Assembly: GCA_041661045.1 (NCBI GenBank)
Contig: JBAZVE010000001.1
Span: forward strand, 90,001-122,000
Direction: 5' to 3'
DNA from: Candidatus Saccharimonadota bacterium
GTDB lineage: Bacteria > Patescibacteriota > Gracilibacteria > UBA1369 > 2-02-FULL-48-14
Length of the DNA stretch: 32,000 nt
Made by a program: the position numbers and the translations under genes. The notes under the pieces were generated by a model, which was given only the letters and a program-made list of their open reading frames with translations, was not told the DNA's origin and made no database searches. Numbering within the stretch: position 1 is the first letter of the stretch; the number at the start of each line of letters is the position of its first letter. Below, piece by piece: positions 1 to 32,000 of this stretch.

Positions 1-53
1 TGACTATTTTGAAAAAGGATTTACAATCACTACTTATTCATTAAGGATTAAAG

Positions 54-860
54 ATGAGTATAGATCATAGAAAAGAAGACTCTGAGCGGTATCATCGGCG
101 TTTAGCGTCCGTGATTCATTGGTTTTCTCAGGATGTTAACTCAAGCAACGCCGCAAGCTATTTCGAAGCGATTGGCGGTGAGTTAATGACTGAACTCCAC
201 TGCCATACTTCTGTTGGAGTCTCTACTCTACACACACAATGGAGGGCTCTTGATCGAAGCTCTCTTCCCGAGATCAGGGTTTTCCTGGATGATGTGATGG
301 CCGCTTACAACTTGGGTGCCCGTCCAGATTTAACTGAAACCCTTAAAGACTTGAATACTCTCTGGTGGGAGGTGGCTAACGACAGAGGACTCACTGAGAG
401 ACAATGGGGGATTAAAGGAGCAGTCCGGAGAGTTTATATGGATCCAGAATTTTTGCCGGGAGAGGCCAACCGGCACAGTCCTGATTTTTTTGCATCTAGA
501 TCTAGTATTGGACACGAATACTCCGTAGCCATATCTACGGTAAAGCAGGTTAAAAATAGGTTGCCTAGTGTCCGAACATTTGACTCTGAATGTTTAGATT
601 TGGTGAGCACTTTAATCAATTTACTGCCACCATCCTTTGCTCATCGAAAAGAGGAATGGAAGACACTGAGGCTGGCCCCGCACGAAATAAGATTTTCAGG
701 GGTTTTAGCTTTTCTTGATTCTTTAGAACAAGGTCTTGAGGAAGAACTAAGTATGCGGGTTCCTAAAACTGATATGTATTCTCCAGAAAGTGCAGCTCTC
801 CATCAAAAAAATTTAGCTGACAGTTTAGATGCTTTGGATGGAGCCATTTGGGGGACTTAA
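54..860 (+). CDS. hypothetical protein, 268 aa, no recognisable domain
   Basis: Uninterrupted ORF with an ATG preceded by a purine tract (AAGGA). Converges on the tRNA-Phe 3' end. Contains a YMDPEFL block similar to YMDPSFL in the 5538..6290 product. Confidence 0.55.
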   Translation: MSIDHRKEDSERYHRRLASVIHWFSQDVNSSNAASYFEAIGGELMTELHCHTSVGVSTLHTQWRALDRSSLPEIRVFLDDVMAAYNLGARPDLTETLKDLNTLWWEVANDRGLTERQWGIKGAVRRVYMDPEFLPGEANRHSPDFFASRSSIGHEYSVAISTVKQVKNRLPSVRTFDSECLDLVSTLINLLPPSFAHRKEEWKTLRLAPHEIRFSGVLAFLDSLEQGLEEELSMRVPKTDMYSPESAALHQKNLADSLDALDGAIWGT

Positions 861-864
861 TAAG

Positions 865-941
865 TGGTGCCGCGAGACGGAATTGAACCATCGACACGAG
901 GATTTTCAATCCTCTGCTCTACCACTGAGCTACCGCGGCAC
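865..941 (-). tRNA. tRNA-Phe (anticodon GAA), CCA encoded
   Basis: The reverse complement reads GTGCCGCGGTAGCTCAGTGGTAGAGCAGAGGATTGAAAATCCTCGTGTCGATGGTTCAATTCCGTCTCGCGGCACCA. The acceptor stem GTGCCGC (positions 1-7) pairs with GCGGCAC just before the 3' CCA. The anticodon stem is GAGGA/TCCTC with loop TTGAAAA (anticodon GAA). A GGTTCAATTCC T-loop is present. Confidence 0.92.
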
Positions 942-1010
942 TCGGCAGACCTTTGAGTCTGCTGAGGGCTAGTTTACTGATTTCTTTGGACAGCGCAACG
1001 AAAAATAAGC

Positions 1011-1039
1011 TTGCAGTTCTTAAAAAGTCGTTTTATACT
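1011..1039 (+). promoter_or_regulatory. candidate sigma70 promoter for rpmG
   Basis: TTGCAG (1011-1016), 17-nt spacer, TATACT (1034-1039), ending 25 nt upstream of the rpmG ATG. Confidence 0.45.
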
Positions 1040-1063
1040 CCTCCAGCTTTCGACTAAACAATT

Positions 1064-1261
1064 ATGGCAAAAGGTAAATCAACTCCGTATGTCTGGATCT
1101 GCCAGGAAACCCGAATGATCAATGGATCAGGTTGGGCTCAACGAGAAAAAATAAAGGACATGACTCGTATGAAGTATTGTCCTACGCTTCGAAAGCGCAC
1201 TGAGCACAAGGCTAAACCTGTTAAGAAGGGTGGAACCAAGGCTTTAGTTAACGCCAAATAG
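1064..1261 (+). CDS. rpmG: 50S ribosomal protein L33, Zn-free (C-minus) type with a Lys-rich C-terminal extension
   Basis: MAKGK start and [15 protein letters not shown] match the L33 signature (KKYCP.C.KHT.HKE). Only one Cys remains in each former CxxC pair. The 3' end overlaps the convergent VIT1 gene by 18 nt. Confidence 0.8.
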
Positions 1262-1942
1262 TTTTCCGAGCAGGTCTCCCACAAGGTAAGCGATGGCTGC
1301 GGCCGTACCGCCCATTAAGGCTGTCTCCATACCGGTTGCAAGCCAGTGACGGTTGCTGAATCGGGATTTAACCGTACCCACAAAAAACAGGGCCAGGAGC
1401 GTGCTCAAACAGGTTCCAAGAAAAATATTCTTCCCGTCTCCTCCCACAACGCTTTGAAATGAGTAGCCCAAAAGGGGGATGAGCCCGATGACGATGAAGG
1501 CCATGAAAGTGGAAAAGGCGCCTTTTAACGGGTTGATGTTCTCCTCAATCACATTGAATTCATGGTTCAGCATGATTTTGAGCCAGGTTTTGGGGTTGCT
1601 GGTGATCACTGTTTCCGCCCTATTCAAATCTTCTCCTTTGAATCCGAATTTACGGAAGATTTCCCGAATTTCTTCGCGTTCTTCATGAGGTTTTTCCAAA
1701 ATAGACTGCATTTCGTCCAGTTTTATGGAGTGAATACGGTCCAGTTCTGATTTGTCGCTCAAATATTTTCCTGTGGCCATCGAGAAGCCATCCGCAAGCA
1801 GATTTGCAAAACCAAGGATCAAAATAACAGGTGTAGAGAGCTCGGCCCCCACCACCCCCGCCACCACGGCAAAAGTGGTTACGGCACCGTCGATTCCCCC
1901 ATAAACGAAGTCCGGGAACCAGTTGTAATGATTTTTTTTCAT
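1244..1942 (-). CDS. VIT1/CCC1-family iron/manganese transporter
   Basis: The N-terminal [19 protein letters not shown] motif, a central soluble helical segment and C-terminal TM helices are typical of the VIT family. Confidence 0.8.
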
Positions 1943-1995
1943 AGCGTTGGCTTATTGCATCTATTACAATACTCCTGTTTTTACGCACCCTCCAC

Positions 1996-2760
1996 ATGAA
2001 GATTCTTTGCTGGAATGTGAATGGCATCCGAGCGGTGCTTAAAAAGGGTTTCCTGGATCTTTTGGAGAAGGAAGCCCCGGCCGTTTTGTGCATACAGGAA
2101 AGTAAAATTCAAGCGCACCAGTTGACGCAGGAAATGATCAATCCGCTGGGTTATTACAGCGAGTGGGTTTCGGCCAGCCAAGCCGGATACAGTGGGGTGG
2201 CTACTTTTTCTAAAACTAAGGCGCTGCGGGTGCAAAAAGAGTTGGGCGGAGGCCGCCATGATGACGAAGGCCGGCTCGTGCTGACGGAATTTCCGGAATT
2301 TGTGCTGGTGAATGTGTACATTCCCAATGGCGGCCGCGGCGACCATCGGGTGGAATACAAACTCAATTATTACGACGAGATGTTGGATGTGCTGGAGAGC
2401 CTGCGCAAACAGGGTAAAAATGTGATTGTGTGTGGAGATTTCAATACCGCACACACCGAAATCGACCTCGCCCACCCCCGAGAAAATGAGGGGATCAGCG
2501 GGTTTTTGCCCGTGGAACGCGCTTGGATTAGTAAATTTATTGCAGCCGGCTACATCGATACCTTCCGCCACTTCCACCCCGATGAACCGAACCACTACAC
2601 TTGGTGGAGTTACCGCACGGCGGCGCGGCAGCGGAACATTGGCTGGCGTATCGACTATTTTTTTGTGAACAAAGAATTCCTGCCCCACATCAAACGCGCC
2701 TGGATTTTAAATGATGTCGAAGGCAGCGATCACTGTCCCATTGGGATAGAGATTGAATAA
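1996..2760 (+). CDS. xth: exodeoxyribonuclease III (AP endonuclease)
   Basis: MKILCWNVNGIRA, LCIQESK, GDFNTAH and C-terminal SDHCPI are the classic ExoIII/APE1 motifs. Confidence 0.92.
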   Translation: MKILCWNVNGIRAVLKKGFLDLLEKEAPAVLCIQESKIQAHQLTQEMINPLGYYSEWVSASQAGYSGVATFSKTKALRVQKELGGGRHDDEGRLVLTEFPEFVLVNVYIPNGGRGDHRVEYKLNYYDEMLDVLESLRKQGKNVIVCGDFNTAHTEIDLAHPRENEGISGFLPVERAWISKFIAAGYIDTFRHFHPDEPNHYTWWSYRTAARQRNIGWRIDYFFVNKEFLPHIKRAWILNDVEGSDHCPIGIEIE

Positions 2761-2770
2761 AACTAGGCTT

Positions 2771-3277
2771 TTATTGGGCTGCCAGATATCTCACAAACCT
2801 GAATGTGAAGCCTTTTTCTTCCATTTCTTCAGAAATCTCTTTCATCAGAAAACCGGCCGGAATTTCCGGGAAAAAAGCATCACAGTCCACTGTCCCCTCC
2901 ACTTCGGTGAGGAACAATTCGTGGCAAGCCGGATGCAGAATGGCCTCTGCATACAAGGACGCTCCTCCAATCACAAATGCTTTCTGCTCGGGGGCGTTTT
3001 GTTCGGCAAGAGCGAGGGCTTCATCCAAGGAATGAGCCAATAAGACACCCTCAGGAAGAGTTTGTTCTCCCCTGCTTATTACGATATTGAGTCTTTCCTT
3101 GAGCGGACGATACGCCTCCGGCAAGGACTCCCAAGTTTTTCTTCCCATGATTACCACGCCGCCTTTCGTCACGCTTGCGAAGTGTTTTAAATCTGCAGAA
3201 AGATGCCAAGGGAGGCCATTGTCTTTTCCAATCCCTCGGTTCTCATCCATGGCGGCAATGATGGAGAAGTTTTTCAC
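2771..3277 (-). CDS. folA: dihydrofolate reductase
   Basis: [18 protein letters not shown] and [12 protein letters not shown] are DHFR signatures. The start overlaps the thyA stop by 4 nt (ATGA coupling). Confidence 0.92.
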
Positions 3278-4062
3278 ACCGCTACTTCAAATTTAATAAA
3301 AGGATCGTGTTCGTAGCCTACGAGTTCGAAGTCTTCAAACTTCAAATCCCAGAAAGGCTTTTTTGCGATTTTTAGGGTGGGGAGTTTTTTGGGGATGCGA
3401 GTGAGCTGCTCTTTCAGGCCCTCGATGTGGTTGAGGTAAATGTGCGCATCCCCCATGGTGTGGGTGAAAATTCCGGGCTCCAGTCCGCACTCCTGCGCCA
3501 CCATCATCATGAGGGCGGCGTAACTCGCGATATTGAAGGGCACCCCGAGCGCGATATCCGCACTGCGTTGGTAGAGTTGGCAGTCGAGGCGGCCTTTGAC
3601 CACATAAAACTGAAAGAACATGTGGCAAGGTGGCAGCGCCATTTTGTCGATCTCCCCCACATTCCAGGCGTTCACAATGAGCCGACGAGAATTGGGATTG
3701 GTTTTGATTTGGTCTATCACATTTTGGATTTGATCGATGTGGCGCCCATCCTTGCTTTCCCAGTCGCGCCACTGTTTTCCATACACGGGCCCCAATTCTC
3801 CGTTTTCATCCGCCCAGGCGTTCCAAATGGGCGTGTGCTGCACGAGATCGTCGTTGATGTTGGTGGACCCGCGCAGAAACCACAGCAATTCATACAAAAC
3901 GGCATCGAACTTCACTTTTTTTGTGGTGAGCAAAGGAAAACCCTCTCGAAGATCGTACTTGCGCTGCATTCCGAAGATCGAGAGGGTCCCGGTTCCAGTT
4001 CTGTCTTCCTTTTTTTCGCCCTTTTCAAGGACTTCTGCGACGAGTGAGAGGTAGTGGTGCAT
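3274..4062 (-). CDS. thyA: thymidylate synthase (ThyA type)
   Basis: [42 protein letters not shown] and [11 protein letters not shown] match ThyA. The start is placed at the internal ATG 4062, which aligns with canonical ThyA N-termini. The ORF track extends to 4149. Confidence 0.92.
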
Positions 4063-4120
4063 AAGGGGGGTGCCAACTTGGTGAGGCAAGATTAGCACCC
4101 CGATGTGGGTGGGGCAACCG

Positions 4121-4339
4121 TCAGTCCATACAGGAAAGGATTCCACCAAGAGGCAGCTGGGTATAACAATCTGTGACTTTATTTACTGTACTTTCTGGGA
4201 TATTCCGCGCCCTAAGGGCATCTCCAACAGACATCGCAATTCCTCTCAAATCGGCGGCTAATTCTGGTGACATTGGCATTGCCCCGTATTGAGTCTCATG
4301 GAGAAAGCGATCGGCGAGTGCATTGATTTGAGCAGTCAT
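4121..4339 (-). CDS. hypothetical small protein, 72 aa
   Basis: ORF sitting 19 nt downstream of the 375-aa ORF and 58 nt upstream of the thyA ATG, on the same strand. No motif recognised. Confidence 0.4.
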
Positions 4340-4358
4340 AAATTTTAGTGTTATGGAT

Positions 4359-5486
4359 TTAAGAAGTAATGAGGGCTTGGATTTTCTCGACTTGGGCGCT
4401 TATCCCAGGGTGGGCGAGAAGGGAGTTTTCCTTTGGGACATCCACAAAGCGGTAAGCTATATGATAACCCATTCCTCTTCCAAAGGACTCAATGTTTTTA
4501 CCAAGATTTTCGATGTGAAGGCTTGTTTCCCTGCACAAATCTGGGAGTAGGTTTGGGTGCCGCTCTTTTACAATAGCCAGAACCCTATGAAGGGTTTGCA
4601 TGAAAGGTATCTGGAATTCAGGGGAATGTACCTCAGGACTAAGCGTAACATTATATCGATGATCATCTTTCGGAAGCACGGTGGACAATACATAAGCCCC
4701 TAGTTTCGCACCTGAAAGTAACTGCTCTGACATCGTAAGGTTTGATACTGCATCTTTTATAAAAACCGCTCGGCGAGTACCAAGATAATGGTGTCGAAAT
4801 ACTTCATACTCTTCGTCCGTAATTTCTGTTATCAGTCGGGATGAAGGAAGTGCTTCTGCAATATGAAAACCTGTAGATGCATCATATGCAGTTGAGCTAG
4901 GTGAAAGATGCACGGAAAGGCCTCCATCATGCATCTCAACTAAACCTTGAACCAATCTTTCCACATGAGCATCGGGGATTTCTTCTAGTGCCATTGCCTC
5001 TCGGAGCCGTTTCCCAGGCGTGGGTTCGGAAATAATCCTACAATCTTTATAGGAGATTCCTAAGAGTCTTGCCCCCAGACTAGTCTCGCTGAGTACTCTT
5101 CTTACCCTAGCCTGTATCATGAAATTCATCTGCTGTGGTGTCAATCCTTTGTAAGGGATTAAATCTTCGCCTTTGAAAGTTTTTTGGACAAAGGGTTCTC
5201 CGCCTCGGTGTGAAATCAGTGTGTCTTTCCCTGTAAAGGTATGGGTTTCCTCTAAGATCTCTGTGGGCTGGGAACTCTCTGAGACTCCCCCATAAGTTAG
5301 TTTGTATTCATCAAGCAACCTTGCCAGTTTTGGATCGATTTTCCTCGATTGAGTGCGTCCTTTTTCGACTGACAGGGCTACCCCATCTTCTTTAAGTTTT
5401 ATGTAGGGCTGAACGGCAGTCCATTTTATCCTGCGTTGCAATTCTTCCTCCTGTTCCGCTTTTTCTGTTTTGACTAGTGTGTCCAT
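4359..5486 (-). CDS. hypothetical protein, 375 aa, no recognisable domain
   Basis: Long uninterrupted ORF with an ATG start 17 nt downstream of the 29-nt hairpin repeat. Confidence 0.65.
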   Translation of the reverse strand: MDTLVKTEKAEQEEELQRRIKWTAVQPYIKLKEDGVALSVEKGRTQSRKIDPKLARLLDEYKLTYGGVSESSQPTEILEETHTFTGKDTLISHRGGEPFVQKTFKGEDLIPYKGLTPQQMNFMIQARVRRVLSETSLGARLLGISYKDCRIISEPTPGKRLREAMALEEIPDAHVERLVQGLVEMHDGGLSVHLSPSSTAYDASTGFHIAEALPSSRLITEITDEEYEVFRHHYLGTRRAVFIKDAVSNLTMSEQLLSGAKLGAYVLSTVLPKDDHRYNVTLSPEVHSPEFQIPFMQTLHRVLAIVKERHPNLLPDLCRETSLHIENLGKNIESFGRGMGYHIAYRFVDVPKENSLLAHPGISAQVEKIQALITS

Positions 5487-5503
5487 AAATTTTTAGAATA
5501 AAA

Positions 5504-5532
5504 TAAATAAAAATCCCTCTTCTCAGAGGGCT
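5504..5532 (-). terminator. intrinsic-terminator-like hairpin, copy 1 of a 29-nt exact repeat
   Basis: The minus strand reads AGCCCTCTGAGAAGAGGGATTTTTATTTA. The stem is CCCTCT/AGAGGG with a GAGA (GNRA) loop, followed by a T-rich tract. It lies 5 nt after the stop of the 5538.. ORF and 17 nt before the ATG at 5486. Confidence 0.5.
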
Positions 5533-5537
5533 ACAGT

Positions 5538-6290
5538 TCAATGGCAAAGATGTTCTTTCTTAACAAAACGCAAGGACGGTAAAAAAGAACTGCCCACCTG
5601 AGGATTGCCTGCTGCTAATCCAGTAAATGGGGTGTTGCAACGCCGATTAAATGTTGCAATTGCTTGGGTATAATGTTCTGCCATGGCTTCATCAATTGGA
5701 ATTAATGTAATGTCCTGTGTGAGGAATCCGTGACCGTATCGAATGACCTTAAGTTCTGGAAAATAAACCCTCATTCCTGTCACTCCATAGTCACTTAAAT
5801 CGTGAGTTGCGATTTGAGCCTCTAGTAGATCTGAATCTAAGGCTGCAGCCTCTTTCAGCATCAGGTTGACATGCAAAATATTTTCTTCATCTGTATCAGC
5901 AAGGCATTGATTAAAAATTTGCGTATTGAGTGCAGATAGTCTTCGTGTAGAAATGATCGCAGCGTCTACATCATTTGCACTGAATTCATGCAATTTTTCC
6001 ATGGCTCTTTCGTGAGCTTCTTCACCTTTTGGATAAATAAGAAACGATGGATCCATATATGCGTCCACATCATCCCCTCTTAGTCTTAGCGCTATCACAG
6101 GGCGAATTTTTTCAAGAGGGACTTGTGCGTTATAAATTTTTCTGTGTTGCGGTTGGTATATGCCTTTCATAGTGTAGTGGGTTAAATAAAAATCCCTCTT
6201 CTCAGAGGGCTTAAAGGAGTTGAGTTTGATGTGAATTAAATGTGGCGCACGCGCCAGGCCCTCTGAATTGATTTCAAAGAGTTCCACCAT
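5538..6290 (-). CDS. hypothetical protein, start uncertain (ATG 6290 or ATG 6170; the ORF track uses TTG 6386)
   Basis: The frame is open from 6386 to 5538. The TTG at 6386 coincides with a TTGACT -35-like hexamer. Copy 2 of the terminator-like repeat lies in frame at 6183-6211, 12 nt upstream of the ATG at 6170. Confidence 0.55.
   Translation of the reverse strand: MVELFEINSEGLARAPHLIHIKLNSFKPSEKRDFYLTHYTMKGIYQPQHRKIYNAQVPLEKIRPVIALRLRGDDVDAYMDPSFLIYPKGEEAHERAMEKLHEFSANDVDAAIISTRRLSALNTQIFNQCLADTDEENILHVNLMLKEAAALDSDLLEAQIATHDLSDYGVTGMRVYFPELKVIRYGHGFLTQDITLIPIDEAMAEHYTQAIATFNRRCNTPFTGLAAGNPQVGSSFLPSLRFVKKEHLCH
6183..6211 (-). repeat. copy 2 of the 29-nt exact repeat (terminator-like hairpin plus T tract)
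   Basis: TAAATAAAAATCCCTCTTCTCAGAGGGCT on the plus strand is identical at 5504-5532 and 6183-6211. Confidence 0.85.
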
Positions 6291-6320
6291 TTTTGGGTGT
6301 TTTTTGTGGCGAAATTGTTC

Positions 6321-6386
6321 GTGACTTTTGAATTCATGCTTGCTATGATGTACTCGTACGATAGTACGGACCACGATATTAGTCAA
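6321..6386. promoter_or_regulatory. candidate overlapping divergent promoters with a GTAC-rich inverted repeat
   Basis: Plus strand: GTGACT (6321-6326), 17 nt, TGcTATGAT (6341-6349). Minus strand: TTGACT (6386-6381), 17 nt, TATCGT (6363-6358). Inverted repeat CGTAC-GATA-GTACG at 6355-6368, with GTAC at 6350, 6356 and 6364. Confidence 0.3.
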
Positions 6387-6391
6387 GCCCT

Positions 6392-6655
6392 ATGCGCCAA
6401 AACCACACTGCCCTCAAAAATATTTCAAAGACCTTTGTATTGGCGGAAAGTAAAAAAACGATGATGAAACTTTTGAGTGATCTCCTCACCCCCGCTGAAA
6501 TCCATGACATTCATGAACGGATTCTCATTATGCAAGAACTCTACAAAGGCAAACCTCAACGAGAGATTGCAAAGAAACTGGGCGTGAGCATCGCCAAAGT
6601 GAGCCGTGGCTCCCAAGTCCTGCAGTATGGAGAAGGAAGCTTTGACCCTTTATAA
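6392..6655 (+). CDS. TrpR-family (YerC/YecD-like) small helix-turn-helix protein
   Basis: LLTPAEIHDIHERILIMQELYKGKPQREIAKKLGVSIAKVSRGSQVLQYG matches the TrpR/YerC pattern LLTP.E..R..I..EL..G..QREI...LG.SIA..SRGS..L. Confidence 0.75.
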   Translation: MRQNHTALKNISKTFVLAESKKTMMKLLSDLLTPAEIHDIHERILIMQELYKGKPQREIAKKLGVSIAKVSRGSQVLQYGEGSFDPL

Positions 6656-6675
6656 TTTTATGTTAAAATAGATGT

Positions 6676-7392
6676 ATGAGTGGTAATGACAACGCAACTG
6701 GTTTATCCCCTTTCGATCCCGAAGATTTAGATTACGGCCCTGAGCCCGAGCTTGTTGAAGTGACTTTACGGTTTCCTGATTTGGGTTTTCAAGATGATCT
6801 CGAGGGTTCAGAGCAGCTTGCTTTCCATTCAATCATTGATCAACTTCGAGAGTTTGGGTTGAAATTTCAGCACCTTGCCCTTGATGGGACCTACAGCATG
6901 ACTGGAACGAACCTTAGCCCCGAGCAGTTCCAAGCGGTTGGGGCTTTTTTAAGAAAACTTAAGGATGACACCGTGCTCAGTCAAATCATCTCAACGCTAC
7001 AAGTCCTTCCCCAAGGGGACACTCCTCCGGATGGCGTTCCTCTCCTTATCCAAATAGATGGAGCGCCATTAACACAGGCGCAAGTGCGGGAGGTTCTTGG
7101 TTTTGTGGAAGACTTCGATTTGGACGCTGTTTCAGTCTGTGGCAGTCTTGATGGGCGCGCTGCCACCTTAGATGCTCTTGGCGATACGGACCTCCGAGAG
7201 TCCATGGAGACTTTATTGGGGGAGAGTTTTTCCTTTTCTGGCATTACGCTTCATGCTCCTGACGGGTTCTCACCTCTCGGGCATGACTACCTTAAGACCC
7301 TCTCTGGATGGCTTCGTATTCAGGGTGTTGGTGTCAGTACAAGTTTTTACTCCGTTCGGGCACCAGCAGAAAGCGAGACCGACTTTGAGTAG
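6676..7392 (+). CDS. hypothetical acidic protein, 238 aa
   Basis: ORF 20 nt downstream of the TrpR-like gene, probably in the same operon. The product is Asp/Glu-rich. The 3' end overlaps the convergent YbaK-like gene by 59 nt. Confidence 0.55.
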   Translation: MSGNDNATGLSPFDPEDLDYGPEPELVEVTLRFPDLGFQDDLEGSEQLAFHSIIDQLREFGLKFQHLALDGTYSMTGTNLSPEQFQAVGAFLRKLKDDTVLSQIISTLQVLPQGDTPPDGVPLLIQIDGAPLTQAQVREVLGFVEDFDLDAVSVCGSLDGRAATLDALGDTDLRESMETLLGESFSFSGITLHAPDGFSPLGHDYLKTLSGWLRIQGVGVSTSFYSVRAPAESETDFE

Positions 7393-7834
7393 CTGTAATA
7401 AAAGATTGGATGTCTTCGGCGGAGATGACTAGGGTGGCGGTGTTCACCAAGGGGTGACACTGCAAAGCCTCGCCGCGCAGAGTTTCGTCGAGGATGAGTT
7501 CCACTTGGTGAGTTTTGTCGTTGAAAAGCCCCAGAATGGTGACGGAGCCGGGCTCCACGCCGAGGTGTGTTTTCATAGCCTCCGCGGAGGCAAAATGGAG
7601 CTTGGTTTCGCCCAGTTCTTTTTCCAAAGCTTTCAAATCGGCGCGTTTGTCTTCTTTAATGGACACAATGTAATAGCGGCTTCCGTTTCGATTGGTGATG
7701 AAAAGATTTTTGATTTTTGCGCCGGGCATGGGCGGGCACAGAAGGTTCCCCTCTTCACAGGTGAAAACGGCGGGATGATCGAAGCGCTCGTACGATATAC
7801 CGTGCGCGTCTAAAAAGTTGAGAAGTTCTTGCAT
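7334..7834 (-). CDS. YbaK/ProX-type aminoacyl-tRNA deacylase domain protein
   Basis: MQELLNFLDAHGISYERFDHPAVFTCEE, KNLFITNRNG, LGVEPGSVTILGL and HPLVNTATLVI fit the YbaK/ProRS-associated editing domain. The start is set at ATG 7834, because the ORF-track extension to 8200 runs antisense into rarA. Confidence 0.78.
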   Translation of the reverse strand: MQELLNFLDAHGISYERFDHPAVFTCEEGNLLCPPMPGAKIKNLFITNRNGSRYYIVSIKEDKRADLKALEKELGETKLHFASAEAMKTHLGVEPGSVTILGLFNDKTHQVELILDETLRGEALQCHPLVNTATLVISAEDIQSFITATQSRSRFLLVPERSKNLY

Positions 7835-7882
7835 GGGCCAAGCATAGCATGATCTCCTGATTCGTGTATACTTCAAGCTGCT

Positions 7883-9007
7883 ATGGAGCCTCTTGCAGCC
7901 AAAATACGGCCCAAACAACTGGATGAGTTTTATGGGCAAACCCACCTGGTTGGACCCGGGAAACCTCTCCGCGTGGCGATGGAACAAAAACATCGGTTTT
8001 CCTTTGTTTTGTGGGGGCCGCCCGGTGTTGGAAAAACCACTTTGGCCCGAATGTACGCACAAAGCTTGGAGGCGCAGCTTTTTGAACTCTCCGCGGTTTC
8101 TGCCGGGAAAGCCGACATCAAAGCCATTATGGAGCTGGATTTTTTTGGCCAAGCCCGCGTTTTGTTTTTGGATGAAATCCATCGTTTCAATAAGGCTCAA
8201 CAGGATTTTCTTCTTCCGTTTGTGGAGAGTGGTGAACTCACTTTGATTGGTGCCACCACCGAGAATCCGAGTTTTGAAGTGATTCCGGCGCTGCTCTCAC
8301 GGTGTCGTGTTTTTGTTTTGAATCCATTGGGGAAAGAAGAGATGCAGGAGATTTTGAGTCGCACGGAAATTCCAATGGACGAGGAAGCACGGGATTGGCT
8401 GATTCAAATGGCGGATGGGGATGCGCGCCAAGCTCTCACGGTTTTGGAAAACACGCAGCAGCTCTTTAAAACGGTGACGGTGGAAAGCCTGAAAAATACG
8501 CTCCAATCTAAGTTTTTGCGTTACGACAAAAAGGGCGAGGAGCACTACAATATCATCAGTGCTTTTATTAAAAGTATGCGGGCGAGCCAGCCCGATGCCG
8601 CTTTGTATTATTTGGCCCGAATGATCGAATCCGGAGAGGACCCCAAGTTTATTGCGCGACGCATGGTGATTTTTGCGAGTGAAGACATTGGACTCGCCAT
8701 GCCCACCGCGCTGGTGGTGGCCAACGAGGTCTTTCGCGCAGTGGAAACCATTGGTCTTCCCGAATGCGCGCTCAATTTGGCTCACGGAGTCGCCTACCTT
8801 TCGCAGTGTAAAAAAGACCGGAGCGTGAATGATGCGCTCAAGGCCGCCATGGCCGATGCCGAGCAATACGGCAATTTGCCTGTACCCCTCATGCTCCGCA
8901 ACGCACCGACCAAACTCATGAAAGAGCTGGATTATGGCAAAGGTTATGAGAAATACTCCAAAGCAGATTTCCTTCCGGAAAAACTGAAGGGGAGGAAATA
9001 TCTTTAA
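7883..9007 (+). CDS. rarA: replication-associated recombination protein A (AAA+ ATPase RarA/MgsA)
   Basis: [22 protein letters not shown], Walker [23 protein letters not shown], and the C-terminal MgsA-type block [28 protein letters not shown]. Confidence 0.9.
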
Positions 9008-9016
9008 GTCGGATTT

Positions 9017-9856
9017 ATGGAATTGAATGAACGACCACTACTGCTTCTGGATGGGGACAATACCCTGTGGAAGTGGATGGAGTATGCGGTGCCCGCGTAT
9101 GAGGCGATGTGTGCTGTGATTGCGCAAATGGCCGGAAAGACGAAGATCGAAACGGCGGCGGCCATGAAGAGAGTTTACAGTCGAAAAAGGACCATTGAGA
9201 ATGTGCTGCTCATTCAAGGACTCAAGGAAGATGGCTTTTTTAATGGCGTAAGGAATTTTGATGAAAATGAAGCCATCCGTATCGCTATGCGAACATTTAG
9301 TCGTGTGCGCAGTCAGCATTTGCAGCTGTATCCCGGAGTGAAGGAAGTGATGGAAACGGCGCACAAAAAAGGGTGGCGGCAAATCATGCTCACCGACGCG
9401 CCTGGGCACCAAGCTCGCCGCCGGCTGGAGCGCACGGGCGTAGACCATTTGGTGGAATGTATTTTTGCCATGCCCACCGGTTCCGACTTACCCCCGTCCA
9501 AGGCTCGTTATCGTGGACTTCGGGAATCACCGATTCCTGTCTTTGAGGTCGAGCACGAAAAACCTTACACCGATTTGGAGGGGATTTTGAAGATGACGCG
9601 AGATCAAATCCGTGCACTTGTTTATATGTGGGGAGATAACGACAAAAAAGATATGGAATTGGCACGAAGATGGGGCATGCGTGGCCTTTTTGCCGTGTAC
9701 GGAGGTTCTGATCCTGATCTGAGCGCCCGCCTCCAACCCTTTGCACCCGAGAGCGTGCTTCGACGAAACAGCAGTCTCCTTGAGGCTGAATCGAGGAGCA
9801 GTCATGGTCTCATCACCCCCATCCATCATCCTTTTGAGGTTTTGAGCGTGCTGTAG
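9017..9856 (+). CDS. HAD-superfamily hydrolase
   Basis: Motif I LLLDGDNTLW (DxDxT) and a late acidic motif WGDNDKKDMELA. Confidence 0.65.
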   Translation: MELNERPLLLLDGDNTLWKWMEYAVPAYEAMCAVIAQMAGKTKIETAAAMKRVYSRKRTIENVLLIQGLKEDGFFNGVRNFDENEAIRIAMRTFSRVRSQHLQLYPGVKEVMETAHKKGWRQIMLTDAPGHQARRRLERTGVDHLVECIFAMPTGSDLPPSKARYRGLRESPIPVFEVEHEKPYTDLEGILKMTRDQIRALVYMWGDNDKKDMELARRWGMRGLFAVYGGSDPDLSARLQPFAPESVLRRNSSLLEAESRSSHGLITPIHHPFEVLSVL

Positions 9857-9878
9857 ATTGTCTGAAGAGACTTGCTGA

Positions 9879-11324
9879 TCAGCGCCCATATATCACATAG
9901 ACGGCTCCTGCATCAACGCTGGTACTGTTGTTTCCGGAGGCACCCACAAGGATGTCCGCCAGTCCATCTCCATTTAAATCTCCCGTGGCAACCTGGTTCG
10001 CCGCATAATCGTTTTCAGCCTCTCCAAGCAATTTTATAGCAGAAGGTGAAGAAAGCCGGAAGGAGCTGAATCTCTCCTCTTGACCTCTTACGATGTAAAC
10101 TGCTCCGGCATCATTAGCGGCTTCATCCTGACCCACAGCTCCTATGATGATTTCACTCCACCCGTCTCCATCCTGGTCTGCCACGGCAATCGTTTTCCCA
10201 GCGTAATCACCCATATCTTCTCCTGTGAATTTTACGACACTGGTGTCGCTCAACACCATGGAACTTAATGTGGTAGAACTTCCATAAATCAAATATACGG
10301 CCCCTGCATCTACGCCTGCATCATCATTATAACTAGGTATTAAAATTTCTCCGAAACCGTCTCTATTGATGTCCCCGACCTTTAATTGTTCACACAAACA
10401 ATCTCCCATGGCTTCTCCCGTAAGTTGAACCATACTTGCGTCACTCAGGAAATTTTCACCGCTGAGGTCGCTTGATCCATAAATCAAATACACTGCTCCA
10501 GCTGCATCTCCCCCGTCATCATTACCTGATGCTGAAGTTAAGATATCTTCAAGACCATCTCCATTGATGTCTCCAATGGCTATGGAACTCCCTGCATGAT
10601 CAAAAGGATTTTCTCCCACCCAAGTTGCCGTACTGGCGTCCAATAAACTCATCGATGTGAGCTCTGAGTCTTGGCCTTTTATAAGGTAAATTTTGCCGTC
10701 GTAGTTGTCGACATCCGAATAACCGTATCCTTTCGCGCTCACCACAATGTCATCATAACCATCTCCATCTGTATCCCCAACACTCACGGCAGATCCAGCT
10801 GCATCCGATGCTCCTTCACCGGTAAACTTTGGCAAGGTTCCATCCAGAAAATCTAAAGATCCTGTCCGGCCCGCGTGTCCATAAATAATATAAATCGCTC
10901 CCGCGTTCCCTCCGGCGTCATCATCTCCTTGATCTGCCACGACTACATCTTCAAAACCATCTGCGTTCAAATCACCCACCGCAAGCGCGCCGCCCAGGTA
11001 ACCTGAGGACCTCAAACTCGTGTCTCCTGTCCATACTGCAATGCTACTCCCAGAAAGGATGGTGTCACCTCGATATCGTCCTGCCTTTCCCCGTGCTATA
11101 TAAATAGTGTTTTTGCTGGGGGCGGCAAGGATGGATTCGTCGTAACCATCGCCGTTCAAATCACCCGTAGCTATGTCTGTTCCTACTGATGCATCATAAC
11201 TTGGCCCCTGAAATTGGGCGAATGACTCAAGGGAAAGTGTCGCGGCTTGCGTCAAGGGAATGATAAGGAGGCCTGTCAAAATTAGAAGAACGGGAACTCT
11301 AAGAGCTTTTTGTGTAGAGATCAT
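9879..11324 (-). CDS. secreted FG-GAP repeat protein (predicted seven-bladed beta-propeller)
   Basis: N-terminal signal-like segment VPVLLILTGLLIIPLTQAA. Seven GD(L/I/T)NxDGxxD(I/V)(L/V)V calcium-loop repeats are spaced about 60 aa apart, each followed by AGAVY(L/I)IYG-like strands. Confidence 0.85.
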   Translation of the reverse strand: MISTQKALRVPVLLILTGLLIIPLTQAATLSLESFAQFQGPSYDASVGTDIATGDLNGDGYDESILAAPSKNTIYIARGKAGRYRGDTILSGSSIAVWTGDTSLRSSGYLGGALAVGDLNADGFEDVVVADQGDDDAGGNAGAIYIIYGHAGRTGSLDFLDGTLPKFTGEGASDAAGSAVSVGDTDGDGYDDIVVSAKGYGYSDVDNYDGKIYLIKGQDSELTSMSLLDASTATWVGENPFDHAGSSIAIGDINGDGLEDILTSASGNDDGGDAAGAVYLIYGSSDLSGENFLSDASMVQLTGEAMGDCLCEQLKVGDINRDGFGEILIPSYNDDAGVDAGAVYLIYGSSTTLSSMVLSDTSVVKFTGEDMGDYAGKTIAVADQDGDGWSEIIIGAVGQDEAANDAGAVYIVRGQEERFSSFRLSSPSAIKLLGEAENDYAANQVATGDLNGDGLADILVGASGNNSTSVDAGAVYVIYGR

Positions 11325-11375
11325 AGTGATGAATAAAGATTTTTACACAAACATTTGACCTCAAATGCTTTATGG

Positions 11376-11428
11376 TTGTCAATTGATCTGACGAAGATGG
11401 AGCAGCAAACTGGAAGAAATTCGGACTT
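11376..11428 (-). repeat. degenerate copy 1 of the tRNA-Gly 3' end plus flank (att-like)
   Basis: The minus strand reads AAGTCCGAATTTCTTCCAGTTTGCTGCTCCA followed by TCTTCGTCAGATCAATTGACAA. CCAGTTTGCTGCTCCA matches the tRNA's CCCGTTACCTGCTCCA at 13 of 16 positions without gaps. The post-CCA TTCGTC is shared with the tRNA flank ACATTCGTCGTG. Confidence 0.6.
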
Positions 11429-11431
11429 GGT

Positions 11432-11827
11432 TTAATCTTTAGAAGGTCTCGGTAGGCTCGTGAGATATACTCTGATTTTTTGCTCATCGCCTGCTGCACC
11501 TCCATTTTCCTCGACCCTTTCATAAGTTGCAAAATGACCCCCGTCAGGCTCTGCTAAGGCCCCTCTATTTGCAAAACCAATAGTAAATCCCCCGATTTTC
11601 ACACCTTTAGGGATTCTTGGCCCCTTCCAAGACAATTCATATACTGTCGTAACCAATTGCGCGACTCTCTCTCTAATACGCTGTAGCGCTGCTTCTTGAT
11701 GAGAAAGGGGGGCAGTAGCATCCTTGTAACCTGGTTTCCCCGTAAGATCAACTGGCGTTACGGGTCTATTTGTCGCCCCAGAGGAAATCTTTCTTAAGAG
11801 AACATCGCGTACTTCATCAGAAGGCAT
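11432..11827 (-). CDS. hypothetical protein, 131 aa
   Basis: ORF lying between the two tRNA-Gly-like repeat copies. No motif recognised. Confidence 0.5.
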   Translation of the reverse strand: MPSDEVRDVLLRKISSGATNRPVTPVDLTGKPGYKDATAPLSHQEAALQRIRERVAQLVTTVYELSWKGPRIPKGVKIGGFTIGFANRGALAEPDGGHFATYERVEENGGAAGDEQKIRVYLTSLPRPSKD

Positions 11828-11872
11828 ACCAAAACAATTAGGTTAGGTATAACTAAGCATAAACTCTATATT

Positions 11873-11915
11873 TTGTCAATGGAGCAGCAAGTAAGACCAA
11901 AATTTTCGGGCCCGT
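11873..11915 (-). repeat. degenerate copy 2 of the tRNA-Gly 3' end (att-like)
   Basis: The minus strand reads ACGGGCCCGAAAATTTTGGTCTTACTTGCTGCTCCA followed by TTGACAA. It shares the ACGGG, CGA, TTAC and CTGCTCCA blocks with the tRNA T-arm and acceptor end, and TGGAGCAGCAA (plus strand, 11 nt exact) with copy 1. Confidence 0.55.
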
Positions 11916-11931
11916 TACTTCTTGAGAGATC

Positions 11932-13041
11932 TCATGAATGTAAAGAGCTTGAAAAGCTTTTTGAATCAACTGAATAAGGCCAAAATTCTTCTCGATCCGT
12001 TACTTCTTTAGAAACCTCCCGTAAGAGTGCGAGTAAGGCAACTACGAGTCTCGCACTTGATTTATCGTCTTCATGATCACTTCTTGCGCCTCGTAAGCAG
12101 TTTATAGCTATACTTGCTCTACGACCAACATAGCCAAATTGGCGATCAGTACCGTAACAGAGTTCGTACATTCTTTGTATGAACTGCCTTTTTTCATTGT
12201 CTCCTGTATCTTCCTTAGCTATTAAATCCCACAATTCTATAAGTAAAGTCCTGCCAAGGTTCAGTGCAAACAGATGTTCCCCCTGAGAATCTCCGTGTGT
12301 TTTTTTCAAATCTGCCAAATTCATCATCGGCATCGCCGCATATTGTACAAAAGGTGGATATGCGTCCACAACTTTTTTTGGTGCGCCACTCTCTTTCGTG
12401 GTTTCTCCAAATGACAGTAATTTTTGCTTCAACTCTACAAAAAAGCTTGCATCTTCTGAATGTTGTGCCAAATAGCTTTCTTTCCCTTTTTCTAGCATTA
12501 GATCAAATAGTGCTTTGGAAGAAGTCCCTTCAGAAGAAAATTCCTCAAGCATTTCATCAAAACTTAATCTTAAAAAGTCTTCCATTCGTGGAAATTTTTG
12601 CTTAATCTTAAAAAGAACATCTTCAGGATCCAAATCCCTTGTGTCTATAGACCATCCATCATTTGGCCCCGAAAGCCCTACCTTCCCATCCAAAATGTCC
12701 TGGATGCCACTTGCATGTCTTGCTAGTTGCCTTCCCATGTCAGCAAGCACAACTTGTTCAGGAGATCTATAAGTGATTTTTTCGATACTGTCGGCCTCTA
12801 TCCCTGGGTATAAAATCCTTAAAGCTGTGGGTAGATCGATACCTGAATCCCTGCTTGCAGTTTGTAATGCAATTGAGTAGGTTGTTTTTCGCCCATTGAA
12901 TGCGCGTGATACAAAGGCATCAGCTGTTTGTGGGAATTGTTGACGAAAGGATTGAAGAGATTCTTGAGATGGTAATTCGAGCACAAGTATACCGTCTTCT
13001 CTTGTCTCACAAATTGGTGTAGTAGCTCCAAGGCCTTTCAT
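11932..13041 (-). CDS. hypothetical protein, about 369 aa, no recognisable domain
   Basis: Long ORF. The start is placed at ATG 13041 (MKGLGATT), because the upstream 90 nt of the ORF-track model contains a consensus promoter whose predicted TSS falls on this ATG. Confidence 0.6.
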   Translation of the reverse strand: MKGLGATTPICETREDGILVLELPSQESLQSFRQQFPQTADAFVSRAFNGRKTTYSIALQTASRDSGIDLPTALRILYPGIEADSIEKITYRSPEQVVLADMGRQLARHASGIQDILDGKVGLSGPNDGWSIDTRDLDPEDVLFKIKQKFPRMEDFLRLSFDEMLEEFSSEGTSSKALFDLMLEKGKESYLAQHSEDASFFVELKQKLLSFGETTKESGAPKKVVDAYPPFVQYAAMPMMNLADLKKTHGDSQGEHLFALNLGRTLLIELWDLIAKEDTGDNEKRQFIQRMYELCYGTDRQFGYVGRRASIAINCLRGARSDHEDDKSSARLVVALLALLREVSKEVTDREEFWPYSVDSKSFSSSLHS

Positions 13042-13047
13042 GTATTT

Positions 13048-13112
13048 ATGATAGCACATATATTTTCTATATGTCAAAGCGATTTGACATATATGCAATA
13101 AGCTGTTATAAT
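13048..13112. promoter_or_regulatory. back-to-back divergent consensus promoters whose -35 boxes form a perfect palindrome
   Basis: Palindrome TATATGTCAAA-gcga-TTTGACATATA at 13068-13093. Plus strand: TTGACA (13084-13089), 17 nt, TGtTATAAT (13104-13112). Minus strand: TTGACA (13077-13072), 18 nt, TGcTATCAT (13056-13048). Confidence 0.65.
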
Positions 13113-13134
13113 TATGTACATTTAATCTCATAGT

Positions 13135-13785
13135 ATGGAAGGTATACTCGATATCTGTTCAAGGCTTGCAGGAGCACCTATTGTTTACCGTGAAGGTACC
13201 AGAGAGTTGATGCGTATGTATATCGCCAAAGGAGGTACAGCTTCTGCTTATAATGTCATCCTACAGGGCCATACCTTTGGCGTACAGAAGGATGGCCGTA
13301 TTACAGGAGACCGTTCTGGCCACATTGAGCGCTTACTTCGAGTTGTTTCTTCAGAAACACCTGACCAAGCTACTGCTTTAGATATTCTTCAGGAGATTCT
13401 CTCTCTTATGAGGAGTGCACGAGAGGCAGTTGGTAGGGTCGTTCCTGTATCTGAAAAACCAGCAGATCCTGTTAGATTTCTAGGTCAATTCCCAAGATTT
13501 AAACCTGAAATTGGAAATCGTTTGAATGAGATGCTTGAGGCAAACCCAAGAGTTAAAATGGTTCCTCGGCACGATCTCTCTCCTGACGGTCGACTCCAAC
13601 GCTTACTCCAAGATCATCGTCTTCTTCTTTTACATGATGCGGGGACTCAAGTTATAGCTCAAGAAGTTGCTGATGCAGAGACATTTCTACAAGTCGCTGG
13701 TGGCGTTGGGTATTATCTTGCCGTGCCAAAAGATGTTGATGGGCTTTTTGATGATTTCTACGCAGTTGCGACGGGAAATGCGTGA
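13135..13785 (+). CDS. hypothetical protein, 216 aa
   Basis: ORF starting 23 nt after the consensus TATAAT box. No motif recognised. Confidence 0.6.
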   Translation: MEGILDICSRLAGAPIVYREGTRELMRMYIAKGGTASAYNVILQGHTFGVQKDGRITGDRSGHIERLLRVVSSETPDQATALDILQEILSLMRSAREAVGRVVPVSEKPADPVRFLGQFPRFKPEIGNRLNEMLEANPRVKMVPRHDLSPDGRLQRLLQDHRLLLLHDAGTQVIAQEVADAETFLQVAGGVGYYLAVPKDVDGLFDDFYAVATGNA

Positions 13786-14023
13786 GAGTACCGTACGGAA
13801 TGTCATCACTGCTGAATATGTAAAAGGTACCTACTCCGAAGCCTTTTCTTTCTCCACGAAAAGTCAGCATTAAATCCAGCGTTCTGGAAATAGCGAGGGC
13901 CTCTTCTACCAACTCTCTTTCTGAGGCGTACATGGATTCATTCACATGAAGCTCAATCCCTTCTGCAGAACCCACGCCATAAGTGATCCAGTGCTTTGAA
14001 GCTTCTATGTGAGCAGGATCCAT
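13652..14023 (-). CDS. possible small hypothetical protein, perhaps a 3'-degraded gene
   Basis: An ATG at 14023 (MDPAHIEASKHW...) lies just downstream of the tRNA-Gly 3' end. The last ~45 codons overlap the 13135..13785 ORF and look compositionally non-coding (Q/H/R/L-rich). The ORF-track N-terminus runs through the tRNA and is spurious. Confidence 0.3.
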   Translation of the reverse strand: MDPAHIEASKHWITYGVGSAEGIELHVNESMYASERELVEEALAISRTLDLMLTFRGERKGFGVGTFYIFSSDDIPYGTLTHFPSQLRRNHQKAHQHLLARQDNTQRHQRLVEMSLHQQLLEL

Positions 14024-14094
14024 TGGTTCAAATCCATAAAAACGCCCTTCTCGGATGGTACTCGCTTCACCCTCTGTGATTTCACGACGAATGT

Positions 14095-14169
14095 TGGAGC
14101 AGGTAACGGGAATCGAACCCGTATTTCCGCCTTGGCAAGGCGGCATAATAACCATTATATGATACCTGC
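14095..14169 (-). tRNA. tRNA-Gly (anticodon GCC), CCA encoded
   Basis: The reverse complement reads GCAGGTATCATATAATGGTTATTATGCCGCCTTGCCAAGGCGGAAATACGGGTTCGATTCCCGTTACCTGCTCCA. The acceptor stem is GCAGGTA/TACCTGC. The anticodon stem is CCGCC/GGCGG with loop TTGCCAA. The T-arm is ACGGG-TTCGATT-CCCGT, and the discriminator is U. Confidence 0.92.
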
Positions 14170-14361
14170 GGCAGAGGGGATTTTAGCCAAAAATGCATCC
14201 TGTAGCAAGCTGCAAAAAAACTGGTTTCTTTCGCTCTCCAAGTTAGGTTTGCATAAACAACGGCTGATGAGCTACTTTTAAAGTATAAACGGCTTGCTTA
14301 AGCCACAAATTGAATGGAAATCTGTGCCCGGGCACATGTATTTTTGCGAAGCTCCAAATCA

Positions 14362-14389
14362 TTGACGCTTTGCGCTTTTGTGCTAGAAT
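14362..14389 (+). promoter_or_regulatory. candidate sigma70 promoter giving a leaderless or near-leaderless mRNA
   Basis: TTGACG (14362-14367), 16 nt, TGcTAGAAT (14381-14389). The ATG at 14398 is only 9 nt after the -10 box. Confidence 0.5.
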
Positions 14390-14397
14390 CTCCCTCT

Positions 14398-15153
14398 ATG
14401 CCAACTCCTGCGGAAACCGATCAGAAGGAAGAGATTGCCATTCTCATCGCAGATGAGATTGAGCATACCAGTACATTTCCCCTTTTTTCCAATACCAGGG
14501 GTAAGTTGGGTGTTTTGTCGCCTGGCTTGATGGATGAAAGCATCCGTGTCCGAGATTTTTTTAGCCTTATAGGCCTCGGCATAGAAAGGCTTGTAGAAAA
14601 GTGGGGGTCGGAAGCTCCTCAGTGGAGTTATGAACGCCTTGGGAATTATGTGGAGGAAAAGGACGCCAATGTGAATGTGGTTTTGCGGACCTACGGAGGA
14701 AAAGAATTTCGGGTCTGGAGCCTGATGCATCTCTTGGATAAATGGAACGCCGAAGGACGGGTGACACGAGGTTTTGTACCAGAGTATGCGGCCAGTGCAG
14801 GTGCTACTGTTTTCGCCCACACGGGAGAAAGACATATGGGATATACGGCACATTCATTTCATCATTTAGCCAGCAATGAGAAAACGGGAGAAATTTATGA
14901 TGGACCTAATCATATCAAACACTACCTTAAGCAGATTAGTATGCTTCTGCGCAGAGAAGTTCGCTTGGAGGAGCTTAAGACCGATGGGCCTGATAAAGCT
15001 GTCTATTTTGGGGGGTGGCGACTGCAAACGGATGGCGTAGCGAAGGCTTATGTGGGACCGGATAAGCTTTTGGATCACTTCCGTCAAACAACAGGAATCA
15101 ACCCCGAGGATTACCCGGAGTTGAAAGCTGTGTTTGAATTGAAGGCAGTTTAG
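14398..15153 (+). CDS. divergent ClpP/S14-like serine peptidase-fold protein (tentative)
   Basis: NVNVVLRTYGGKEF...YAASAGATVFAHTGERHMGYTAHSFHHLAS parallels ClpP's YINSPGG...GQAASMGAFLL.AG..GKR...P.S..MIHQP in order and spacing. The start is set at ATG 14398 because a promoter lies inside the ORF-track extension from 14314. Confidence 0.45.
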   Translation: MPTPAETDQKEEIAILIADEIEHTSTFPLFSNTRGKLGVLSPGLMDESIRVRDFFSLIGLGIERLVEKWGSEAPQWSYERLGNYVEEKDANVNVVLRTYGGKEFRVWSLMHLLDKWNAEGRVTRGFVPEYAASAGATVFAHTGERHMGYTAHSFHHLASNEKTGEIYDGPNHIKHYLKQISMLLRREVRLEELKTDGPDKAVYFGGWRLQTDGVAKAYVGPDKLLDHFRQTTGINPEDYPELKAVFELKAV

Positions 15154-17339
15154 AAGTCGTATCCGTCGCTTGGAGCGGCGGGTGCGGCGGGGCCTTCCGG
15201 CTTGCGAGCGGGTGCCGGAGCGGGGGCATCTTGGTAGAACTCTTTCATCGAAAGGTTGTAACGACCTTGTTCGTCGATCTTGAGGAGTTTTACGCGGACT
15301 TTGTCGCCCACTTTCACCACATCTTCCACCTTGTTCACACGGAAAGGACGGAGTGCGGAAATGTGCACCAATCCATCTTTACCAGGAACGAATTCTACAA
15401 AGGCTCCGAAGTCCATGATTTTCACCACGGTTCCCTCGAATTCTTCACCCGGAGTGGGTTCGTATACAATTGATTTCACCCAGTTGGCCGCCTTGGTTCC
15501 CGCTTCCTGATTTGGAGCGGTGATGATGACGAGACCGGTTTGTTCGATGTCCATTTCCACGCCACATTCGGCGGTGATCTTTTGAATGGTTTCTCCACCC
15601 TTACCAATCACATCACGAATGTAATCCGGATTGATTTGGATCTTCATGATGATGGGTGCGTATTTGCTGAGTTCACCACGAGGAGCGGGCAATACGGTCT
15701 GCATTTCGGCGAGCATTTGATTACAAGCGGTGGCGGCTTTTGACAGCGCCTCTCCCATCATTTGCAGAGTAATTCCCTTCACTTTGATGTCCATTTGCAG
15801 AGCGGTGATTCCGTCCGCGGTGCGGGCCACCTTAAAGTCCATGTCTCCGGCAAAGTCTTCAAAAGACTGAATGTCGGTGAGGATTTTGTAAGCTCCGGTT
15901 CCGGACTGTTTGAATTCATCGCTGCACACAAGACCCATGGCCACGGCGGAAACCGGCTTTTTGAGCGGTACTCCGGCGTCCATGAGTGAAAGGGTTGATC
16001 CACAGACGGAAGCCATGGAGCTGGATCCGTTACAAGTCATGATTTCGGACACCACAAGAATGGTGTATGGAAAATCTTCTTTGGCGGGAAGTACGGGAAG
16101 CAAGGCTCGTTCTGCGAGTGCTCCGTGTCCAATTTCACGACGGGAAGCGCCGCGAAGTCCTTTGATTTCTCCTACGGAATACGGTGGGAATACATAATAG
16201 TGAATGTATCGTTTTTCGGTGTCCACTTCCATGGAGTCGATGATTTGCGCATCGCCGGGCGCACCGAGTGTGGTGAGCGTGAGCGCTTGCGTTTCTCCTC
16301 GTTGGAAGAGAGCGGATCCGTGCGTTCGAGGCATGAGTCCCACTTCGATGCTGATCTTTCGAACTTCATCGAGGCGGCGACCGTCGAGCCGTTGGTCTCG
16401 CTCTAAAATATTGTTTCGCATGGAGTTGTCCATGACTTTTTCAAGTCCGGCCAGGAGAGCTCCTTTGGTGTAGGTTTCCGCTTCGATTTCTGCGGCAAAA
16501 TGCGCGAGCACTTTATCTTGAAGTGCGTGGATCGCGTCTTTGATTTCTTTCTTGGATCCTCCTTTGTAGATCGCGAGGTCGTCTGCGGTGAGCACGCCTG
16601 CAACCAGATTGATGATCTCGTCGGAGGCTTTGGCCACCGTGTACGAGCGGAGCGTAGGATTGATTTTTTGTACGAGTTGCATTTGGAAAGCACAGATTTC
16701 CTTGATGGTCTTGTGCGCGAGTTCCAGCGCTTGCAACATTTGTTCGTCCGTGAGCTCATTGGCTCCGGCTTCCACCATGGTGATGGCTTCCATTGTTCCG
16801 GCCACAAGCAAATCGAGCTGAGCCCCTTCCATTTCTTCAAAGGTGGGGAACACAATGAATTGATTGTTCTTCATTCCAATGCGCACTCCGGCCAAAGGCC
16901 CGGCAAAAGGCAAACCGGCCACGAGCATGGCGGCGGACATCCCTGTTATTGCGAGCACTCCGGTCTCATTCACGAGGTCAGCGGAAAGAATAGTAGCAAT
17001 CGCCTGAGTCTCGTTGGTGATTCCTTTTGGGAAGAGGGGGCGAATGGGACGATCGATGATACGAGCCTTTAAAATGGCTTCATCGCTGCTGCGGCCATCT
17101 CGTTTCATGAAGCGAGATCCTTTGATCTTTCCGGAGGCGTAGTAGCGTTCTTGGTATTCGATAGTAAGAGGGAAGAAATCCGCGTCGGGTTTTCCTTCTT
17201 CGGCCATCATGGCGGTGCAGAGCACGATGCTCTCCCCCATTTGAATGGTAACGGCCCCGTTCGCTTGCAAAGCAAGTCGCCCGGTTTCGAGCTTAATCTT
17301 GCGACCGGCAAGTTCGGTTTCAACAGTTTGTATAGACAT
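15150..17339 (-). CDS. pnp: polyribonucleotide nucleotidyltransferase (PNPase)
   Basis: 729 aa with two RNase PH-like halves, a KH region (IRDVIGKGGETIQKI) and an S1 domain (EGTVVKIMDFGAFVEFVPGKDGLVHIS). Confidence 0.95.
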   Translation of the reverse strand: MSIQTVETELAGRKIKLETGRLALQANGAVTIQMGESIVLCTAMMAEEGKPDADFFPLTIEYQERYYASGKIKGSRFMKRDGRSSDEAILKARIIDRPIRPLFPKGITNETQAIATILSADLVNETGVLAITGMSAAMLVAGLPFAGPLAGVRIGMKNNQFIVFPTFEEMEGAQLDLLVAGTMEAITMVEAGANELTDEQMLQALELAHKTIKEICAFQMQLVQKINPTLRSYTVAKASDEIINLVAGVLTADDLAIYKGGSKKEIKDAIHALQDKVLAHFAAEIEAETYTKGALLAGLEKVMDNSMRNNILERDQRLDGRRLDEVRKISIEVGLMPRTHGSALFQRGETQALTLTTLGAPGDAQIIDSMEVDTEKRYIHYYVFPPYSVGEIKGLRGASRREIGHGALAERALLPVLPAKEDFPYTILVVSEIMTCNGSSSMASVCGSTLSLMDAGVPLKKPVSAVAMGLVCSDEFKQSGTGAYKILTDIQSFEDFAGDMDFKVARTADGITALQMDIKVKGITLQMMGEALSKAATACNQMLAEMQTVLPAPRGELSKYAPIIMKIQINPDYIRDVIGKGGETIQKITAECGVEMDIEQTGLVIITAPNQEAGTKAANWVKSIVYEPTPGEEFEGTVVKIMDFGAFVEFVPGKDGLVHISALRPFRVNKVEDVVKVGDKVRVKLLKIDEQGRYNLSMKEFYQDAPAPAPARKPEGPAAPAAPSDGYDF

Positions 17340-17366
17340 AATTCTGAGCAGTTAGGGTAATAATAT

Positions 17367-17526
17367 TGATGCCGCTTACGCGGCGTTATTGCCTAGCAAA
17401 CCCTTTCGGGTTCGCTTGCTCAGAGGGAGGTTTCAAGACATCTCTTTGATCGACCTATGCAATGATGTGGCTTGCGCCACTTTTTTGCTTAGCAGACCCA
17501 TGGGGTCCGCCTAGTAGAGAGTTCTT
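17367..17526 (-). ncRNA. tandemly duplicated structured element in the pnp 5' leader (candidate cis-regulatory RNA)
   Basis: Two units 96 nt apart start at 17367 and 17463 (plus-strand coordinates). Each has two hairpins. On the minus strand, unit A reads GCCGC-GUAA-GCGGC and GCGAACCC-GAAA-GGGUUUGC. Unit B reads GUGGC-GCAA-GCCAC and GCGGACCC-CAU-GGGUCUGC. Confidence 0.5.
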
Positions 17527-17547
17527 GTGATCTCACCCTGAGCGGGC

Positions 17548-17572
17548 AAGAAAGAAGGGGCGTAGAGCCCCC
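17548..17572 (-). terminator. candidate intrinsic terminator after rpsO
   Basis: The minus strand reads GGGGC-TCTAC-GCCCC followed by TTCTTTCTT, starting 6 nt after the rpsO stop. Confidence 0.45.
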
Positions 17573-17577
17573 TCAGT

Positions 17578-17841
17578 TTACTTACGAAGTTGTAGTTGGT
17601 CCAGGACTTTCTCGTACTCGTCTTTGCTCTTCGTCTTTAGGTACTGGAGGTGACGGCGGCGCTTGCCCACCATCTTGAGCAGTCCTTGGCGAGAGTGCAA
17701 ATCATTTTTGTGACTCTTTAAGTGCTCGGTGAGCTGGTTGATGCGAGTGGTGAGAACCGCGGCTTGTACTTGCGCACTACCGGTATCCTTGTCGTGCTGG
17801 GCAAATTTTTTGATGATTTTCTTCTTGTCGTCTCGTTTCAT
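17578..17841 (-). CDS. rpsO: 30S ribosomal protein S15
   Basis: DTGSAQVQAAVLTTRINQLTEHLKSHKNDLHSRQGLLKMVGKRRRHLQYL is the canonical S15 sequence pattern. Confidence 0.95.
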   Translation of the reverse strand: MKRDDKKKIIKKFAQHDKDTGSAQVQAAVLTTRINQLTEHLKSHKNDLHSRQGLLKMVGKRRRHLQYLKTKSKDEYEKVLDQLQLRK

Positions 17842-17878
17842 AAATGGGATTAAAGATGATTGTACTTGAGCACGGGGT

Positions 17879-17907
17879 ATTTTATAAGAAAGGCCCTAAA
17901 AATGCAA
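17879..17907 (-). promoter_or_regulatory. candidate sigma70 promoter for rpsO-pnp
   Basis: Minus strand: TTGCAT (17907-17902), 17 nt, TAAAAT (17884-17879), ending 38 nt upstream of the rpsO ATG. Confidence 0.5.
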
Positions 17908-17926
17908 GGTTTTCCTTTAGATCAGG

Positions 17927-18874
17927 CTAAATCCAGCGTTTGAATCTAAAGAAAACAAGCATCACAAAGAGAATAAATAGCATTCCTCCGGCCAAAACAA
18001 AGAAAATGAGCGGGTGCTGGGCATAGGGCAGATGGACATTCATCCCATACATTCCCGCCAAAAGGTTGAGCGGCAGCATCACTACGGAAAAAACCGTCAG
18101 TGTTTTGATCACATTGTTGGTGGTATGGGAAATGAGGGATTCATTGGTGTCTTGTAAGGATTCCACCAACTCTTTCAAATTCTCCAAATTGCTCCAAATC
18201 TTTTCCACTTTATCCAGCACATCGTCAAAATAAACCTCCAAACTGTCGGGGAGGAATTTCTTATTCTTGTGCTCAATCTGTGCCACCACGGTGCGGAGCG
18301 GTGCCATCACACGACGGAATCCAATGATGTTCTTCTTGGTGTTCAAAATCTCCTTGAGCATATCCTTCTGTCCTCCCAAAAAGGCCTCCTGTTCCAGGGA
18401 GTTCACATTGGACTCGATGTTGTCGAGCAAGGGGAAGAGTCCGGCAAAAAGGTGATCCACAATTTCATACATCAAATACCCACTGGAATGTCCCATCACT
18501 TTTTTTCGTTCGGTGAGGCTTTTTTCGGTCAATGCGTAAAAATCGTTGAGTGGCTTGAGCCCTCCCCAATGCACGGTGATCAGCAAGTTTGCTTTTATAA
18601 AAATATCCACTTCTTCGCTCACTATCCTCTGTTTGCGTTTATCAAAATAAGGAATGTGCAAAATAATGAAAAGATAGTCTTCGTATTCGTCCACTTTGGA
18701 GCGTTGATTCTCGGAAAGACAGTCTTCAATATCCAGTTCGTGGAAGCCGTGCTTCTCCTTTAAAGCAAGCAAAGATTCGGCATCCGGATCCTCCACCACG
18801 GTCCATGTGAGTTTTTCAAAACTGATGGATTGTTGCATGTTTTCAATATAAGCACTTAAGATCTCTTGGCGCAA
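17927..18874 (-). CDS. corA: CorA-family magnesium/cobalt transporter
   Basis: YGMNV (GMN motif) lies between two C-terminal TM helices, with a CorA-like soluble N-domain. The ORF-track start is TTG at 18874, and the first ATG is at 18838. Confidence 0.85.
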   Translation of the reverse strand: MRQEILSAYIENMQQSISFEKLTWTVVEDPDAESLLALKEKHGFHELDIEDCLSENQRSKVDEYEDYLFIILHIPYFDKRKQRIVSEEVDIFIKANLLITVHWGGLKPLNDFYALTEKSLTERKKVMGHSSGYLMYEIVDHLFAGLFPLLDNIESNVNSLEQEAFLGGQKDMLKEILNTKKNIIGFRRVMAPLRTVVAQIEHKNKKFLPDSLEVYFDDVLDKVEKIWSNLENLKELVESLQDTNESLISHTTNNVIKTLTVFSVVMLPLNLLAGMYGMNVHLPYAQHPLIFFVLAGGMLFILFVMLVFFRFKRWI

Positions 18875-18900
18875 ACTCAGTTTGGTTGCATAATGCCCGC

Positions 18901-19854
18901 ATGAAATATCGCGCCATTATTCGGGAAGCGTGGGTTCTGACGCAAGAGAATAAGAAACTCATTTGGTGGTTTGCTTTTGTCCCGGCCCTGCTGAGTTTTT
19001 TGGTGAGCATGGTGTATTTGACCTATCAAGCCTACGCTCTGTGGAGCTCCCCCTATATTCGTCCCAATGCCGAGGAGAGCCATCTGCTCATGAACATCAT
19101 CAAAAAGATCGTTCTGCTTCTTCAGGAGAACCCCAGCCTTGGTGTCTTTGTGGTGCTTTTGGTCGCTATTGTGGGGCTGGCCTATTTGATGCTTCCCGTT
19201 TTTACTCAGGGAGCACTCATCCAATTGGTGGCTCGCCTACGAGCGGGGGAACCGGTTTCCATCACACGGGGCATCAGTTACGGTTTTGGACGATTTTTGC
19301 AGCTTTTTGAATACCATCTTTTTATTAAAACTTTCAGCTTTTTTGGGATTTTTACAGAGGCTGCTTTCGCTTTTCGTGTGTTTGGCCTCGAACCCTTTAA
19401 GGTCTTTGGTTGGATCTTCCTTCTCATTTTAATTGTCGGGCTCTTTTTCTCTCTCCTTTTCACTTACTCGGAGTACTATATTGTGATCGATGGCGAAGGC
19501 GTTTTTAGTAGCATCATCAAAAGCAGTGGTTTGGTGGTGCGACAATGGCATCACACGCTGTTTATGTTTTTGTTGATGGCGGTGATCCTTCTGCGTGTCA
19601 TTCTCAATCTTTTGGTGGCGCTCTTGGTGCCCGCCCTTGTGCTGGCTCCCGTATTCTTATTCACCAGCCTCGCTCTGGCCAAAATAGGTATTTTTGTGGG
19701 GGCCATTGTGGGGGCCGTGGTGCTGTACTTTGCGTCTTACTTTTTGGGCGTTTTCCATGTCTTCACCAGTTCCGTGTGGACTTTCACTTTTTTGGATCTC
19801 ACCAAAGAAGAGTCCACTGCAGTGAACTTGCATGAGGCGGCTGCGCGAGATTAG
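18901..19854 (+). CDS. multi-pass integral membrane protein, unknown function
   Basis: About six long hydrophobic segments. The start is set at the first ATG (18901, MKYRAIIREAW), whereas the ORF track uses TTG at 18886. Confidence 0.65.
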   Translation: MKYRAIIREAWVLTQENKKLIWWFAFVPALLSFLVSMVYLTYQAYALWSSPYIRPNAEESHLLMNIIKKIVLLLQENPSLGVFVVLLVAIVGLAYLMLPVFTQGALIQLVARLRAGEPVSITRGISYGFGRFLQLFEYHLFIKTFSFFGIFTEAAFAFRVFGLEPFKVFGWIFLLILIVGLFFSLLFTYSEYYIVIDGEGVFSSIIKSSGLVVRQWHHTLFMFLLMAVILLRVILNLLVALLVPALVLAPVFLFTSLALAKIGIFVGAIVGAVVLYFASYFLGVFHVFTSSVWTFTFLDLTKEESTAVNLHEAAARD

Positions 19855-19858
19855 GGGT

Positions 19859-20431
19859 TTAAAGGGCTCCCGTTAGGATGAGGAAGATTCCGTAAAACAG
19901 TGTAAAAAGACCCAGTCGTTTCAGCATGCCGGGAATGTTTGCCTTGTAATCCAGATTTTTTTTACTGGCTTTCCGTGCGAACTGAAAGACCGTGATGTCT
20001 TGTACATAGGAAAACAGAAGTGCTCCAATCACAAAGACGGCGGCCAATTGAGAGCTGTAGATTTCCATAACCATCGTGGGGAGAGTCGTGGGCTGGAGGC
20101 CGCTCAACAATGGACTCAGGAAAAGGATGAGCGCGGTGTGGAAAATCTGGTCCACAAAAAACGGAATGGTGCTTTTTCGTTTATTGTAACGGCGGTCGAA
20201 GCTGATTTTGAGACAGTCTTGGGTGAAGTGCACCGCAAAAATAATCCCAATCACGATCCATGTCATTCGATGTTGCAAGATGGGGAGCAGTGCGACCGTG
20301 CTGCACAAGGCAATGATGCCGGCGTGCTGAAGCGTACCCGTCCAGCTTTTATATTTCTTGTGGATCAGGTCGTTGGACTGGAAGACGAAGTCCCCGAGCA
20401 GATGTGCGATGATGAGGTGCAAAAAAATCAT
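19859..20431 (-). CDS. DUF3307-like membrane protein
   Basis: The N-terminal HLIIAHLLGDFVFQS motif is typical of DUF3307, and the protein is polytopic. Its start overlaps the stop of the upstream cNMP-binding gene by 4 nt (ATGA). Confidence 0.55.
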   Translation of the reverse strand: MIFLHLIIAHLLGDFVFQSNDLIHKKYKSWTGTLQHAGIIALCSTVALLPILQHRMTWIVIGIIFAVHFTQDCLKISFDRRYNKRKSTIPFFVDQIFHTALILFLSPLLSGLQPTTLPTMVMEIYSSQLAAVFVIGALLFSYVQDITVFQFARKASKKNLDYKANIPGMLKRLGLFTLFYGIFLILTGAL

Positions 20432-20832
20432 AGGGTGAGGTCCGGTTTACGAGCCCTGTAGGCTTCTTCTACTTTGCGAGCAATATCCGGGCTGCTTTTG
20501 AGCAGGGCGGAAAAGTCTTCTTTATTGAGGATAAAGATTTCACATTCGGAAAGCGTTTCGGCGTCGGCGTTTCTGGGTTTATTTTCTATGAGGGCTGTTT
20601 CTCCAAAAAAATCGCCGGCTTTAAGCGTGGCCAGCTCCCCTTTTTGGTTATGGATGCGCACGGTGCCGGACTTGATGATATACGCCGCCGTCCCAAGCAG
20701 GCCTTGTTTAAAGAGCACAAAATGTGCCGGAAAGTACTGCATGGTGATGTGCTGAATAATGGTTTTGTGCTCTTCCTCCGTGAGGCTTTGAAAGAGTGGC
20801 ACGGTCTTGAGGATTTGAAGAATGAGATTCAT
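20428..20832 (-). CDS. stand-alone cyclic-nucleotide-binding domain protein
   Basis: GDFFGETALIENKPRNADAETLSECEIFIL is the phosphate-binding-cassette region of CAP/PKA-type cNMP-binding domains. At 134 aa there is no output domain. Confidence 0.78.
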   Translation of the reverse strand: MNLILQILKTVPLFQSLTEEEHKTIIQHITMQYFPAHFVLFKQGLLGTAAYIIKSGTVRIHNQKGELATLKAGDFFGETALIENKPRNADAETLSECEIFILNKEDFSALLKSSPDIARKVEEAYRARKPDLTL

Positions 20833-20864
20833 GAGGGTGCGTTTTCGCGCGATTCAATCCTGTA

Positions 20865-20893
20865 ATTATAGAGGATTTTTGGTTTTTTTACAA
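20865..20893 (-). promoter_or_regulatory. candidate sigma70 promoter for the cNMP-binding/DUF3307 operon
   Basis: Minus strand: TTGTAA (20893-20888), 17 nt, TATAAT (20870-20865), ending 33 nt upstream of the ATG at 20832. Confidence 0.5.
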
Positions 20894-21062
20894 GGGGCGG
20901 TATTTGGGCAGCCTGGAGGACCAAAAGGTGGATGGCGATTGGAGGTGGTGGCGGCAAAGGTGATTATACCCTCACCATGTGTTTTGTCATGGGAAAATGA
21001 GGGCTTGAACCTGTTAATGCGGGGATTTTGTGGTAAGATTTAGATTCCTTAATCCCCTCGCT

Positions 21063-21890
21063 ATGACCGACAAAGAACTGTATAAAAAAGCTCGCTTCTA
21101 CGGAAAGAATACCCTCCTTTGGCGAAGGAAGTTTATGGGCCTCCTGCCGGAAGTGCAAAAGAGGCGGCTCTATGAAAAGCGCGGCTTCGGGTCTATTTTT
21201 GAGTTTTCTTTTAAGTTGGCGGGTCTGAGTGAAGAGCAAGTGAGGAGAGTTTTACAGCTAGAGAGGAAGTTTGAAGCGGTGCCTGTGCTGAAGGGACTAT
21301 TGGAGAGTGGAGAAGTGAGCGTGAACAAACTGGCCCGTGTAGCCTCCATTGCCACGGTGGCGAACCAGGAAGACCTGGCGGAGGCGGTGAAGTTTTTACC
21401 AAAAAGCGCAGTGGAAACTTTGGTGAGGGATGAGCAATTTCAAAAATCAAATGGCTCAACTAAGCCATTATTTGAAGTAAAATCTGTGCCCGGGCACTTG
21501 AACTTGGATGAAAAAGTCACGGCTCGCCTACTAGAGCTGCAGGGGAAGGGCATAGACCTTAATGCAATGATGATGGAGCTGCTGGACAGAAGAGAGCAGG
21601 AGATTGCAGAAGAAAAGGCAGCCATTGCGAAAGAACTTCCGGTGGAGCAGTCGCGGCCCATACCTGCCCGCACGCGTAAGGTTCTACAGAGGGAACACGG
21701 CAGTAAATGCTCCATCGCCAGTTGCAGGAAGCCGGCGGAACAGCTGCACCACACGCAAACCTTCGCCCTGAGCCATCGCCACGATCCGCATTACCTGGCG
21801 CCGCTCTGCAAAGAACATCACCTGCTGGCGCACAGCATGAACCTGCGGGTGCATGAAGAAAGGGCGAGGGCCGTCCGCCACCTGCATTGA
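21063..21890 (+). CDS. HNH endonuclease domain protein
   Basis: The C-terminal CSIASCRKPAEQLHHTQTFALSHRHDPHYLAPLCKEHHLLAH is an HNH core. The start is set at ATG 21063 because an extended -10 box (TGgTAAGAT, 21031-21039) sits inside the ORF-track extension. Confidence 0.72.
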   Translation: MTDKELYKKARFYGKNTLLWRRKFMGLLPEVQKRRLYEKRGFGSIFEFSFKLAGLSEEQVRRVLQLERKFEAVPVLKGLLESGEVSVNKLARVASIATVANQEDLAEAVKFLPKSAVETLVRDEQFQKSNGSTKPLFEVKSVPGHLNLDEKVTARLLELQGKGIDLNAMMMELLDRREQEIAEEKAAIAKELPVEQSRPIPARTRKVLQREHGSKCSIASCRKPAEQLHHTQTFALSHRHDPHYLAPLCKEHHLLAHSMNLRVHEERARAVRHLH

Positions 21891-21940
21891 CTTAACATGG
21901 AAATATTACTACTCTAAGTTCAAATTAACCCCATACATTT

Positions 21941-22141
21941 ATGCCAAGTGAAGAATGGCGAGCTCATGGTATTTGCAGGGTCCAGCCGCCAAGAGATCTT
22001 GGAAGCAACAGGCCAGAGTTTTGGGATCTTGATTCGGAGTCTACAGAAGTTCCCCCTGATGGTTCATGGATTCCTGACCTTTATTTGCCTACAGATGAAG
22101 ATGAGGCACGCTTAAGGGCTTGGATAGAGGAAAATACCTGA
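21941..22141 (+). CDS. possible small acidic hypothetical protein, 66 aa
   Basis: The only ORF in an otherwise non-coding ~450-nt stretch downstream of the HNH gene. No motif recognised. Confidence 0.3.
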   Translation: MPSEEWRAHGICRVQPPRDLGSNRPEFWDLDSESTEVPPDGSWIPDLYLPTDEDEARLRAWIEENT

Positions 22142-22340
22142 GACCCCCAAAAGGTGCTCTTATTCAGGGAATTTGTGGAGCAGAGTTTTTAAATGCGCTT
22201 CAAAGAAGGCTTTTCCATGGGACTTGGTAACTTGGACGAAGTGCTGGCTTAAGTTTCAACAAACTTTTTAAAGTTCTTTGTCACAACTTCGTCATAGGAT
22301 AAACAGCAGCGTATCCACTAAGCCCTTATACTCTAGCGCC

Positions 22341-22369
22341 TTGACGCACTTCTAAAGTTATGTTATAAT
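22341..22369 (+). promoter_or_regulatory. strong candidate sigma70 promoter
   Basis: TTGACG (22341-22346), 17 nt, TGtTATAAT (22361-22369), ending 22 nt upstream of the ATG at 22391. Confidence 0.55.
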
Positions 22370-22390
22370 GTCCTGTTAACCCAAAACAAA

Positions 22391-22588
22391 ATGGATGCCT
22401 TCGCCACTCTGTCCCAACGGTCTAAAATCCTGATCGTGACCGTCTCGCTCTTCCTGGTCACTATCTCGCTGGGGCTGCTTGTTTTTGGCACCAATATCCT
22501 CTCGCATGAGAATTCCCTTCTGGAACAGGCTAAAAACAGCACTCGAGCGGATATGCTTTACATTCATCCCACGGAGGGTGGACATTAG
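22391..22588 (+). CDS. possible small single-pass membrane protein, 65 aa
   Basis: ORF directly behind a near-consensus promoter. It has one hydrophobic helix (ILIVTVSLFLVTISLGLLVFG). Confidence 0.4.
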   Translation: MDAFATLSQRSKILIVTVSLFLVTISLGLLVFGTNILSHENSLLEQAKNSTRADMLYIHPTEGGH

Positions 22589-22590
22589 GA

Positions 22591-22619
22591 TTGCCCCCTT
22601 GCTGAAACGGCGTTAGAAT
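22591..22619 (+). promoter_or_regulatory. candidate promoter for leuS
   Basis: TTGCCC (22591-22596), 17 nt, TAGAAT (22614-22619), ending 23 nt upstream of the leuS ATG. Confidence 0.35.
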
Positions 22620-22641
22620 TTGCGCACCTTTACAGAATGGT

Positions 22642-25068
22642 ATGCAGTCTTACAATGCGCTTGAGGTAGAAAAAAAATGGCAGGCAAAGTGGCGTGAAAG
22701 CGGCTTACATAAGGCGAATTTGGCGAGTCCGGAAAAGGAGAAATACTACAATCTGACCATGTTCCCCTACCCCAGCGGCGACAAGCTGCACATTGGGCAT
22801 TGGTACAATTACGGACCCGTGGACACCTGGGGGCGGTACATGAAAATGAAGGGCTACGAAGTGTTTCAACCGATGGGTTTTGACTCTTTTGGGCTTCCTG
22901 CGGAAAATTATGCCATCAAAACAGGTGTGCATCCGGCGGAAACCACTCGAGCGAATATCGACAAAATGAAGCAGCAGATCGGTGCGATTGGTGGGATGTA
23001 TGATTTGGAACCGGGTGGAACGGGGCTCGAAACCTCCTCTCCCGAATACTACAAGTGGACGCAGTGGCTCTTTTTGCAACTCTACAAAAATGGCTTGGCG
23101 TATAGGAAGGAAGCACCGGTGAACTGGTGCCCCGGCTGCATGACCGTGCTGGCCAATGAACAAGTGGATGAAGGGAAATGTGAACGCTGCAAAAGTGAAG
23201 TGGTGCAGAAGAATTTACGCCAGTGGTTTTTTAAGATCACCAGCTATGCAGATAAATTGCTCGATTATGAGGGGCTTGAATGGCCTGAAAAAACGGTTTT
23301 GATGCAAAAACATTGGATTGGGCGCAAAGAGGGAATCAATATCACCTATAAAATAAAGAGCTTGGATGAGGCGTTGACGGTGTTCACGACTCGTCCGGAA
23401 ACCAATTTTGGGGCTTCGTTTGTGGTGATTTCGCCGGAGCATCCACAAACTTTGGCGATTTGTGCTCCGGAGCAGAAAGCGGCGGTTGTGGCTTATTTGG
23501 AGGAAACGAAGAAGAAGTCCGAGCTGGATCGGCAGATGGAGGGACGAAAAAAAACCGGTGTGTTTACTGGAGCGTACGCCATCAACGAACTGACCGGCTA
23601 TGAGATGCCGGTTTACACCGCCGATTATGCACTCATGGGATTTGGAACCGGAGTGGTTGTGGGAGTGCCCGGGCATGATTTACGAGATTTTGAGTTTGCG
23701 GAGGCCATGGGAAATATCGAGATCATCCGCGTGATTAAAGGCCCACATGGAGAAATGGGACCGATCACCTGCAAGGAAGAAGTTCAGGAAGATGAAGGGG
23801 AAATCATCAACTCAGAGATTTTGGATGGTCTCACCCCTCTGCAAGCGATTCCTAAAATGATGGATTACCTTGAATCTCGTGGCATGGGCAAACGGGTGGT
23901 GAATTTTCGGTTGAGAGATTGGCTGATTTCCAGGCAGCGCTATTGGGGTGCTCCCATCCCTATTATTTATTGTGAAAAATGTGGTGAAGTGGCGGTGCCG
24001 GATGAAGATTTGCCGGTGGTGCATCCGCATGTGGAAGATTATGTGCCCAAAGGCACTTCGCCTCTGGCCGGTTCGGAAGAATTTGTGAATGTAAAATGCC
24101 CTCGATGCAGTGCGCCGGCGAAGCGAGAAGTGGATACTATGGATACTTTTGTGTGCAGCAGTTGGTACTTTTTGCGTTATCCGGATGCCGGCAATGCACA
24201 GGAGCCGTGGAGCAAGGACCGCGTGAATCAATGGATGCCGGTGGACATGTATATTGGTGGGCCGGAGCATGCGTGCATGCATCTTTTGTACGCGCGATTT
24301 ATTCACAAGGTCATGCATGATTTGGGCTTTGTGGAAGCCAAGGAACCGTTCAAGCGACTGGTGCATCAAGGCATGGTGACCAAGGATGGGGCGAAGATGA
24401 GCAAGTCGAAGGGGAATGTGGTGAGCCCGGATGAGTTCGTGAATAAATACGGCAGTGATGTGTTCCGCATGTATTTGATGTTTATGGGGCCTTTCACTGA
24501 TGGTGGAGACTGGAACGACCGTGGCATCACCGGAGTTGCGCGATTCGTGGATCGTTTTTATAGAATGATGCAGGTGGAACAAGGGGAAGGGATGGACGAA
24601 CAGGAGCAAACTCAGCTTCGCCAAGTGGTCCACCAAACCGTGGCTCGTGCCAGTGAGGCAGTGGCGAACATGAATTTTAATGTGGCGATTGCTGCGCTGA
24701 TGGAGCTCACGAATAAAGCCTTGGAGAAGGGTCTGAATAAAGAGCAGAAGGAAATTGTGACTAAAATTTTGGCTCCGCTCGCCCCCCATTTGGCGGAAGA
24801 AGTTTGGGCTGAGTTGGGACACAAGGAAAGTGTGTTTAACGAGGAGTGGCCAAAGGCAGACCCTCAGTTTCTTGTGAAGAGCACCGTGACTTACGCCGTT
24901 CAAGTGAACGGGAAGTTGCGGGCCACCTTGGATTTGCCGATTGAAACAAGTAAAGAAGAGGCGCTCGCTACCGCTCGCGCCCACCCCAACGCCGCCAAAT
25001 TCATGCTTGGAGAAATCGTAAAAGAAATCTTCGTGCCCGGAAAGATTATTGGTTTTGTAGTGAAATAG
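22642..25068 (+). CDS. leuS: leucyl-tRNA synthetase
   Basis: 808 aa with PYPSGDKLHIGHWYNY (HIGH motif), an inserted editing-domain region and GAKMSKSKGN (KMSKS motif). Confidence 0.95.
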   Translation: MQSYNALEVEKKWQAKWRESGLHKANLASPEKEKYYNLTMFPYPSGDKLHIGHWYNYGPVDTWGRYMKMKGYEVFQPMGFDSFGLPAENYAIKTGVHPAETTRANIDKMKQQIGAIGGMYDLEPGGTGLETSSPEYYKWTQWLFLQLYKNGLAYRKEAPVNWCPGCMTVLANEQVDEGKCERCKSEVVQKNLRQWFFKITSYADKLLDYEGLEWPEKTVLMQKHWIGRKEGINITYKIKSLDEALTVFTTRPETNFGASFVVISPEHPQTLAICAPEQKAAVVAYLEETKKKSELDRQMEGRKKTGVFTGAYAINELTGYEMPVYTADYALMGFGTGVVVGVPGHDLRDFEFAEAMGNIEIIRVIKGPHGEMGPITCKEEVQEDEGEIINSEILDGLTPLQAIPKMMDYLESRGMGKRVVNFRLRDWLISRQRYWGAPIPIIYCEKCGEVAVPDEDLPVVHPHVEDYVPKGTSPLAGSEEFVNVKCPRCSAPAKREVDTMDTFVCSSWYFLRYPDAGNAQEPWSKDRVNQWMPVDMYIGGPEHACMHLLYARFIHKVMHDLGFVEAKEPFKRLVHQGMVTKDGAKMSKSKGNVVSPDEFVNKYGSDVFRMYLMFMGPFTDGGDWNDRGITGVARFVDRFYRMMQVEQGEGMDEQEQTQLRQVVHQTVARASEAVANMNFNVAIAALMELTNKALEKGLNKEQKEIVTKILAPLAPHLAEEVWAELGHKESVFNEEWPKADPQFLVKSTVTYAVQVNGKLRATLDLPIETSKEEALATARAHPNAAKFMLGEIVKEIFVPGKIIGFVVK

Positions 25069-25095
25069 GGATGCCGCTGCGGCTTTGGCTTCGAC

Positions 25096-25590
25096 TTAAT
25101 TCACCATCTCCGGATACCCTCCGGCGGCGTTCATTCGTATGACTTGCGTGTATGTACCGGTGTTTTCCGTGAGGACAATGAGTATTTCGGTGAGTGCACT
25201 GGTGCAGTTTTCATTTTCAAAACAAATGGTTCCGTCGGGTGGAAAGTAAAAGATGGCGGCGCTGCCCATGGTGGTGAGCGAAAAATCCTCGGGAAGAATC
25301 AAGGACTCCACTTCTTCCTCCTCCGTACTTCCGTGTGCTTCTAAAACCAGGCCTGTTGGATTAACGGTGAGGAGATAATATTCCGCCGGCTCAGAATCTT
25401 GCACCACCAGTTGATTGAGTGAGTAGGCGCGAGCTTTTTCAATCATTGCCGTGACATTGGCCAGCTCCCCATCGAAACGGGCTTTTAAAATGCCGCGACT
25501 GGTGCTCACGGCCACGGCGGCACTCACAATTGCAAAAATAACAATAACAATGCTGAGTTCAATGAGCGTGAAGGCGCGGGCACTTTTCAT
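25096..25590 (-). CDS. prepilin-type N-terminal domain protein (GspH/FimU-like minor pilin)
   Basis: MKSARAFTLIELSIVIVIFAIV is a class III signal with the hydrophobic helix and a Glu at +5. Confidence 0.75.
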   Translation of the reverse strand: MKSARAFTLIELSIVIVIFAIVSAAVAVSTSRGILKARFDGELANVTAMIEKARAYSLNQLVVQDSEPAEYYLLTVNPTGLVLEAHGSTEEEEVESLILPEDFSLTTMGSAAIFYFPPDGTICFENENCTSALTEILIVLTENTGTYTQVIRMNAAGGYPEMVN

Positions 25591-25618
25591 GACGCAAGTT
25601 TAGCATTATGATGGGTCC

Positions 25619-26269
25619 ATGCGCTACGCCAAAGCTGCCGGATCCTTGATTGAAGTGATTGTTGCCGTTACGGTGATTGTTTTGAGCACGGCCGCAGCGC
25701 TTTCCGTGCTGCGCAGTTCCACCGAAGGCATTGAAGTGATCAGTGAAACCACGATCGCACGGAATTTGTCGTACGAGGCCTTTGACGCGTTGCTCAATAT
25801 TCGTGACACCAACTATTTACTCTTTTCCAGCAACCCGGATGGGTGTTGGGACAAGCTCGATGCCACGGATGTGACGCTTTGTGACACCGCCAATGCCATT
25901 ACGGCGGGCAGAAATTATTATTTGGAGCGGGACTTGATGGGAGCCTCTCTTTTAAAGTGGCACCTTCTGGAAATTGAAACGGTGAATTCCAATGAAGGTT
26001 ATTTGGATTTGGTCACTGTTGATTTGGATGAGGATGGCACCATGGACACCCAACTTTATGCGCAAACCGGAGCCACCATCGTGGGCGATATGCTTTCTAT
26101 TCAGGAGGACCATGTTGGGATTTTTAAGCGGACCATTCATATCGATAGCGTGAGTACGGATGAAGCCGGCGTGCCAAACAGTTATGAGGCAACTGTGACT
26201 GTTTCTTGGGATCAAAATGGCATCGAAAAAAGCCTTTCTTTAACACAATCCATTGCACACATTTATTAA
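25619..26269 (+). CDS. prepilin-type N-terminal domain protein (PilV/GspI-like minor pilin)
   Basis: MRYAKAAGSLIEVIVAVTVIVL. A candidate promoter TTTTCA (25584-25589), 17 nt, TATGAT (25607-25612) would make the mRNA leaderless. Confidence 0.68.
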   Translation: MRYAKAAGSLIEVIVAVTVIVLSTAAALSVLRSSTEGIEVISETTIARNLSYEAFDALLNIRDTNYLLFSSNPDGCWDKLDATDVTLCDTANAITAGRNYYLERDLMGASLLKWHLLEIETVNSNEGYLDLVTVDLDEDGTMDTQLYAQTGATIVGDMLSIQEDHVGIFKRTIHIDSVSTDEAGVPNSYEATVTVSWDQNGIEKSLSLTQSIAHIY

Positions 26270-27254
26270 AAACCGCCGGAAGAGTGGCGCGCGCGCCGGA
26301 GCGTACACGCTGGTGGAACTGCTGATTTCCGTTAGTATTTTTGCGATGCTTGCGGTGATTTGTGTGAGTGTTTTGGTGAATAGTCTGGCTTCGGCTCGAC
26401 GACTCTACGCCCAAGTGTTTCTTTATTCCGAGGCCCAGAATTTGATGGATCACTTGGCGCGCGAAGTGGAACGGAGCGCGCTGGATTACGAGGCGTATTA
26501 TCTCCGTTATGGCAACCGTAGCCCCGAGTCCGACTGGAACGCCACCGGCTATGGACTTTATGGGCAAAGTTTTTATCATCCCGGAACCGGCAACACCACT
26601 GTCGGTGGACCTTATTCCACCATCACCGGCTACGGCATACTCTGCAGTGACGGCCTTTCCACCTACCCGGATGGCTGCCCCACCGAAACACCCATCGATG
26701 AGTATAAAGACACCAATACGGGTACTCACCCCTTCACCGGCATCGAAGACTTTTTGGGCTTTTCCACCGAACCCTCCAGCATGAATGCTTTTTGTGAACC
26801 CGGCGGCGCCATCGCCGATTGTTCCTCGCTCAAAACTGCCGTTGTGGAGGAACTTTTGCTCATCAACCGCGCGGGCACCGAACGCATGGCATTCATACAA
26901 GAACTGTCCGATTCCGGCGATGAAGAATATCAAATCTCCAGGCTTGAATTCACCGGCATCGATGACGATTCCGATGGCATTGTGGAGAGCTGGACTCCCG
27001 ATCCTAGCGGTTTTATGCCCCTCACCCCCCCTTCCCTCACCATTGAGCGGTTTCATGTCTTCGTTTCCCCTGTCGAAGACCCCTACCGTGCCTTTGCGGA
27101 AGTGGATATGCAGGTTCAGCCGCAAGTCACCGTTGTCTTCAACGCCACCCTCGGCAACTCTTTTTTTACCCGGCTGCTCGGCCAAACTCCCCGCATCACT
27201 CTGCAGCGAACTTTCTCCACCGGTGTGTACGGTGAGGTGAAGTCGTATGAGTAG
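26253..27254 (+). CDS. prepilin-type N-terminal domain protein (PilW/GspJ-like minor pilin)
   Basis: KSGARAGAYTLVELLISVSIFAMLAV. The start overlaps the previous gene by 17 nt. Confidence 0.7.
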   Translation: MHTFIKNRRKSGARAGAYTLVELLISVSIFAMLAVICVSVLVNSLASARRLYAQVFLYSEAQNLMDHLAREVERSALDYEAYYLRYGNRSPESDWNATGYGLYGQSFYHPGTGNTTVGGPYSTITGYGILCSDGLSTYPDGCPTETPIDEYKDTNTGTHPFTGIEDFLGFSTEPSSMNAFCEPGGAIADCSSLKTAVVEELLLINRAGTERMAFIQELSDSGDEEYQISRLEFTGIDDDSDGIVESWTPDPSGFMPLTPPSLTIERFHVFVSPVEDPYRAFAEVDMQVQPQVTVVFNATLGNSFFTRLLGQTPRITLQRTFSTGVYGEVKSYE

Positions 27255-27280
27255 CCCAAAACATTTATAAAAATCCTCGC

Positions 27281-28432
27281 ATGAAATCACCCCCTTCCAA
27301 GCATTTGCATCCCACCGCGAAGCCCGCTTACGCCCTTATTTTTGCACTGATTTTCATGACTTTTTTCATGATTGTCGTGAGTGGAGTTTCGGAGAAGCTG
27401 AGGGAAAGCTTGGCCACGCAAAGGGATCAGCTCACCCCCATGAAAGCGGAGGCCGCCGCGAAGTCCGCCGCAGACCTGGGTCAACTGGCGATGAAAGAAT
27501 ATGAACCCGGCTACAATATTCCTCTCACAGAAGAGGAATTTGCCAAAGATACCGATGGAGATGGCACCATAGATACTTATGGCAATTTCCAGGTCTACGC
27601 CACCGCTCAGGAAAACGACGGCGACTGGTACACCCCCATCCCCGGCACCGGCTCCGCCGGAGACAGCGACCTATGTCGCACTTCGGACGCAGACCACGAT
27701 GGAGACTTTGAGATTGATAAATCCATAGACCACCCTTGCAACTGGAACCGCCTGGCCTACGGAGACACCGCCATCATCCCCCTTTTCGCCTCCGATGGCC
27801 TCACCACAGACGGCACCCTAAACCCCGCTGCCCTGGACCTCAGCCGCTTCACCCTCCGCCTGCGCACTCCTTGCACCAACGGCAGCCTGGTGGACCCCGA
27901 CTGCGCCCGCCCCGATCTCGATGATGGCGACGGCTCCCTCGAACAAGACTCCTCCCTCGTCTTCTGGCAAATCCTCGGCGAAAAAGCTGACGGAACAAGT
28001 TTGGTGGTGATTCCGAATGATGCGAAGGTCTCCGATGCTCGTACAGGAGAGTCGATTCGAAATAGTAGCCTCAACACCGAAATCTACGAATCTTTGGTAA
28101 ACGATCATATCTTTTCCATGGATTATGAGGTTTTCACCCTCAGTGATTCCATAAACGAAGACATTCACGCTCTCATCCTGGACGAAGGTATCGAGAGAGT
28201 TGCCCTCCAACTGAATATTGTAACCCCGCTTAAGAATGATGAAGATGGCAGCAGCATCCCCTATCTGGAATGGCAAACCGTGAGCAATTCCCTTAATCCC
28301 ATTGCGGACAATAAATCCATCCTTTGGGCGGAAGGCTGGTCTGATGGGATGGGAGGTTCGTACTATTTCTCCAGAAAAATCGTTCGGGACACAATAGGTG
28401 CCGGAAGAAATGTCTACACTCTGTCCAACTGA
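27281..28432 (+). CDS. PilX/GspK-like pilus-associated protein with two DxDxDG calcium-loop motifs
   Basis: The N-terminal AKPAYALIFALIFMTFFMIVV is PilX_N-like and lacks the +5 Glu. DTDGDGTID lies at nt 27548-27574 and DADHDGDFE at nt 27686-27712. Confidence 0.55.
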   Translation: MKSPPSKHLHPTAKPAYALIFALIFMTFFMIVVSGVSEKLRESLATQRDQLTPMKAEAAAKSAADLGQLAMKEYEPGYNIPLTEEEFAKDTDGDGTIDTYGNFQVYATAQENDGDWYTPIPGTGSAGDSDLCRTSDADHDGDFEIDKSIDHPCNWNRLAYGDTAIIPLFASDGLTTDGTLNPAALDLSRFTLRLRTPCTNGSLVDPDCARPDLDDGDGSLEQDSSLVFWQILGEKADGTSLVVIPNDAKVSDARTGESIRNSSLNTEIYESLVNDHIFSMDYEVFTLSDSINEDIHALILDEGIERVALQLNIVTPLKNDEDGSSIPYLEWQTVSNSLNPIADNKSILWAEGWSDGMGGSYYFSRKIVRDTIGAGRNVYTLSN

Positions 28433-28497
28433 TTTTCCACAGAGTGCTTGACTTTTTACTCCTTTTATGGGACATTTATGTTGTCTAATTGTCTATT

Positions 28498-30492
28498 ATG
28501 ACTACTCCTGACAACAATCTGATTCCGGAACAGGATGGTGGTAGCGGTTCACGAGCCGCGACTCCTTCGAGTGGAGGTTCTGCTTCGAAGGCTATCCTTT
28601 TGGCTGCGACTATTGCTGCTGGAGGAGGTGTAGCACGAGCTATTGAACCTGTAGAAGGCGGCGCAGAAAGCACCTGGGTGGACATGGGACCGGATAATCT
28701 GGCGAATGAACCTGGAACGGCAATCACATGTTTTGGTGGAGACCCTGATGGCGCTCATATAAGAGACGAATATGACTTCAGTGAAGCTAGGTGGACGAAT
28801 CTGTATCATGATGGGAGTGCAAGTGGTGTTCATATGGATACTTTGGATGGATTGGTGGAAGAATATGATTCGACCATCGATATGCAGATCCCCTGTGTCA
28901 GTGACTTAGATCCGGAACGAGATCTGATCCTTTTTCAGAATCCAGGTGGAGAAGATTTCGTGGTTGAAGGTTTCTTGAGTACAGGAGCTGTGACTGGCAT
29001 AACTTATTTGGAGGGTGGTGCTTTCTCCTCGGGAGGCACAGAAGATGGCCGCTATATTATGCCACGAGACCCTGGTACTCCTGGTTCTTCGATCAACTTG
29101 TCCGAATTCTCTCCAGAGGGGGATCCTACGGAAGTTTTCTTCGATACAGATGGGTATGACTTAGCAAGCGCAGCTGTAAGCCTGAGTACTAACAGCGTCT
29201 TTGCAGTCAGGGACACAGCTGGTGGACAGGTATATGAATATGATGGGTTTACTACTGGCTCTGGGCATGGAGAAGCACTCACAGGTATCTCTGGCAAACC
29301 TCGCTCCTGGATTGCCGCGGATCGGTCTTCTTCCGGGTACGATCAATTTGCTGTGATCAATTCGGATGGAACGGTTTCTATTGTAACCAATACTTCCACA
29401 GGTCCCGGCTTAGATGCCGATGGAGATGGCTACCCTGTAGCCGCGGATTGTAATGATGGAGATGACTCTATTCATCCCGGTGCGGCAGAGGTTTGTGATG
29501 GTGTGGACAATGACTGTAATACGCTCACCTTGGAAGATGAAGAGGATGGGGATACTTGGTACTTGGACGGTGATGGAGACACCTATGGAGATCCTGACAC
29601 AGCTGTCCGGTCCTGTACCGAGCTTGATGGTTATGTCTCCAATGGAGGCGACTGCAATGACGGTGATAGGGGTAAAAATCGTGAGGTGGATTGCGCGGCG
29701 GCAGAGGCTTGTGCCGAGGGTGGGGAATCTCCTATAGATTCTTATGGCGAAGGTGATGTGATTTGTGGGCCTGATGGAAGTTATACCTTGGTACTCGGTA
29801 CCGGGGATGATGATGCAGTGGATTATTGGGGGGATGGAATGGCCAGTGTTACTGAAGGAGATTGGATAAATTATGCAAACGAAGCAAGCGCTTTGGGCTG
29901 GTTGTTTGATGCAAGCACTTACAATGGATGGGCCGTCGAGACCTCTGGCGAATATGGAGTAGGAGGCTGGGCTTTAGGAACTATAGAGGGTAGCGTAATG
30001 GCCCCTCCGGCTGGACTCAATCCTTCCACTTTTGTTGTGGGATCCGCTTCGGCACTCGCAACGAATGGTGACGGCGTTGAGATTCCGCTCAAACCAGGAA
30101 CTCACGAGCTTGATGGATACCCGGTTGAAACGGATGGCGGTGCCAGCGATGGCGGAAGCGCGGACGGTGGAGGCGCTGACGGTGGCAGTGCGGATGATAC
30201 TGGCGGCGATGGTGGTGCAGTTGGTGATGGAGGTACGGTTGGTGATGGAGGAGCAGACGGTGGAGCTGATGGTGGTGGAACAGATACCGGTCTTGAAGAA
30301 GATGGTGGAAGTACCGATGGTGGCGCCGAAGAACCTGGTGGGTGGAGCTGTAGCGTGTACAACCCTCAGACAGGAAGTATGGTGCCTTTGGTTGTGACCG
30401 GTCTTGCCATGGCAGGACTTGTGGGACGACGAAGACAAAGTCCGAAAAAGAATGTGTCTTCCCAGCAAGCCCCTTTTAGAAAGGCGGCTTAG
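28498..30492 (+). CDS. cell-surface protein with Cys-rich putative metal-binding motifs, a Gly/Asp-rich stalk and an NPQTG sortase-type sorting signal
   Basis: DADGDGYPVAADCNDGDDSIHPGAAEVCDGVDNDCN plus a second degenerate copy. A Gly/Asp-rich DGG(S/G)AD-type low-complexity tract follows. The C-terminus is NPQTG, then the hydrophobic segment SMVPLVVTGLAMAGLVG, then RRRQSPKK. The first ATG is at 28498, whereas the ORF track uses TTG at 28489. Confidence 0.75.
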   Translation: MTTPDNNLIPEQDGGSGSRAATPSSGGSASKAILLAATIAAGGGVARAIEPVEGGAESTWVDMGPDNLANEPGTAITCFGGDPDGAHIRDEYDFSEARWTNLYHDGSASGVHMDTLDGLVEEYDSTIDMQIPCVSDLDPERDLILFQNPGGEDFVVEGFLSTGAVTGITYLEGGAFSSGGTEDGRYIMPRDPGTPGSSINLSEFSPEGDPTEVFFDTDGYDLASAAVSLSTNSVFAVRDTAGGQVYEYDGFTTGSGHGEALTGISGKPRSWIAADRSSSGYDQFAVINSDGTVSIVTNTSTGPGLDADGDGYPVAADCNDGDDSIHPGAAEVCDGVDNDCNTLTLEDEEDGDTWYLDGDGDTYGDPDTAVRSCTELDGYVSNGGDCNDGDRGKNREVDCAAAEACAEGGESPIDSYGEGDVICGPDGSYTLVLGTGDDDAVDYWGDGMASVTEGDWINYANEASALGWLFDASTYNGWAVETSGEYGVGGWALGTIEGSVMAPPAGLNPSTFVVGSASALATNGDGVEIPLKPGTHELDGYPVETDGGASDGGSADGGGADGGSADDTGGDGGAVGDGGTVGDGGADGGADGGGTDTGLEEDGGSTDGGAEEPGGWSCSVYNPQTGSMVPLVVTGLAMAGLVGRRRQSPKKNVSSQQAPFRKAA

Positions 30493-30702
30493 TCGAAAAT
30501 ATGGCCTAATGTATCGCTCAAAGATGAGTTTGTCATACTCATCCAAAATGAGCAGATCGCCAAAGCTCAACGAGTGGTTTTTGAGAATGCCTCTAAAGTG
30601 TAGCTTCTTCTCTAAACCACAAACTGTCATCCAATCCTGACGACAGTAAATGGGCCAAGAACCTGGACAAAGACGGGGGGGGAGAGAATAGTGTAGGCAA
30701 TT

Positions 30703-31323
30703 ATGAAAATACCCATTCACAAGATAAGTGCTCTCCTCCTCCTTCACCTGATGGCTTTTGGTTTGGGCGTCAGCAGTGCTTCTGCTTATGATCTATATGG
30801 TTATCAGTGGGACAGTAGCTCAGTGTCTTATTATATCAATAGTGCTTTTGCGAGTAGTTTTAAAACTGCGATGAAGACTTCTGATGCAAGTTGGGACGCC
30901 GCAGGTGCGGATTTTAGCTTTAGTTATGCTGGGACTACGAGTTCAAATCCAAATGTTTTTTCTGGATATACTTCAGATTCCAGAAGTTCGATTGGTTATT
31001 ACAATGATGGATCTACGGGAGATGTGGCAGGTACTTGGGGCTTTACATCAGGTAGCTCCTTGACCGAAATAGATACCACCTTTAATACTTATTATGGGTT
31101 CACAACTATAGGAACTTCCGGCCAGTATGATGTGCAAAATACTATGACCCATGAATTTGGCCACTGGCTCATGCTAGATGATCTTACTTATAATGGAAGC
31201 CCGTCCTATTGTGCCTCTTCAGCGATGTCTACTATGTGTGGTCGCACTTATCCTGGAAACACCTATCAAAGGTCACTCAGAACCGATGATAAAAATGGTA
31301 TCAAGGCTATTTATGGGACTTGA
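30703..31323 (+). CDS. secreted zinc metalloprotease, metzincin-like (HExxHxxxxxD)
   Basis: Signal peptide ALLLLHLMAFGLGVSSASA, zinc site MTHEFGHWLMLDD and a downstream Met-turn candidate STMCG. Confidence 0.72.
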   Translation: MKIPIHKISALLLLHLMAFGLGVSSASAYDLYGYQWDSSSVSYYINSAFASSFKTAMKTSDASWDAAGADFSFSYAGTTSSNPNVFSGYTSDSRSSIGYYNDGSTGDVAGTWGFTSGSSLTEIDTTFNTYYGFTTIGTSGQYDVQNTMTHEFGHWLMLDDLTYNGSPSYCASSAMSTMCGRTYPGNTYQRSLRTDDKNGIKAIYGT

Positions 31324-31340
31324 TTTATAACTTATAAAAT

Positions 31341-31931
31341 ATGGCATTGAACAGTAAAAACAGCGTGTTAATCCTTAGTCTCGGTACATTTTTGGCTTTA
31401 GGCTTTCTTTCCTCGAATTTTCTTTTTAAGAATAGGGCTATCCCAGTGACTAACGAGCCACCTACTACGGTGTCTTTTCATGCCTTAAGTATTGCGCGCG
31501 ATCTTGATTTGTACACACAGAGTGCCTCTCTCATTGTAATTGGCAGGGTAACAAAGGTGGGTGAACCTTATCTGGAAGATCAAGGTCTTGGTAGTAGACA
31601 AGAGGTCGAACTGGAACTGAGTGAAGTTCTGAAAGGAGATAGAAGTATGACCACGGTAAATGTGCTTGTTCGCGGCTATGAAATCGTTGAAGTTGATGGA
31701 GATGAGGCAACCATTATCCCCGGCAATGAGCCACCTTTATTTGTAGCGGGAGAGTATGTTCTCCTCTTCTTAGGAACAACCAGTCAGGGGGAATATGTGT
31801 CTTTTGCAGGCCCTTATGGTAAATACTTAATCGACAACGAGTTGAATGTGAGCAGCAGTGGCGACTTTTCAATGTCTCTCGAGGAGCTAAAGGAAAAGAT
31901 TAATGCAGTTTTGCAGTCTCAGCCCTTCTAA
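31341..31931 (+). CDS. hypothetical membrane-anchored or secreted protein, 196 aa
   Basis: An N-terminal hydrophobic segment (VLILSLGTFLALGFLSSNFLF). The ORF starts 17 nt after the metalloprotease stop. Confidence 0.55.
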   Translation: MALNSKNSVLILSLGTFLALGFLSSNFLFKNRAIPVTNEPPTTVSFHALSIARDLDLYTQSASLIVIGRVTKVGEPYLEDQGLGSRQEVELELSEVLKGDRSMTTVNVLVRGYEIVEVDGDEATIIPGNEPPLFVAGEYVLLFLGTTSQGEYVSFAGPYGKYLIDNELNVSSSGDFSMSLEELKEKINAVLQSQPF

Positions 31932-32000
31932 AAACCTGGTTTTTTTGGTATAATTAGGGGATTCATTTTGCTATGTATGATGTTATTTTGCATTGCTTTT

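Follow-up and report, generated by a model that had tools for sequence, protein, structure and literature searches.

How could a group of orphan genes have come to lie directly behind a tRNA gene in a region that carries no recognisable recombinase? This question is raised by a stretch of 32,000 nucleotides (called the window in the following), which belongs to the chromosome of an uncultured groundwater bacterium of the Peribacteria (Candidate Phyla Radiation, CPR). The genomes of CPR bacteria are tiny and are considered poor in mobile elements. A hotspot with recognisable junctions shows where and how strain-specific genes, which are mostly orphans and genes for surface proteins, enter such genomes. 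In an earlier note it had been suggested that an island of ~2.7 kb was formed by site-specific integration into the 3' end of tRNA-Gly, twice in tandem, and that degenerate copies of the tRNA end (here copy 2 and copy 3) are left as footprints. Our analysis suggests, with fair probability, that the island is a decayed, integrase-less stack of att-flanked cassettes at a tRNA-Gly hotspot. The features of the locus are summarized in Table 1.

Table 1. Features of the tRNA-Gly locus (positions counted from the first nucleotide of the window)
Feature	Position	Strand	Remarks
Rest of the variable zone, copy 2 to thyA	4150..11375	.	FG-GAP protein, HAD, MgsA, tRNA-edit domain, TrpR-like, three orphans
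Copy 2, putative attR-type relic	11376..11438	-	M-like arm TAAACCAAGTCCGAATTTCTTCCAGTTTGCT, core GCTCCA, flank TCTTCGTCAG..TTGACAA
Orphan ORF o131 (cassette 2)	11432..11827	-	The copy 2 element begins with its stop codon TAA
Copy 3, putative degenerate att relic	11866..11920	-	...ACGGG..CCGAA..TTACTTGC[TGC]TCCA, then flank TTGACAAAATATAG
ORF o399, called as 375 aa	11932..13059	-	Longer open frame 11932-13131(-)
Divergent sigma-70-like promoters, o216/o399 gap	13048..13112	.	Consensus 12/12 and 11/12, inside an 18-nt palindrome
Orphan ORF o216	13135..13785	+	GC3 0.29
Orphan ORF o127	13652..14035	-	Start placed at 14155, inside the tRNA, by gene callers
Post-CCA flank ACATTCGTCGTGAAATCA, S-type, with TTCGTC	14077..14094	-	Allele/flank comparison
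tRNA-Gly(GCC), attachment site	14095..14169	-	ARAGORN; Rfam 64.7 bits
Orphan ORF o279, between pnp and tRNA	14314..15153	+	Inserted; slot vacant in most relatives

The island and the variability of the locus

The tRNA-Gly(GCC) gene is intact and the island follows directly after position 14095, as had been described. When the four enclosed ORFs were subjected to HMM searches, we found no family match (Pfam, PHROGs, PADLOC, NCBIfam). For o216, which is overlapped by the 3' end of o127 over 134 nt, no relative besides the protein itself was found among 5.8 billion proteins. Residues 14-127 of o399 resemble a 127-aa protein of Peregrinibacteria, and the portion spanning residues ~131-375 falls into a small family of proteins of ~250 aa. 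The C-terminal domain of o399 gave a confident structure model, and comparison of this model with solved structures did not yield a significant match. The base composition of the island is atypical (GC 0.42 vs. 0.49 elsewhere, GC3 0.29-0.40 vs. ~0.57). We consider the four ORFs recently acquired accessory genes rather than core genes, and as far as the window alone is concerned, this finding is chiefly one of annotation.

To judge the variability of the locus, the window was compared with related genomes (L numbers). A search for a protein exactly identical to its PNPase gave no match. Here, we found that the backbone corA-rpsO-pnp-tRNAGly and, beyond a variable segment, thyA-folA-xthA-VIT1-tRNAPhe is kept in ~15 genomes. 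The interval between tRNA-Gly and thyA varies from ~0.1 kb to ~10 kb and its content is different in every genome. Island proteins from different genomes are not related to each other, and no cassette is common to any two genomes. An empty tRNA-Gly site, for which the earlier note had recommended a search, does exist among the relatives: In L012, thyA starts 94 nt past tRNA-Gly. In addition, an apparent empty/occupied pair is given by L010 and L029, which have an identical 12-nt flank in common. In L029 the tRNA is followed by an 88-aa ORF, an M-like site (see next section) with GCTCCA and then GTAAAATAACAGG; in L010 it is followed by GTAAAATAACAG and the contig end.

The variable zone of the window comprises ~10 kb from the tRNA to thyA, plus the gene between pnp and the tRNA. 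Thus, the island does adjoin the tRNA, but its extent of ~2.7 kb understates the hotspot, which is far larger and includes the 5' side of the tRNA. Among the variable-zone genes between positions 4150 and 11375, recurrence is limited to HAD, MgsA and a few others, and to L003 and L025. Since most relatives carry no gene between pnp and the tRNA, the 5' side of tRNA-Gly is variable too, and integration at the 3' end is not the sole process at work. The FG-GAP/AstE swap, which has no relic on its right side, together with the variable 5' side, also indicates that other processes act at this locus.

A large serine recombinase at the same tRNA in related genomes

The earlier note had recognised no integrase, recombinase or transposase, and this was borne out: None of the window ORFs tested gave a Pfam match to such an enzyme, and Phage_integrase in particular had no match in the window. 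The suggestion that one of the unrecognisable island proteins acts as mobiliser found no support: o399 shows no resemblance to recombinases, and no evidence for a recombinase was found in any island protein.

In contrast to the window, five relatives (L002, L006, L011, L049, L050) carry a large serine recombinase (LSR) at the same tRNA-Gly(GCC) end. These proteins of 480-520 aa consist of Resolvase, Recombinase and Zn_ribbon domains, and their ORF ends inside the tRNA-Gly 3' end. A relative that is 67% identical adjoins tRNA-Gln in L051. Inverted arms of 92 nt, which start with the last 6 nt of the tRNA and are 98-100% identical, were found in L002, L049, L050 and L051. At their inner end, the LSR elements carry a tRNA-like site followed by a 6-nt core; this site is called M, and its arm would mimic the T-arm and acceptor strand of the tRNA. 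The crossover core is likely formed by the last 6 nt of tRNA-Gly, GCTCCA. A core of this length fits a serine integrase, for which common cores of 5-8 bp are described (PMC8092301).

Neither the recombinase of L002 (tblastn) nor its element including the 92-nt arms (blastn) left a detectable trace in the window. None of the best 120 members of the LSR family (sharing 53% or more identity with the L002 protein) is located on the 1.3-Mb contig that bears the locus; this search covered the LSR family only and leaves room for more distant recombinases. The family is widespread in CPR, often on contigs of ~1.8 kb, and this suggests that it is multi-copy or mobile. Literature searches gave no account of the locus, nor of CPR serine recombinases that target tRNA genes. 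A scan of viral contigs for the tRNA end gave two matches. One of them is a phage tRNA array and irrelevant. The second match lies on a contig that encodes a tyrosine integrase and has a tRNA-Gly-like end of 28 nt.

Copies 2 and 3 as candidate attachment relics

The strings, the coordinates and the 13/16 match of copy 2 to the tRNA end were all reproduced, and the two copies do lie 3 nt and 16 nt past the stop codons of the ORFs 11432-11827(-) and 11932-13131(-), respectively. In the whole window, the common string TTGCTGCTCCAT (12 nt) and TTGACAA occur at the two copies only. A 12-mer common to copies 2 and 3 is not unusual at the scale of the window, and the bare 8-mer CTGCTCCA occurs six times. 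When the 3' half of the tRNA with 20 nt of its flank was aligned locally to the window, copy 2 scored 28 and an unrelated site 27, and 7.5% of 200 dinucleotide shuffles reached 28; copy 3 was absent from the top matches of this alignment. With milder gap costs and shuffling of the local region, tRNA plus flank scored 39 against copy 2 and none of 500 shuffles reached this value. An nhmmer profile of tRNA-Gly 3' halves detected neither copy in the window. Taken together, the comparison with shuffled controls proposed in the earlier note gave only a marginal signal when confined to the window, but both copies become credible via the sister genomes.

Copy 2 (11438-11390) is 89% identical over 45 nt to positions 4944-4988 of L001, the closest relative, where this sequence lies downstream of tRNA-Gly and is neighboured by unrelated genes. 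The homology between L001 and L025 breaks at the CCA of the tRNA and restarts exactly at the GCTCCA of this copy-2-like relic of L001, and synteny breakpoints coincide with relic sites. Exact 19-nt duplicates of the tRNA end were found in L003 and L025, and L014 has a 19-nt copy with one mismatch.

These observations bear on the possibility that the region is simply prone to illegitimate or homologous exchange and that the strings are coincidental or constitute a common regulatory or processing element (a promoter/terminator module with TTGACA). The weak statistics within the window and the sixfold occurrence of CTGCTCCA would fit this idea, as would the many similar short families listed by a repeat search, the variable 5' side of the tRNA and the TTGACA boxes after both copies. 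However, a promoter scan did not call these boxes, and a terminator scan found nothing at copies 2 and 3. Moreover, different genomes preserve the copies in one register, synteny breaks exactly at GCTCCA and the occupied/empty pair has an identical 12-nt flank, so that we regard chance or conservation unrelated to att sites as quite unlikely.

To define what copy 2 resembles most, we compared it with the elements of the relatives. It is the top match in the window, in the same register, to all five 41-mers of M plus core (27, 26, 26, 24 and 23 of 41 positions), and 27/41 was reached by 1.3% of 300 shuffles (p≈0.013). tRNA-Gly itself matches these M sites at 12-17/41, as against 23-27/41 for copy 2. 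When copy 2 was used as a profile, it found the M sites of L002, L006, L049 and L051 as well as tRNA-Gly ends. Since copy 2 is closer to the M arm plus 6-nt core than to the tRNA, it can be read as an attR-type junction, which was probably imperfect from the start and not a simple decayed tRNA copy. In the recombinase elements M has the opposite orientation to the tRNA, but copy 2 has the same orientation, and the attR reading thus presupposes a hypothetical second, direct M at the far end of the element.

The same comparison speaks to the idea that the copies are the remains of complete tandem tRNA-Gly genes and not att sites. L013 does carry a weak second tRNA-like sequence 250 nt past tRNA-Gly (Rfam 29.6 bits), which might be such a duplicate. 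However, the copies consist of 3' portions only, M is matched better by copy 2 than by the tRNA, and both copies have the flank types expected of att junctions. Decay of duplicated genes is therefore highly improbable as an explanation.

Copy 3 forms the boundary between cassettes 1 and 2 and resembles M only weakly (13-19/41). Of all sites in the window, it best matches the displaced tRNA end of L014 with its flank (score 34, 0/200 shuffles), and its comparison with the tRNA plus flank of L001 gave p=0.01 (local shuffles). It carries the ACTTGC allele and the TTGACA flank of the sister genomes, not the ACCTGC of the window, and is in our view an att relic like copy 2. Thus, the description of the copies as degenerate tRNA 3' ends stands insofar as conservation across genomes makes both real, but copy 2 matches M better and copy 3 represents the allele of the sister genomes. 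The impression that copy 3 reaches back to the anticodon loop was weakened when the same 22-nt string was found repeated inside o399 (D14).

The tRNA itself also differs from what is seen in close relatives. In an allele comparison, the window and the distant relatives L005, L006 and L014 had one and the same tRNA-Gly, whereas the nearest relatives had a different one. Hence, the present tRNA itself looks imported. A recombination breakpoint in pnp that might account for the foreign allele was sought, and none was found. The S-type flank behind the tRNA was also found after copy 2, after the relic copies in L001 and L025 and after the tRNA of L005 itself. Derivation of the tRNA flank of the window from a 157-nt insert (X) of L025 and L014 was rejected, since the similarity is not significant.

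The sites might also be functional and selected. According to this reading, the tRNA-Gly end acts like the attI site of an integron, and cassettes consisting of an ORF and an M-like site are moved in trans by an LSR encoded elsewhere. It would explain why the window and L001 agree more closely in copy 2 than in the surrounding DNA, with both neighbours being different, and why the stop codon of the cassette is the first triplet of the M-like site in the window, in L001 and in L029. Single-ORF cassettes (88 aa in L029, 131 aa in the window, 247 aa in L001) and the wide distribution of the LSR family, often on ~1.8-kb contigs, point in the same direction. However, the window contains no recombinase, copy 3 is poorly M-like, and cassette movement is unseen since no two genomes have a common cassette. 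Furthermore, the orthologous site of L025 (copy B) is decayed, which argues against selection on the site. A live cassette platform thus seems unlikely.

Proposed origin and relation to known systems

We return to the decayed stack as the preferred reading. The hotspot would be located right behind rpsO-pnp, at the 3' end of tRNA-Gly(GCC), and the 2.7-kb island would consist of two stacked integrase-less, att-flanked cassettes derived from integrative elements. Cassette 2 (o131), closed by copy 2, would be the older one. Cassette 1 (o127, o216, o399), closed by copy 3, probably came with the present tRNA-Gly allele, and o279 possibly did so as well. In copy 2, the element-derived M arm would be joined via the core GCTCCA to the old chromosomal flank. 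As copy 2 matches the M plus core of the LSR elements at the same tRNA, the LSR family is the likeliest mobilising enzyme; it would have acted from a since-lost element or in trans, and the cassettes appear to be immobile at present. For the proposal of tandem site-specific integration, this means that the hotspot is backed by the empty site, the variable content, the LSR adjoining the tRNA in relatives and the breakpoints, whereas the order of insertions and the crossover at GCTCCA are what we infer from the junction sequences.

A more far-reaching idea, which we rate as rather improbable, is that CPR including Peribacteria carry an undescribed integration system, in which the final 6 nt of a tRNA gene (Gly/Gln) serve as target of an LSR that loads and unloads orphan-gene cassettes closed by M-core sites, with the array of the window working and serviced in trans. 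In such a system, the LSR gene segment between the near-identical 92-nt inverted repeats may be self-invertible. If this were true, the island would be a working integron-like array and not a dead scar. Our data supply a candidate enzyme family and candidate attB/attP sequences, which are testable.

Islands of this kind are already familiar, and sequence comparison here traces one to an LSR element family at the same tRNA in sister genomes. With tRNA-linked islands and prophage remnants the locus shares the tRNA 3' end, a putative partial tRNA-like distal repeat, atypical composition, absence from relatives and the tandem stack. However, its repeats are far more degenerate than the common cores of 25-76 bp with which tyrosine integrases mark tRNA sites (PMC8092301). 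Moreover, there is no integrase, the cargo is limited to one to three orphan genes and the host, a CPR bacterium, has a genome of ~1.3 Mb. With the serine integrases of the Bxb1/phiC31 type, the enzyme of the relatives shares the Resolvase, Recombinase and Zn-ribbon domains and the short 6-nt core. Such integrases usually target, and disrupt, protein-coding genes (PMC8092301), whereas in the relatives the final bases of a tRNA gene are targeted, with the gene for the recombinase lying between 92-nt inverted repeats (98-100% identical).

Integron arrays also consist of compact cassettes of ORF and site at one attachment point with strain-varying cargo. In contrast, the present locus lacks an IntI tyrosine recombinase, palindromic attC sites and a common Pc promoter, and its sites mimic the 3' half of a tRNA. 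Inspection of copies 2 and 3 in the window revealed no conserved hairpin. CIMEs are att-flanked elements that lack an integrase, can be mobilised in cis and accumulate beside ICEs, for example in the ICESt1 family of Streptococcus thermophilus. Like these, the locus contains short att-bounded segments without recombination genes, which are stacked in tandem where a related autonomous element integrates: Each of the two segments of the window is ended by a relic site, and autonomous elements occupy the same tRNA in sister genomes. Unlike CIMEs, the partner is seen only in other genomes, mobilisation is putative, and the enzyme is an LSR and not a tyrosine recombinase.

The tRNA-Gly locus and its variable parts

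The window belongs to the chromosome of a member of the Peribacteria/Peregrinibacteria (Candidate Phyla Radiation). The product of its PNPase gene is 91% identical to PNPases of Peribacteria MAGs, a Logan contig (L020) matches window positions 3559-15804 with 100% identity, and the o216 protein is also present on a JGI contig of 1,316,577 nt. The tRNA-Gly was called by both ARAGORN and Rfam. When we compared PNPase-anchored loci of about 20 related genomes, we found the common backbone corA-rpsO-pnp-tRNAGly-[variable]-thyA-folA-xthA-VIT1-tRNAPhe. The length of the variable part is roughly 10 kb in the window, roughly 5-8 kb in L008, L009 and L013, and 94 nt in L012, which carries the empty tRNA-Gly site that the earlier note had suggested looking for in relatives. 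The proteins of this part differ between the genomes and are mutually unrelated.

Taken together, we regard the island as a genuine, though decayed, tRNA-linked integration hotspot with two integrase-less cassettes (cassette 1, o127, o216 and o399, closed by copy 3; cassette 2, o131, closed by copy 2). In this form the proposed double integration into the tRNA-Gly 3' end is partly supported, but processes other than site-specific integration also shape the locus, as indicated by a probable swap of the tRNA allele, a variable pnp-tRNA-Gly spacer and an FG-GAP gene beyond copy 2 that is likewise lineage-specific. We compared the equivalent spacer in L001, L006, L013, L015 and L025. Most relatives have no gene there and others have unrelated ones (o279 in the window, a 172-aa ORF in L001 and L025, an MFS transporter in L006), and thus the 5' side of tRNA-Gly is a second variable slot.

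An FG-GAP repeat protein gene lies directly past the last M-like relic (M, the tRNA-mimicking site of serine-recombinase elements) in the window and in L029, and SLH-domain proteins are a further recurrent component of the variable parts, in L015 and L029. Cell-surface proteins seem to accumulate in this slot. In L049, xthA and tRNA-Phe lie 5' of tRNA-Gly where pnp is usual, so that the segment between the two tRNAs is rearranged relative to the usual backbone.

Features of the tRNA-Gly locus and of related loci; window features after the tRNA follow the strand of tRNA-Gly
Feature	Position	Strand	Remark
PNPase gene	window 15150-17339	minus	
pnp-tRNA-Gly spacer	window 14170-15153		
tRNA-Gly(GCC)	window 14095-14169	minus	
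o127	window 13652-14035	minus	first ORF after tRNA-Gly
o216	window 13135-13785	plus	after o127
o399	window 11932-13059/13131	minus	after o216
o399 C-terminal 245 residues	window 11932-12669		residues ~131-375
Copy 3	window 11915-11880		after o399
o131	window 11432-11827	minus	after copy 3
Copy 2	window 11428-11398		after o131
FG-GAP protein gene	window 9879-11324	minus	after copy 2
FG-GAP protein gene	L029 15425-16597		
Repeat-bracketed recombinase segment	L002 12339-14070		
Repeat-bracketed recombinase segment	L050 3744-5464		
Repeat-bracketed recombinase segment	L049 148-2029		
Repeat-bracketed recombinase segment	L051 3739-5458		
Insert X	L025 12933-13110		
Insert X	L014 12433-12607		
Insert X	L003 12364-12483		partly
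xthA and tRNA-Phe 5' of tRNA-Gly	L049 1-6035		
Viral contig with tyrosine integrase	L023 353-1642		IMG/VR UViG_3300045988_092741

Copies of the tRNA-Gly 3' end

The strings, coordinates and counts of the earlier note were all correct on re-check, but the signal of the tRNA-end repeats was weak from the window sequence by itself. When the 3' half of the tRNA together with 20 nt of flank served as query, copy 2 scored 28, a value reached in 7.5% of 200 dinucleotide shuffles, and an unrelated site scored 27; copy 3 was absent from the best matches of this query in the window. A tRNA-Gly 3'-half profile run against the window detected neither copy, and CTGCTCCA occurs there 6 times. At milder gap costs, tRNA plus flank aligned to copy 2 with a score of 39, which none of 500 local-region shuffles reached. 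Judged on the window only, the repeats nearly failed against shuffled controls, and it is the comparative evidence that rescues both copies.

The copy 2 region (11434-11390) aligns over 45 nt with positions 4944-4988 of the nearest relative, L001, at 89% identity; in L001 the site sits between an unrelated 247-aa ORF (before) and an unrelated AstE gene (after). Between L001 and its sister L025, identity is 93% as far as the tRNA CCA; the two then diverge, and their homology restarts exactly at the GCTCCA of the copy-2-like relic. Copy 3 is the top window match to the displaced tRNA end plus flank of L014 (CCGCTCCA, then TTGACTAAATAATAG; score 34, 0/200 shuffles). It has the ACTTGC allele and TTGACA flank of the L001 tRNA, whereas the window tRNA has ACCTGC.

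Over its whole length, the window tRNA-Gly shares its sequence with the allele found in L005, L006 and L014, and it differs from that of L001, L025, L002 and L003 at about 8 positions distributed along the entire gene. Unlike the tRNA, pnp is closest to the latter group up to its stop codon. These sequence comparisons suggest that the tRNA-Gly gene itself was replaced horizontally. The present gene probably arrived together with cassette 1 and, if so, copy 3 may be the remnant of an older att site or of the end of the tRNA gene that resided there before.

In L003 and L025, the tRNA is followed at a distance of 120-175 nt by an exact duplicate of its 19-nt end; the 19-nt copy in L014 differs at one position. 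The conserved non-coding insert between tRNA and copy (X, 120-175 nt) carries two hairpins. One is terminator-like; the stem of the other differs between L025 and L014 with pairing retained. No Rfam family matches the insert, and a small RNA gene is one possible identity, a miniature integrated element another.

Genes of the island

Codon scores of the four island ORFs are near zero and are highest in the own frame of each ORF; GC3 is 0.29-0.40 in these ORFs versus about 0.57 in core genes. Searches of Pfam, PHROGs, PADLOC and NCBIfam yielded no match for any of them, and no relative of o216 was found among 5.8 billion proteins. The o399 C-terminal part falls into a family with about ten representatives of ~250 aa. 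One of these is encoded in a chromosomal region that has no tRNA in its vicinity. In its N-terminal part, o399 is similar to a 127-aa Peregrinibacteria protein. The AlphaFold model of the C-terminal domain is confident (pLDDT 88.9) and mostly helical with one beta-hairpin, and Foldseek matched it to no solved or viral structure in PDB and BFVD. We see no sign that this domain is a recombinase, and no evidence for the suggestion that an island protein could be the mobilising enzyme. As the earlier note had observed for the island and its neighbourhood, no recombinase was recognisable among the other window ORFs tested.

Between o216 and o399 (13048-13112), two back-to-back near-perfect matches to the sigma-70 promoter consensus (12/12 and 11/12, each with a TG extension) are set in an 18-nt palindrome. 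On the minus strand, about 7 nt separate the end of the -10 box from an in-frame ATG (13041), and o399 may thus be translated from a leaderless mRNA. The convergent o127 and o216 overlap by 134 nt (13652-13785), and since codon scoring there slightly favours the o216 frame, the true o127 end is uncertain; gene callers extended its start into the tRNA.

Serine-recombinase elements and known systems

A large serine recombinase of 487-491 aa (Resolvase, Recombinase and Zn_ribbon_recom domains) adjoins the same tRNA-Gly in L002, L006, L011, L049 and L050, and its ORF ends 12 nt within the tRNA. The recombinase DNA is 90% identical between L002 and L006, the PNPases of which are each only 75-91% identical to that of the window. 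A relative with 67% identity lies at tRNA-Gln in L051. In all four genomes checked (L002, L049, L050, L051), 92-nt inverted repeats of 98-100% identity flank the recombinase gene. The first 6 nt of each repeat are those that end the tRNA (GCTCCA for Gly, CAGCCA for Gln); the arms are near-identical inside one genome and divergent from genome to genome. Contigs of ~1.7-2.0 kb carry many of the family members, which points to a module that is invertible or present in several copies. In the literature searched, we found no description of such a repeat-bracketed tRNA-end recombinase arrangement.

Outside the distal repeat lies the M site (TTTAAAnTAAGTCCGAACnTCnTCATAGAGGCA, roughly 35 nt), a loose mimic of the tRNA T-arm and acceptor strand. 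Across the whole window, on either strand, copy 2 is the best ungapped match to all five 41-mers of M plus core, in one register (27/41, 26/41, 26/41, 24/41 and 23/41; 27 was reached by 1.3% of 300 shuffles). Copy 2 and M have the same TTCTTC-to-core spacing (9 nt), and a reverse search with a copy 2 profile recovered the M sites of L002, L006, L049 and L051. Because of this match, copy 2 can be read as a putative attR-type junction (element P arm, core and old chromosomal flank), which would explain why it is only loosely tRNA-like yet well conserved. L029 (tRNA, 88-aa ORF, M-like site plus GCTCCA, then GTAAAATAACAGG) and L010 (tRNA, then GTAAAATAACAG, where the contig stops) appear to be an occupied/empty pair of such a junction.

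A viral contig (L023) carries a 28-nt tRNA-Gly-like 3' end (GCGGGTTCGACTCCCGTTACCTGCTCCA) ~130 nt past its tyrosine integrase, without a complete tRNA; this looks like an attP or attR.

The likely mobilising agent of the island is the tRNA-end-targeting large serine recombinase identified in the sister genomes. A live array, serviced in trans, is a less likely possibility and finds no direct support in the window. Common cores of serine integrases measure 5-8 bp, whereas tRNA sites of tyrosine integrases share 25-76 bp (PMC8092301), and the 6-nt core described here is consistent with the former. The island type is already known; among named concepts, att-flanked island remnants and CIME-like accretion come closest to it.

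Follow-up and report, generated by a model that had tools for sequence, protein, structure and literature searches.

The divergent promoters pR and pM of phage lambda have start sites 82 bp apart (PMC1874639), and their control region has three 17-bp operators; the repressors that bind there, CI and Cro, are known, and their genes flank the region on opposite sides. On the mobile element pLS20, a strong promoter and its divergent partner (Pc and Pr) are jointly controlled (PMC4207663); the regulator, Rco, acts through multiple operators and DNA looping. Autoregulated HTH proteins, such as Xre-type antitoxins and ArsR/SmtB (12-2-12), can use operators that overlap a -35 box, ~26-bp perfect AT-rich palindromes with TTGACA embedded in them.

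The locus described here lies in a window of 32,000 nucleotides from a Peribacteria/Peregrinibacteria (CPR) genome. To our knowledge, transcription and translation signals in CPR/Patescibacteria have been little studied so far, because the organisms are uncultured. The locus carries a two-way promoter whose sequence anatomy is confirmed and which is probably active, and its design is a familiar one: two divergent promoters that may share an operator. Our preferred reading, held with somewhat better than even confidence, is a compact two-way promoter cassette in which both promoters, P(+) and P(-), would be active as read and the palindrome between them is, by inference, most likely also an operator.

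A small acquired islet beside tRNA-Gly

The cassette lies in an islet of ~2.2 kb with two ORFan genes, one of 216 aa and one of 369 aa after correction of its start. The islet and its surroundings are laid out as follows.

11397..11408, minus strand: second 12-nt copy of the tRNA end, TTGCTGCTCCAT on that strand, which with 11879-11890 brackets the 131-aa ORF
11432..11827, minus strand: o131, 131-aa ORF in the neighbouring mini-module
11874..11894, minus strand: displaced copy of the tRNA-Gly 3' end, TTACTTGCT(gct)CCA at 11894-11880, then TTGACA at 11879-11874; the other islet border
11932..13041, minus strand: o399, 369 aa with the corrected start (MKGLGATT...), N-terminal ~125 aa unique
13042..13134, no strand: divergent intergenic region, 93 bp, 24.7% GC, quasi-symmetric about 13080/13081
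13135..13785, plus strand: o216, 216 aa, member of a tiny family
14095..14169, minus strand: tRNA-Gly(GCC), whose 3' end TTACCTGCTCCA (14106-14095) is one islet border

The region had been called an island in the first-pass annotation, and that status holds: its GC content is 41-44% against ~50-52% in the flanks, repeats of the tRNA-Gly 3' end stand at its borders, and tblastn with o131, o399, o216 and o279 found no match in the relatives L004-L018. As these relatives are without the islet, footprinting is impossible. In one of them (L004) the real tRNA has the identical junction to TTGACA behind its 3' end, and tRNA-Gly is a hot spot in related genomes too. Rfam matched two tRNAs and nothing else, and a 167-aa ORF model over tRNA-Gly is spurious, at least in its 5' part. 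In its position at a tRNA 3' end, its short direct repeat, its low GC and its absence from relatives, the islet is like tRNA-gene-associated genomic islands; unlike typical ones it is only ~2.2 kb long, lacks an integrase and consists of two ORFan genes. By composition and borders it is a horizontally acquired, small foreign insert beside tRNA-Gly. A phage origin is unsupported, as viral contigs gave neither the palindrome nor homologues of the islet proteins.

Homologue searches and a full HMMER scan returned P0002, matching the C-terminal domain of o399 (54% identity over ~240 aa), the o216 relatives P0004 (44% identical) and P0005 (28%), and nothing else. Both P0004 and P0005 are encoded in variable or tRNA-flanked islands, and the o399/o216 gene pair was never together in any other locus found. 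The NCBI record assigns genetic code 25, which we rejected here since homologues of both proteins stop at the TGA position. We also considered o399 as a cryptic tyrosine recombinase and rejected this, as it matched no such family and the columns conserved with P0002 show no R..HxxR..Y pattern.

A probable divergent pair of sigma-70-type promoters

Three features occupy the intergenic region.

13048..13077, minus strand: P(-), TTGACA 13077-13072, 18-nt spacer, extended -10 box TGcTATCAT 13056-13048, 11/12 consensus matches
13068..13093, no strand: palindrome TATATGTCAAA-gcga-TTTGACATATA, with both -35 hexamers inside and 6 bp between them; candidate operator
13084..13112, plus strand: P(+), TTGACA 13084-13089, 17-nt spacer, extended -10 box TGtTATAAT 13104-13112, 12/12 consensus matches

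Each arm passes a sigma-70-type test (TTGACA-like and TATAAT-like hexamers with 16-18 nt between, TGn optional). TTG.../TAnnnT elements stand upstream of conserved genes at 16 Peribacteria loci, so promoters of this type are demonstrably used by the lineage. Both promoters of the earlier reading, TTGACA-17-TGtTATAAT with its extended -10 box ahead of the 216-aa ORF and TTGACA-18-TGcTATCAT at 11/12 on the opposite strand, were recovered as written and are of the type the lineage uses. They had also been called the strongest in the window. A promoter scan did put the pair in the top two places, with TG in both, but the description fits P(+) alone, the sole 12/12 site of the whole window; the 11/12 of P(-) is equalled at 22341+ and 20990-. 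Sites of at least 11/12 are expected at 0.52 per window, and none of 300 composition-preserving shuffles produced a back-to-back pair of them. We consider it very probable, from sequence, that P(+) and P(-) are both functional.

On this reading, the region 13042-13134 would be a quasi-symmetric two-way cassette of the acquired islet in which P(+), matching the consensus in full and extended at its -10 box, transcribes the 216-aa gene. Its -10 parts are TGt (13104-13106) and TATAAT (13107-13112), and the predicted transcription start at ~13118-13120 would give a leader of 15-17 nt, without a Shine-Dalgarno sequence, before ATG 13135, which lies 23 nt past the -10 box. The predicted start sites of the two promoters are only ~78 bp apart because the -35 hexamers stand back to back, with 6 bp between.

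Start codons and predicted leaderless transcription

In P(-), with TGc at 13056-13054 and TATCAT at 13053-13048, the A of ATG 13041 is the seventh base downstream of the -10 box. Transcription is therefore predicted to begin on that A, yielding a leaderless mRNA for the 369-aa protein, as had been proposed for this start. The distance is a sharp signature across the lineage: of 513 candidate ATGs in 282 kb, 42 have the end of a -10 box exactly 7 nt upstream, where other distances give a background of 1-8, and among ATGs with full promoters the same spacing was found in seven of 36, from six gene families. Further divergent leaderless pairs occur in the same window at 18838/18901 and 25590/25619. 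The lineage has a second spacing class at 22-24 nt, within which the 23 nt of P(+) falls, so that both start-codon distances coincide with lineage-specific peaks. We regard a leaderless start at 13041 as likely on these sequence grounds.

In the leaderless mRNAs of Actinobacteria, Deinococcus and archaea, the -10 box ends ~7 nt ahead of the start codon, as it does here, and with this spacing transcription begins on the AUG. Unlike those groups, the present host is a member of the CPR whose relative Ca. Peribacter riflensis was published as 'SD-scarce', without CCUCC (PMC10783764). The literature searched contained no report of leaderless genes in Peribacteria, in which the type appears from its spacing to be a major class and a dominant signal, a matter that bears on gene calling in such genomes.

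The gene model of o399 is a case in point. The earlier suggestion that the first 30 codons of its 399-aa version are promoter DNA agrees with their composition (13042-13131, 24% GC and the lowest codon score in the ORF) and with the databases: the protein begins with MKGLGATT, at ATG 13041, in IMG (369 aa) as well as in NCBI (391 aa). The upstream in-frame ATGs, 13059 and 13131, lie within or upstream of the -10 box of P(-), and a start at 13131 would leave the divergent genes only 3 bp apart. The sole homologue, P0002, lacks the N-terminal domain, which limits a comparison of starts with it. We correct the start to 13041, in place of 13131 or 13059. On the other side, ATG 13135 as the start of the 216-aa ORF is fixed by N-terminal alignment with its two homologues.

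The palindrome: symmetry, chance and structure

Direct reading of 13068-13093 reproduced exactly the 26-bp perfect palindrome first reported, with TTGACA in each arm: an 11+4+11 inverted repeat with TATATGTCAAA at 13068-13078, GCGA at 13079-13082 and TTTGACATATA at 13083-13093. The perfect repeat stops at the 11-bp arms; an imperfect version with 18-nt arms is 83% complementary. The pattern, with up to three mismatches allowed, occurs once against 0.00 expected, and its half-site has no second copy in the 32-kb window or in 250 kb of relatives.

Could the palindrome be a chance product of an AT-rich spacer, or a hairpin or terminator, with one or neither of the promoter-like sites in use? When the window is shuffled with its dinucleotides preserved, 7% of the shuffles contain a perfect inverted repeat with arms of at least 11 and a loop of at most 8, and because of this the palindrome by itself is only weakly significant; as single-stranded DNA it would form a stable hairpin (-8.6 kcal/mol, z = -4.5). 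Against chance stand the joint promoter geometry, seen in 0/300 shuffles, and the start-codon distances of 7 and 23, which sit on both lineage-specific peaks. We rejected a terminator or RNA element because the stem, AT-rich at 27% GC and without a T-run after it, stands between divergent gene starts. Neither predicted transcription start would include it in a transcript, as both lie downstream of it. Taken together, we judge this family of explanations very unlikely.

The symmetry of the palindrome exceeds what the two promoters need by 5 bp per arm, and for a pair of promoters drawn from this lineage, the chance of identity at five extra symmetric positions per arm is P ~0.005. Because the symmetry runs 5 bp per arm past the hexamers and both hexamers are perfect, while native ones are not, the palindrome is probably also a binding site for a dimer. 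A dimeric DNA-binding protein on the 26 bp would cover both -35 boxes and could switch off both genes together.

A possible operator, or a by-product of promoter duplication

The first-pass annotation had proposed just such an operator for a dimeric regulator, to be sought among the island proteins. The surplus dyad symmetry speaks for the site; the second half of the proposal fared less well. No DNA-binding domain was detected in the islet proteins (Pfam to E<=10, NCBIfam, PADLOC, PHROGs, PDB sequences and Foldseek), HTH, RHH and wHTH families gave no match for o399, o216, o131, o279 or o123 even at E<=10, and AF2 models, at pLDDT 58-60 too poor for the purpose, had no fold match. Nor is the palindrome conserved with its flanking genes, as had been expected of an operator: it is absent upstream of the homologues at the loci of P0002, P0004 and P0005 (L001, L034 and L035-39), a weak test, given homologues of no more than 28-54% identity and a divergent gene pair that is never kept. 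A 6-4-6 inverted repeat on the -35 box of L034, CTTGACttatGTCAAG, was considered as a counterpart and treated as chance because its half-sites are in opposite order.

Both the undetected DNA-binding protein and the lack of the palindrome at homologous loci are also what would be seen if the two-way promoter were purely constitutive, with no regulator. The palindrome would then merely reflect the origin of the second promoter, in which a strong -35 box and its flanks were copied to the other strand, either by inverted duplication or when a quasi-palindrome was 'perfected' by template switching. The weak symmetry that continues into both spacers (the 83% complementary 18-nt arms) is what duplication would leave. 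Few regulators are encoded by CPR genomes, and in this lineage, whose genes are densely packed, closely spaced divergent promoters are routine and compact arrangements with overlapping -35 or -10 boxes need no operator. On the other hand, a perfect 11-bp arm must be either recent or maintained, and both -35 boxes match the consensus at 6/6, as do 0/66 native promoters, whose mode is 3-4 of 6. We hold the constitutive explanation to be doubtful, though far from negligible.

Identical arms beside HTH regulator genes on unrelated contigs also weigh against it. A metagenome collection without the source contig was scanned for the palindrome arms with any centre, the matches to be used as analogy only, and L023 and L027 were left out as they look like eukaryotic repeat DNA. 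The scan gave 11 contigs with ~5 distinct sequences, none homologous to the window. In the AbiEii locus of L025, the Xre-antitoxin gene is near-leaderless and its -35 box is overlapped by identical arms; elsewhere they lie in intergenic DNA near Xre-type (L026, L030, L033) and ArsR-type (L024, L029, L032) genes, in the ArsR contigs ~400 nt from the regulator gene. As these loci share no homology with the window, the likeness of the arms is convergent.

A different function was also weighed, in which the mobile islet would use the palindrome for recombination or as an attachment-type site. The geometry is compatible: divided as 10-6-10 or 9-8-9, the palindrome is shaped like the core site of a tyrosine recombinase, and its asymmetric centre GCGA would confer direction. 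It also lies within an islet that has the 3' end of a tRNA directly repeated at its borders. However, no integrase or recombinase family was matched in the islet or window region, it is the tRNA-end repeats and not the palindrome that border the islet, other tRNA-Gly islets of relatives lack it, and the placement that gives each of two extended -10 boxes its exact spacer, of 17 and 18 nt, would be left unexplained. Such a site seems hardly probable at all.

Returning to the operator, its function as a site for a dimeric protein over both -35 boxes is, taken alone and on sequence features, a serious possibility that falls short of an even chance. The narrower version, in which the protein is a new-fold DNA-binding domain carried by the islet itself, in the N-terminal ~125 aa of o399 or in the 216-aa family, is unlikely. 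Were it true, this 2.2-kb integrase-less tRNA-Gly islet would amount to a minimal switch of two genes that regulates itself, a single dimer gating a leaderless gene together with a leadered one in a CPR bacterium, and would add a new family of regulators to a phylum in which the control of transcription is practically unexplored. An operator of any kind would point to an unrecognised regulator on a tiny mobile islet; otherwise, horizontal transfer would have brought in a plain strong constitutive promoter. The locus is a clean, testable handle, a perfect-consensus two-way promoter serving one leaderless and one short-leader gene.

Comparison with known systems

The palindrome is like the autoregulated HTH operators in its length, perfect symmetry, AT-richness and embedded TTGACA, and differs in its setting: Xre and ArsR loci encode an HTH protein nearby, whereas the islet has no recognisable one. 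The pLS20 Pc/Pr pair is similar in that the mobile element carries one strong promoter together with another pointing away from it; the known regulator, multiple operators and looping of pLS20 have no demonstrable counterpart at the islet palindrome. With regard to lambda, the islet has, in place of three shorter operators, a single perfect palindrome of 26 bp whose centre lies between the two -35 boxes, and its flanking proteins resemble neither CI nor Cro. The layout is nonetheless that of pR/pM, with back-to-back sigma-70 promoters whose starts lie ~80 bp apart (~78 bp here, as predicted); and in both lambda OR and the present locus dyad-symmetric sites overlap the -35 regions, so that one bound protein can act on both promoters.

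Predicted back-to-back promoters over a perfect palindrome

The intergenic DNA of o399 (an ORF model on the minus strand, 369 aa from its corrected start at ATG 13041) and o216 (a 216-aa ORF at 13135..13785 on the plus strand) is well supported, by sequence and comparative statistics, as a pair of back-to-back sigma-70-type promoters, here called P(+) and P(-). Direct reading of 12700-13500 bore out every coordinate given in the first-pass annotation, including those of the palindrome, a perfect inverted repeat (11+4+11) at 13068-13093:

13068-13078, palindrome left arm, TATATGTCAAA
13079-13082, palindrome centre, GCGA
13083-13093, palindrome right arm, TTTGACATATA
13084-13112, plus strand, P(+): TTGACA (13084-13089), 17 nt, TGtTATAAT (13104-13112), then the o216 ATG at 13135
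13077-13048, minus strand, P(-): TTGACA (13077-13072), 18 nt, TGcTATCAT (13056-13048), then ATG 13041

The two -35 hexamers lie back to back with 6 bp between them, and the predicted start sites are ~78 bp apart. In a consensus scan, P(+) (12/12) and P(-) (11/12), both with the TG extension, were the best two sites in 6000-20000. The claim that they are the strongest promoters in the window holds for P(+), its sole 12/12 site, but not for P(-), whose 11/12 is tied with sites at 22341+ and 20990-.

Taken alone, the palindrome stands out only mildly: when the window was shuffled with dinucleotides preserved, 7% of the shuffles held a perfect inverted repeat whose arms measured at least 11 and whose loop at most 8. 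The window itself holds just this one; most other long inverted repeats across 282 kb of lineage sequence are terminator hairpins of the A-tract/T-tract kind. Chance does not explain the promoter pair, because a shuffled window is expected to have 0.52 sites of at least 11/12 on average, and no back-to-back pair of such sites appeared in 300 shuffles. Within each palindrome arm, the TTGACA box explains six of 11 positions; the other five, the T preceding the hexamer and the TATA following it, are extra symmetry, and agreement of two independent promoters there has a probability of about 0.005 under the base frequencies of 28 native promoters of the lineage. Two adjacent perfect hexamers are also atypical for this host, as a 6/6 -35 box is found in none of 66 native promoters, most of which match at 3-4 of the six positions.

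Start codons, genetic code and leaderless initiation

Start calls for o399 disagree across three pipelines. Prodigal (Logan) begins the gene at 13059, within the -10 box; IMG (369 aa) and NCBI PGAP (391 aa) begin it with MKGLGATT, which is ATG 13041. That the first 30 codons of the ORF model are noncoding promoter DNA, as first proposed, is upheld by these two calls and by the model's extra 90 nt upstream of 13041, which are 24% GC and score lowest in codon log-odds within the ORF; were the start at 13131, just 3 bp would separate the divergent genes. The o216 start at 13135 is fixed by three family members that align from residue 1. The NCBI product of o399 is longer because TGA is read as glycine (code 25) in that record (WC777_00555/00560, 'Candidatus Gracilibacteria bacterium'; MFA6023696.1 and MFA6023697.1, products of 391 and 252 aa), and the exact islet proteins lie on a 1,316,577-bp contig in both IMG and NCBI. 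Since homologues of both proteins end at TGA, the standard code 11 applies, with stops at 11932-11934 (o399) and 13783-13785 (o216), and the code 25 C-terminal extensions are artefacts. Published annotations of the source genome have either a wrong start or a wrong genetic code.

The A of ATG 13041 is the seventh base past the P(-) -10 hexamer, and the leaderless mRNA predicted from this position is well supported, the strongest support being the lineage-wide spacing of -10 box and ATG. Among promoter-like sites of at least 10/12 in a 282-kb pool (the window plus 15 Peribacteria loci), the distance from the end of the -10 box to the next long-ORF ATG peaks at exactly 7 (7/36, from six gene families), and of 513 candidate ATGs, 42 have a -10 hexamer of at least 5/6 that ends 7 nt upstream; any other distance accounts for only 1-8. 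Many of the 7-nt cases are conserved among orthologues. A second, broader class lies at 22-24 nt, and P(-), at 7, and P(+), at 23, sit on the lineage's two peaks. Shine-Dalgarno sequences are generally missing from the window genes, and Ca. Peribacter riflensis is listed as 'SD-scarce', without CCUCC (PMC10783764), so that the lack of a ribosome-binding site ahead of o216 is normal for the organism. In Peribacteria, leaderless mRNAs seem to form a major class; in the literature searched we found no published report of them there, only the SD-scarce listing. Leaderless initiation, a dominant and sharply positioned signal of the group, may prove more widely useful than the palindrome.

Other putative leaderless genes in the window start at 6676+, 18838-, 18901+, 25619+ and 14398+, and the second Peribacteria class would have ~15-nt leaders that lack a Shine-Dalgarno sequence. 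In short leaders of unrelated genes (o216, a conserved MNLIL... family and the L010 gene MKKYL...), the sequence ATT(T/A)AA(T/A) recurs ~12-15 nt ahead of the ATG, at the predicted 5' end (window 13120-13126; L005 6560-6575; L011 6668-6683; L018 3665-3680; L010 70-86; L015 2625-2641, the L loci being those of Peribacteria relatives). It is possibly a non-Shine-Dalgarno ribosome-recruiting motif.

An islet at the tRNA-Gly gene

Orthologues of the PNPase encoded at 15150-17339 (-) are 91% identical in MAGs labelled Candidatus Peribacteria, Peregrinibacteria or 'Gracilibacteria', which places the organism among the Peribacteria, in the CPR. The genes upstream of pnp keep their order in 15 relatives; downstream of pnp and tRNA-Gly, which directly follows it in nearly all of them, each has a different sequence. 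The tRNA sequences at this site are:

14095-14169, minus strand, tRNA-Gly(GCC), within an ORF listed as 167 aa; minus-strand end ...TTACCTGCTCCA
11894-11880, displaced copy of the tRNA end, TTACTTGCT(gct)CCA, with TTGACA immediately after
11397-11408, further 12-nt copy of the tRNA end

The span 11895-14094, roughly 2.2 kb carrying o399 and o216, is an islet, with the 3' end of the tRNA as one border and the displaced copy as the other. Its GC content is 41-44% (flanks 50-52%) and it is absent from all relatives compared, all of which sustains the earlier designation as an island; family searches found no integrase within it. Direct repeats of the same tRNA end (18-19 nt) lie 120-175 nt downstream in L006 and L017. 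The real tRNA end of L004, the nearest relative, runs straight into TTGACA as the displaced copy does in the window. The window tRNA-Gly(GCC) exactly matches that of distant relatives (L008, L009, L017; pnp 74-83% identical) and differs at about nine positions from that of the nearest ones (L004-L006; pnp 88-91%), whereas the displaced remnant at 11880-11894 has the nearest-relative allele (TTACTT), which suggests that the tRNA copy and the islet were imported together.

The tRNA-Gly 3' end is a recurrent insertion hot spot in Peribacteria (L006 12340-12490; L017 12410-12610; L004 4144-4185). The junction CCA|TTGAC(A/T), a promoter directly past the tRNA, is conserved in L004, L017 and the window (11874-11880).

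Islet proteins

None of o399, o216, o131 (131 aa, 11432..11827, minus strand), o279 (279 aa, between pnp and tRNA-Gly) and a residual 123-aa ORF matched Pfam (relaxed to E = 10), NCBIfam, PADLOC, PHROG or PDB sequences. The single relative of o399 in a set of 5.8 billion clustered proteins is P0002 (253 aa), whose 54% identity is confined to the C-terminal two thirds. For o216, running HMMER over all 1.84 billion representatives gave two relatives: P0004 (44%), whose gene sits between tRNA-Pro and tRNA-Leu in another genome, and P0005 (28%), which neighbours PemK, DUF5677 and DUF3800 genes on a marine scaffold. The o216 family thus consists of accessory genes of islands. Homologues of o216 and o399 were never together in any locus found, and none was in viral contigs. 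The AlphaFold2 models were poor (pLDDT 59.9 and 57.7) and had no Foldseek match at E <= 0.001; family, PDB-sequence and Foldseek searches yielded no DNA-binding candidate among the islet proteins.

The ORF o279 (14314-15153, +), which is absent from relatives, probably starts at ATG 14398 (251 aa), and at its 3' end there is a 4-nt overlap with the pnp stop. TTGACG-16-TGcTAGAAT (14362-14389) ends 9 nt ahead of that ATG, and the predicted mRNA would be leaderless or have a 1-2-nt leader. The 167-aa ORF (13652-14155, -), called by one pipeline, starts within the tRNA-Gly gene and overlaps the conserved o216 3' end by 134 nt; at best a 123-aa version from ATG 14023 could be real.

The palindrome as a candidate operator

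The two promoters probably influence each other, because the upstream contacts of each polymerase would cover the -35 box of the other. The surplus of dyad symmetry, together with a pair of hexamers that are unusually perfect, further leads us to infer a dimeric protein that would bind the 26-bp palindrome, occlude both -35 boxes and repress both genes together, and an operator is plausible here, as the first-pass annotation had proposed. The main rival is a bidirectional, constitutive promoter left symmetric by an inverted duplication, as we found no regulator for the palindrome, and neither the 32 kb nor the relatives' loci have a second half-site. Nor was the palindrome conserved at homologous loci, being missing upstream of P0002, P0004 and P0005, a comparison of little power here. 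Very compact divergent pairs are, moreover, routine in the lineage. In the predicted leaderless pair 18838(-)/18901(+) (region 18836-18903), kept in relatives and with ATGs rather than the ORF list's TTG codons as true starts, TTGCGC and TTGGCG, the two -35 hexamers, share 3 bp, and 63 bp separate the starts; in the predicted leaderless pair 25590(-)/25619(+) (25588-25621) the distance between starts is 29 bp, with the -10 boxes nearly adjacent. Two other readings fare worse: for a recombination site (10-6-10) the family searches gave no recombinase, and the exact spacing to two extended -10 boxes is left unexplained; a terminator or RNA element is rejected on the palindrome's composition and position.

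For the operator reading there are analogies elsewhere. A metagenome scan found identical arms with other centres on 11 contigs of about five unrelated sequence families. On one (L025), an AbiEii operon includes a near-leaderless Xre-type antitoxin gene that takes its -35 box (18-nt spacer, TAGGTT) from the palindrome's TTGACA, and on others the palindrome lies near small Xre or ArsR regulator genes. Such a palindrome can, by analogy, serve HTH dimers, which is nothing direct for the window locus. On Firmicute-like contigs (L024 13400-13600, L028 100-210, L029 3220-3310, L032 3700-3900) it is extended, ATTACCACT|...|AGTGGTAAT, and accompanied by two further direct TTGACATATAAC copies about 30 nt apart. 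The whole adjoins an ArsR-family gene and a P-type ATPase and resembles a binding-site array.

The locus is of a known type: divergent promoters, which may share an operator, carried by a small islet next to a tRNA gene. In phage lambda, the pR/pM pair resembles P(+)/P(-) in start spacing (82 bp in lambda, ~78 bp here), and its operators overlap the -35 regions, much as the palindrome lies over both -35 boxes (PMC1874639).

Follow-up and report, generated by a model that had tools for sequence, protein, structure and literature searches.

PNPase autoregulation via the rpsO-pnp spacer is a textbook example of post-transcriptional control, and to our knowledge E. coli and Streptomyces are the only organisms in which it has been elucidated. 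We also know of almost no cis-regulatory RNAs described for the CPR phylum of the Peribacteria type. The question considered here is raised by a 32,000-nt stretch of DNA (hereafter, the window), whose source organism is a CPR bacterium (Peribacteria/Peregrinibacteria) and whose rpsO-pnp spacer contains two copies of a two-hairpin unit: is this repeated unit a regulatory element of the pnp mRNA, or does control reside in another part of the spacer?

Using Pfam, rpsO, coding for ribosomal protein S15, was located at 17578-17841 and pnp, coding for PNPase, at 15150-17339, both on the minus strand; the pnp AUG occupies 17337-17339, the spacer of 238 nt extends over 17340-17577, and a CorA gene is situated upstream of the pair. 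A terminator scan revealed the terminator-like hairpin GAGGGGGC-UCUAC-GCCCCUUC of rpsO (17554-17574, minus strand), which has eight pairs, six of them G-C, and a T-rich tail, UUUCUU (17548-17553), directly after it. An equivalent hairpin with a U-run follows rpsO in orthologous spacers. Only about 6 nt lie between the tail of this terminator and P1, the first helix of the leader considered below. A scan for one promoter type found no sigma-70-like site in 17200-18100 on either strand, including no second pnp promoter inside the spacer. As the interval from the rpsO terminator to P1 contains no such site, the leader's 5' strand would be made within the rpsO read-through transcript. The source organism is essentially devoid of Shine-Dalgarno (SD) motifs: an SD-like motif is absent upstream of 26 of the 27 ORFs of the window, with a single SD-like site found, and structure at the start site should therefore matter. 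At the gathering score, Rfam matched only two tRNAs in the whole window. The Rfam scan suggested in the initial annotation as a check on the repeated module gave, with release 15 on 17200-17950 at E<=10, one chance snoRNA match only, with no S15 leader and no family matching either the spacer or the units.

Both units are read on the minus strand. Unit A (17463-17510) has the sequence GCGGACCC-CAU-GGGUCUGC UAAGCAAAAAA GUGGC-GCAA-GCCAC AUCA and consists of hairpin 2A (17492-17510), a linker (17481-17491), hairpin 1A (17467-17480) and the terminal AUCA, while unit B (17367-17415), GCGAACCC-GAAA-GGGUUUGC UAGGCAAUAAC GCCGC-GUAA-GCGGC AUCA, is made up in the same order of hairpin 2B (17396-17415), a linker, hairpin 1B (17371-17384) and AUCA. 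Their lengths are 48 and 49 nt, their starts at 17463 and 17367 (TGATG on the plus strand) are exactly 96 nt apart, and the linker common to both is found at 17389 and 17485. In global alignment 36 of 49 positions are identical, a score reached by none of 2000 shuffles. An exact-seed repeat finder gave no direct repeat; it is blind to the units because their similarity is spread across short identical blocks.

Most of what the initial annotation had described in these units was reproduced: the spacing, the TGATG starts and the shared linker; the compensatory replacement of base pairs, two in hairpin 1 and a single one in hairpin 2; the G·U at pair 3 of hairpin 2 on the minus strand, where the plus strand would have an A/C mismatch; and the GNRA character of the loops GUAA, GCAA and GAAA, the fourth loop being CAU and not GNRA. 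Contrary to what had been stated there, the arrangement is not tandem. Head-to-tail duplication was rejected, since about 47 nt of conserved core, comprising the GGUCGA motif, the 3' strand of the long stem P2 and an internal loop, separates the units.

When the two units were aligned with two further spacer copies from relatives (MAFFT, with an N placeholder at the unit A loop gap), all 13 pairs were kept and four of them were changed on both sides; in slid controls 25-40% of positions were paired. The sense strand folds more stably than the antisense strand in all six copies known at present, by 1.5-7.4 kcal/mol. These data support the view that the unit hairpins form at the RNA level, on the strand of the rpsO-pnp transcript. 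Their interpretation as intrinsic terminators was rejected, as no U-run follows any of the four unit hairpins on the minus strand; a T6 run is found after hairpin 1A only, and on the plus strand only. This part of the functional claim made for the module thus stood; its other part, that the duplicated module is itself a conserved functional element, did not, as becomes clear from orthologous spacers.

Orthologous loci were collected by a protein-based scan blind to RNA. It gave 19 PNPase loci, 15 of which belong to Candidatus Peribacteria/Peregrinibacteria/'Gracilibacteria' MAGs with rpsO directly upstream and PNPase identity of 66-91%. A common leader core is present in 13 of these 15 Peribacteria-type rpsO-pnp spacers. 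Its consensus begins with GCCC-n-CUCAGGGUGAG-AUCAC-AAGAnnUCUC-[variable]-GAGAnnUCUU-GAAAC- and continues, from the same GAAAC, as -GAAAC-CUCCCUCUGAGUA-n-GGGC-[variable]-CCC-uaau-UACUCAG-A-nnn-AUG. A conserved 26-mer of the core, which includes the 3' strand of helix P2b, was compared with a metagenome collection, and all eight matches obtained proved to be rpsO-pnp spacers. Further lineages were added from contigs encoding S15 homologues, bringing the total to about 30 distinct leader variants (designated here by L numbers); L028, a second sample, has a spacer identical to that of the window. In the related genomes L008 and L009, where rpsO and pnp are likewise adjacent, the leader is wholly absent and only a terminator lies between the genes. 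The leader anchor CACAAG also recurs in S15 codons and in GGUCGACACAAG (L002, L022, L024, L034). A search of the literature revealed no described CPR pnp leader, and the conserved bistable pnp leader appears to be undescribed, with no matching Rfam family.

The core can adopt two folds. The first, State 1, consists of P1 and the long stem P2. The 5' strand of P1, UUGCC (17545-17549, minus strand; consensus GCCC), pairs with GGCAA at 17389-17393, which lies in the unit B linker. Across 27 leaders four of the five P1 pairs show changes on both sides, for example GCUG/CAGC in L010 and GCCAU/AUGGC in L014, and the three central pairs were predicted independently by RNAalifold. In P2a the 5' strand CGCUCAGGGUGAG (17532-17544) pairs with the shared mid strand CUCCCUCUGAGCA (17417-17429); this helix is 81.5% paired, with both-side changes in 7 of 14 pairs. 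The internal loop that follows has the 5' half AUCAC (17527-17531), of which UCAC is invariant in the 27 leaders, and the 3' half GAAAC (17430-17434), of which GAAA is invariant. Covariation was seen between the base that opens its 5' half and the base that closes the 3' half (A·C in 20 leaders, A-U in four, G-C in three). Beyond the loop, P2b is formed by AAGAACUCUC (17517-17526) and GAGAUGUCUU (17435-17444) with a 2x2 internal mismatch. Eight of its ten pairs are essentially invariant and so uninformative as to covariation; P2b is present both in the minimum free energy (MFE) fold and in the RNAalifold consensus. The invariance of P2b and the internal loop may reflect a sequence-specific binding site instead of pairing.

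As a whole, P2 is an irregular stem of ~26 bp, in which a 13-14 bp helix, the internal loop, a 5-bp helix, the 2x2 mismatch and a 4-bp helix follow one another. Its apex varies in length from 4 nt (GAAA or GUGA, L024/L025) to 72 nt in the window, being 14-40 nt in most leaders, and carries the motif GGUCGA (17450-17455 here, minus strand) in 19 of 28 leader variants, L034 included. In the 27 leaders 81.6% of State 1 cells are paired, and 12 pairs, or 30 cells, have both-side changes. This covariation score was reached by none of 500 shuffles, and slid controls were 34-50% paired. RNAalifold applied to the core alignment gave State 1 unprompted, and State 1 is the MFE fold of 18 of 20 full leaders.

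The second fold, State 2, is a hairpin that re-uses the 3' strands of P2 and P1 (17417-17423 plus 17392-17395) and extends almost to the start codon of pnp. The last seven nucleotides of the mid strand, CUGAGCA (17417-17423), serve here as the 5' strand of helix S2a and pair with UGCUCAG (17344-17350, minus strand), which ends 4 nt before the pnp AUG; this distance is 4-8 nt in most leaders, and in L012, L024 and L025 the helix abuts the AUG. Helix S2b is formed by UAGG (17392-17395), also within the unit B linker, and CCUA (17353-17356; consensus CCCU). S2a is 85% paired with both-side changes in five of nine pairs, and S2b is 87% paired with such changes in three of four. State 2 in total has 85.7% of cells paired and both-side changes in 8 of 13 pairs (31 cells), a covariation score reached by none of 500 shuffles, with slid controls at 29-47%. 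Deletion of the 5' strand gave an MFE fold with State 2 (S2a) in every one of the 20 leaders studied. Its action as a transcription attenuator was rejected, with no U-run after S2a. An 11-nt GAAA tetraloop receptor (UAUGG/CCUAAG) was also considered within State 2 and rejected; L022 and L021 come close to it, and it is not conserved across leaders.

The core alignment of 27 leaders was hand-registered, with the variable hairpins, whose lengths diverge by as much as about 70 nt, excised and linkers padded with N, and MAFFT kept it gapless. The register was made with the structures in mind and favours pairing, especially in the short helices P1 and S2b; for this reason the slid controls and an alignment-free duplex test were added, which offset the bias only partly. 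L011, too divergent to register, was omitted from pair counts; by eye, its S2a is GAGUAAGA/UCUUACUC. In the alignment-free test, RNAduplex energies were compared between strands of one and the same leader and strands combined from different leaders. The duplex between the 5' and mid strands was more stable for cognate than for non-cognate combinations (-14.76 vs -12.30 kcal/mol; 0 of 20000 permutations), as was that between the mid and 3' strands (-10.67 vs -8.55 kcal/mol; 0 of 20000), whereas the 5':3' control duplex gave -5.86 vs -6.15 kcal/mol (p = 0.85).

Individual leaders show the same. CUGAGUA/UACUCAG of most leaders is replaced by CUGAGCA/UGCUCAG in the window genome and by GAAUCGU/ACGAUUC in L013, and L060 alters all four helices together (UUCAG/CUGAA, CUGAAUAGU/ACUAUUCAG, CCAGCG/CGCUGG, GGA/UCC). 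Judging from these sequence comparisons, State 1 and State 2 are mutually exclusive folds with one strand in common, each with covariation support, and the conserved, covarying element of the spacer is the core (P1, P2 and the State 2 hairpin), in whose variable loops the units are nested.

We lean, with slightly more confidence than doubt, towards regarding this core as a two-state translational control leader for pnp, conserved in Peribacteria and decorated with portable hairpins. In State 1 the upstream segment GCCC-n-CUCAG... would pair with the middle segment ...CUGAG-ua-n-GGGC to give P1 and P2, and the 15 nt before the AUG would remain free, allowing translation. In State 2 the middle segment would pair with the look-alike CCC-uaau-uaCUCAG next to the start codon, so that the initiation region of an mRNA without SD would be buried and translation switched off. 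By analogy with E. coli and Streptomyces, the putative trigger is cleavage of the long P2 stem by RNase III. PNPase would then digest the released P2 5' strand from its new 3' end, and the freed middle strand would capture the start region, which would result in negative autoregulation of PNPase. Both the on/off assignment and the RNase III/PNPase trigger are inferred. Unit A, at the apex of P2, and unit B, inside the State 2 hairpin, would be cassette copies residing in permissive loops and not the regulator. The RNase III signature ERLEFLGD was not found in 320 kb of sequence, a result that is uninformative as to presence of the enzyme, and the Peribacteria genome paper does not mention RNases.

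In predictions for full-length leaders, the mean ddG between State 1 and State 2 is +3.6 kcal/mol, and it is +0.8 kcal/mol in the window genome. With the folds nearly isoenergetic, switching would not necessarily require the 5' strand to be removed, and the balance between them could be shifted by temperature or a binding factor as well. The predicted mean unpaired probability near the AUG, averaged by eye, is ~0.56 for full and ~0.42 for truncated leaders, a modest predicted drop in accessibility.

In E. coli, RNase III cuts the stem of the pnp leader, and PNPase removes the processed 5' end, leading to decay and CsrA-mediated repression (PMC5029454). The leader considered here has the same place and strand, an rpsO terminator to be read through and a long imperfect stem, and the proposed logic, by which the pnp mRNA meets a different fate once the 5' strand of the cut stem is gone, would be the same. 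It differs from the E. coli leader in having no sequence or model similarity to it and no internal pnp promoter that could be found. Moreover, the strand to be freed is complementary to the start region, this complementarity covaries, and there is no Shine-Dalgarno sequence to mask. Repression could therefore come by refolding alone, whereas E. coli uses RNase E attack and CsrA binding instead.

In S. coelicolor, RNase III cuts the rpsO-pnp hairpin at a [4/4] internal loop (PMC10126417). In size the invariant AUCAC/GAAAC loop is effectively 3x3 to 4x4, and it may plausibly correspond to this cleavage site, as far as can be judged from sequence; in contrast, we know of no start-masking alternative hairpin described for Streptomyces. 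The initial annotation had referred to the RNase III-processed stem of E. coli in connection with the duplicated units. The parallel holds for the long stem P2, which is analogous to the processed stems of both E. coli and Streptomyces, and not for the units, which are not the key element. On sequence grounds, the conserved leader may be classed as a variant of the pnp autoregulatory leader kind. A bolder reading, which we offer tentatively as a possibility of lower probability, is that the leader represents an autoregulatory RNA switch of a new class: PNPase would act in it as an exonuclease and not as a binder, and the cassette would tune the switch or be a protein operator, for example, for S15, common to the rpsO and pnp leaders.

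The distribution of the cassette was studied with a covariance model, R1, built from the four spacer copies and used to search 223 kb from 26 sources. The model scored unit B at 75.3 bits, the orthologous copies of L002 and L020 at 74.6 and 73.6 bits and unit A at 66.5 bits; the L002 and L020 copies carry compensatory changes. Among the ~30 distinct leaders, unit A, an insertion in the apical loop of P2, is complete only in the window genome, and unit B is found in three lineages only (the window genome, L002 and L020), inside the State 2 hairpin, where hairpin 2B is flanked by S2a and the P1 3' strand, and S2b is capped by hairpin 1B. The initial annotation had held that absence of conservation from orthologous spacers would speak against its module, and with such a distribution this is largely what was observed for the module. 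The covariance-model search proposed there was productive in that R1 detected two new copies, in L020 (62.6 bits) and L001 (61.5 bits), both in the rpsO 5' UTR; beyond about 500 nt from rpsO it gave none in the 223 kb, the 32-kb window included.

The two UTR copies are located between a conserved promoter-like TTGCTT-N17-TATAAAAT and the rpsO AUG and end 18-20 nt before the latter. In the window genome this site contains only TCAAGTACAATCATC (17855-17869), and L022 and similar relatives have neither the cassette nor TCAAGTACAATCATC there. Thus, the window genome has the cassette at the P2 apex and at the unit B site (site B) and lacks it in the rpsO 5' UTR; L020 has it at site B and in the UTR and lacks it at the apex; L001 has it in the UTR alone of the three sites, and L002 at site B alone. 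The six copies at three sites, all within about 500 nt of rpsO, are confined to a narrow clade. Being present in the rpsO 5' UTR of L001 and L020, the cassette is not specific to pnp control. A dispersed REP/MITE-like repeat was rejected: R1 copies in the 223 kb occur only near rpsO, and no terminal inverted repeats were seen. Hairpin 1 at site B of L020 has the unit A stem GUGGC/GCCAC, which fits copying among sites.

Hairpins unrelated to the cassette occur at the positions of unit B, for example, in L049, L005, L003/L043, L006, L007, L014 and L015/L050, and minimal leaders have none. In all, five permissive positions can be distinguished: 5' of P1, the P2 apex, the two sides of the P1 3' strand, and the rpsO 5' UTR. 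L059 and L004 have identical S15 and differ in having hairpins, which indicates that hairpin turnover is fast. The best view of the units, in our opinion, is that they are portable self-contained hairpins in insertion-tolerant loops, copied locally and kept by selection in a foldable form.

Close to this view is the explanation that the units have no function of their own. They would be GC-rich hairpins, neutral or at most mildly stabilising, that gene conversion or local duplication has spread into insertion-tolerant loops and that must only keep folding on themselves in order to leave the core undisturbed. Their patchy occurrence among close relatives and rapid turnover in spite of identical S15 (L004 vs L059) agree with it, as does the filling of five permissive positions by unrelated hairpins. 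Furthermore, similar sequences (CUCAA/GAGCAA ... AUCAAU-UUAA-CCC) flank the cassette site in the 5' UTR and site B, a similarity that speaks for local recombination. The compensatory changes, GNRA loops and conserved G·U indicate, however, selection on the fold, although such selection would still fit a requirement for the hairpins to stay inert. We regard the absence of any function of their own as rather unlikely; as concerns the units, this explanation overlaps largely with the two-state leader hypothesis.

It is quite improbable that the cassette is a binding site of S15, an autoregulatory operator that has relocated between the 5' UTR of rpsO and the leader of pnp and by which S15 would regulate rpsO and, perhaps, pnp. 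The idea gains from the position of the cassette 18-20 nt before the rpsO AUG in L001 and L020, from the proximity of all six copies to rpsO (within about 500 nt), and from the conserved G·U at pair 3 of hairpin 2, which is followed by G-C in four of six copies and resembles the GU/GC determinant of S15 recognition (PMC4684408). Known S15 operators, including the E. coli pseudoknot and the three-way junctions of Geobacillus and Thermus, are also structurally diverse between phyla (PMC4137082, PMC4684408). In S15 recognition, however, roughly one helical turn separates the GU/GC motif from a three-way junction (PMC4684408), and this bipartite geometry is not reproduced in the cassette, where the step is 2 bp from the hairpin base and is changed to GU/AU in unit B and GU/GU in L001. 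A junction exists for the cassette only in State 2 at site B. In addition, the spacer cassettes of the window lie downstream of rpsO, the rpsO 5' UTR of the window genome and of L002 has no cassette, the cassette is wholly missing from most lineages, unrelated hairpins take its positions in other lineages, and no Rfam S15 leader matched 17200-17950 at E<=10.

A further explanation, which seems to us very doubtful, refers to the leader and not to the units: it would be a riboswitch- or thermometer-like sensor of a ligand, a protein or temperature, in which the internal loop and GGUCGA do the sensing and no nuclease step is involved. Indeed, only a few kcal/mol separate State 1 from State 2 in full-length leaders, the AUCAC/GAAAC loop and its neighbouring helices are invariant even though the PNPases are only about 67% identical, and GGUCGA occurs in 19 of 28 apices. 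In E. coli, pnp is induced by cold, and PNPase itself also represses pnp translation independently of RNase III (PMC5029454). On the other hand, GGUCGA is dispensable, as P2 ends in a plain GNRA loop in L024 and L025; no known aptamer was matched in Rfam, and a 26-bp stem with an internal loop looks like a substrate of RNase III (PMC10126417). The leader does share with translational riboswitches and ribosomal protein leaders a strand with two competing partners, an initiation region that one of the folds would occlude and comparable stability of both, whereas it differs from them in that no ligand or aptamer was identified and the proposed effector is a pair of nucleases and not a bound molecule.

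Finally, action of the hairpins on the plus strand, for example, as the terminator of an antisense RNA like SraG, an antisense sRNA of the E. coli rpsO-pnp spacer (PMC5029454), is hardly credible: hairpin 1A (17467-17480) followed by TTTTTT was caught by the terminator scan, but the T-run accompanies one copy only, every copy is less stable on the plus strand, where the G·U becomes an A/C mismatch and the GNRA loops do not read correctly, and the scan for sigma-70-like sites in 17200-18100 found no promoter-like site on either strand.

Returning to the two-state leader, we note that it would add to a well-studied kind of control a covarying 'decoy' of the stem's 5' strand beside the start codon, and with it a simple, testable refolding mechanism. 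It would also be an additional candidate cis-regulatory RNA for uncultured CPR bacteria with small genomes and no Shine-Dalgarno motifs. The cassette, in turn, provides a clear example of how stable hairpins may hop between permissive loops of neighbouring leaders, and such hopping cassettes can mislead motif hunting in single genomes.

The variable hairpins carried in permissive loops of the pnp leader are gained or lost very quickly, as is indicated by the loci L004, L055 and L059 of related bacteria, whose S15 proteins are identical, whereas their pnp leaders, located in the spacers after rpsO, are different. The leaders of L004 and L055 contain a GGACCC...GGGUC hairpin in the apex of P2, the long stem of the leader, and a GGCGCAAGCC hairpin after the short helix P1, while that of L059 lacks both. 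A half-cassette, consisting of UAAGCAAAACC and a GUGG...CCAC hairpin, was found in another locus (L005, 2811-2851) immediately 3' of the rpsO stop codon and 5' of P1. It gives a weak match of 16.7 bits to R1, the covariance model built from four spacer copies of the two-hairpin cassette, and would be a fourth location of cassette-derived material.

Another site of the cassette is the rpsO 5' UTR, where the two-hairpin form occurs in L001 (706-753) and L020 (461-508). Exactly at this position, the window contains TCAAGTACAATCATC (17855-17869, minus strand), which may be a leftover of a lost cassette; the rpsO 5' UTRs of relatives such as L022 and L034 have neither the cassette nor TCAAGTACAATCATC, and in L048 the same position is occupied by a different, GC-rich hairpin, GTCGGCGCGGCCGAC. 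Further upstream of rpsO, a promoter-like CTTGCATT-N-TATAAAAT was found in the window (17879-17908, minus strand), and the same block, TTGC(C/T)TT ... TATAAAAT(A/G)CC(C/T)CTGC, is kept before rpsO in all Peribacteria loci, being followed there by a short leader ...UUUAAUCCC...AUG. Motifs of the GGAG/GAGG/AGGA type were found 5–15 nt upstream of the start in only 1 of the 27 long ORFs of the window, and translation initiation in this organism appears to proceed mostly without Shine-Dalgarno pairing.

The P2 sequence CACAAGAAC (17517-17529, minus strand) recurs inside the S15 coding region, at the codons His-Lys-Asn, and an extra copy is present just 5' of P1 in L004, L055 and L059. These recurrences may be either a coincidence or a further competing partner for the UCUUG strand. 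GGUCGA (17450-17455, minus strand) is kept in the single-stranded apex of P2 in 19 of 28 leader variants, whereas the smallest leaders have just a GNRA loop in its place. A partner complementary to GGUCGA was not found within the leader.

On the plus strand, hairpin 1A of cassette unit A, followed by TTTTTT, has a terminator-like score (17467-17486), and no plus-strand gene ends at this place. In E. coli, the rpsO-pnp spacer gives rise to the antisense sRNA SraG. The strand asymmetry of the hairpins, however, argues against a plus-strand role in the window. A 279-aa ORF on the plus strand (14314-15153), without a Pfam match, is convergent with pnp, sharing 4 nt with the 3' end of that gene. 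Rfam matches in the window were limited to two tRNA genes (868-939 and 14098-14169, both on the minus strand).

In more distant Patescibacteria (L016, L017, L018 and L019), pnp does not adjoin rpsO. In these genomes, an imperfect hairpin of ~20–25 bp, unlike that of the window and with a predicted energy of −25 to −35 kcal/mol, lies 15–25 nt upstream of pnp (2891-3003 in L016, L017 and L019; 1133-1245 in L018). Long stems therefore seem to be a recurring theme of pnp leaders.

Follow-up and report, generated by a model that had tools for sequence, protein, structure and literature searches.

A variable minor-pilin-operon protein of a Peribacteria-type CPR bacterium and its putative cysteine-type C-terminal tag

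The 32-kb stretch of DNA analysed here (the window) encodes a large predicted surface protein whose C-terminus poses a question of sorting. Its last residues combine the pentapeptide NPQTG, a hydrophobic segment and an arginine cluster, which a first-pass annotation of the DNA read mainly as a sortase signal, with a GC-type sorting tag as the alternative. We asked which of these readings, or neither, fits the gene when it is placed among its relatives. The DNA comes from a Peribacteria-type CPR bacterium whose LeuRS is 68% identical to that of a Ca. Peribacteria MAG. Genetic code 25 (UGA = Gly), prompted by the NCBI label 'Candidatus Gracilibacteria', was rejected because the TGA stop of the thymidylate synthase gene coincides exactly with the Pfam profile's end and because long housekeeping genes carry no in-frame TGA.

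Gene call, domains and operon

The open reading frame at 28489..30492 (+) opens at TTG, and its earliest ATG, at 28498, gives a product of 664 amino acids with a TAG stop (ORF listing). The NCBI call, MFA6023712.1, has 477 residues and begins at Met188. Alignments to homologues start at residues 18–40 of the 664-residue form, upstream of Met188, which favours the long form and bears out the first-pass gene call. An identical 664-residue product is recorded as P0121 and at L001, an 8.9-kb Logan contig. Scans for promoters and terminators in its vicinity gave background levels only. The features of the gene and its neighbourhood are collected in Table 1.

The N-terminus comprises a 31-residue polar n-region followed by an Ala-rich hydrophobic core, AILLAATIAAGGGVA (residues 32–46), and the sequence itself offers VARA/IEP as a possible cleavage site of the export region. 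This layout of a long polar lead, a hydrophobic core and an Ala-rich end is common to all positional homologues, the proteins encoded at the same place in related loci. The head domain that follows has two partial homologues only, P0122 and P0123, each with 43% identity, in an exhaustive HMMER search of 1.84 billion representative proteins, and a word-seeded search with this domain found no match beyond the protein itself. AlphaFold2 returned a pLDDT of 38 from the single sequence and of 32 from a four-row head alignment, values that make both models unusable. At other loci the tail and the operon are unchanged and the heads are unrelated, falling into several families that mostly lack Pfam matches.

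Behind the head lies a region related to the copper-binding protein family MopE. Of the two Cys-rich motifs originally described here, one is complete: PF11617 (Cu-binding_MopE) matches once, at residues 317–341, with 40.7 bits against a Pfam gathering score of 27. The other is just a partial unit, consisting of the first half (YLDGDGDTYGD...DCNDGD) and lacking PGAxExCDGxDNDC. The MopE structure 2vov in the PDB matches residues 305–342 (E = 2.9e-4), the motif region aligns with the consensus of 119 MopE-repeat proteins, and such proteins dominate the 3,715 matches of a full-length homology search. The middle domain is 33–40% identical to its counterparts in L087, L102 and L099.

The Gly/Asp-rich stalk between the middle domain and the tail agrees with its initial description as a low-complexity tract encoded by imperfect tandem repeats. 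The 70 residues preceding the tag have a D+E fraction of 0.27 and a G+S+T fraction of 0.56, and Tandem Repeats Finder reports only short imperfect arrays, at 30154–30275 (periods of 12–18, 2.4–3.3 copies, 75–88% matches). L001, the sole other assembly with the gene, is identical, stalk length included. Nearly all positional homologues have an acidic low-complexity stalk ahead of the tag.

The gene directly follows a minor-pilin set, as the first-pass annotation had it: four pilin-type genes lie upstream, two of which, the divergent pilin gene and that of family F3, have N-terminal methylation matches. The divergent pilin gene has syntenic counterparts in L002 and L090. Family F1 is conserved ahead of the operon in 14 loci, and family F3, whose protein partially matches Verru_Chthon cassette protein C, is conserved in 10. 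Family F0, encoded directly before the target in the window and present in 24 other loci, carries invariant DHPCNWN and IPYLEWQ blocks. The conserved operon comprises minor pilins, the tagged variable-head protein and a CHASE2 cyclase, and the tagged gene is its most variable member.

Downstream, the metzincin-type neighbour noted earlier is also present, as a Peptidase_M10-like protein that barely exceeds its cut-off. It and its 196-residue partner occupy the same place in L087, where the pair occurs three times. A match of this metalloprotease to the 'myxosortase-dependent metalloprotease' model (30 bits against a cut-off of 250) was rejected as evidence of sorting because it covers nothing beyond the region of the zinc site and the metalloprotease lacks a C-terminal tag.

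Table 1 Features of the surface-protein gene and its neighbourhood (window coordinates)
Feature	Coordinates	Strand	Basis and remarks
Divergent pilin with canonical N-terminal methylation motif	25096..25590	-	PF07963 29.0 bits; TIGR02532 26.1 bits
Minor pilin-like, first gene of the operon, family F1	25619..26269	+	N-terminus ...GSLIEVIVAVTVIVL
Minor pilin, family F3	26253..27254	+	PF07963 20.6 bits; TIGR02532 16.5 vs 16.3
Large PilX/GspK-like minor pilin lacking Glu5, family F0	27281..28432	+	Directly upstream of the target; N-terminus KPAYALIFALIFMTFFMIVV
Surface-protein gene, 664 aa (target)	28498..30492	+	TAG stop at 30490-30492; homologues span aa 18-538
Export region, N-terminal	28498..28647	+	Read off the sequence; predicted
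Orphan beta-rich head domain, aa ~51-304	28648..29409	+	No Pfam match
MopE-type Cys/Asp motif region, aa 305-395	29410..29682	+	PF11617 and PDB 2vov (aa 305-342)
Middle domain, fold unassigned, aa 396-545	29683..30132	+	No Pfam match; common to L087, L102, L099
Gly/Asp-rich low-complexity stalk, aa 546-614 (~70 aa)	30133..30339	+	Composition; short imperfect tandem repeats
Tag signature region GGWSCSVYNPQTG, aa 615-626	30340..30375	+	Cys618 at 30349-30351
Transmembrane segment SMVPLVVTGLAMAGLVG, aa 627-643, 17 residues	30376..30426	+	Mean hydropathy 2.0-2.2
Basic tail RRRQSPKKNVSSQQAPFRKAA, cytoplasmic (predicted), aa 644-664	30427..30489	+	Arg/Lys cluster abuts the transmembrane segment; RRR = aa 644-646
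Secreted zinc metalloprotease-like protein (HEFGH), signal peptide	30703..31323	+	Peptidase_M10 24.5 bits vs 24
196-aa protein with N-terminal hydrophobic segment, metalloprotease partner	31341..31931	+	No family match

The C-terminal tail among positional homologues

The target ends in ...EEPGGWSCSVYNPQTGSMVPLVVTGLAMAGLVGRRRQSPKKNVSSQQAPFRKAA. Its tripartite plan of NPQTG (residues 622–626, nt 30361–30375), 17 hydrophobic residues and RRRQSPKK was correctly recognised at first sight, with the basic cluster starting at residue 644. A pentapeptide followed by a hydrophobic segment and at once by RRR has the right geometry for a sortase signal, and in these three elements the tail resembles LPXTG and NPXTG substrates. 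A sortase would then cleave at NPQT/G and attach the protein to peptidoglycan. The best models for the tail are indeed of this class, yet both stay under their cut-offs: Rumino_NPXTG (NF033846) gives 16.3–17.1 bits against 23.5, followed by LPXTG_anchor (TIGR01167) with 13.7 against 15.9. Sortase A has been reported in Peribacteria genomes (PMC4736985), but profile searches of the window and about 24 related loci revealed no sortase gene. Among the window's ORFs of at least 100 amino acids, the target is alone in having a C-terminal xPxT[GNSA] motif with a hydrophobic segment behind it.

Related genomes and metagenomes supplied 20 complete genes for comparison, each in the corresponding place immediately downstream of the PilX/GspK-like minor pilin; the window, the syntenic Peribacteria locus L002 and 18 metagenome loci with a complete gene all encode a protein of 436–771 residues with such a tail after this pilin. 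PxTG occurs in one of the 21 proteins, the target alone, and PxT[GNSA] between the cysteine and the basic cluster occurs in none of the 20 positional homologues. The closest tail, that of L099, is CGCTYNSATGAMLPLVV...RRRR and has NSATG where the target has NPQTG; its segment CGCTYNSATGAMLPLVVAAGFLASRRRR is visibly homologous to the target's SCSVYNPQTGSMVPLVVTGLAMAGLVGRRR, with Ser replacing Pro, which makes the proline of NPQTG a one-off. The motif is likewise missing from the nearest full-length homologue, L087 (39% identity over residues 18–538), whose tail is GCGEGCQSCGITPMPDSS-TM-RRRRR. Given the linker composition, about 0.8% of tails should contain PxTG by chance, and the target's tail was selected for having the motif.

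What the homologues do share is a cysteine. It stands 22–29 residues ahead of the basic cluster in all 21 complete proteins, target included, and is preceded by glycine in each of the 18 other non-redundant tails, several of which carry a second cysteine. The position of the transmembrane segment is conserved throughout, and an Arg/Lys cluster follows it directly in 21 of 21. Like the anatomy of the protein, the absence of PxTG from the homologues and the fixed place in the operon, this Cys/TM/RRR register is a direct observation. Clear GC tails close the proteins of L087, GCGEGCQSCGITPMPDSSVAVFGLAMAGGLALRRRRR, and L084 (41% identity), TGCATGSTPLSESGVATGMVLATAAAGLARRRRK. The L002 tail passes the curated GC_trans_RRR model (TIGR03382; 21.9 bits against 15.85), and at E ≤ 0.02 the MYXO-CTERM model (TIGR03901) matches 9 of 18 tails and GC_trans_RRR 5 of 18. 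A regular-expression scan of 285 ORFs from related loci found the Cys..TM..basic tail arrangement essentially confined to the tagged gene, with one or two tagged genes per ~20-kb locus, in or close to the minor-pilin operon.

The target itself is a divergent member of this set. Its tag cysteine, Cys618, is the last of eleven; ten belong to the ectodomain, the nearest 195 residues away. Alone in the family it has Ser-Cys in place of Gly-Cys, with GG two residues upstream, and its helix has a proline (SMVPLVV) on its outer edge. The tail passes no curated sorting-signal model, reaching 11.1–11.9 bits with MYXO-CTERM against a cut-off of 20 and giving no match to GC_trans_RRR. In a leave-one-out test, an HMM of the other tails ranked the target fourth of ~1,900 non-training C-termini with a modest score (11.4 bits, E = 0.024), and the two non-training matches ranked above it are additional tagged proteins encoded close to these operons.

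That the target alone lost the glycine before the cysteine could mark a switch in its anchoring route, which would suit a sortase. With the motif confined to a single copy, we nonetheless prefer a cysteine-type membrane tag, and we consider attachment by a sortase improbable. The absence of PxTG from 20 homologues and the conserved (Gly-)Cys register make the GC-type tag the better reading. On balance we lean towards the full explanation that the tail is a diverged member of a lineage-wide cysteine-type tripartite tag, carried by the variable cargo of a minor-pilin operon. The alternative raised in the first-pass annotation is thus supported as far as the tag is concerned; the enzyme classes it proposed, exosortase and rhombosortase, are not those known for Cys-type tags.

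A simpler arrangement would be a plain type I membrane anchor, in which the helix and Arg cluster hold the protein permanently, no dedicated sorting enzyme is involved, and the conserved cysteine serves another use, such as a disulfide to a partner (a pilin, for example) or metal binding. The published enzyme for Cys-type tags is a CPBP-family myxosortase (PMC11980579), and neither a CPBP protease nor a rhomboid or exosortase was found in the window or in the neighbourhoods of the ~24 related loci; the polytopic membrane proteins encoded around the operons belong to the MFS, Nramp, DUF1189, FtsK or CHASE2-cyclase families or have no match. A plain anchor would also agree with the target's failure in every curated sorting-signal model and with cytoplasmic tails that are long and variable, ranging from 5 to 27 residues across homologues, with 21 in the target. 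In a cell without an outer membrane, the long stalk would presumably suffice for display. Against this, Gly-Cys is retained at a fixed distance from the helix across unrelated ectodomains, including that of the 716-residue L100 protein, which has two cysteines in total, both within the tag. Such retention is the signature of processed Cys-type tags (10.1101/2023.06.07.544157), and half of the tails match MYXO-CTERM models. We therefore regard the plain anchor as a serious but rather unlikely alternative to a processed cysteine-type tag.

Comparison with known surface systems

The closest parallels are the MYXO-CTERM and GC_trans_RRR tags. These share the tripartite tail with an invariant cysteine (often GC, or GCxC), a transmembrane helix and an Arg cluster, and several positional homologues' tails reach or approach the curated cut-offs. 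MYXO-CTERM proteins also have a disordered acidic region ahead of the tag, MopE-type Cys-rich repeats on tagged proteins and a genetic link with a pseudopilus-type machine. These models also imply a Gly-Cys signature, often GCGC, and a helix free of proline and charged residues. There are differences. MYXO-CTERM proteins are scattered by the dozen through each myxobacterial genome, whereas one or two tagged genes occur per ~20-kb locus here; no myxosortase, a CPBP-family enzyme with the core model NF040914, was found in the examined loci; the cell here probably lacks an outer membrane; and the target itself has Ser-Cys and fails both models, with a 21-residue cytoplasmic tail longer than that of typical sorting tags. 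The published range of MYXO-CTERM is Myxococcota and Bradymonadales (10.1101/2023.06.07.544157), and the host here belongs to a CPR/Peribacteria lineage.

JDVT-CTERM proteins and their enzyme MrtJ, with about one client per genome in beta- and gamma-proteobacteria, resemble this system in having a Cys-type tripartite tag on very few proteins in a fixed neighbourhood. There, however, client and CPBP protease form a two-gene pair, whereas the neighbours here are minor pilins and a CHASE2 cyclase, with no such protease. The JDVT-CTERM model gives ~8 bits on the L002 tail and no match to the target, and the DP motif before the helix is missing.

Two further systems are comparable. TraA, the polymorphic cell-surface receptor of Myxococcus xanthus, likewise combines a variable head, a Cys-rich repeat stalk, a disordered region and a Cys-type tag, and in both proteins the head varies strongly between relatives (PMC11980579). 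The target has no detected sequence similarity to TraA or to its PA14-like head, and TraA lies outside pilin operons. The tip adhesins PilY1 and PilC are, like the target, large non-pilin proteins encoded right after a PilX-like minor pilin by the most variable gene of the operon. Only this operon position is common to them: the target has no Pfam match to the family, C-terminal beta-propeller included, and PilY1 has neither a C-terminal transmembrane helix nor a Cys tag.

A possible route to the cell surface

We infer export, lipidation with cleavage, coupling to the pilus and an adhesin role for the protein, which would be a variable cell-surface cargo of the type IV pilus minor-pilin operon in its Peribacteria-type CPR host. 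The N-terminal signal region would export it, and the C-terminal helix would first retain it in the cytoplasmic membrane with the Arg cluster inside the cell. The acidic Gly/Asp stalk would space a disulfide-rich ectodomain, made up of the head, MopE-type motifs and middle domain, away from the membrane. In the presumed tag plan, which resembles MYXO-CTERM and GC_trans_RRR, a Gly-Cys signature is followed by about 8–15 linker residues, the transmembrane helix and RRR, and NPQTG would be a local accident within the linker. On the model of MYXO-CTERM, the tag cysteine is probably lipidated, after which an intramembrane protease may clip the helix. An outer membrane is believed to be absent from CPR bacteria, and the myxobacterial route, in which a type II secretion system carries the protein across that membrane, therefore cannot apply literally. 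The adjacent pilus or pseudopilus machinery probably brings the protein to the surface or displays it there, and the fast-changing head may bind a partner or host cell.

More tentatively, and with low confidence in the whole, we propose a pilus-coupled display system, new for Peribacteria-type CPR bacteria, in which a Cys tag distantly like MYXO-CTERM would mark one or two hypervariable host-recognition adhesins. The neighbouring minor-pilin, pseudopilus-like complex would pull them out of the membrane and present them at the cell surface or pilus tip, the downstream CHASE2 cyclase would report engagement and a so far unrecognised enzyme would process the tag.

The locus carries a caution for annotation, in that a textbook-like NPQTG sortase signal can arise by chance, which only comparison of orthologues reveals. 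Its wider interest lies in the lifestyle of the CPR (Patescibacteria), which is one of attachment to other cells; to our knowledge, few of the molecules by which they recognise their hosts are known. Type IV pili drive host attachment in Saccharibacteria (PMC11623550), and the locus described here offers a concrete candidate class for host recognition in CPR bacteria. Descriptions of Cys-type tripartite tags so far cover Myxococcota, Bradymonadales and a small number of other lineages, and not CPR bacteria. Should processing follow the myxobacterial pattern, Cys-type sorting would extend to presumed single-membrane bacteria and would be tied genetically to a pilus or pseudopilus machine, a tie that would make testable how such machines pick up tail-anchored or lipidated cargo.

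Reading frame, host and architecture of the surface protein

The surface protein is encoded by a single open reading frame of 664 codons ending in TAG, and an identical 664-aa product is present in JGI/IMG and in a Logan assembly built from SRR18595301. The NCBI call MFA6023712.1 ('Candidatus Gracilibacteria bacterium', 1,316,577-bp contig) comprises 477 aa starting at Met188, and so omits window positions 28498–29058 (aa 1–187), which encode the signal region together with half the head. Because homologue alignments begin at residues 18–40, the long form is real and MFA6023712.1 is truncated. Genetic code 25, raised by the 'Gracilibacteria' label, was ruled out: thymidylate synthase (ThyA) stops at a TGA placed exactly where its Pfam profile ends, and in-frame TGA is absent from the long housekeeping genes LeuRS and PNPase, indicating the standard code. 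The adjoining LeuRS shares 68% identity with that of a Candidatus Peribacteria MAG with which the locus is syntenic, and on this similarity and synteny the host is assigned as a Peribacteria/Peregrinibacteria-type CPR bacterium. Genes for secreted or unknown proteins (4359–6386, 9879–13785 and 28498–31931) have a GC3 of 0.29–0.42 against 0.55–0.65 in housekeeping genes, suggesting either that they form a codon-usage class of their own or that they were acquired recently. Among the secreted products is an FG-GAP repeat protein of the integrin-alpha-like class noted in the Peribacteria genome paper (PMC4736985).

The first-pass annotation described the architecture of the protein accurately apart from its count of two Cys-rich motifs: the first is a complete MopE-type unit (PF11617, 40.7 bits; match to MopE, PDB 2vov, E = 2.9e-4), and the second is a half unit. 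The layout of the export region recurs in all relatives. An exhaustive HMMER search of 1.84 billion representative proteins returned only two fragments as homologues of the head, each 43% identical. The ectodomain holds ten Cys residues; an eleventh is Cys618, and the Cys closest to it is 195 residues away.

Positions of features in the window and in related loci
Feature	Locus	Position	Description
Surface protein gene	Window	28498–30492 (+)	664 codons
Export region	Surface protein	aa 1–50	Long polar lead, then Ala-rich hydrophobic core AILLAATIAAGGGVA
Head	Surface protein	aa ~51–304	Orphan, beta-rich
MopE-type Cys/Asp region	Surface protein	aa 305–395	One complete and one half unit
Middle domain	Surface protein	aa 396–545	Fold unknown
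Gly/Asp stalk	Surface protein	aa 546–614	Encoded by short imperfect tandem repeats
Tail	Surface protein	C-terminal	GGWSCSVYNPQTG, then SMVPLVVTGLAMAGLVG, then RRRQSPKKNVSSQQAPFRKAA
ThyA	Window	3274–4149	TGA stop
FG-GAP protein	Window	9879–11324 (−)	Secreted, 481 aa, seven FG-GAP repeats
Antisense ORF	Window	26124–27290 (−)	388 aa, across minor pilin gene 26253–27254
Metalloprotease pair	Window	30703–31931	Small HEFGH protein, marginal Peptidase_M10, and 196-aa protein
Metalloprotease pair	L087	2919–4186, 6942–8842	As in the window
Cyclase	L002	16114–18204	CHASE2 and class III cyclase
Cyclase	L084, L087, L088, L090, L092, L095, L096, L097, L103, L109, L111–L113		As in L002
Second tagged protein	L097	16027–16665	212 aa, Cys..TM..RRR tail, close to pilin operon
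Second tagged protein	L105	11113–13257 (−)	714 aa, Cys..TM..RRR tail, convergent with PilX-like gene
Polymorphic-toxin-type protein	L084; L092	1676–7324; 3–7070	Rhs/SpvB/FG-GAP/PT-TG, 1,882–2,355 aa
SLH-domain protein	L084	8132–10000	622 aa

The C-terminal tail among positional homologues

The tail had been read as an NPQTG sortase signal, with a GC-type tag as the alternative. Scanned alone against NCBIfam, it falls below the curated cut-off in every curated model (Rumino_NPXTG, 16.3–17.1 bits against 23.5; LPXTG_anchor, 13.7 against 15.9; MYXO-CTERM, 11.1–11.9 against 20), so that the sequence on its own could be either a sortase signal or a Cys-type tag. The syntenic Peribacteria locus L002 shows the gene order of the window (HNH-like protein, LeuRS, divergent pilin, three minor pilin-type genes), followed by a 688-aa protein with a signal peptide, MopE repeats, an acidic stalk and the tail GGGGCANCSAAYHPDLAALSVLALAGGFALLRRRR, which lacks PxTG and exceeds the cut-off of TIGR03382 GC_trans_RRR (21.9 against 15.85). 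An alignment of the upstream PilX/GspK-like minor pilin, used as a query, retrieved 32 loci from JGI metagenomes, 18 of which contain the complete next gene. In all 18 its product is 436–771 aa long, has a low-complexity stretch, usually acidic, before the tail, and ends in Gly-Cys, a short polar linker, a transmembrane helix and an Arg/Lys cluster. Across 21 complete proteins (the surface protein, that of L002 and 19 genes from the 18 loci), every one carries a Cys 22–29 residues ahead of the basic cluster, and PxT[GNSA] occurs once, in the surface protein itself. Linker composition predicts PxTG by chance in ~0.8% of such tails, and this tail was chosen for its motif.

The true homologues end likewise: the L087 protein (39% identity over aa 18–538) in GCGEGCQSCGITPMPDSSVAVFGLAMAGGLALRRRRR and the L084 protein (41% identity) in TGCATGSTPLSESGVATGMVLATAAAGLARRRRK. 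The L099 protein, which has MopE and middle domains in common with the surface protein, carries the most similar tail, CGCTYNSATGAMLPLVVAAGFLASRRRR, with Ser at the position of the NPQTG Pro. The tails of these homologues confirm a Cys-tag pattern without PxTG. The sortase interpretation is not supported, and sortase anchoring is a minor and improbable rival. One sortase A is reported from a Peribacteria genome that also encodes type IV pili (PMC4736985). In the window and the neighbourhoods examined, neither a sortase nor a CPBP protease, rhomboid or exosortase is encoded.

MYXO-CTERM matches 9 and GC_trans_RRR 5 of 18 non-redundant tails (E ≤ 0.02), and by regular expression the Cys..TM..basic tail is essentially confined to the tagged gene among 285 ORFs of these loci. 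With the tail of the surface protein left out, an HMM of the remaining tails ranked it fourth (11.4 bits, E = 0.024) among ~1,900 C-termini outside the training set; the two such C-termini that score higher belong to further tagged proteins adjoining these operons, one each in L105 and L097, indicating that some genomes have more than one. The tag Cys is retained regardless of the rest of the protein, as in a 716-residue protein of locus L100 whose two Cys both lie within the tag. Two points count against the surface protein: it scores only modestly in the leave-one-out test, and it alone has Ser-Cys where other members have Gly-Cys. Conservation nevertheless supports the GC-type tag, of which the surface protein is a diverged member.

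The minor-pilin operon and its neighbourhood

The conserved operon order is minor pilin F1, minor pilin F3, the PilX/GspK-like pilin F0 without Glu5, and the tagged protein. The heads of tagged proteins belong to several unrelated families. Most have no Pfam domain; PKD, thrombospondin type 3 or MopE units occur now and then. In 14 loci a protein of ~700 aa combining CHASE2 with a class III nucleotidyl (adenylate/guanylate) cyclase follows the tagged gene, suggesting that cyclic-nucleotide signalling is coupled to the pilin operon. The tagged gene of L087 is separated from the cyclase gene by those of a metalloprotease and its 196-aa partner, and the pair occurs in three copies around the cyclase gene. 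The same pair lies downstream of the tagged gene in the window, and the cyclase is therefore probably located just past the window end.

Other genes accompany the operon in individual loci. The polymorphic-toxin-type gene of L084 and L092 sits inside it, after the second minor pilin and before the PilX-like gene. L084 also encodes an SLH-domain protein immediately upstream of its PilX-like gene, consistent with a Gram-positive-like wall with secondary cell-wall polymers. The antisense ORF in the window is almost certainly spurious, because family hits and conserved synteny fall on the pilin strand.

A proposed route to the cell surface

MYXO-CTERM has been described from Myxococcota and Bradymonadales only (bioRxiv 10.1101/2023.06.07.544157). 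Cleavage of M. xanthus TraA by MrtX depends on the Cys; TraA is proposed to be lipidated and reaches the surface through the type II secretion system (PMC11980579). The surface protein resembles TraA in its variable head, Cys-rich repeats, disordered stalk and Cys tag, and PilY1 in operon position; Pfam detects no homology to either. The Peribacteria genome paper reports large Cys-rich extracellular proteins weakly similar to Myxococcus Cys-rich repeat proteins and does not describe the tag or its operon (PMC4736985). Full-text searches returned no published account of C-terminal tags of the Cys type from CPR bacteria.

Most likely, the surface protein would be exported by Sec and tethered by its C-terminal helix, the Arg cluster staying on the cytoplasmic side. 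The conserved Cys would then probably be modified, after which the helix may be removed, and the fast-evolving head may be displayed by the protein and the neighbouring minor pilins acting as functional partners. A plain membrane anchor that is never processed is a serious rival, if on the unlikely side. Cys-type tags fixed in minor-pilin operons of CPR bacteria form a class of sorting signal worth pursuing.
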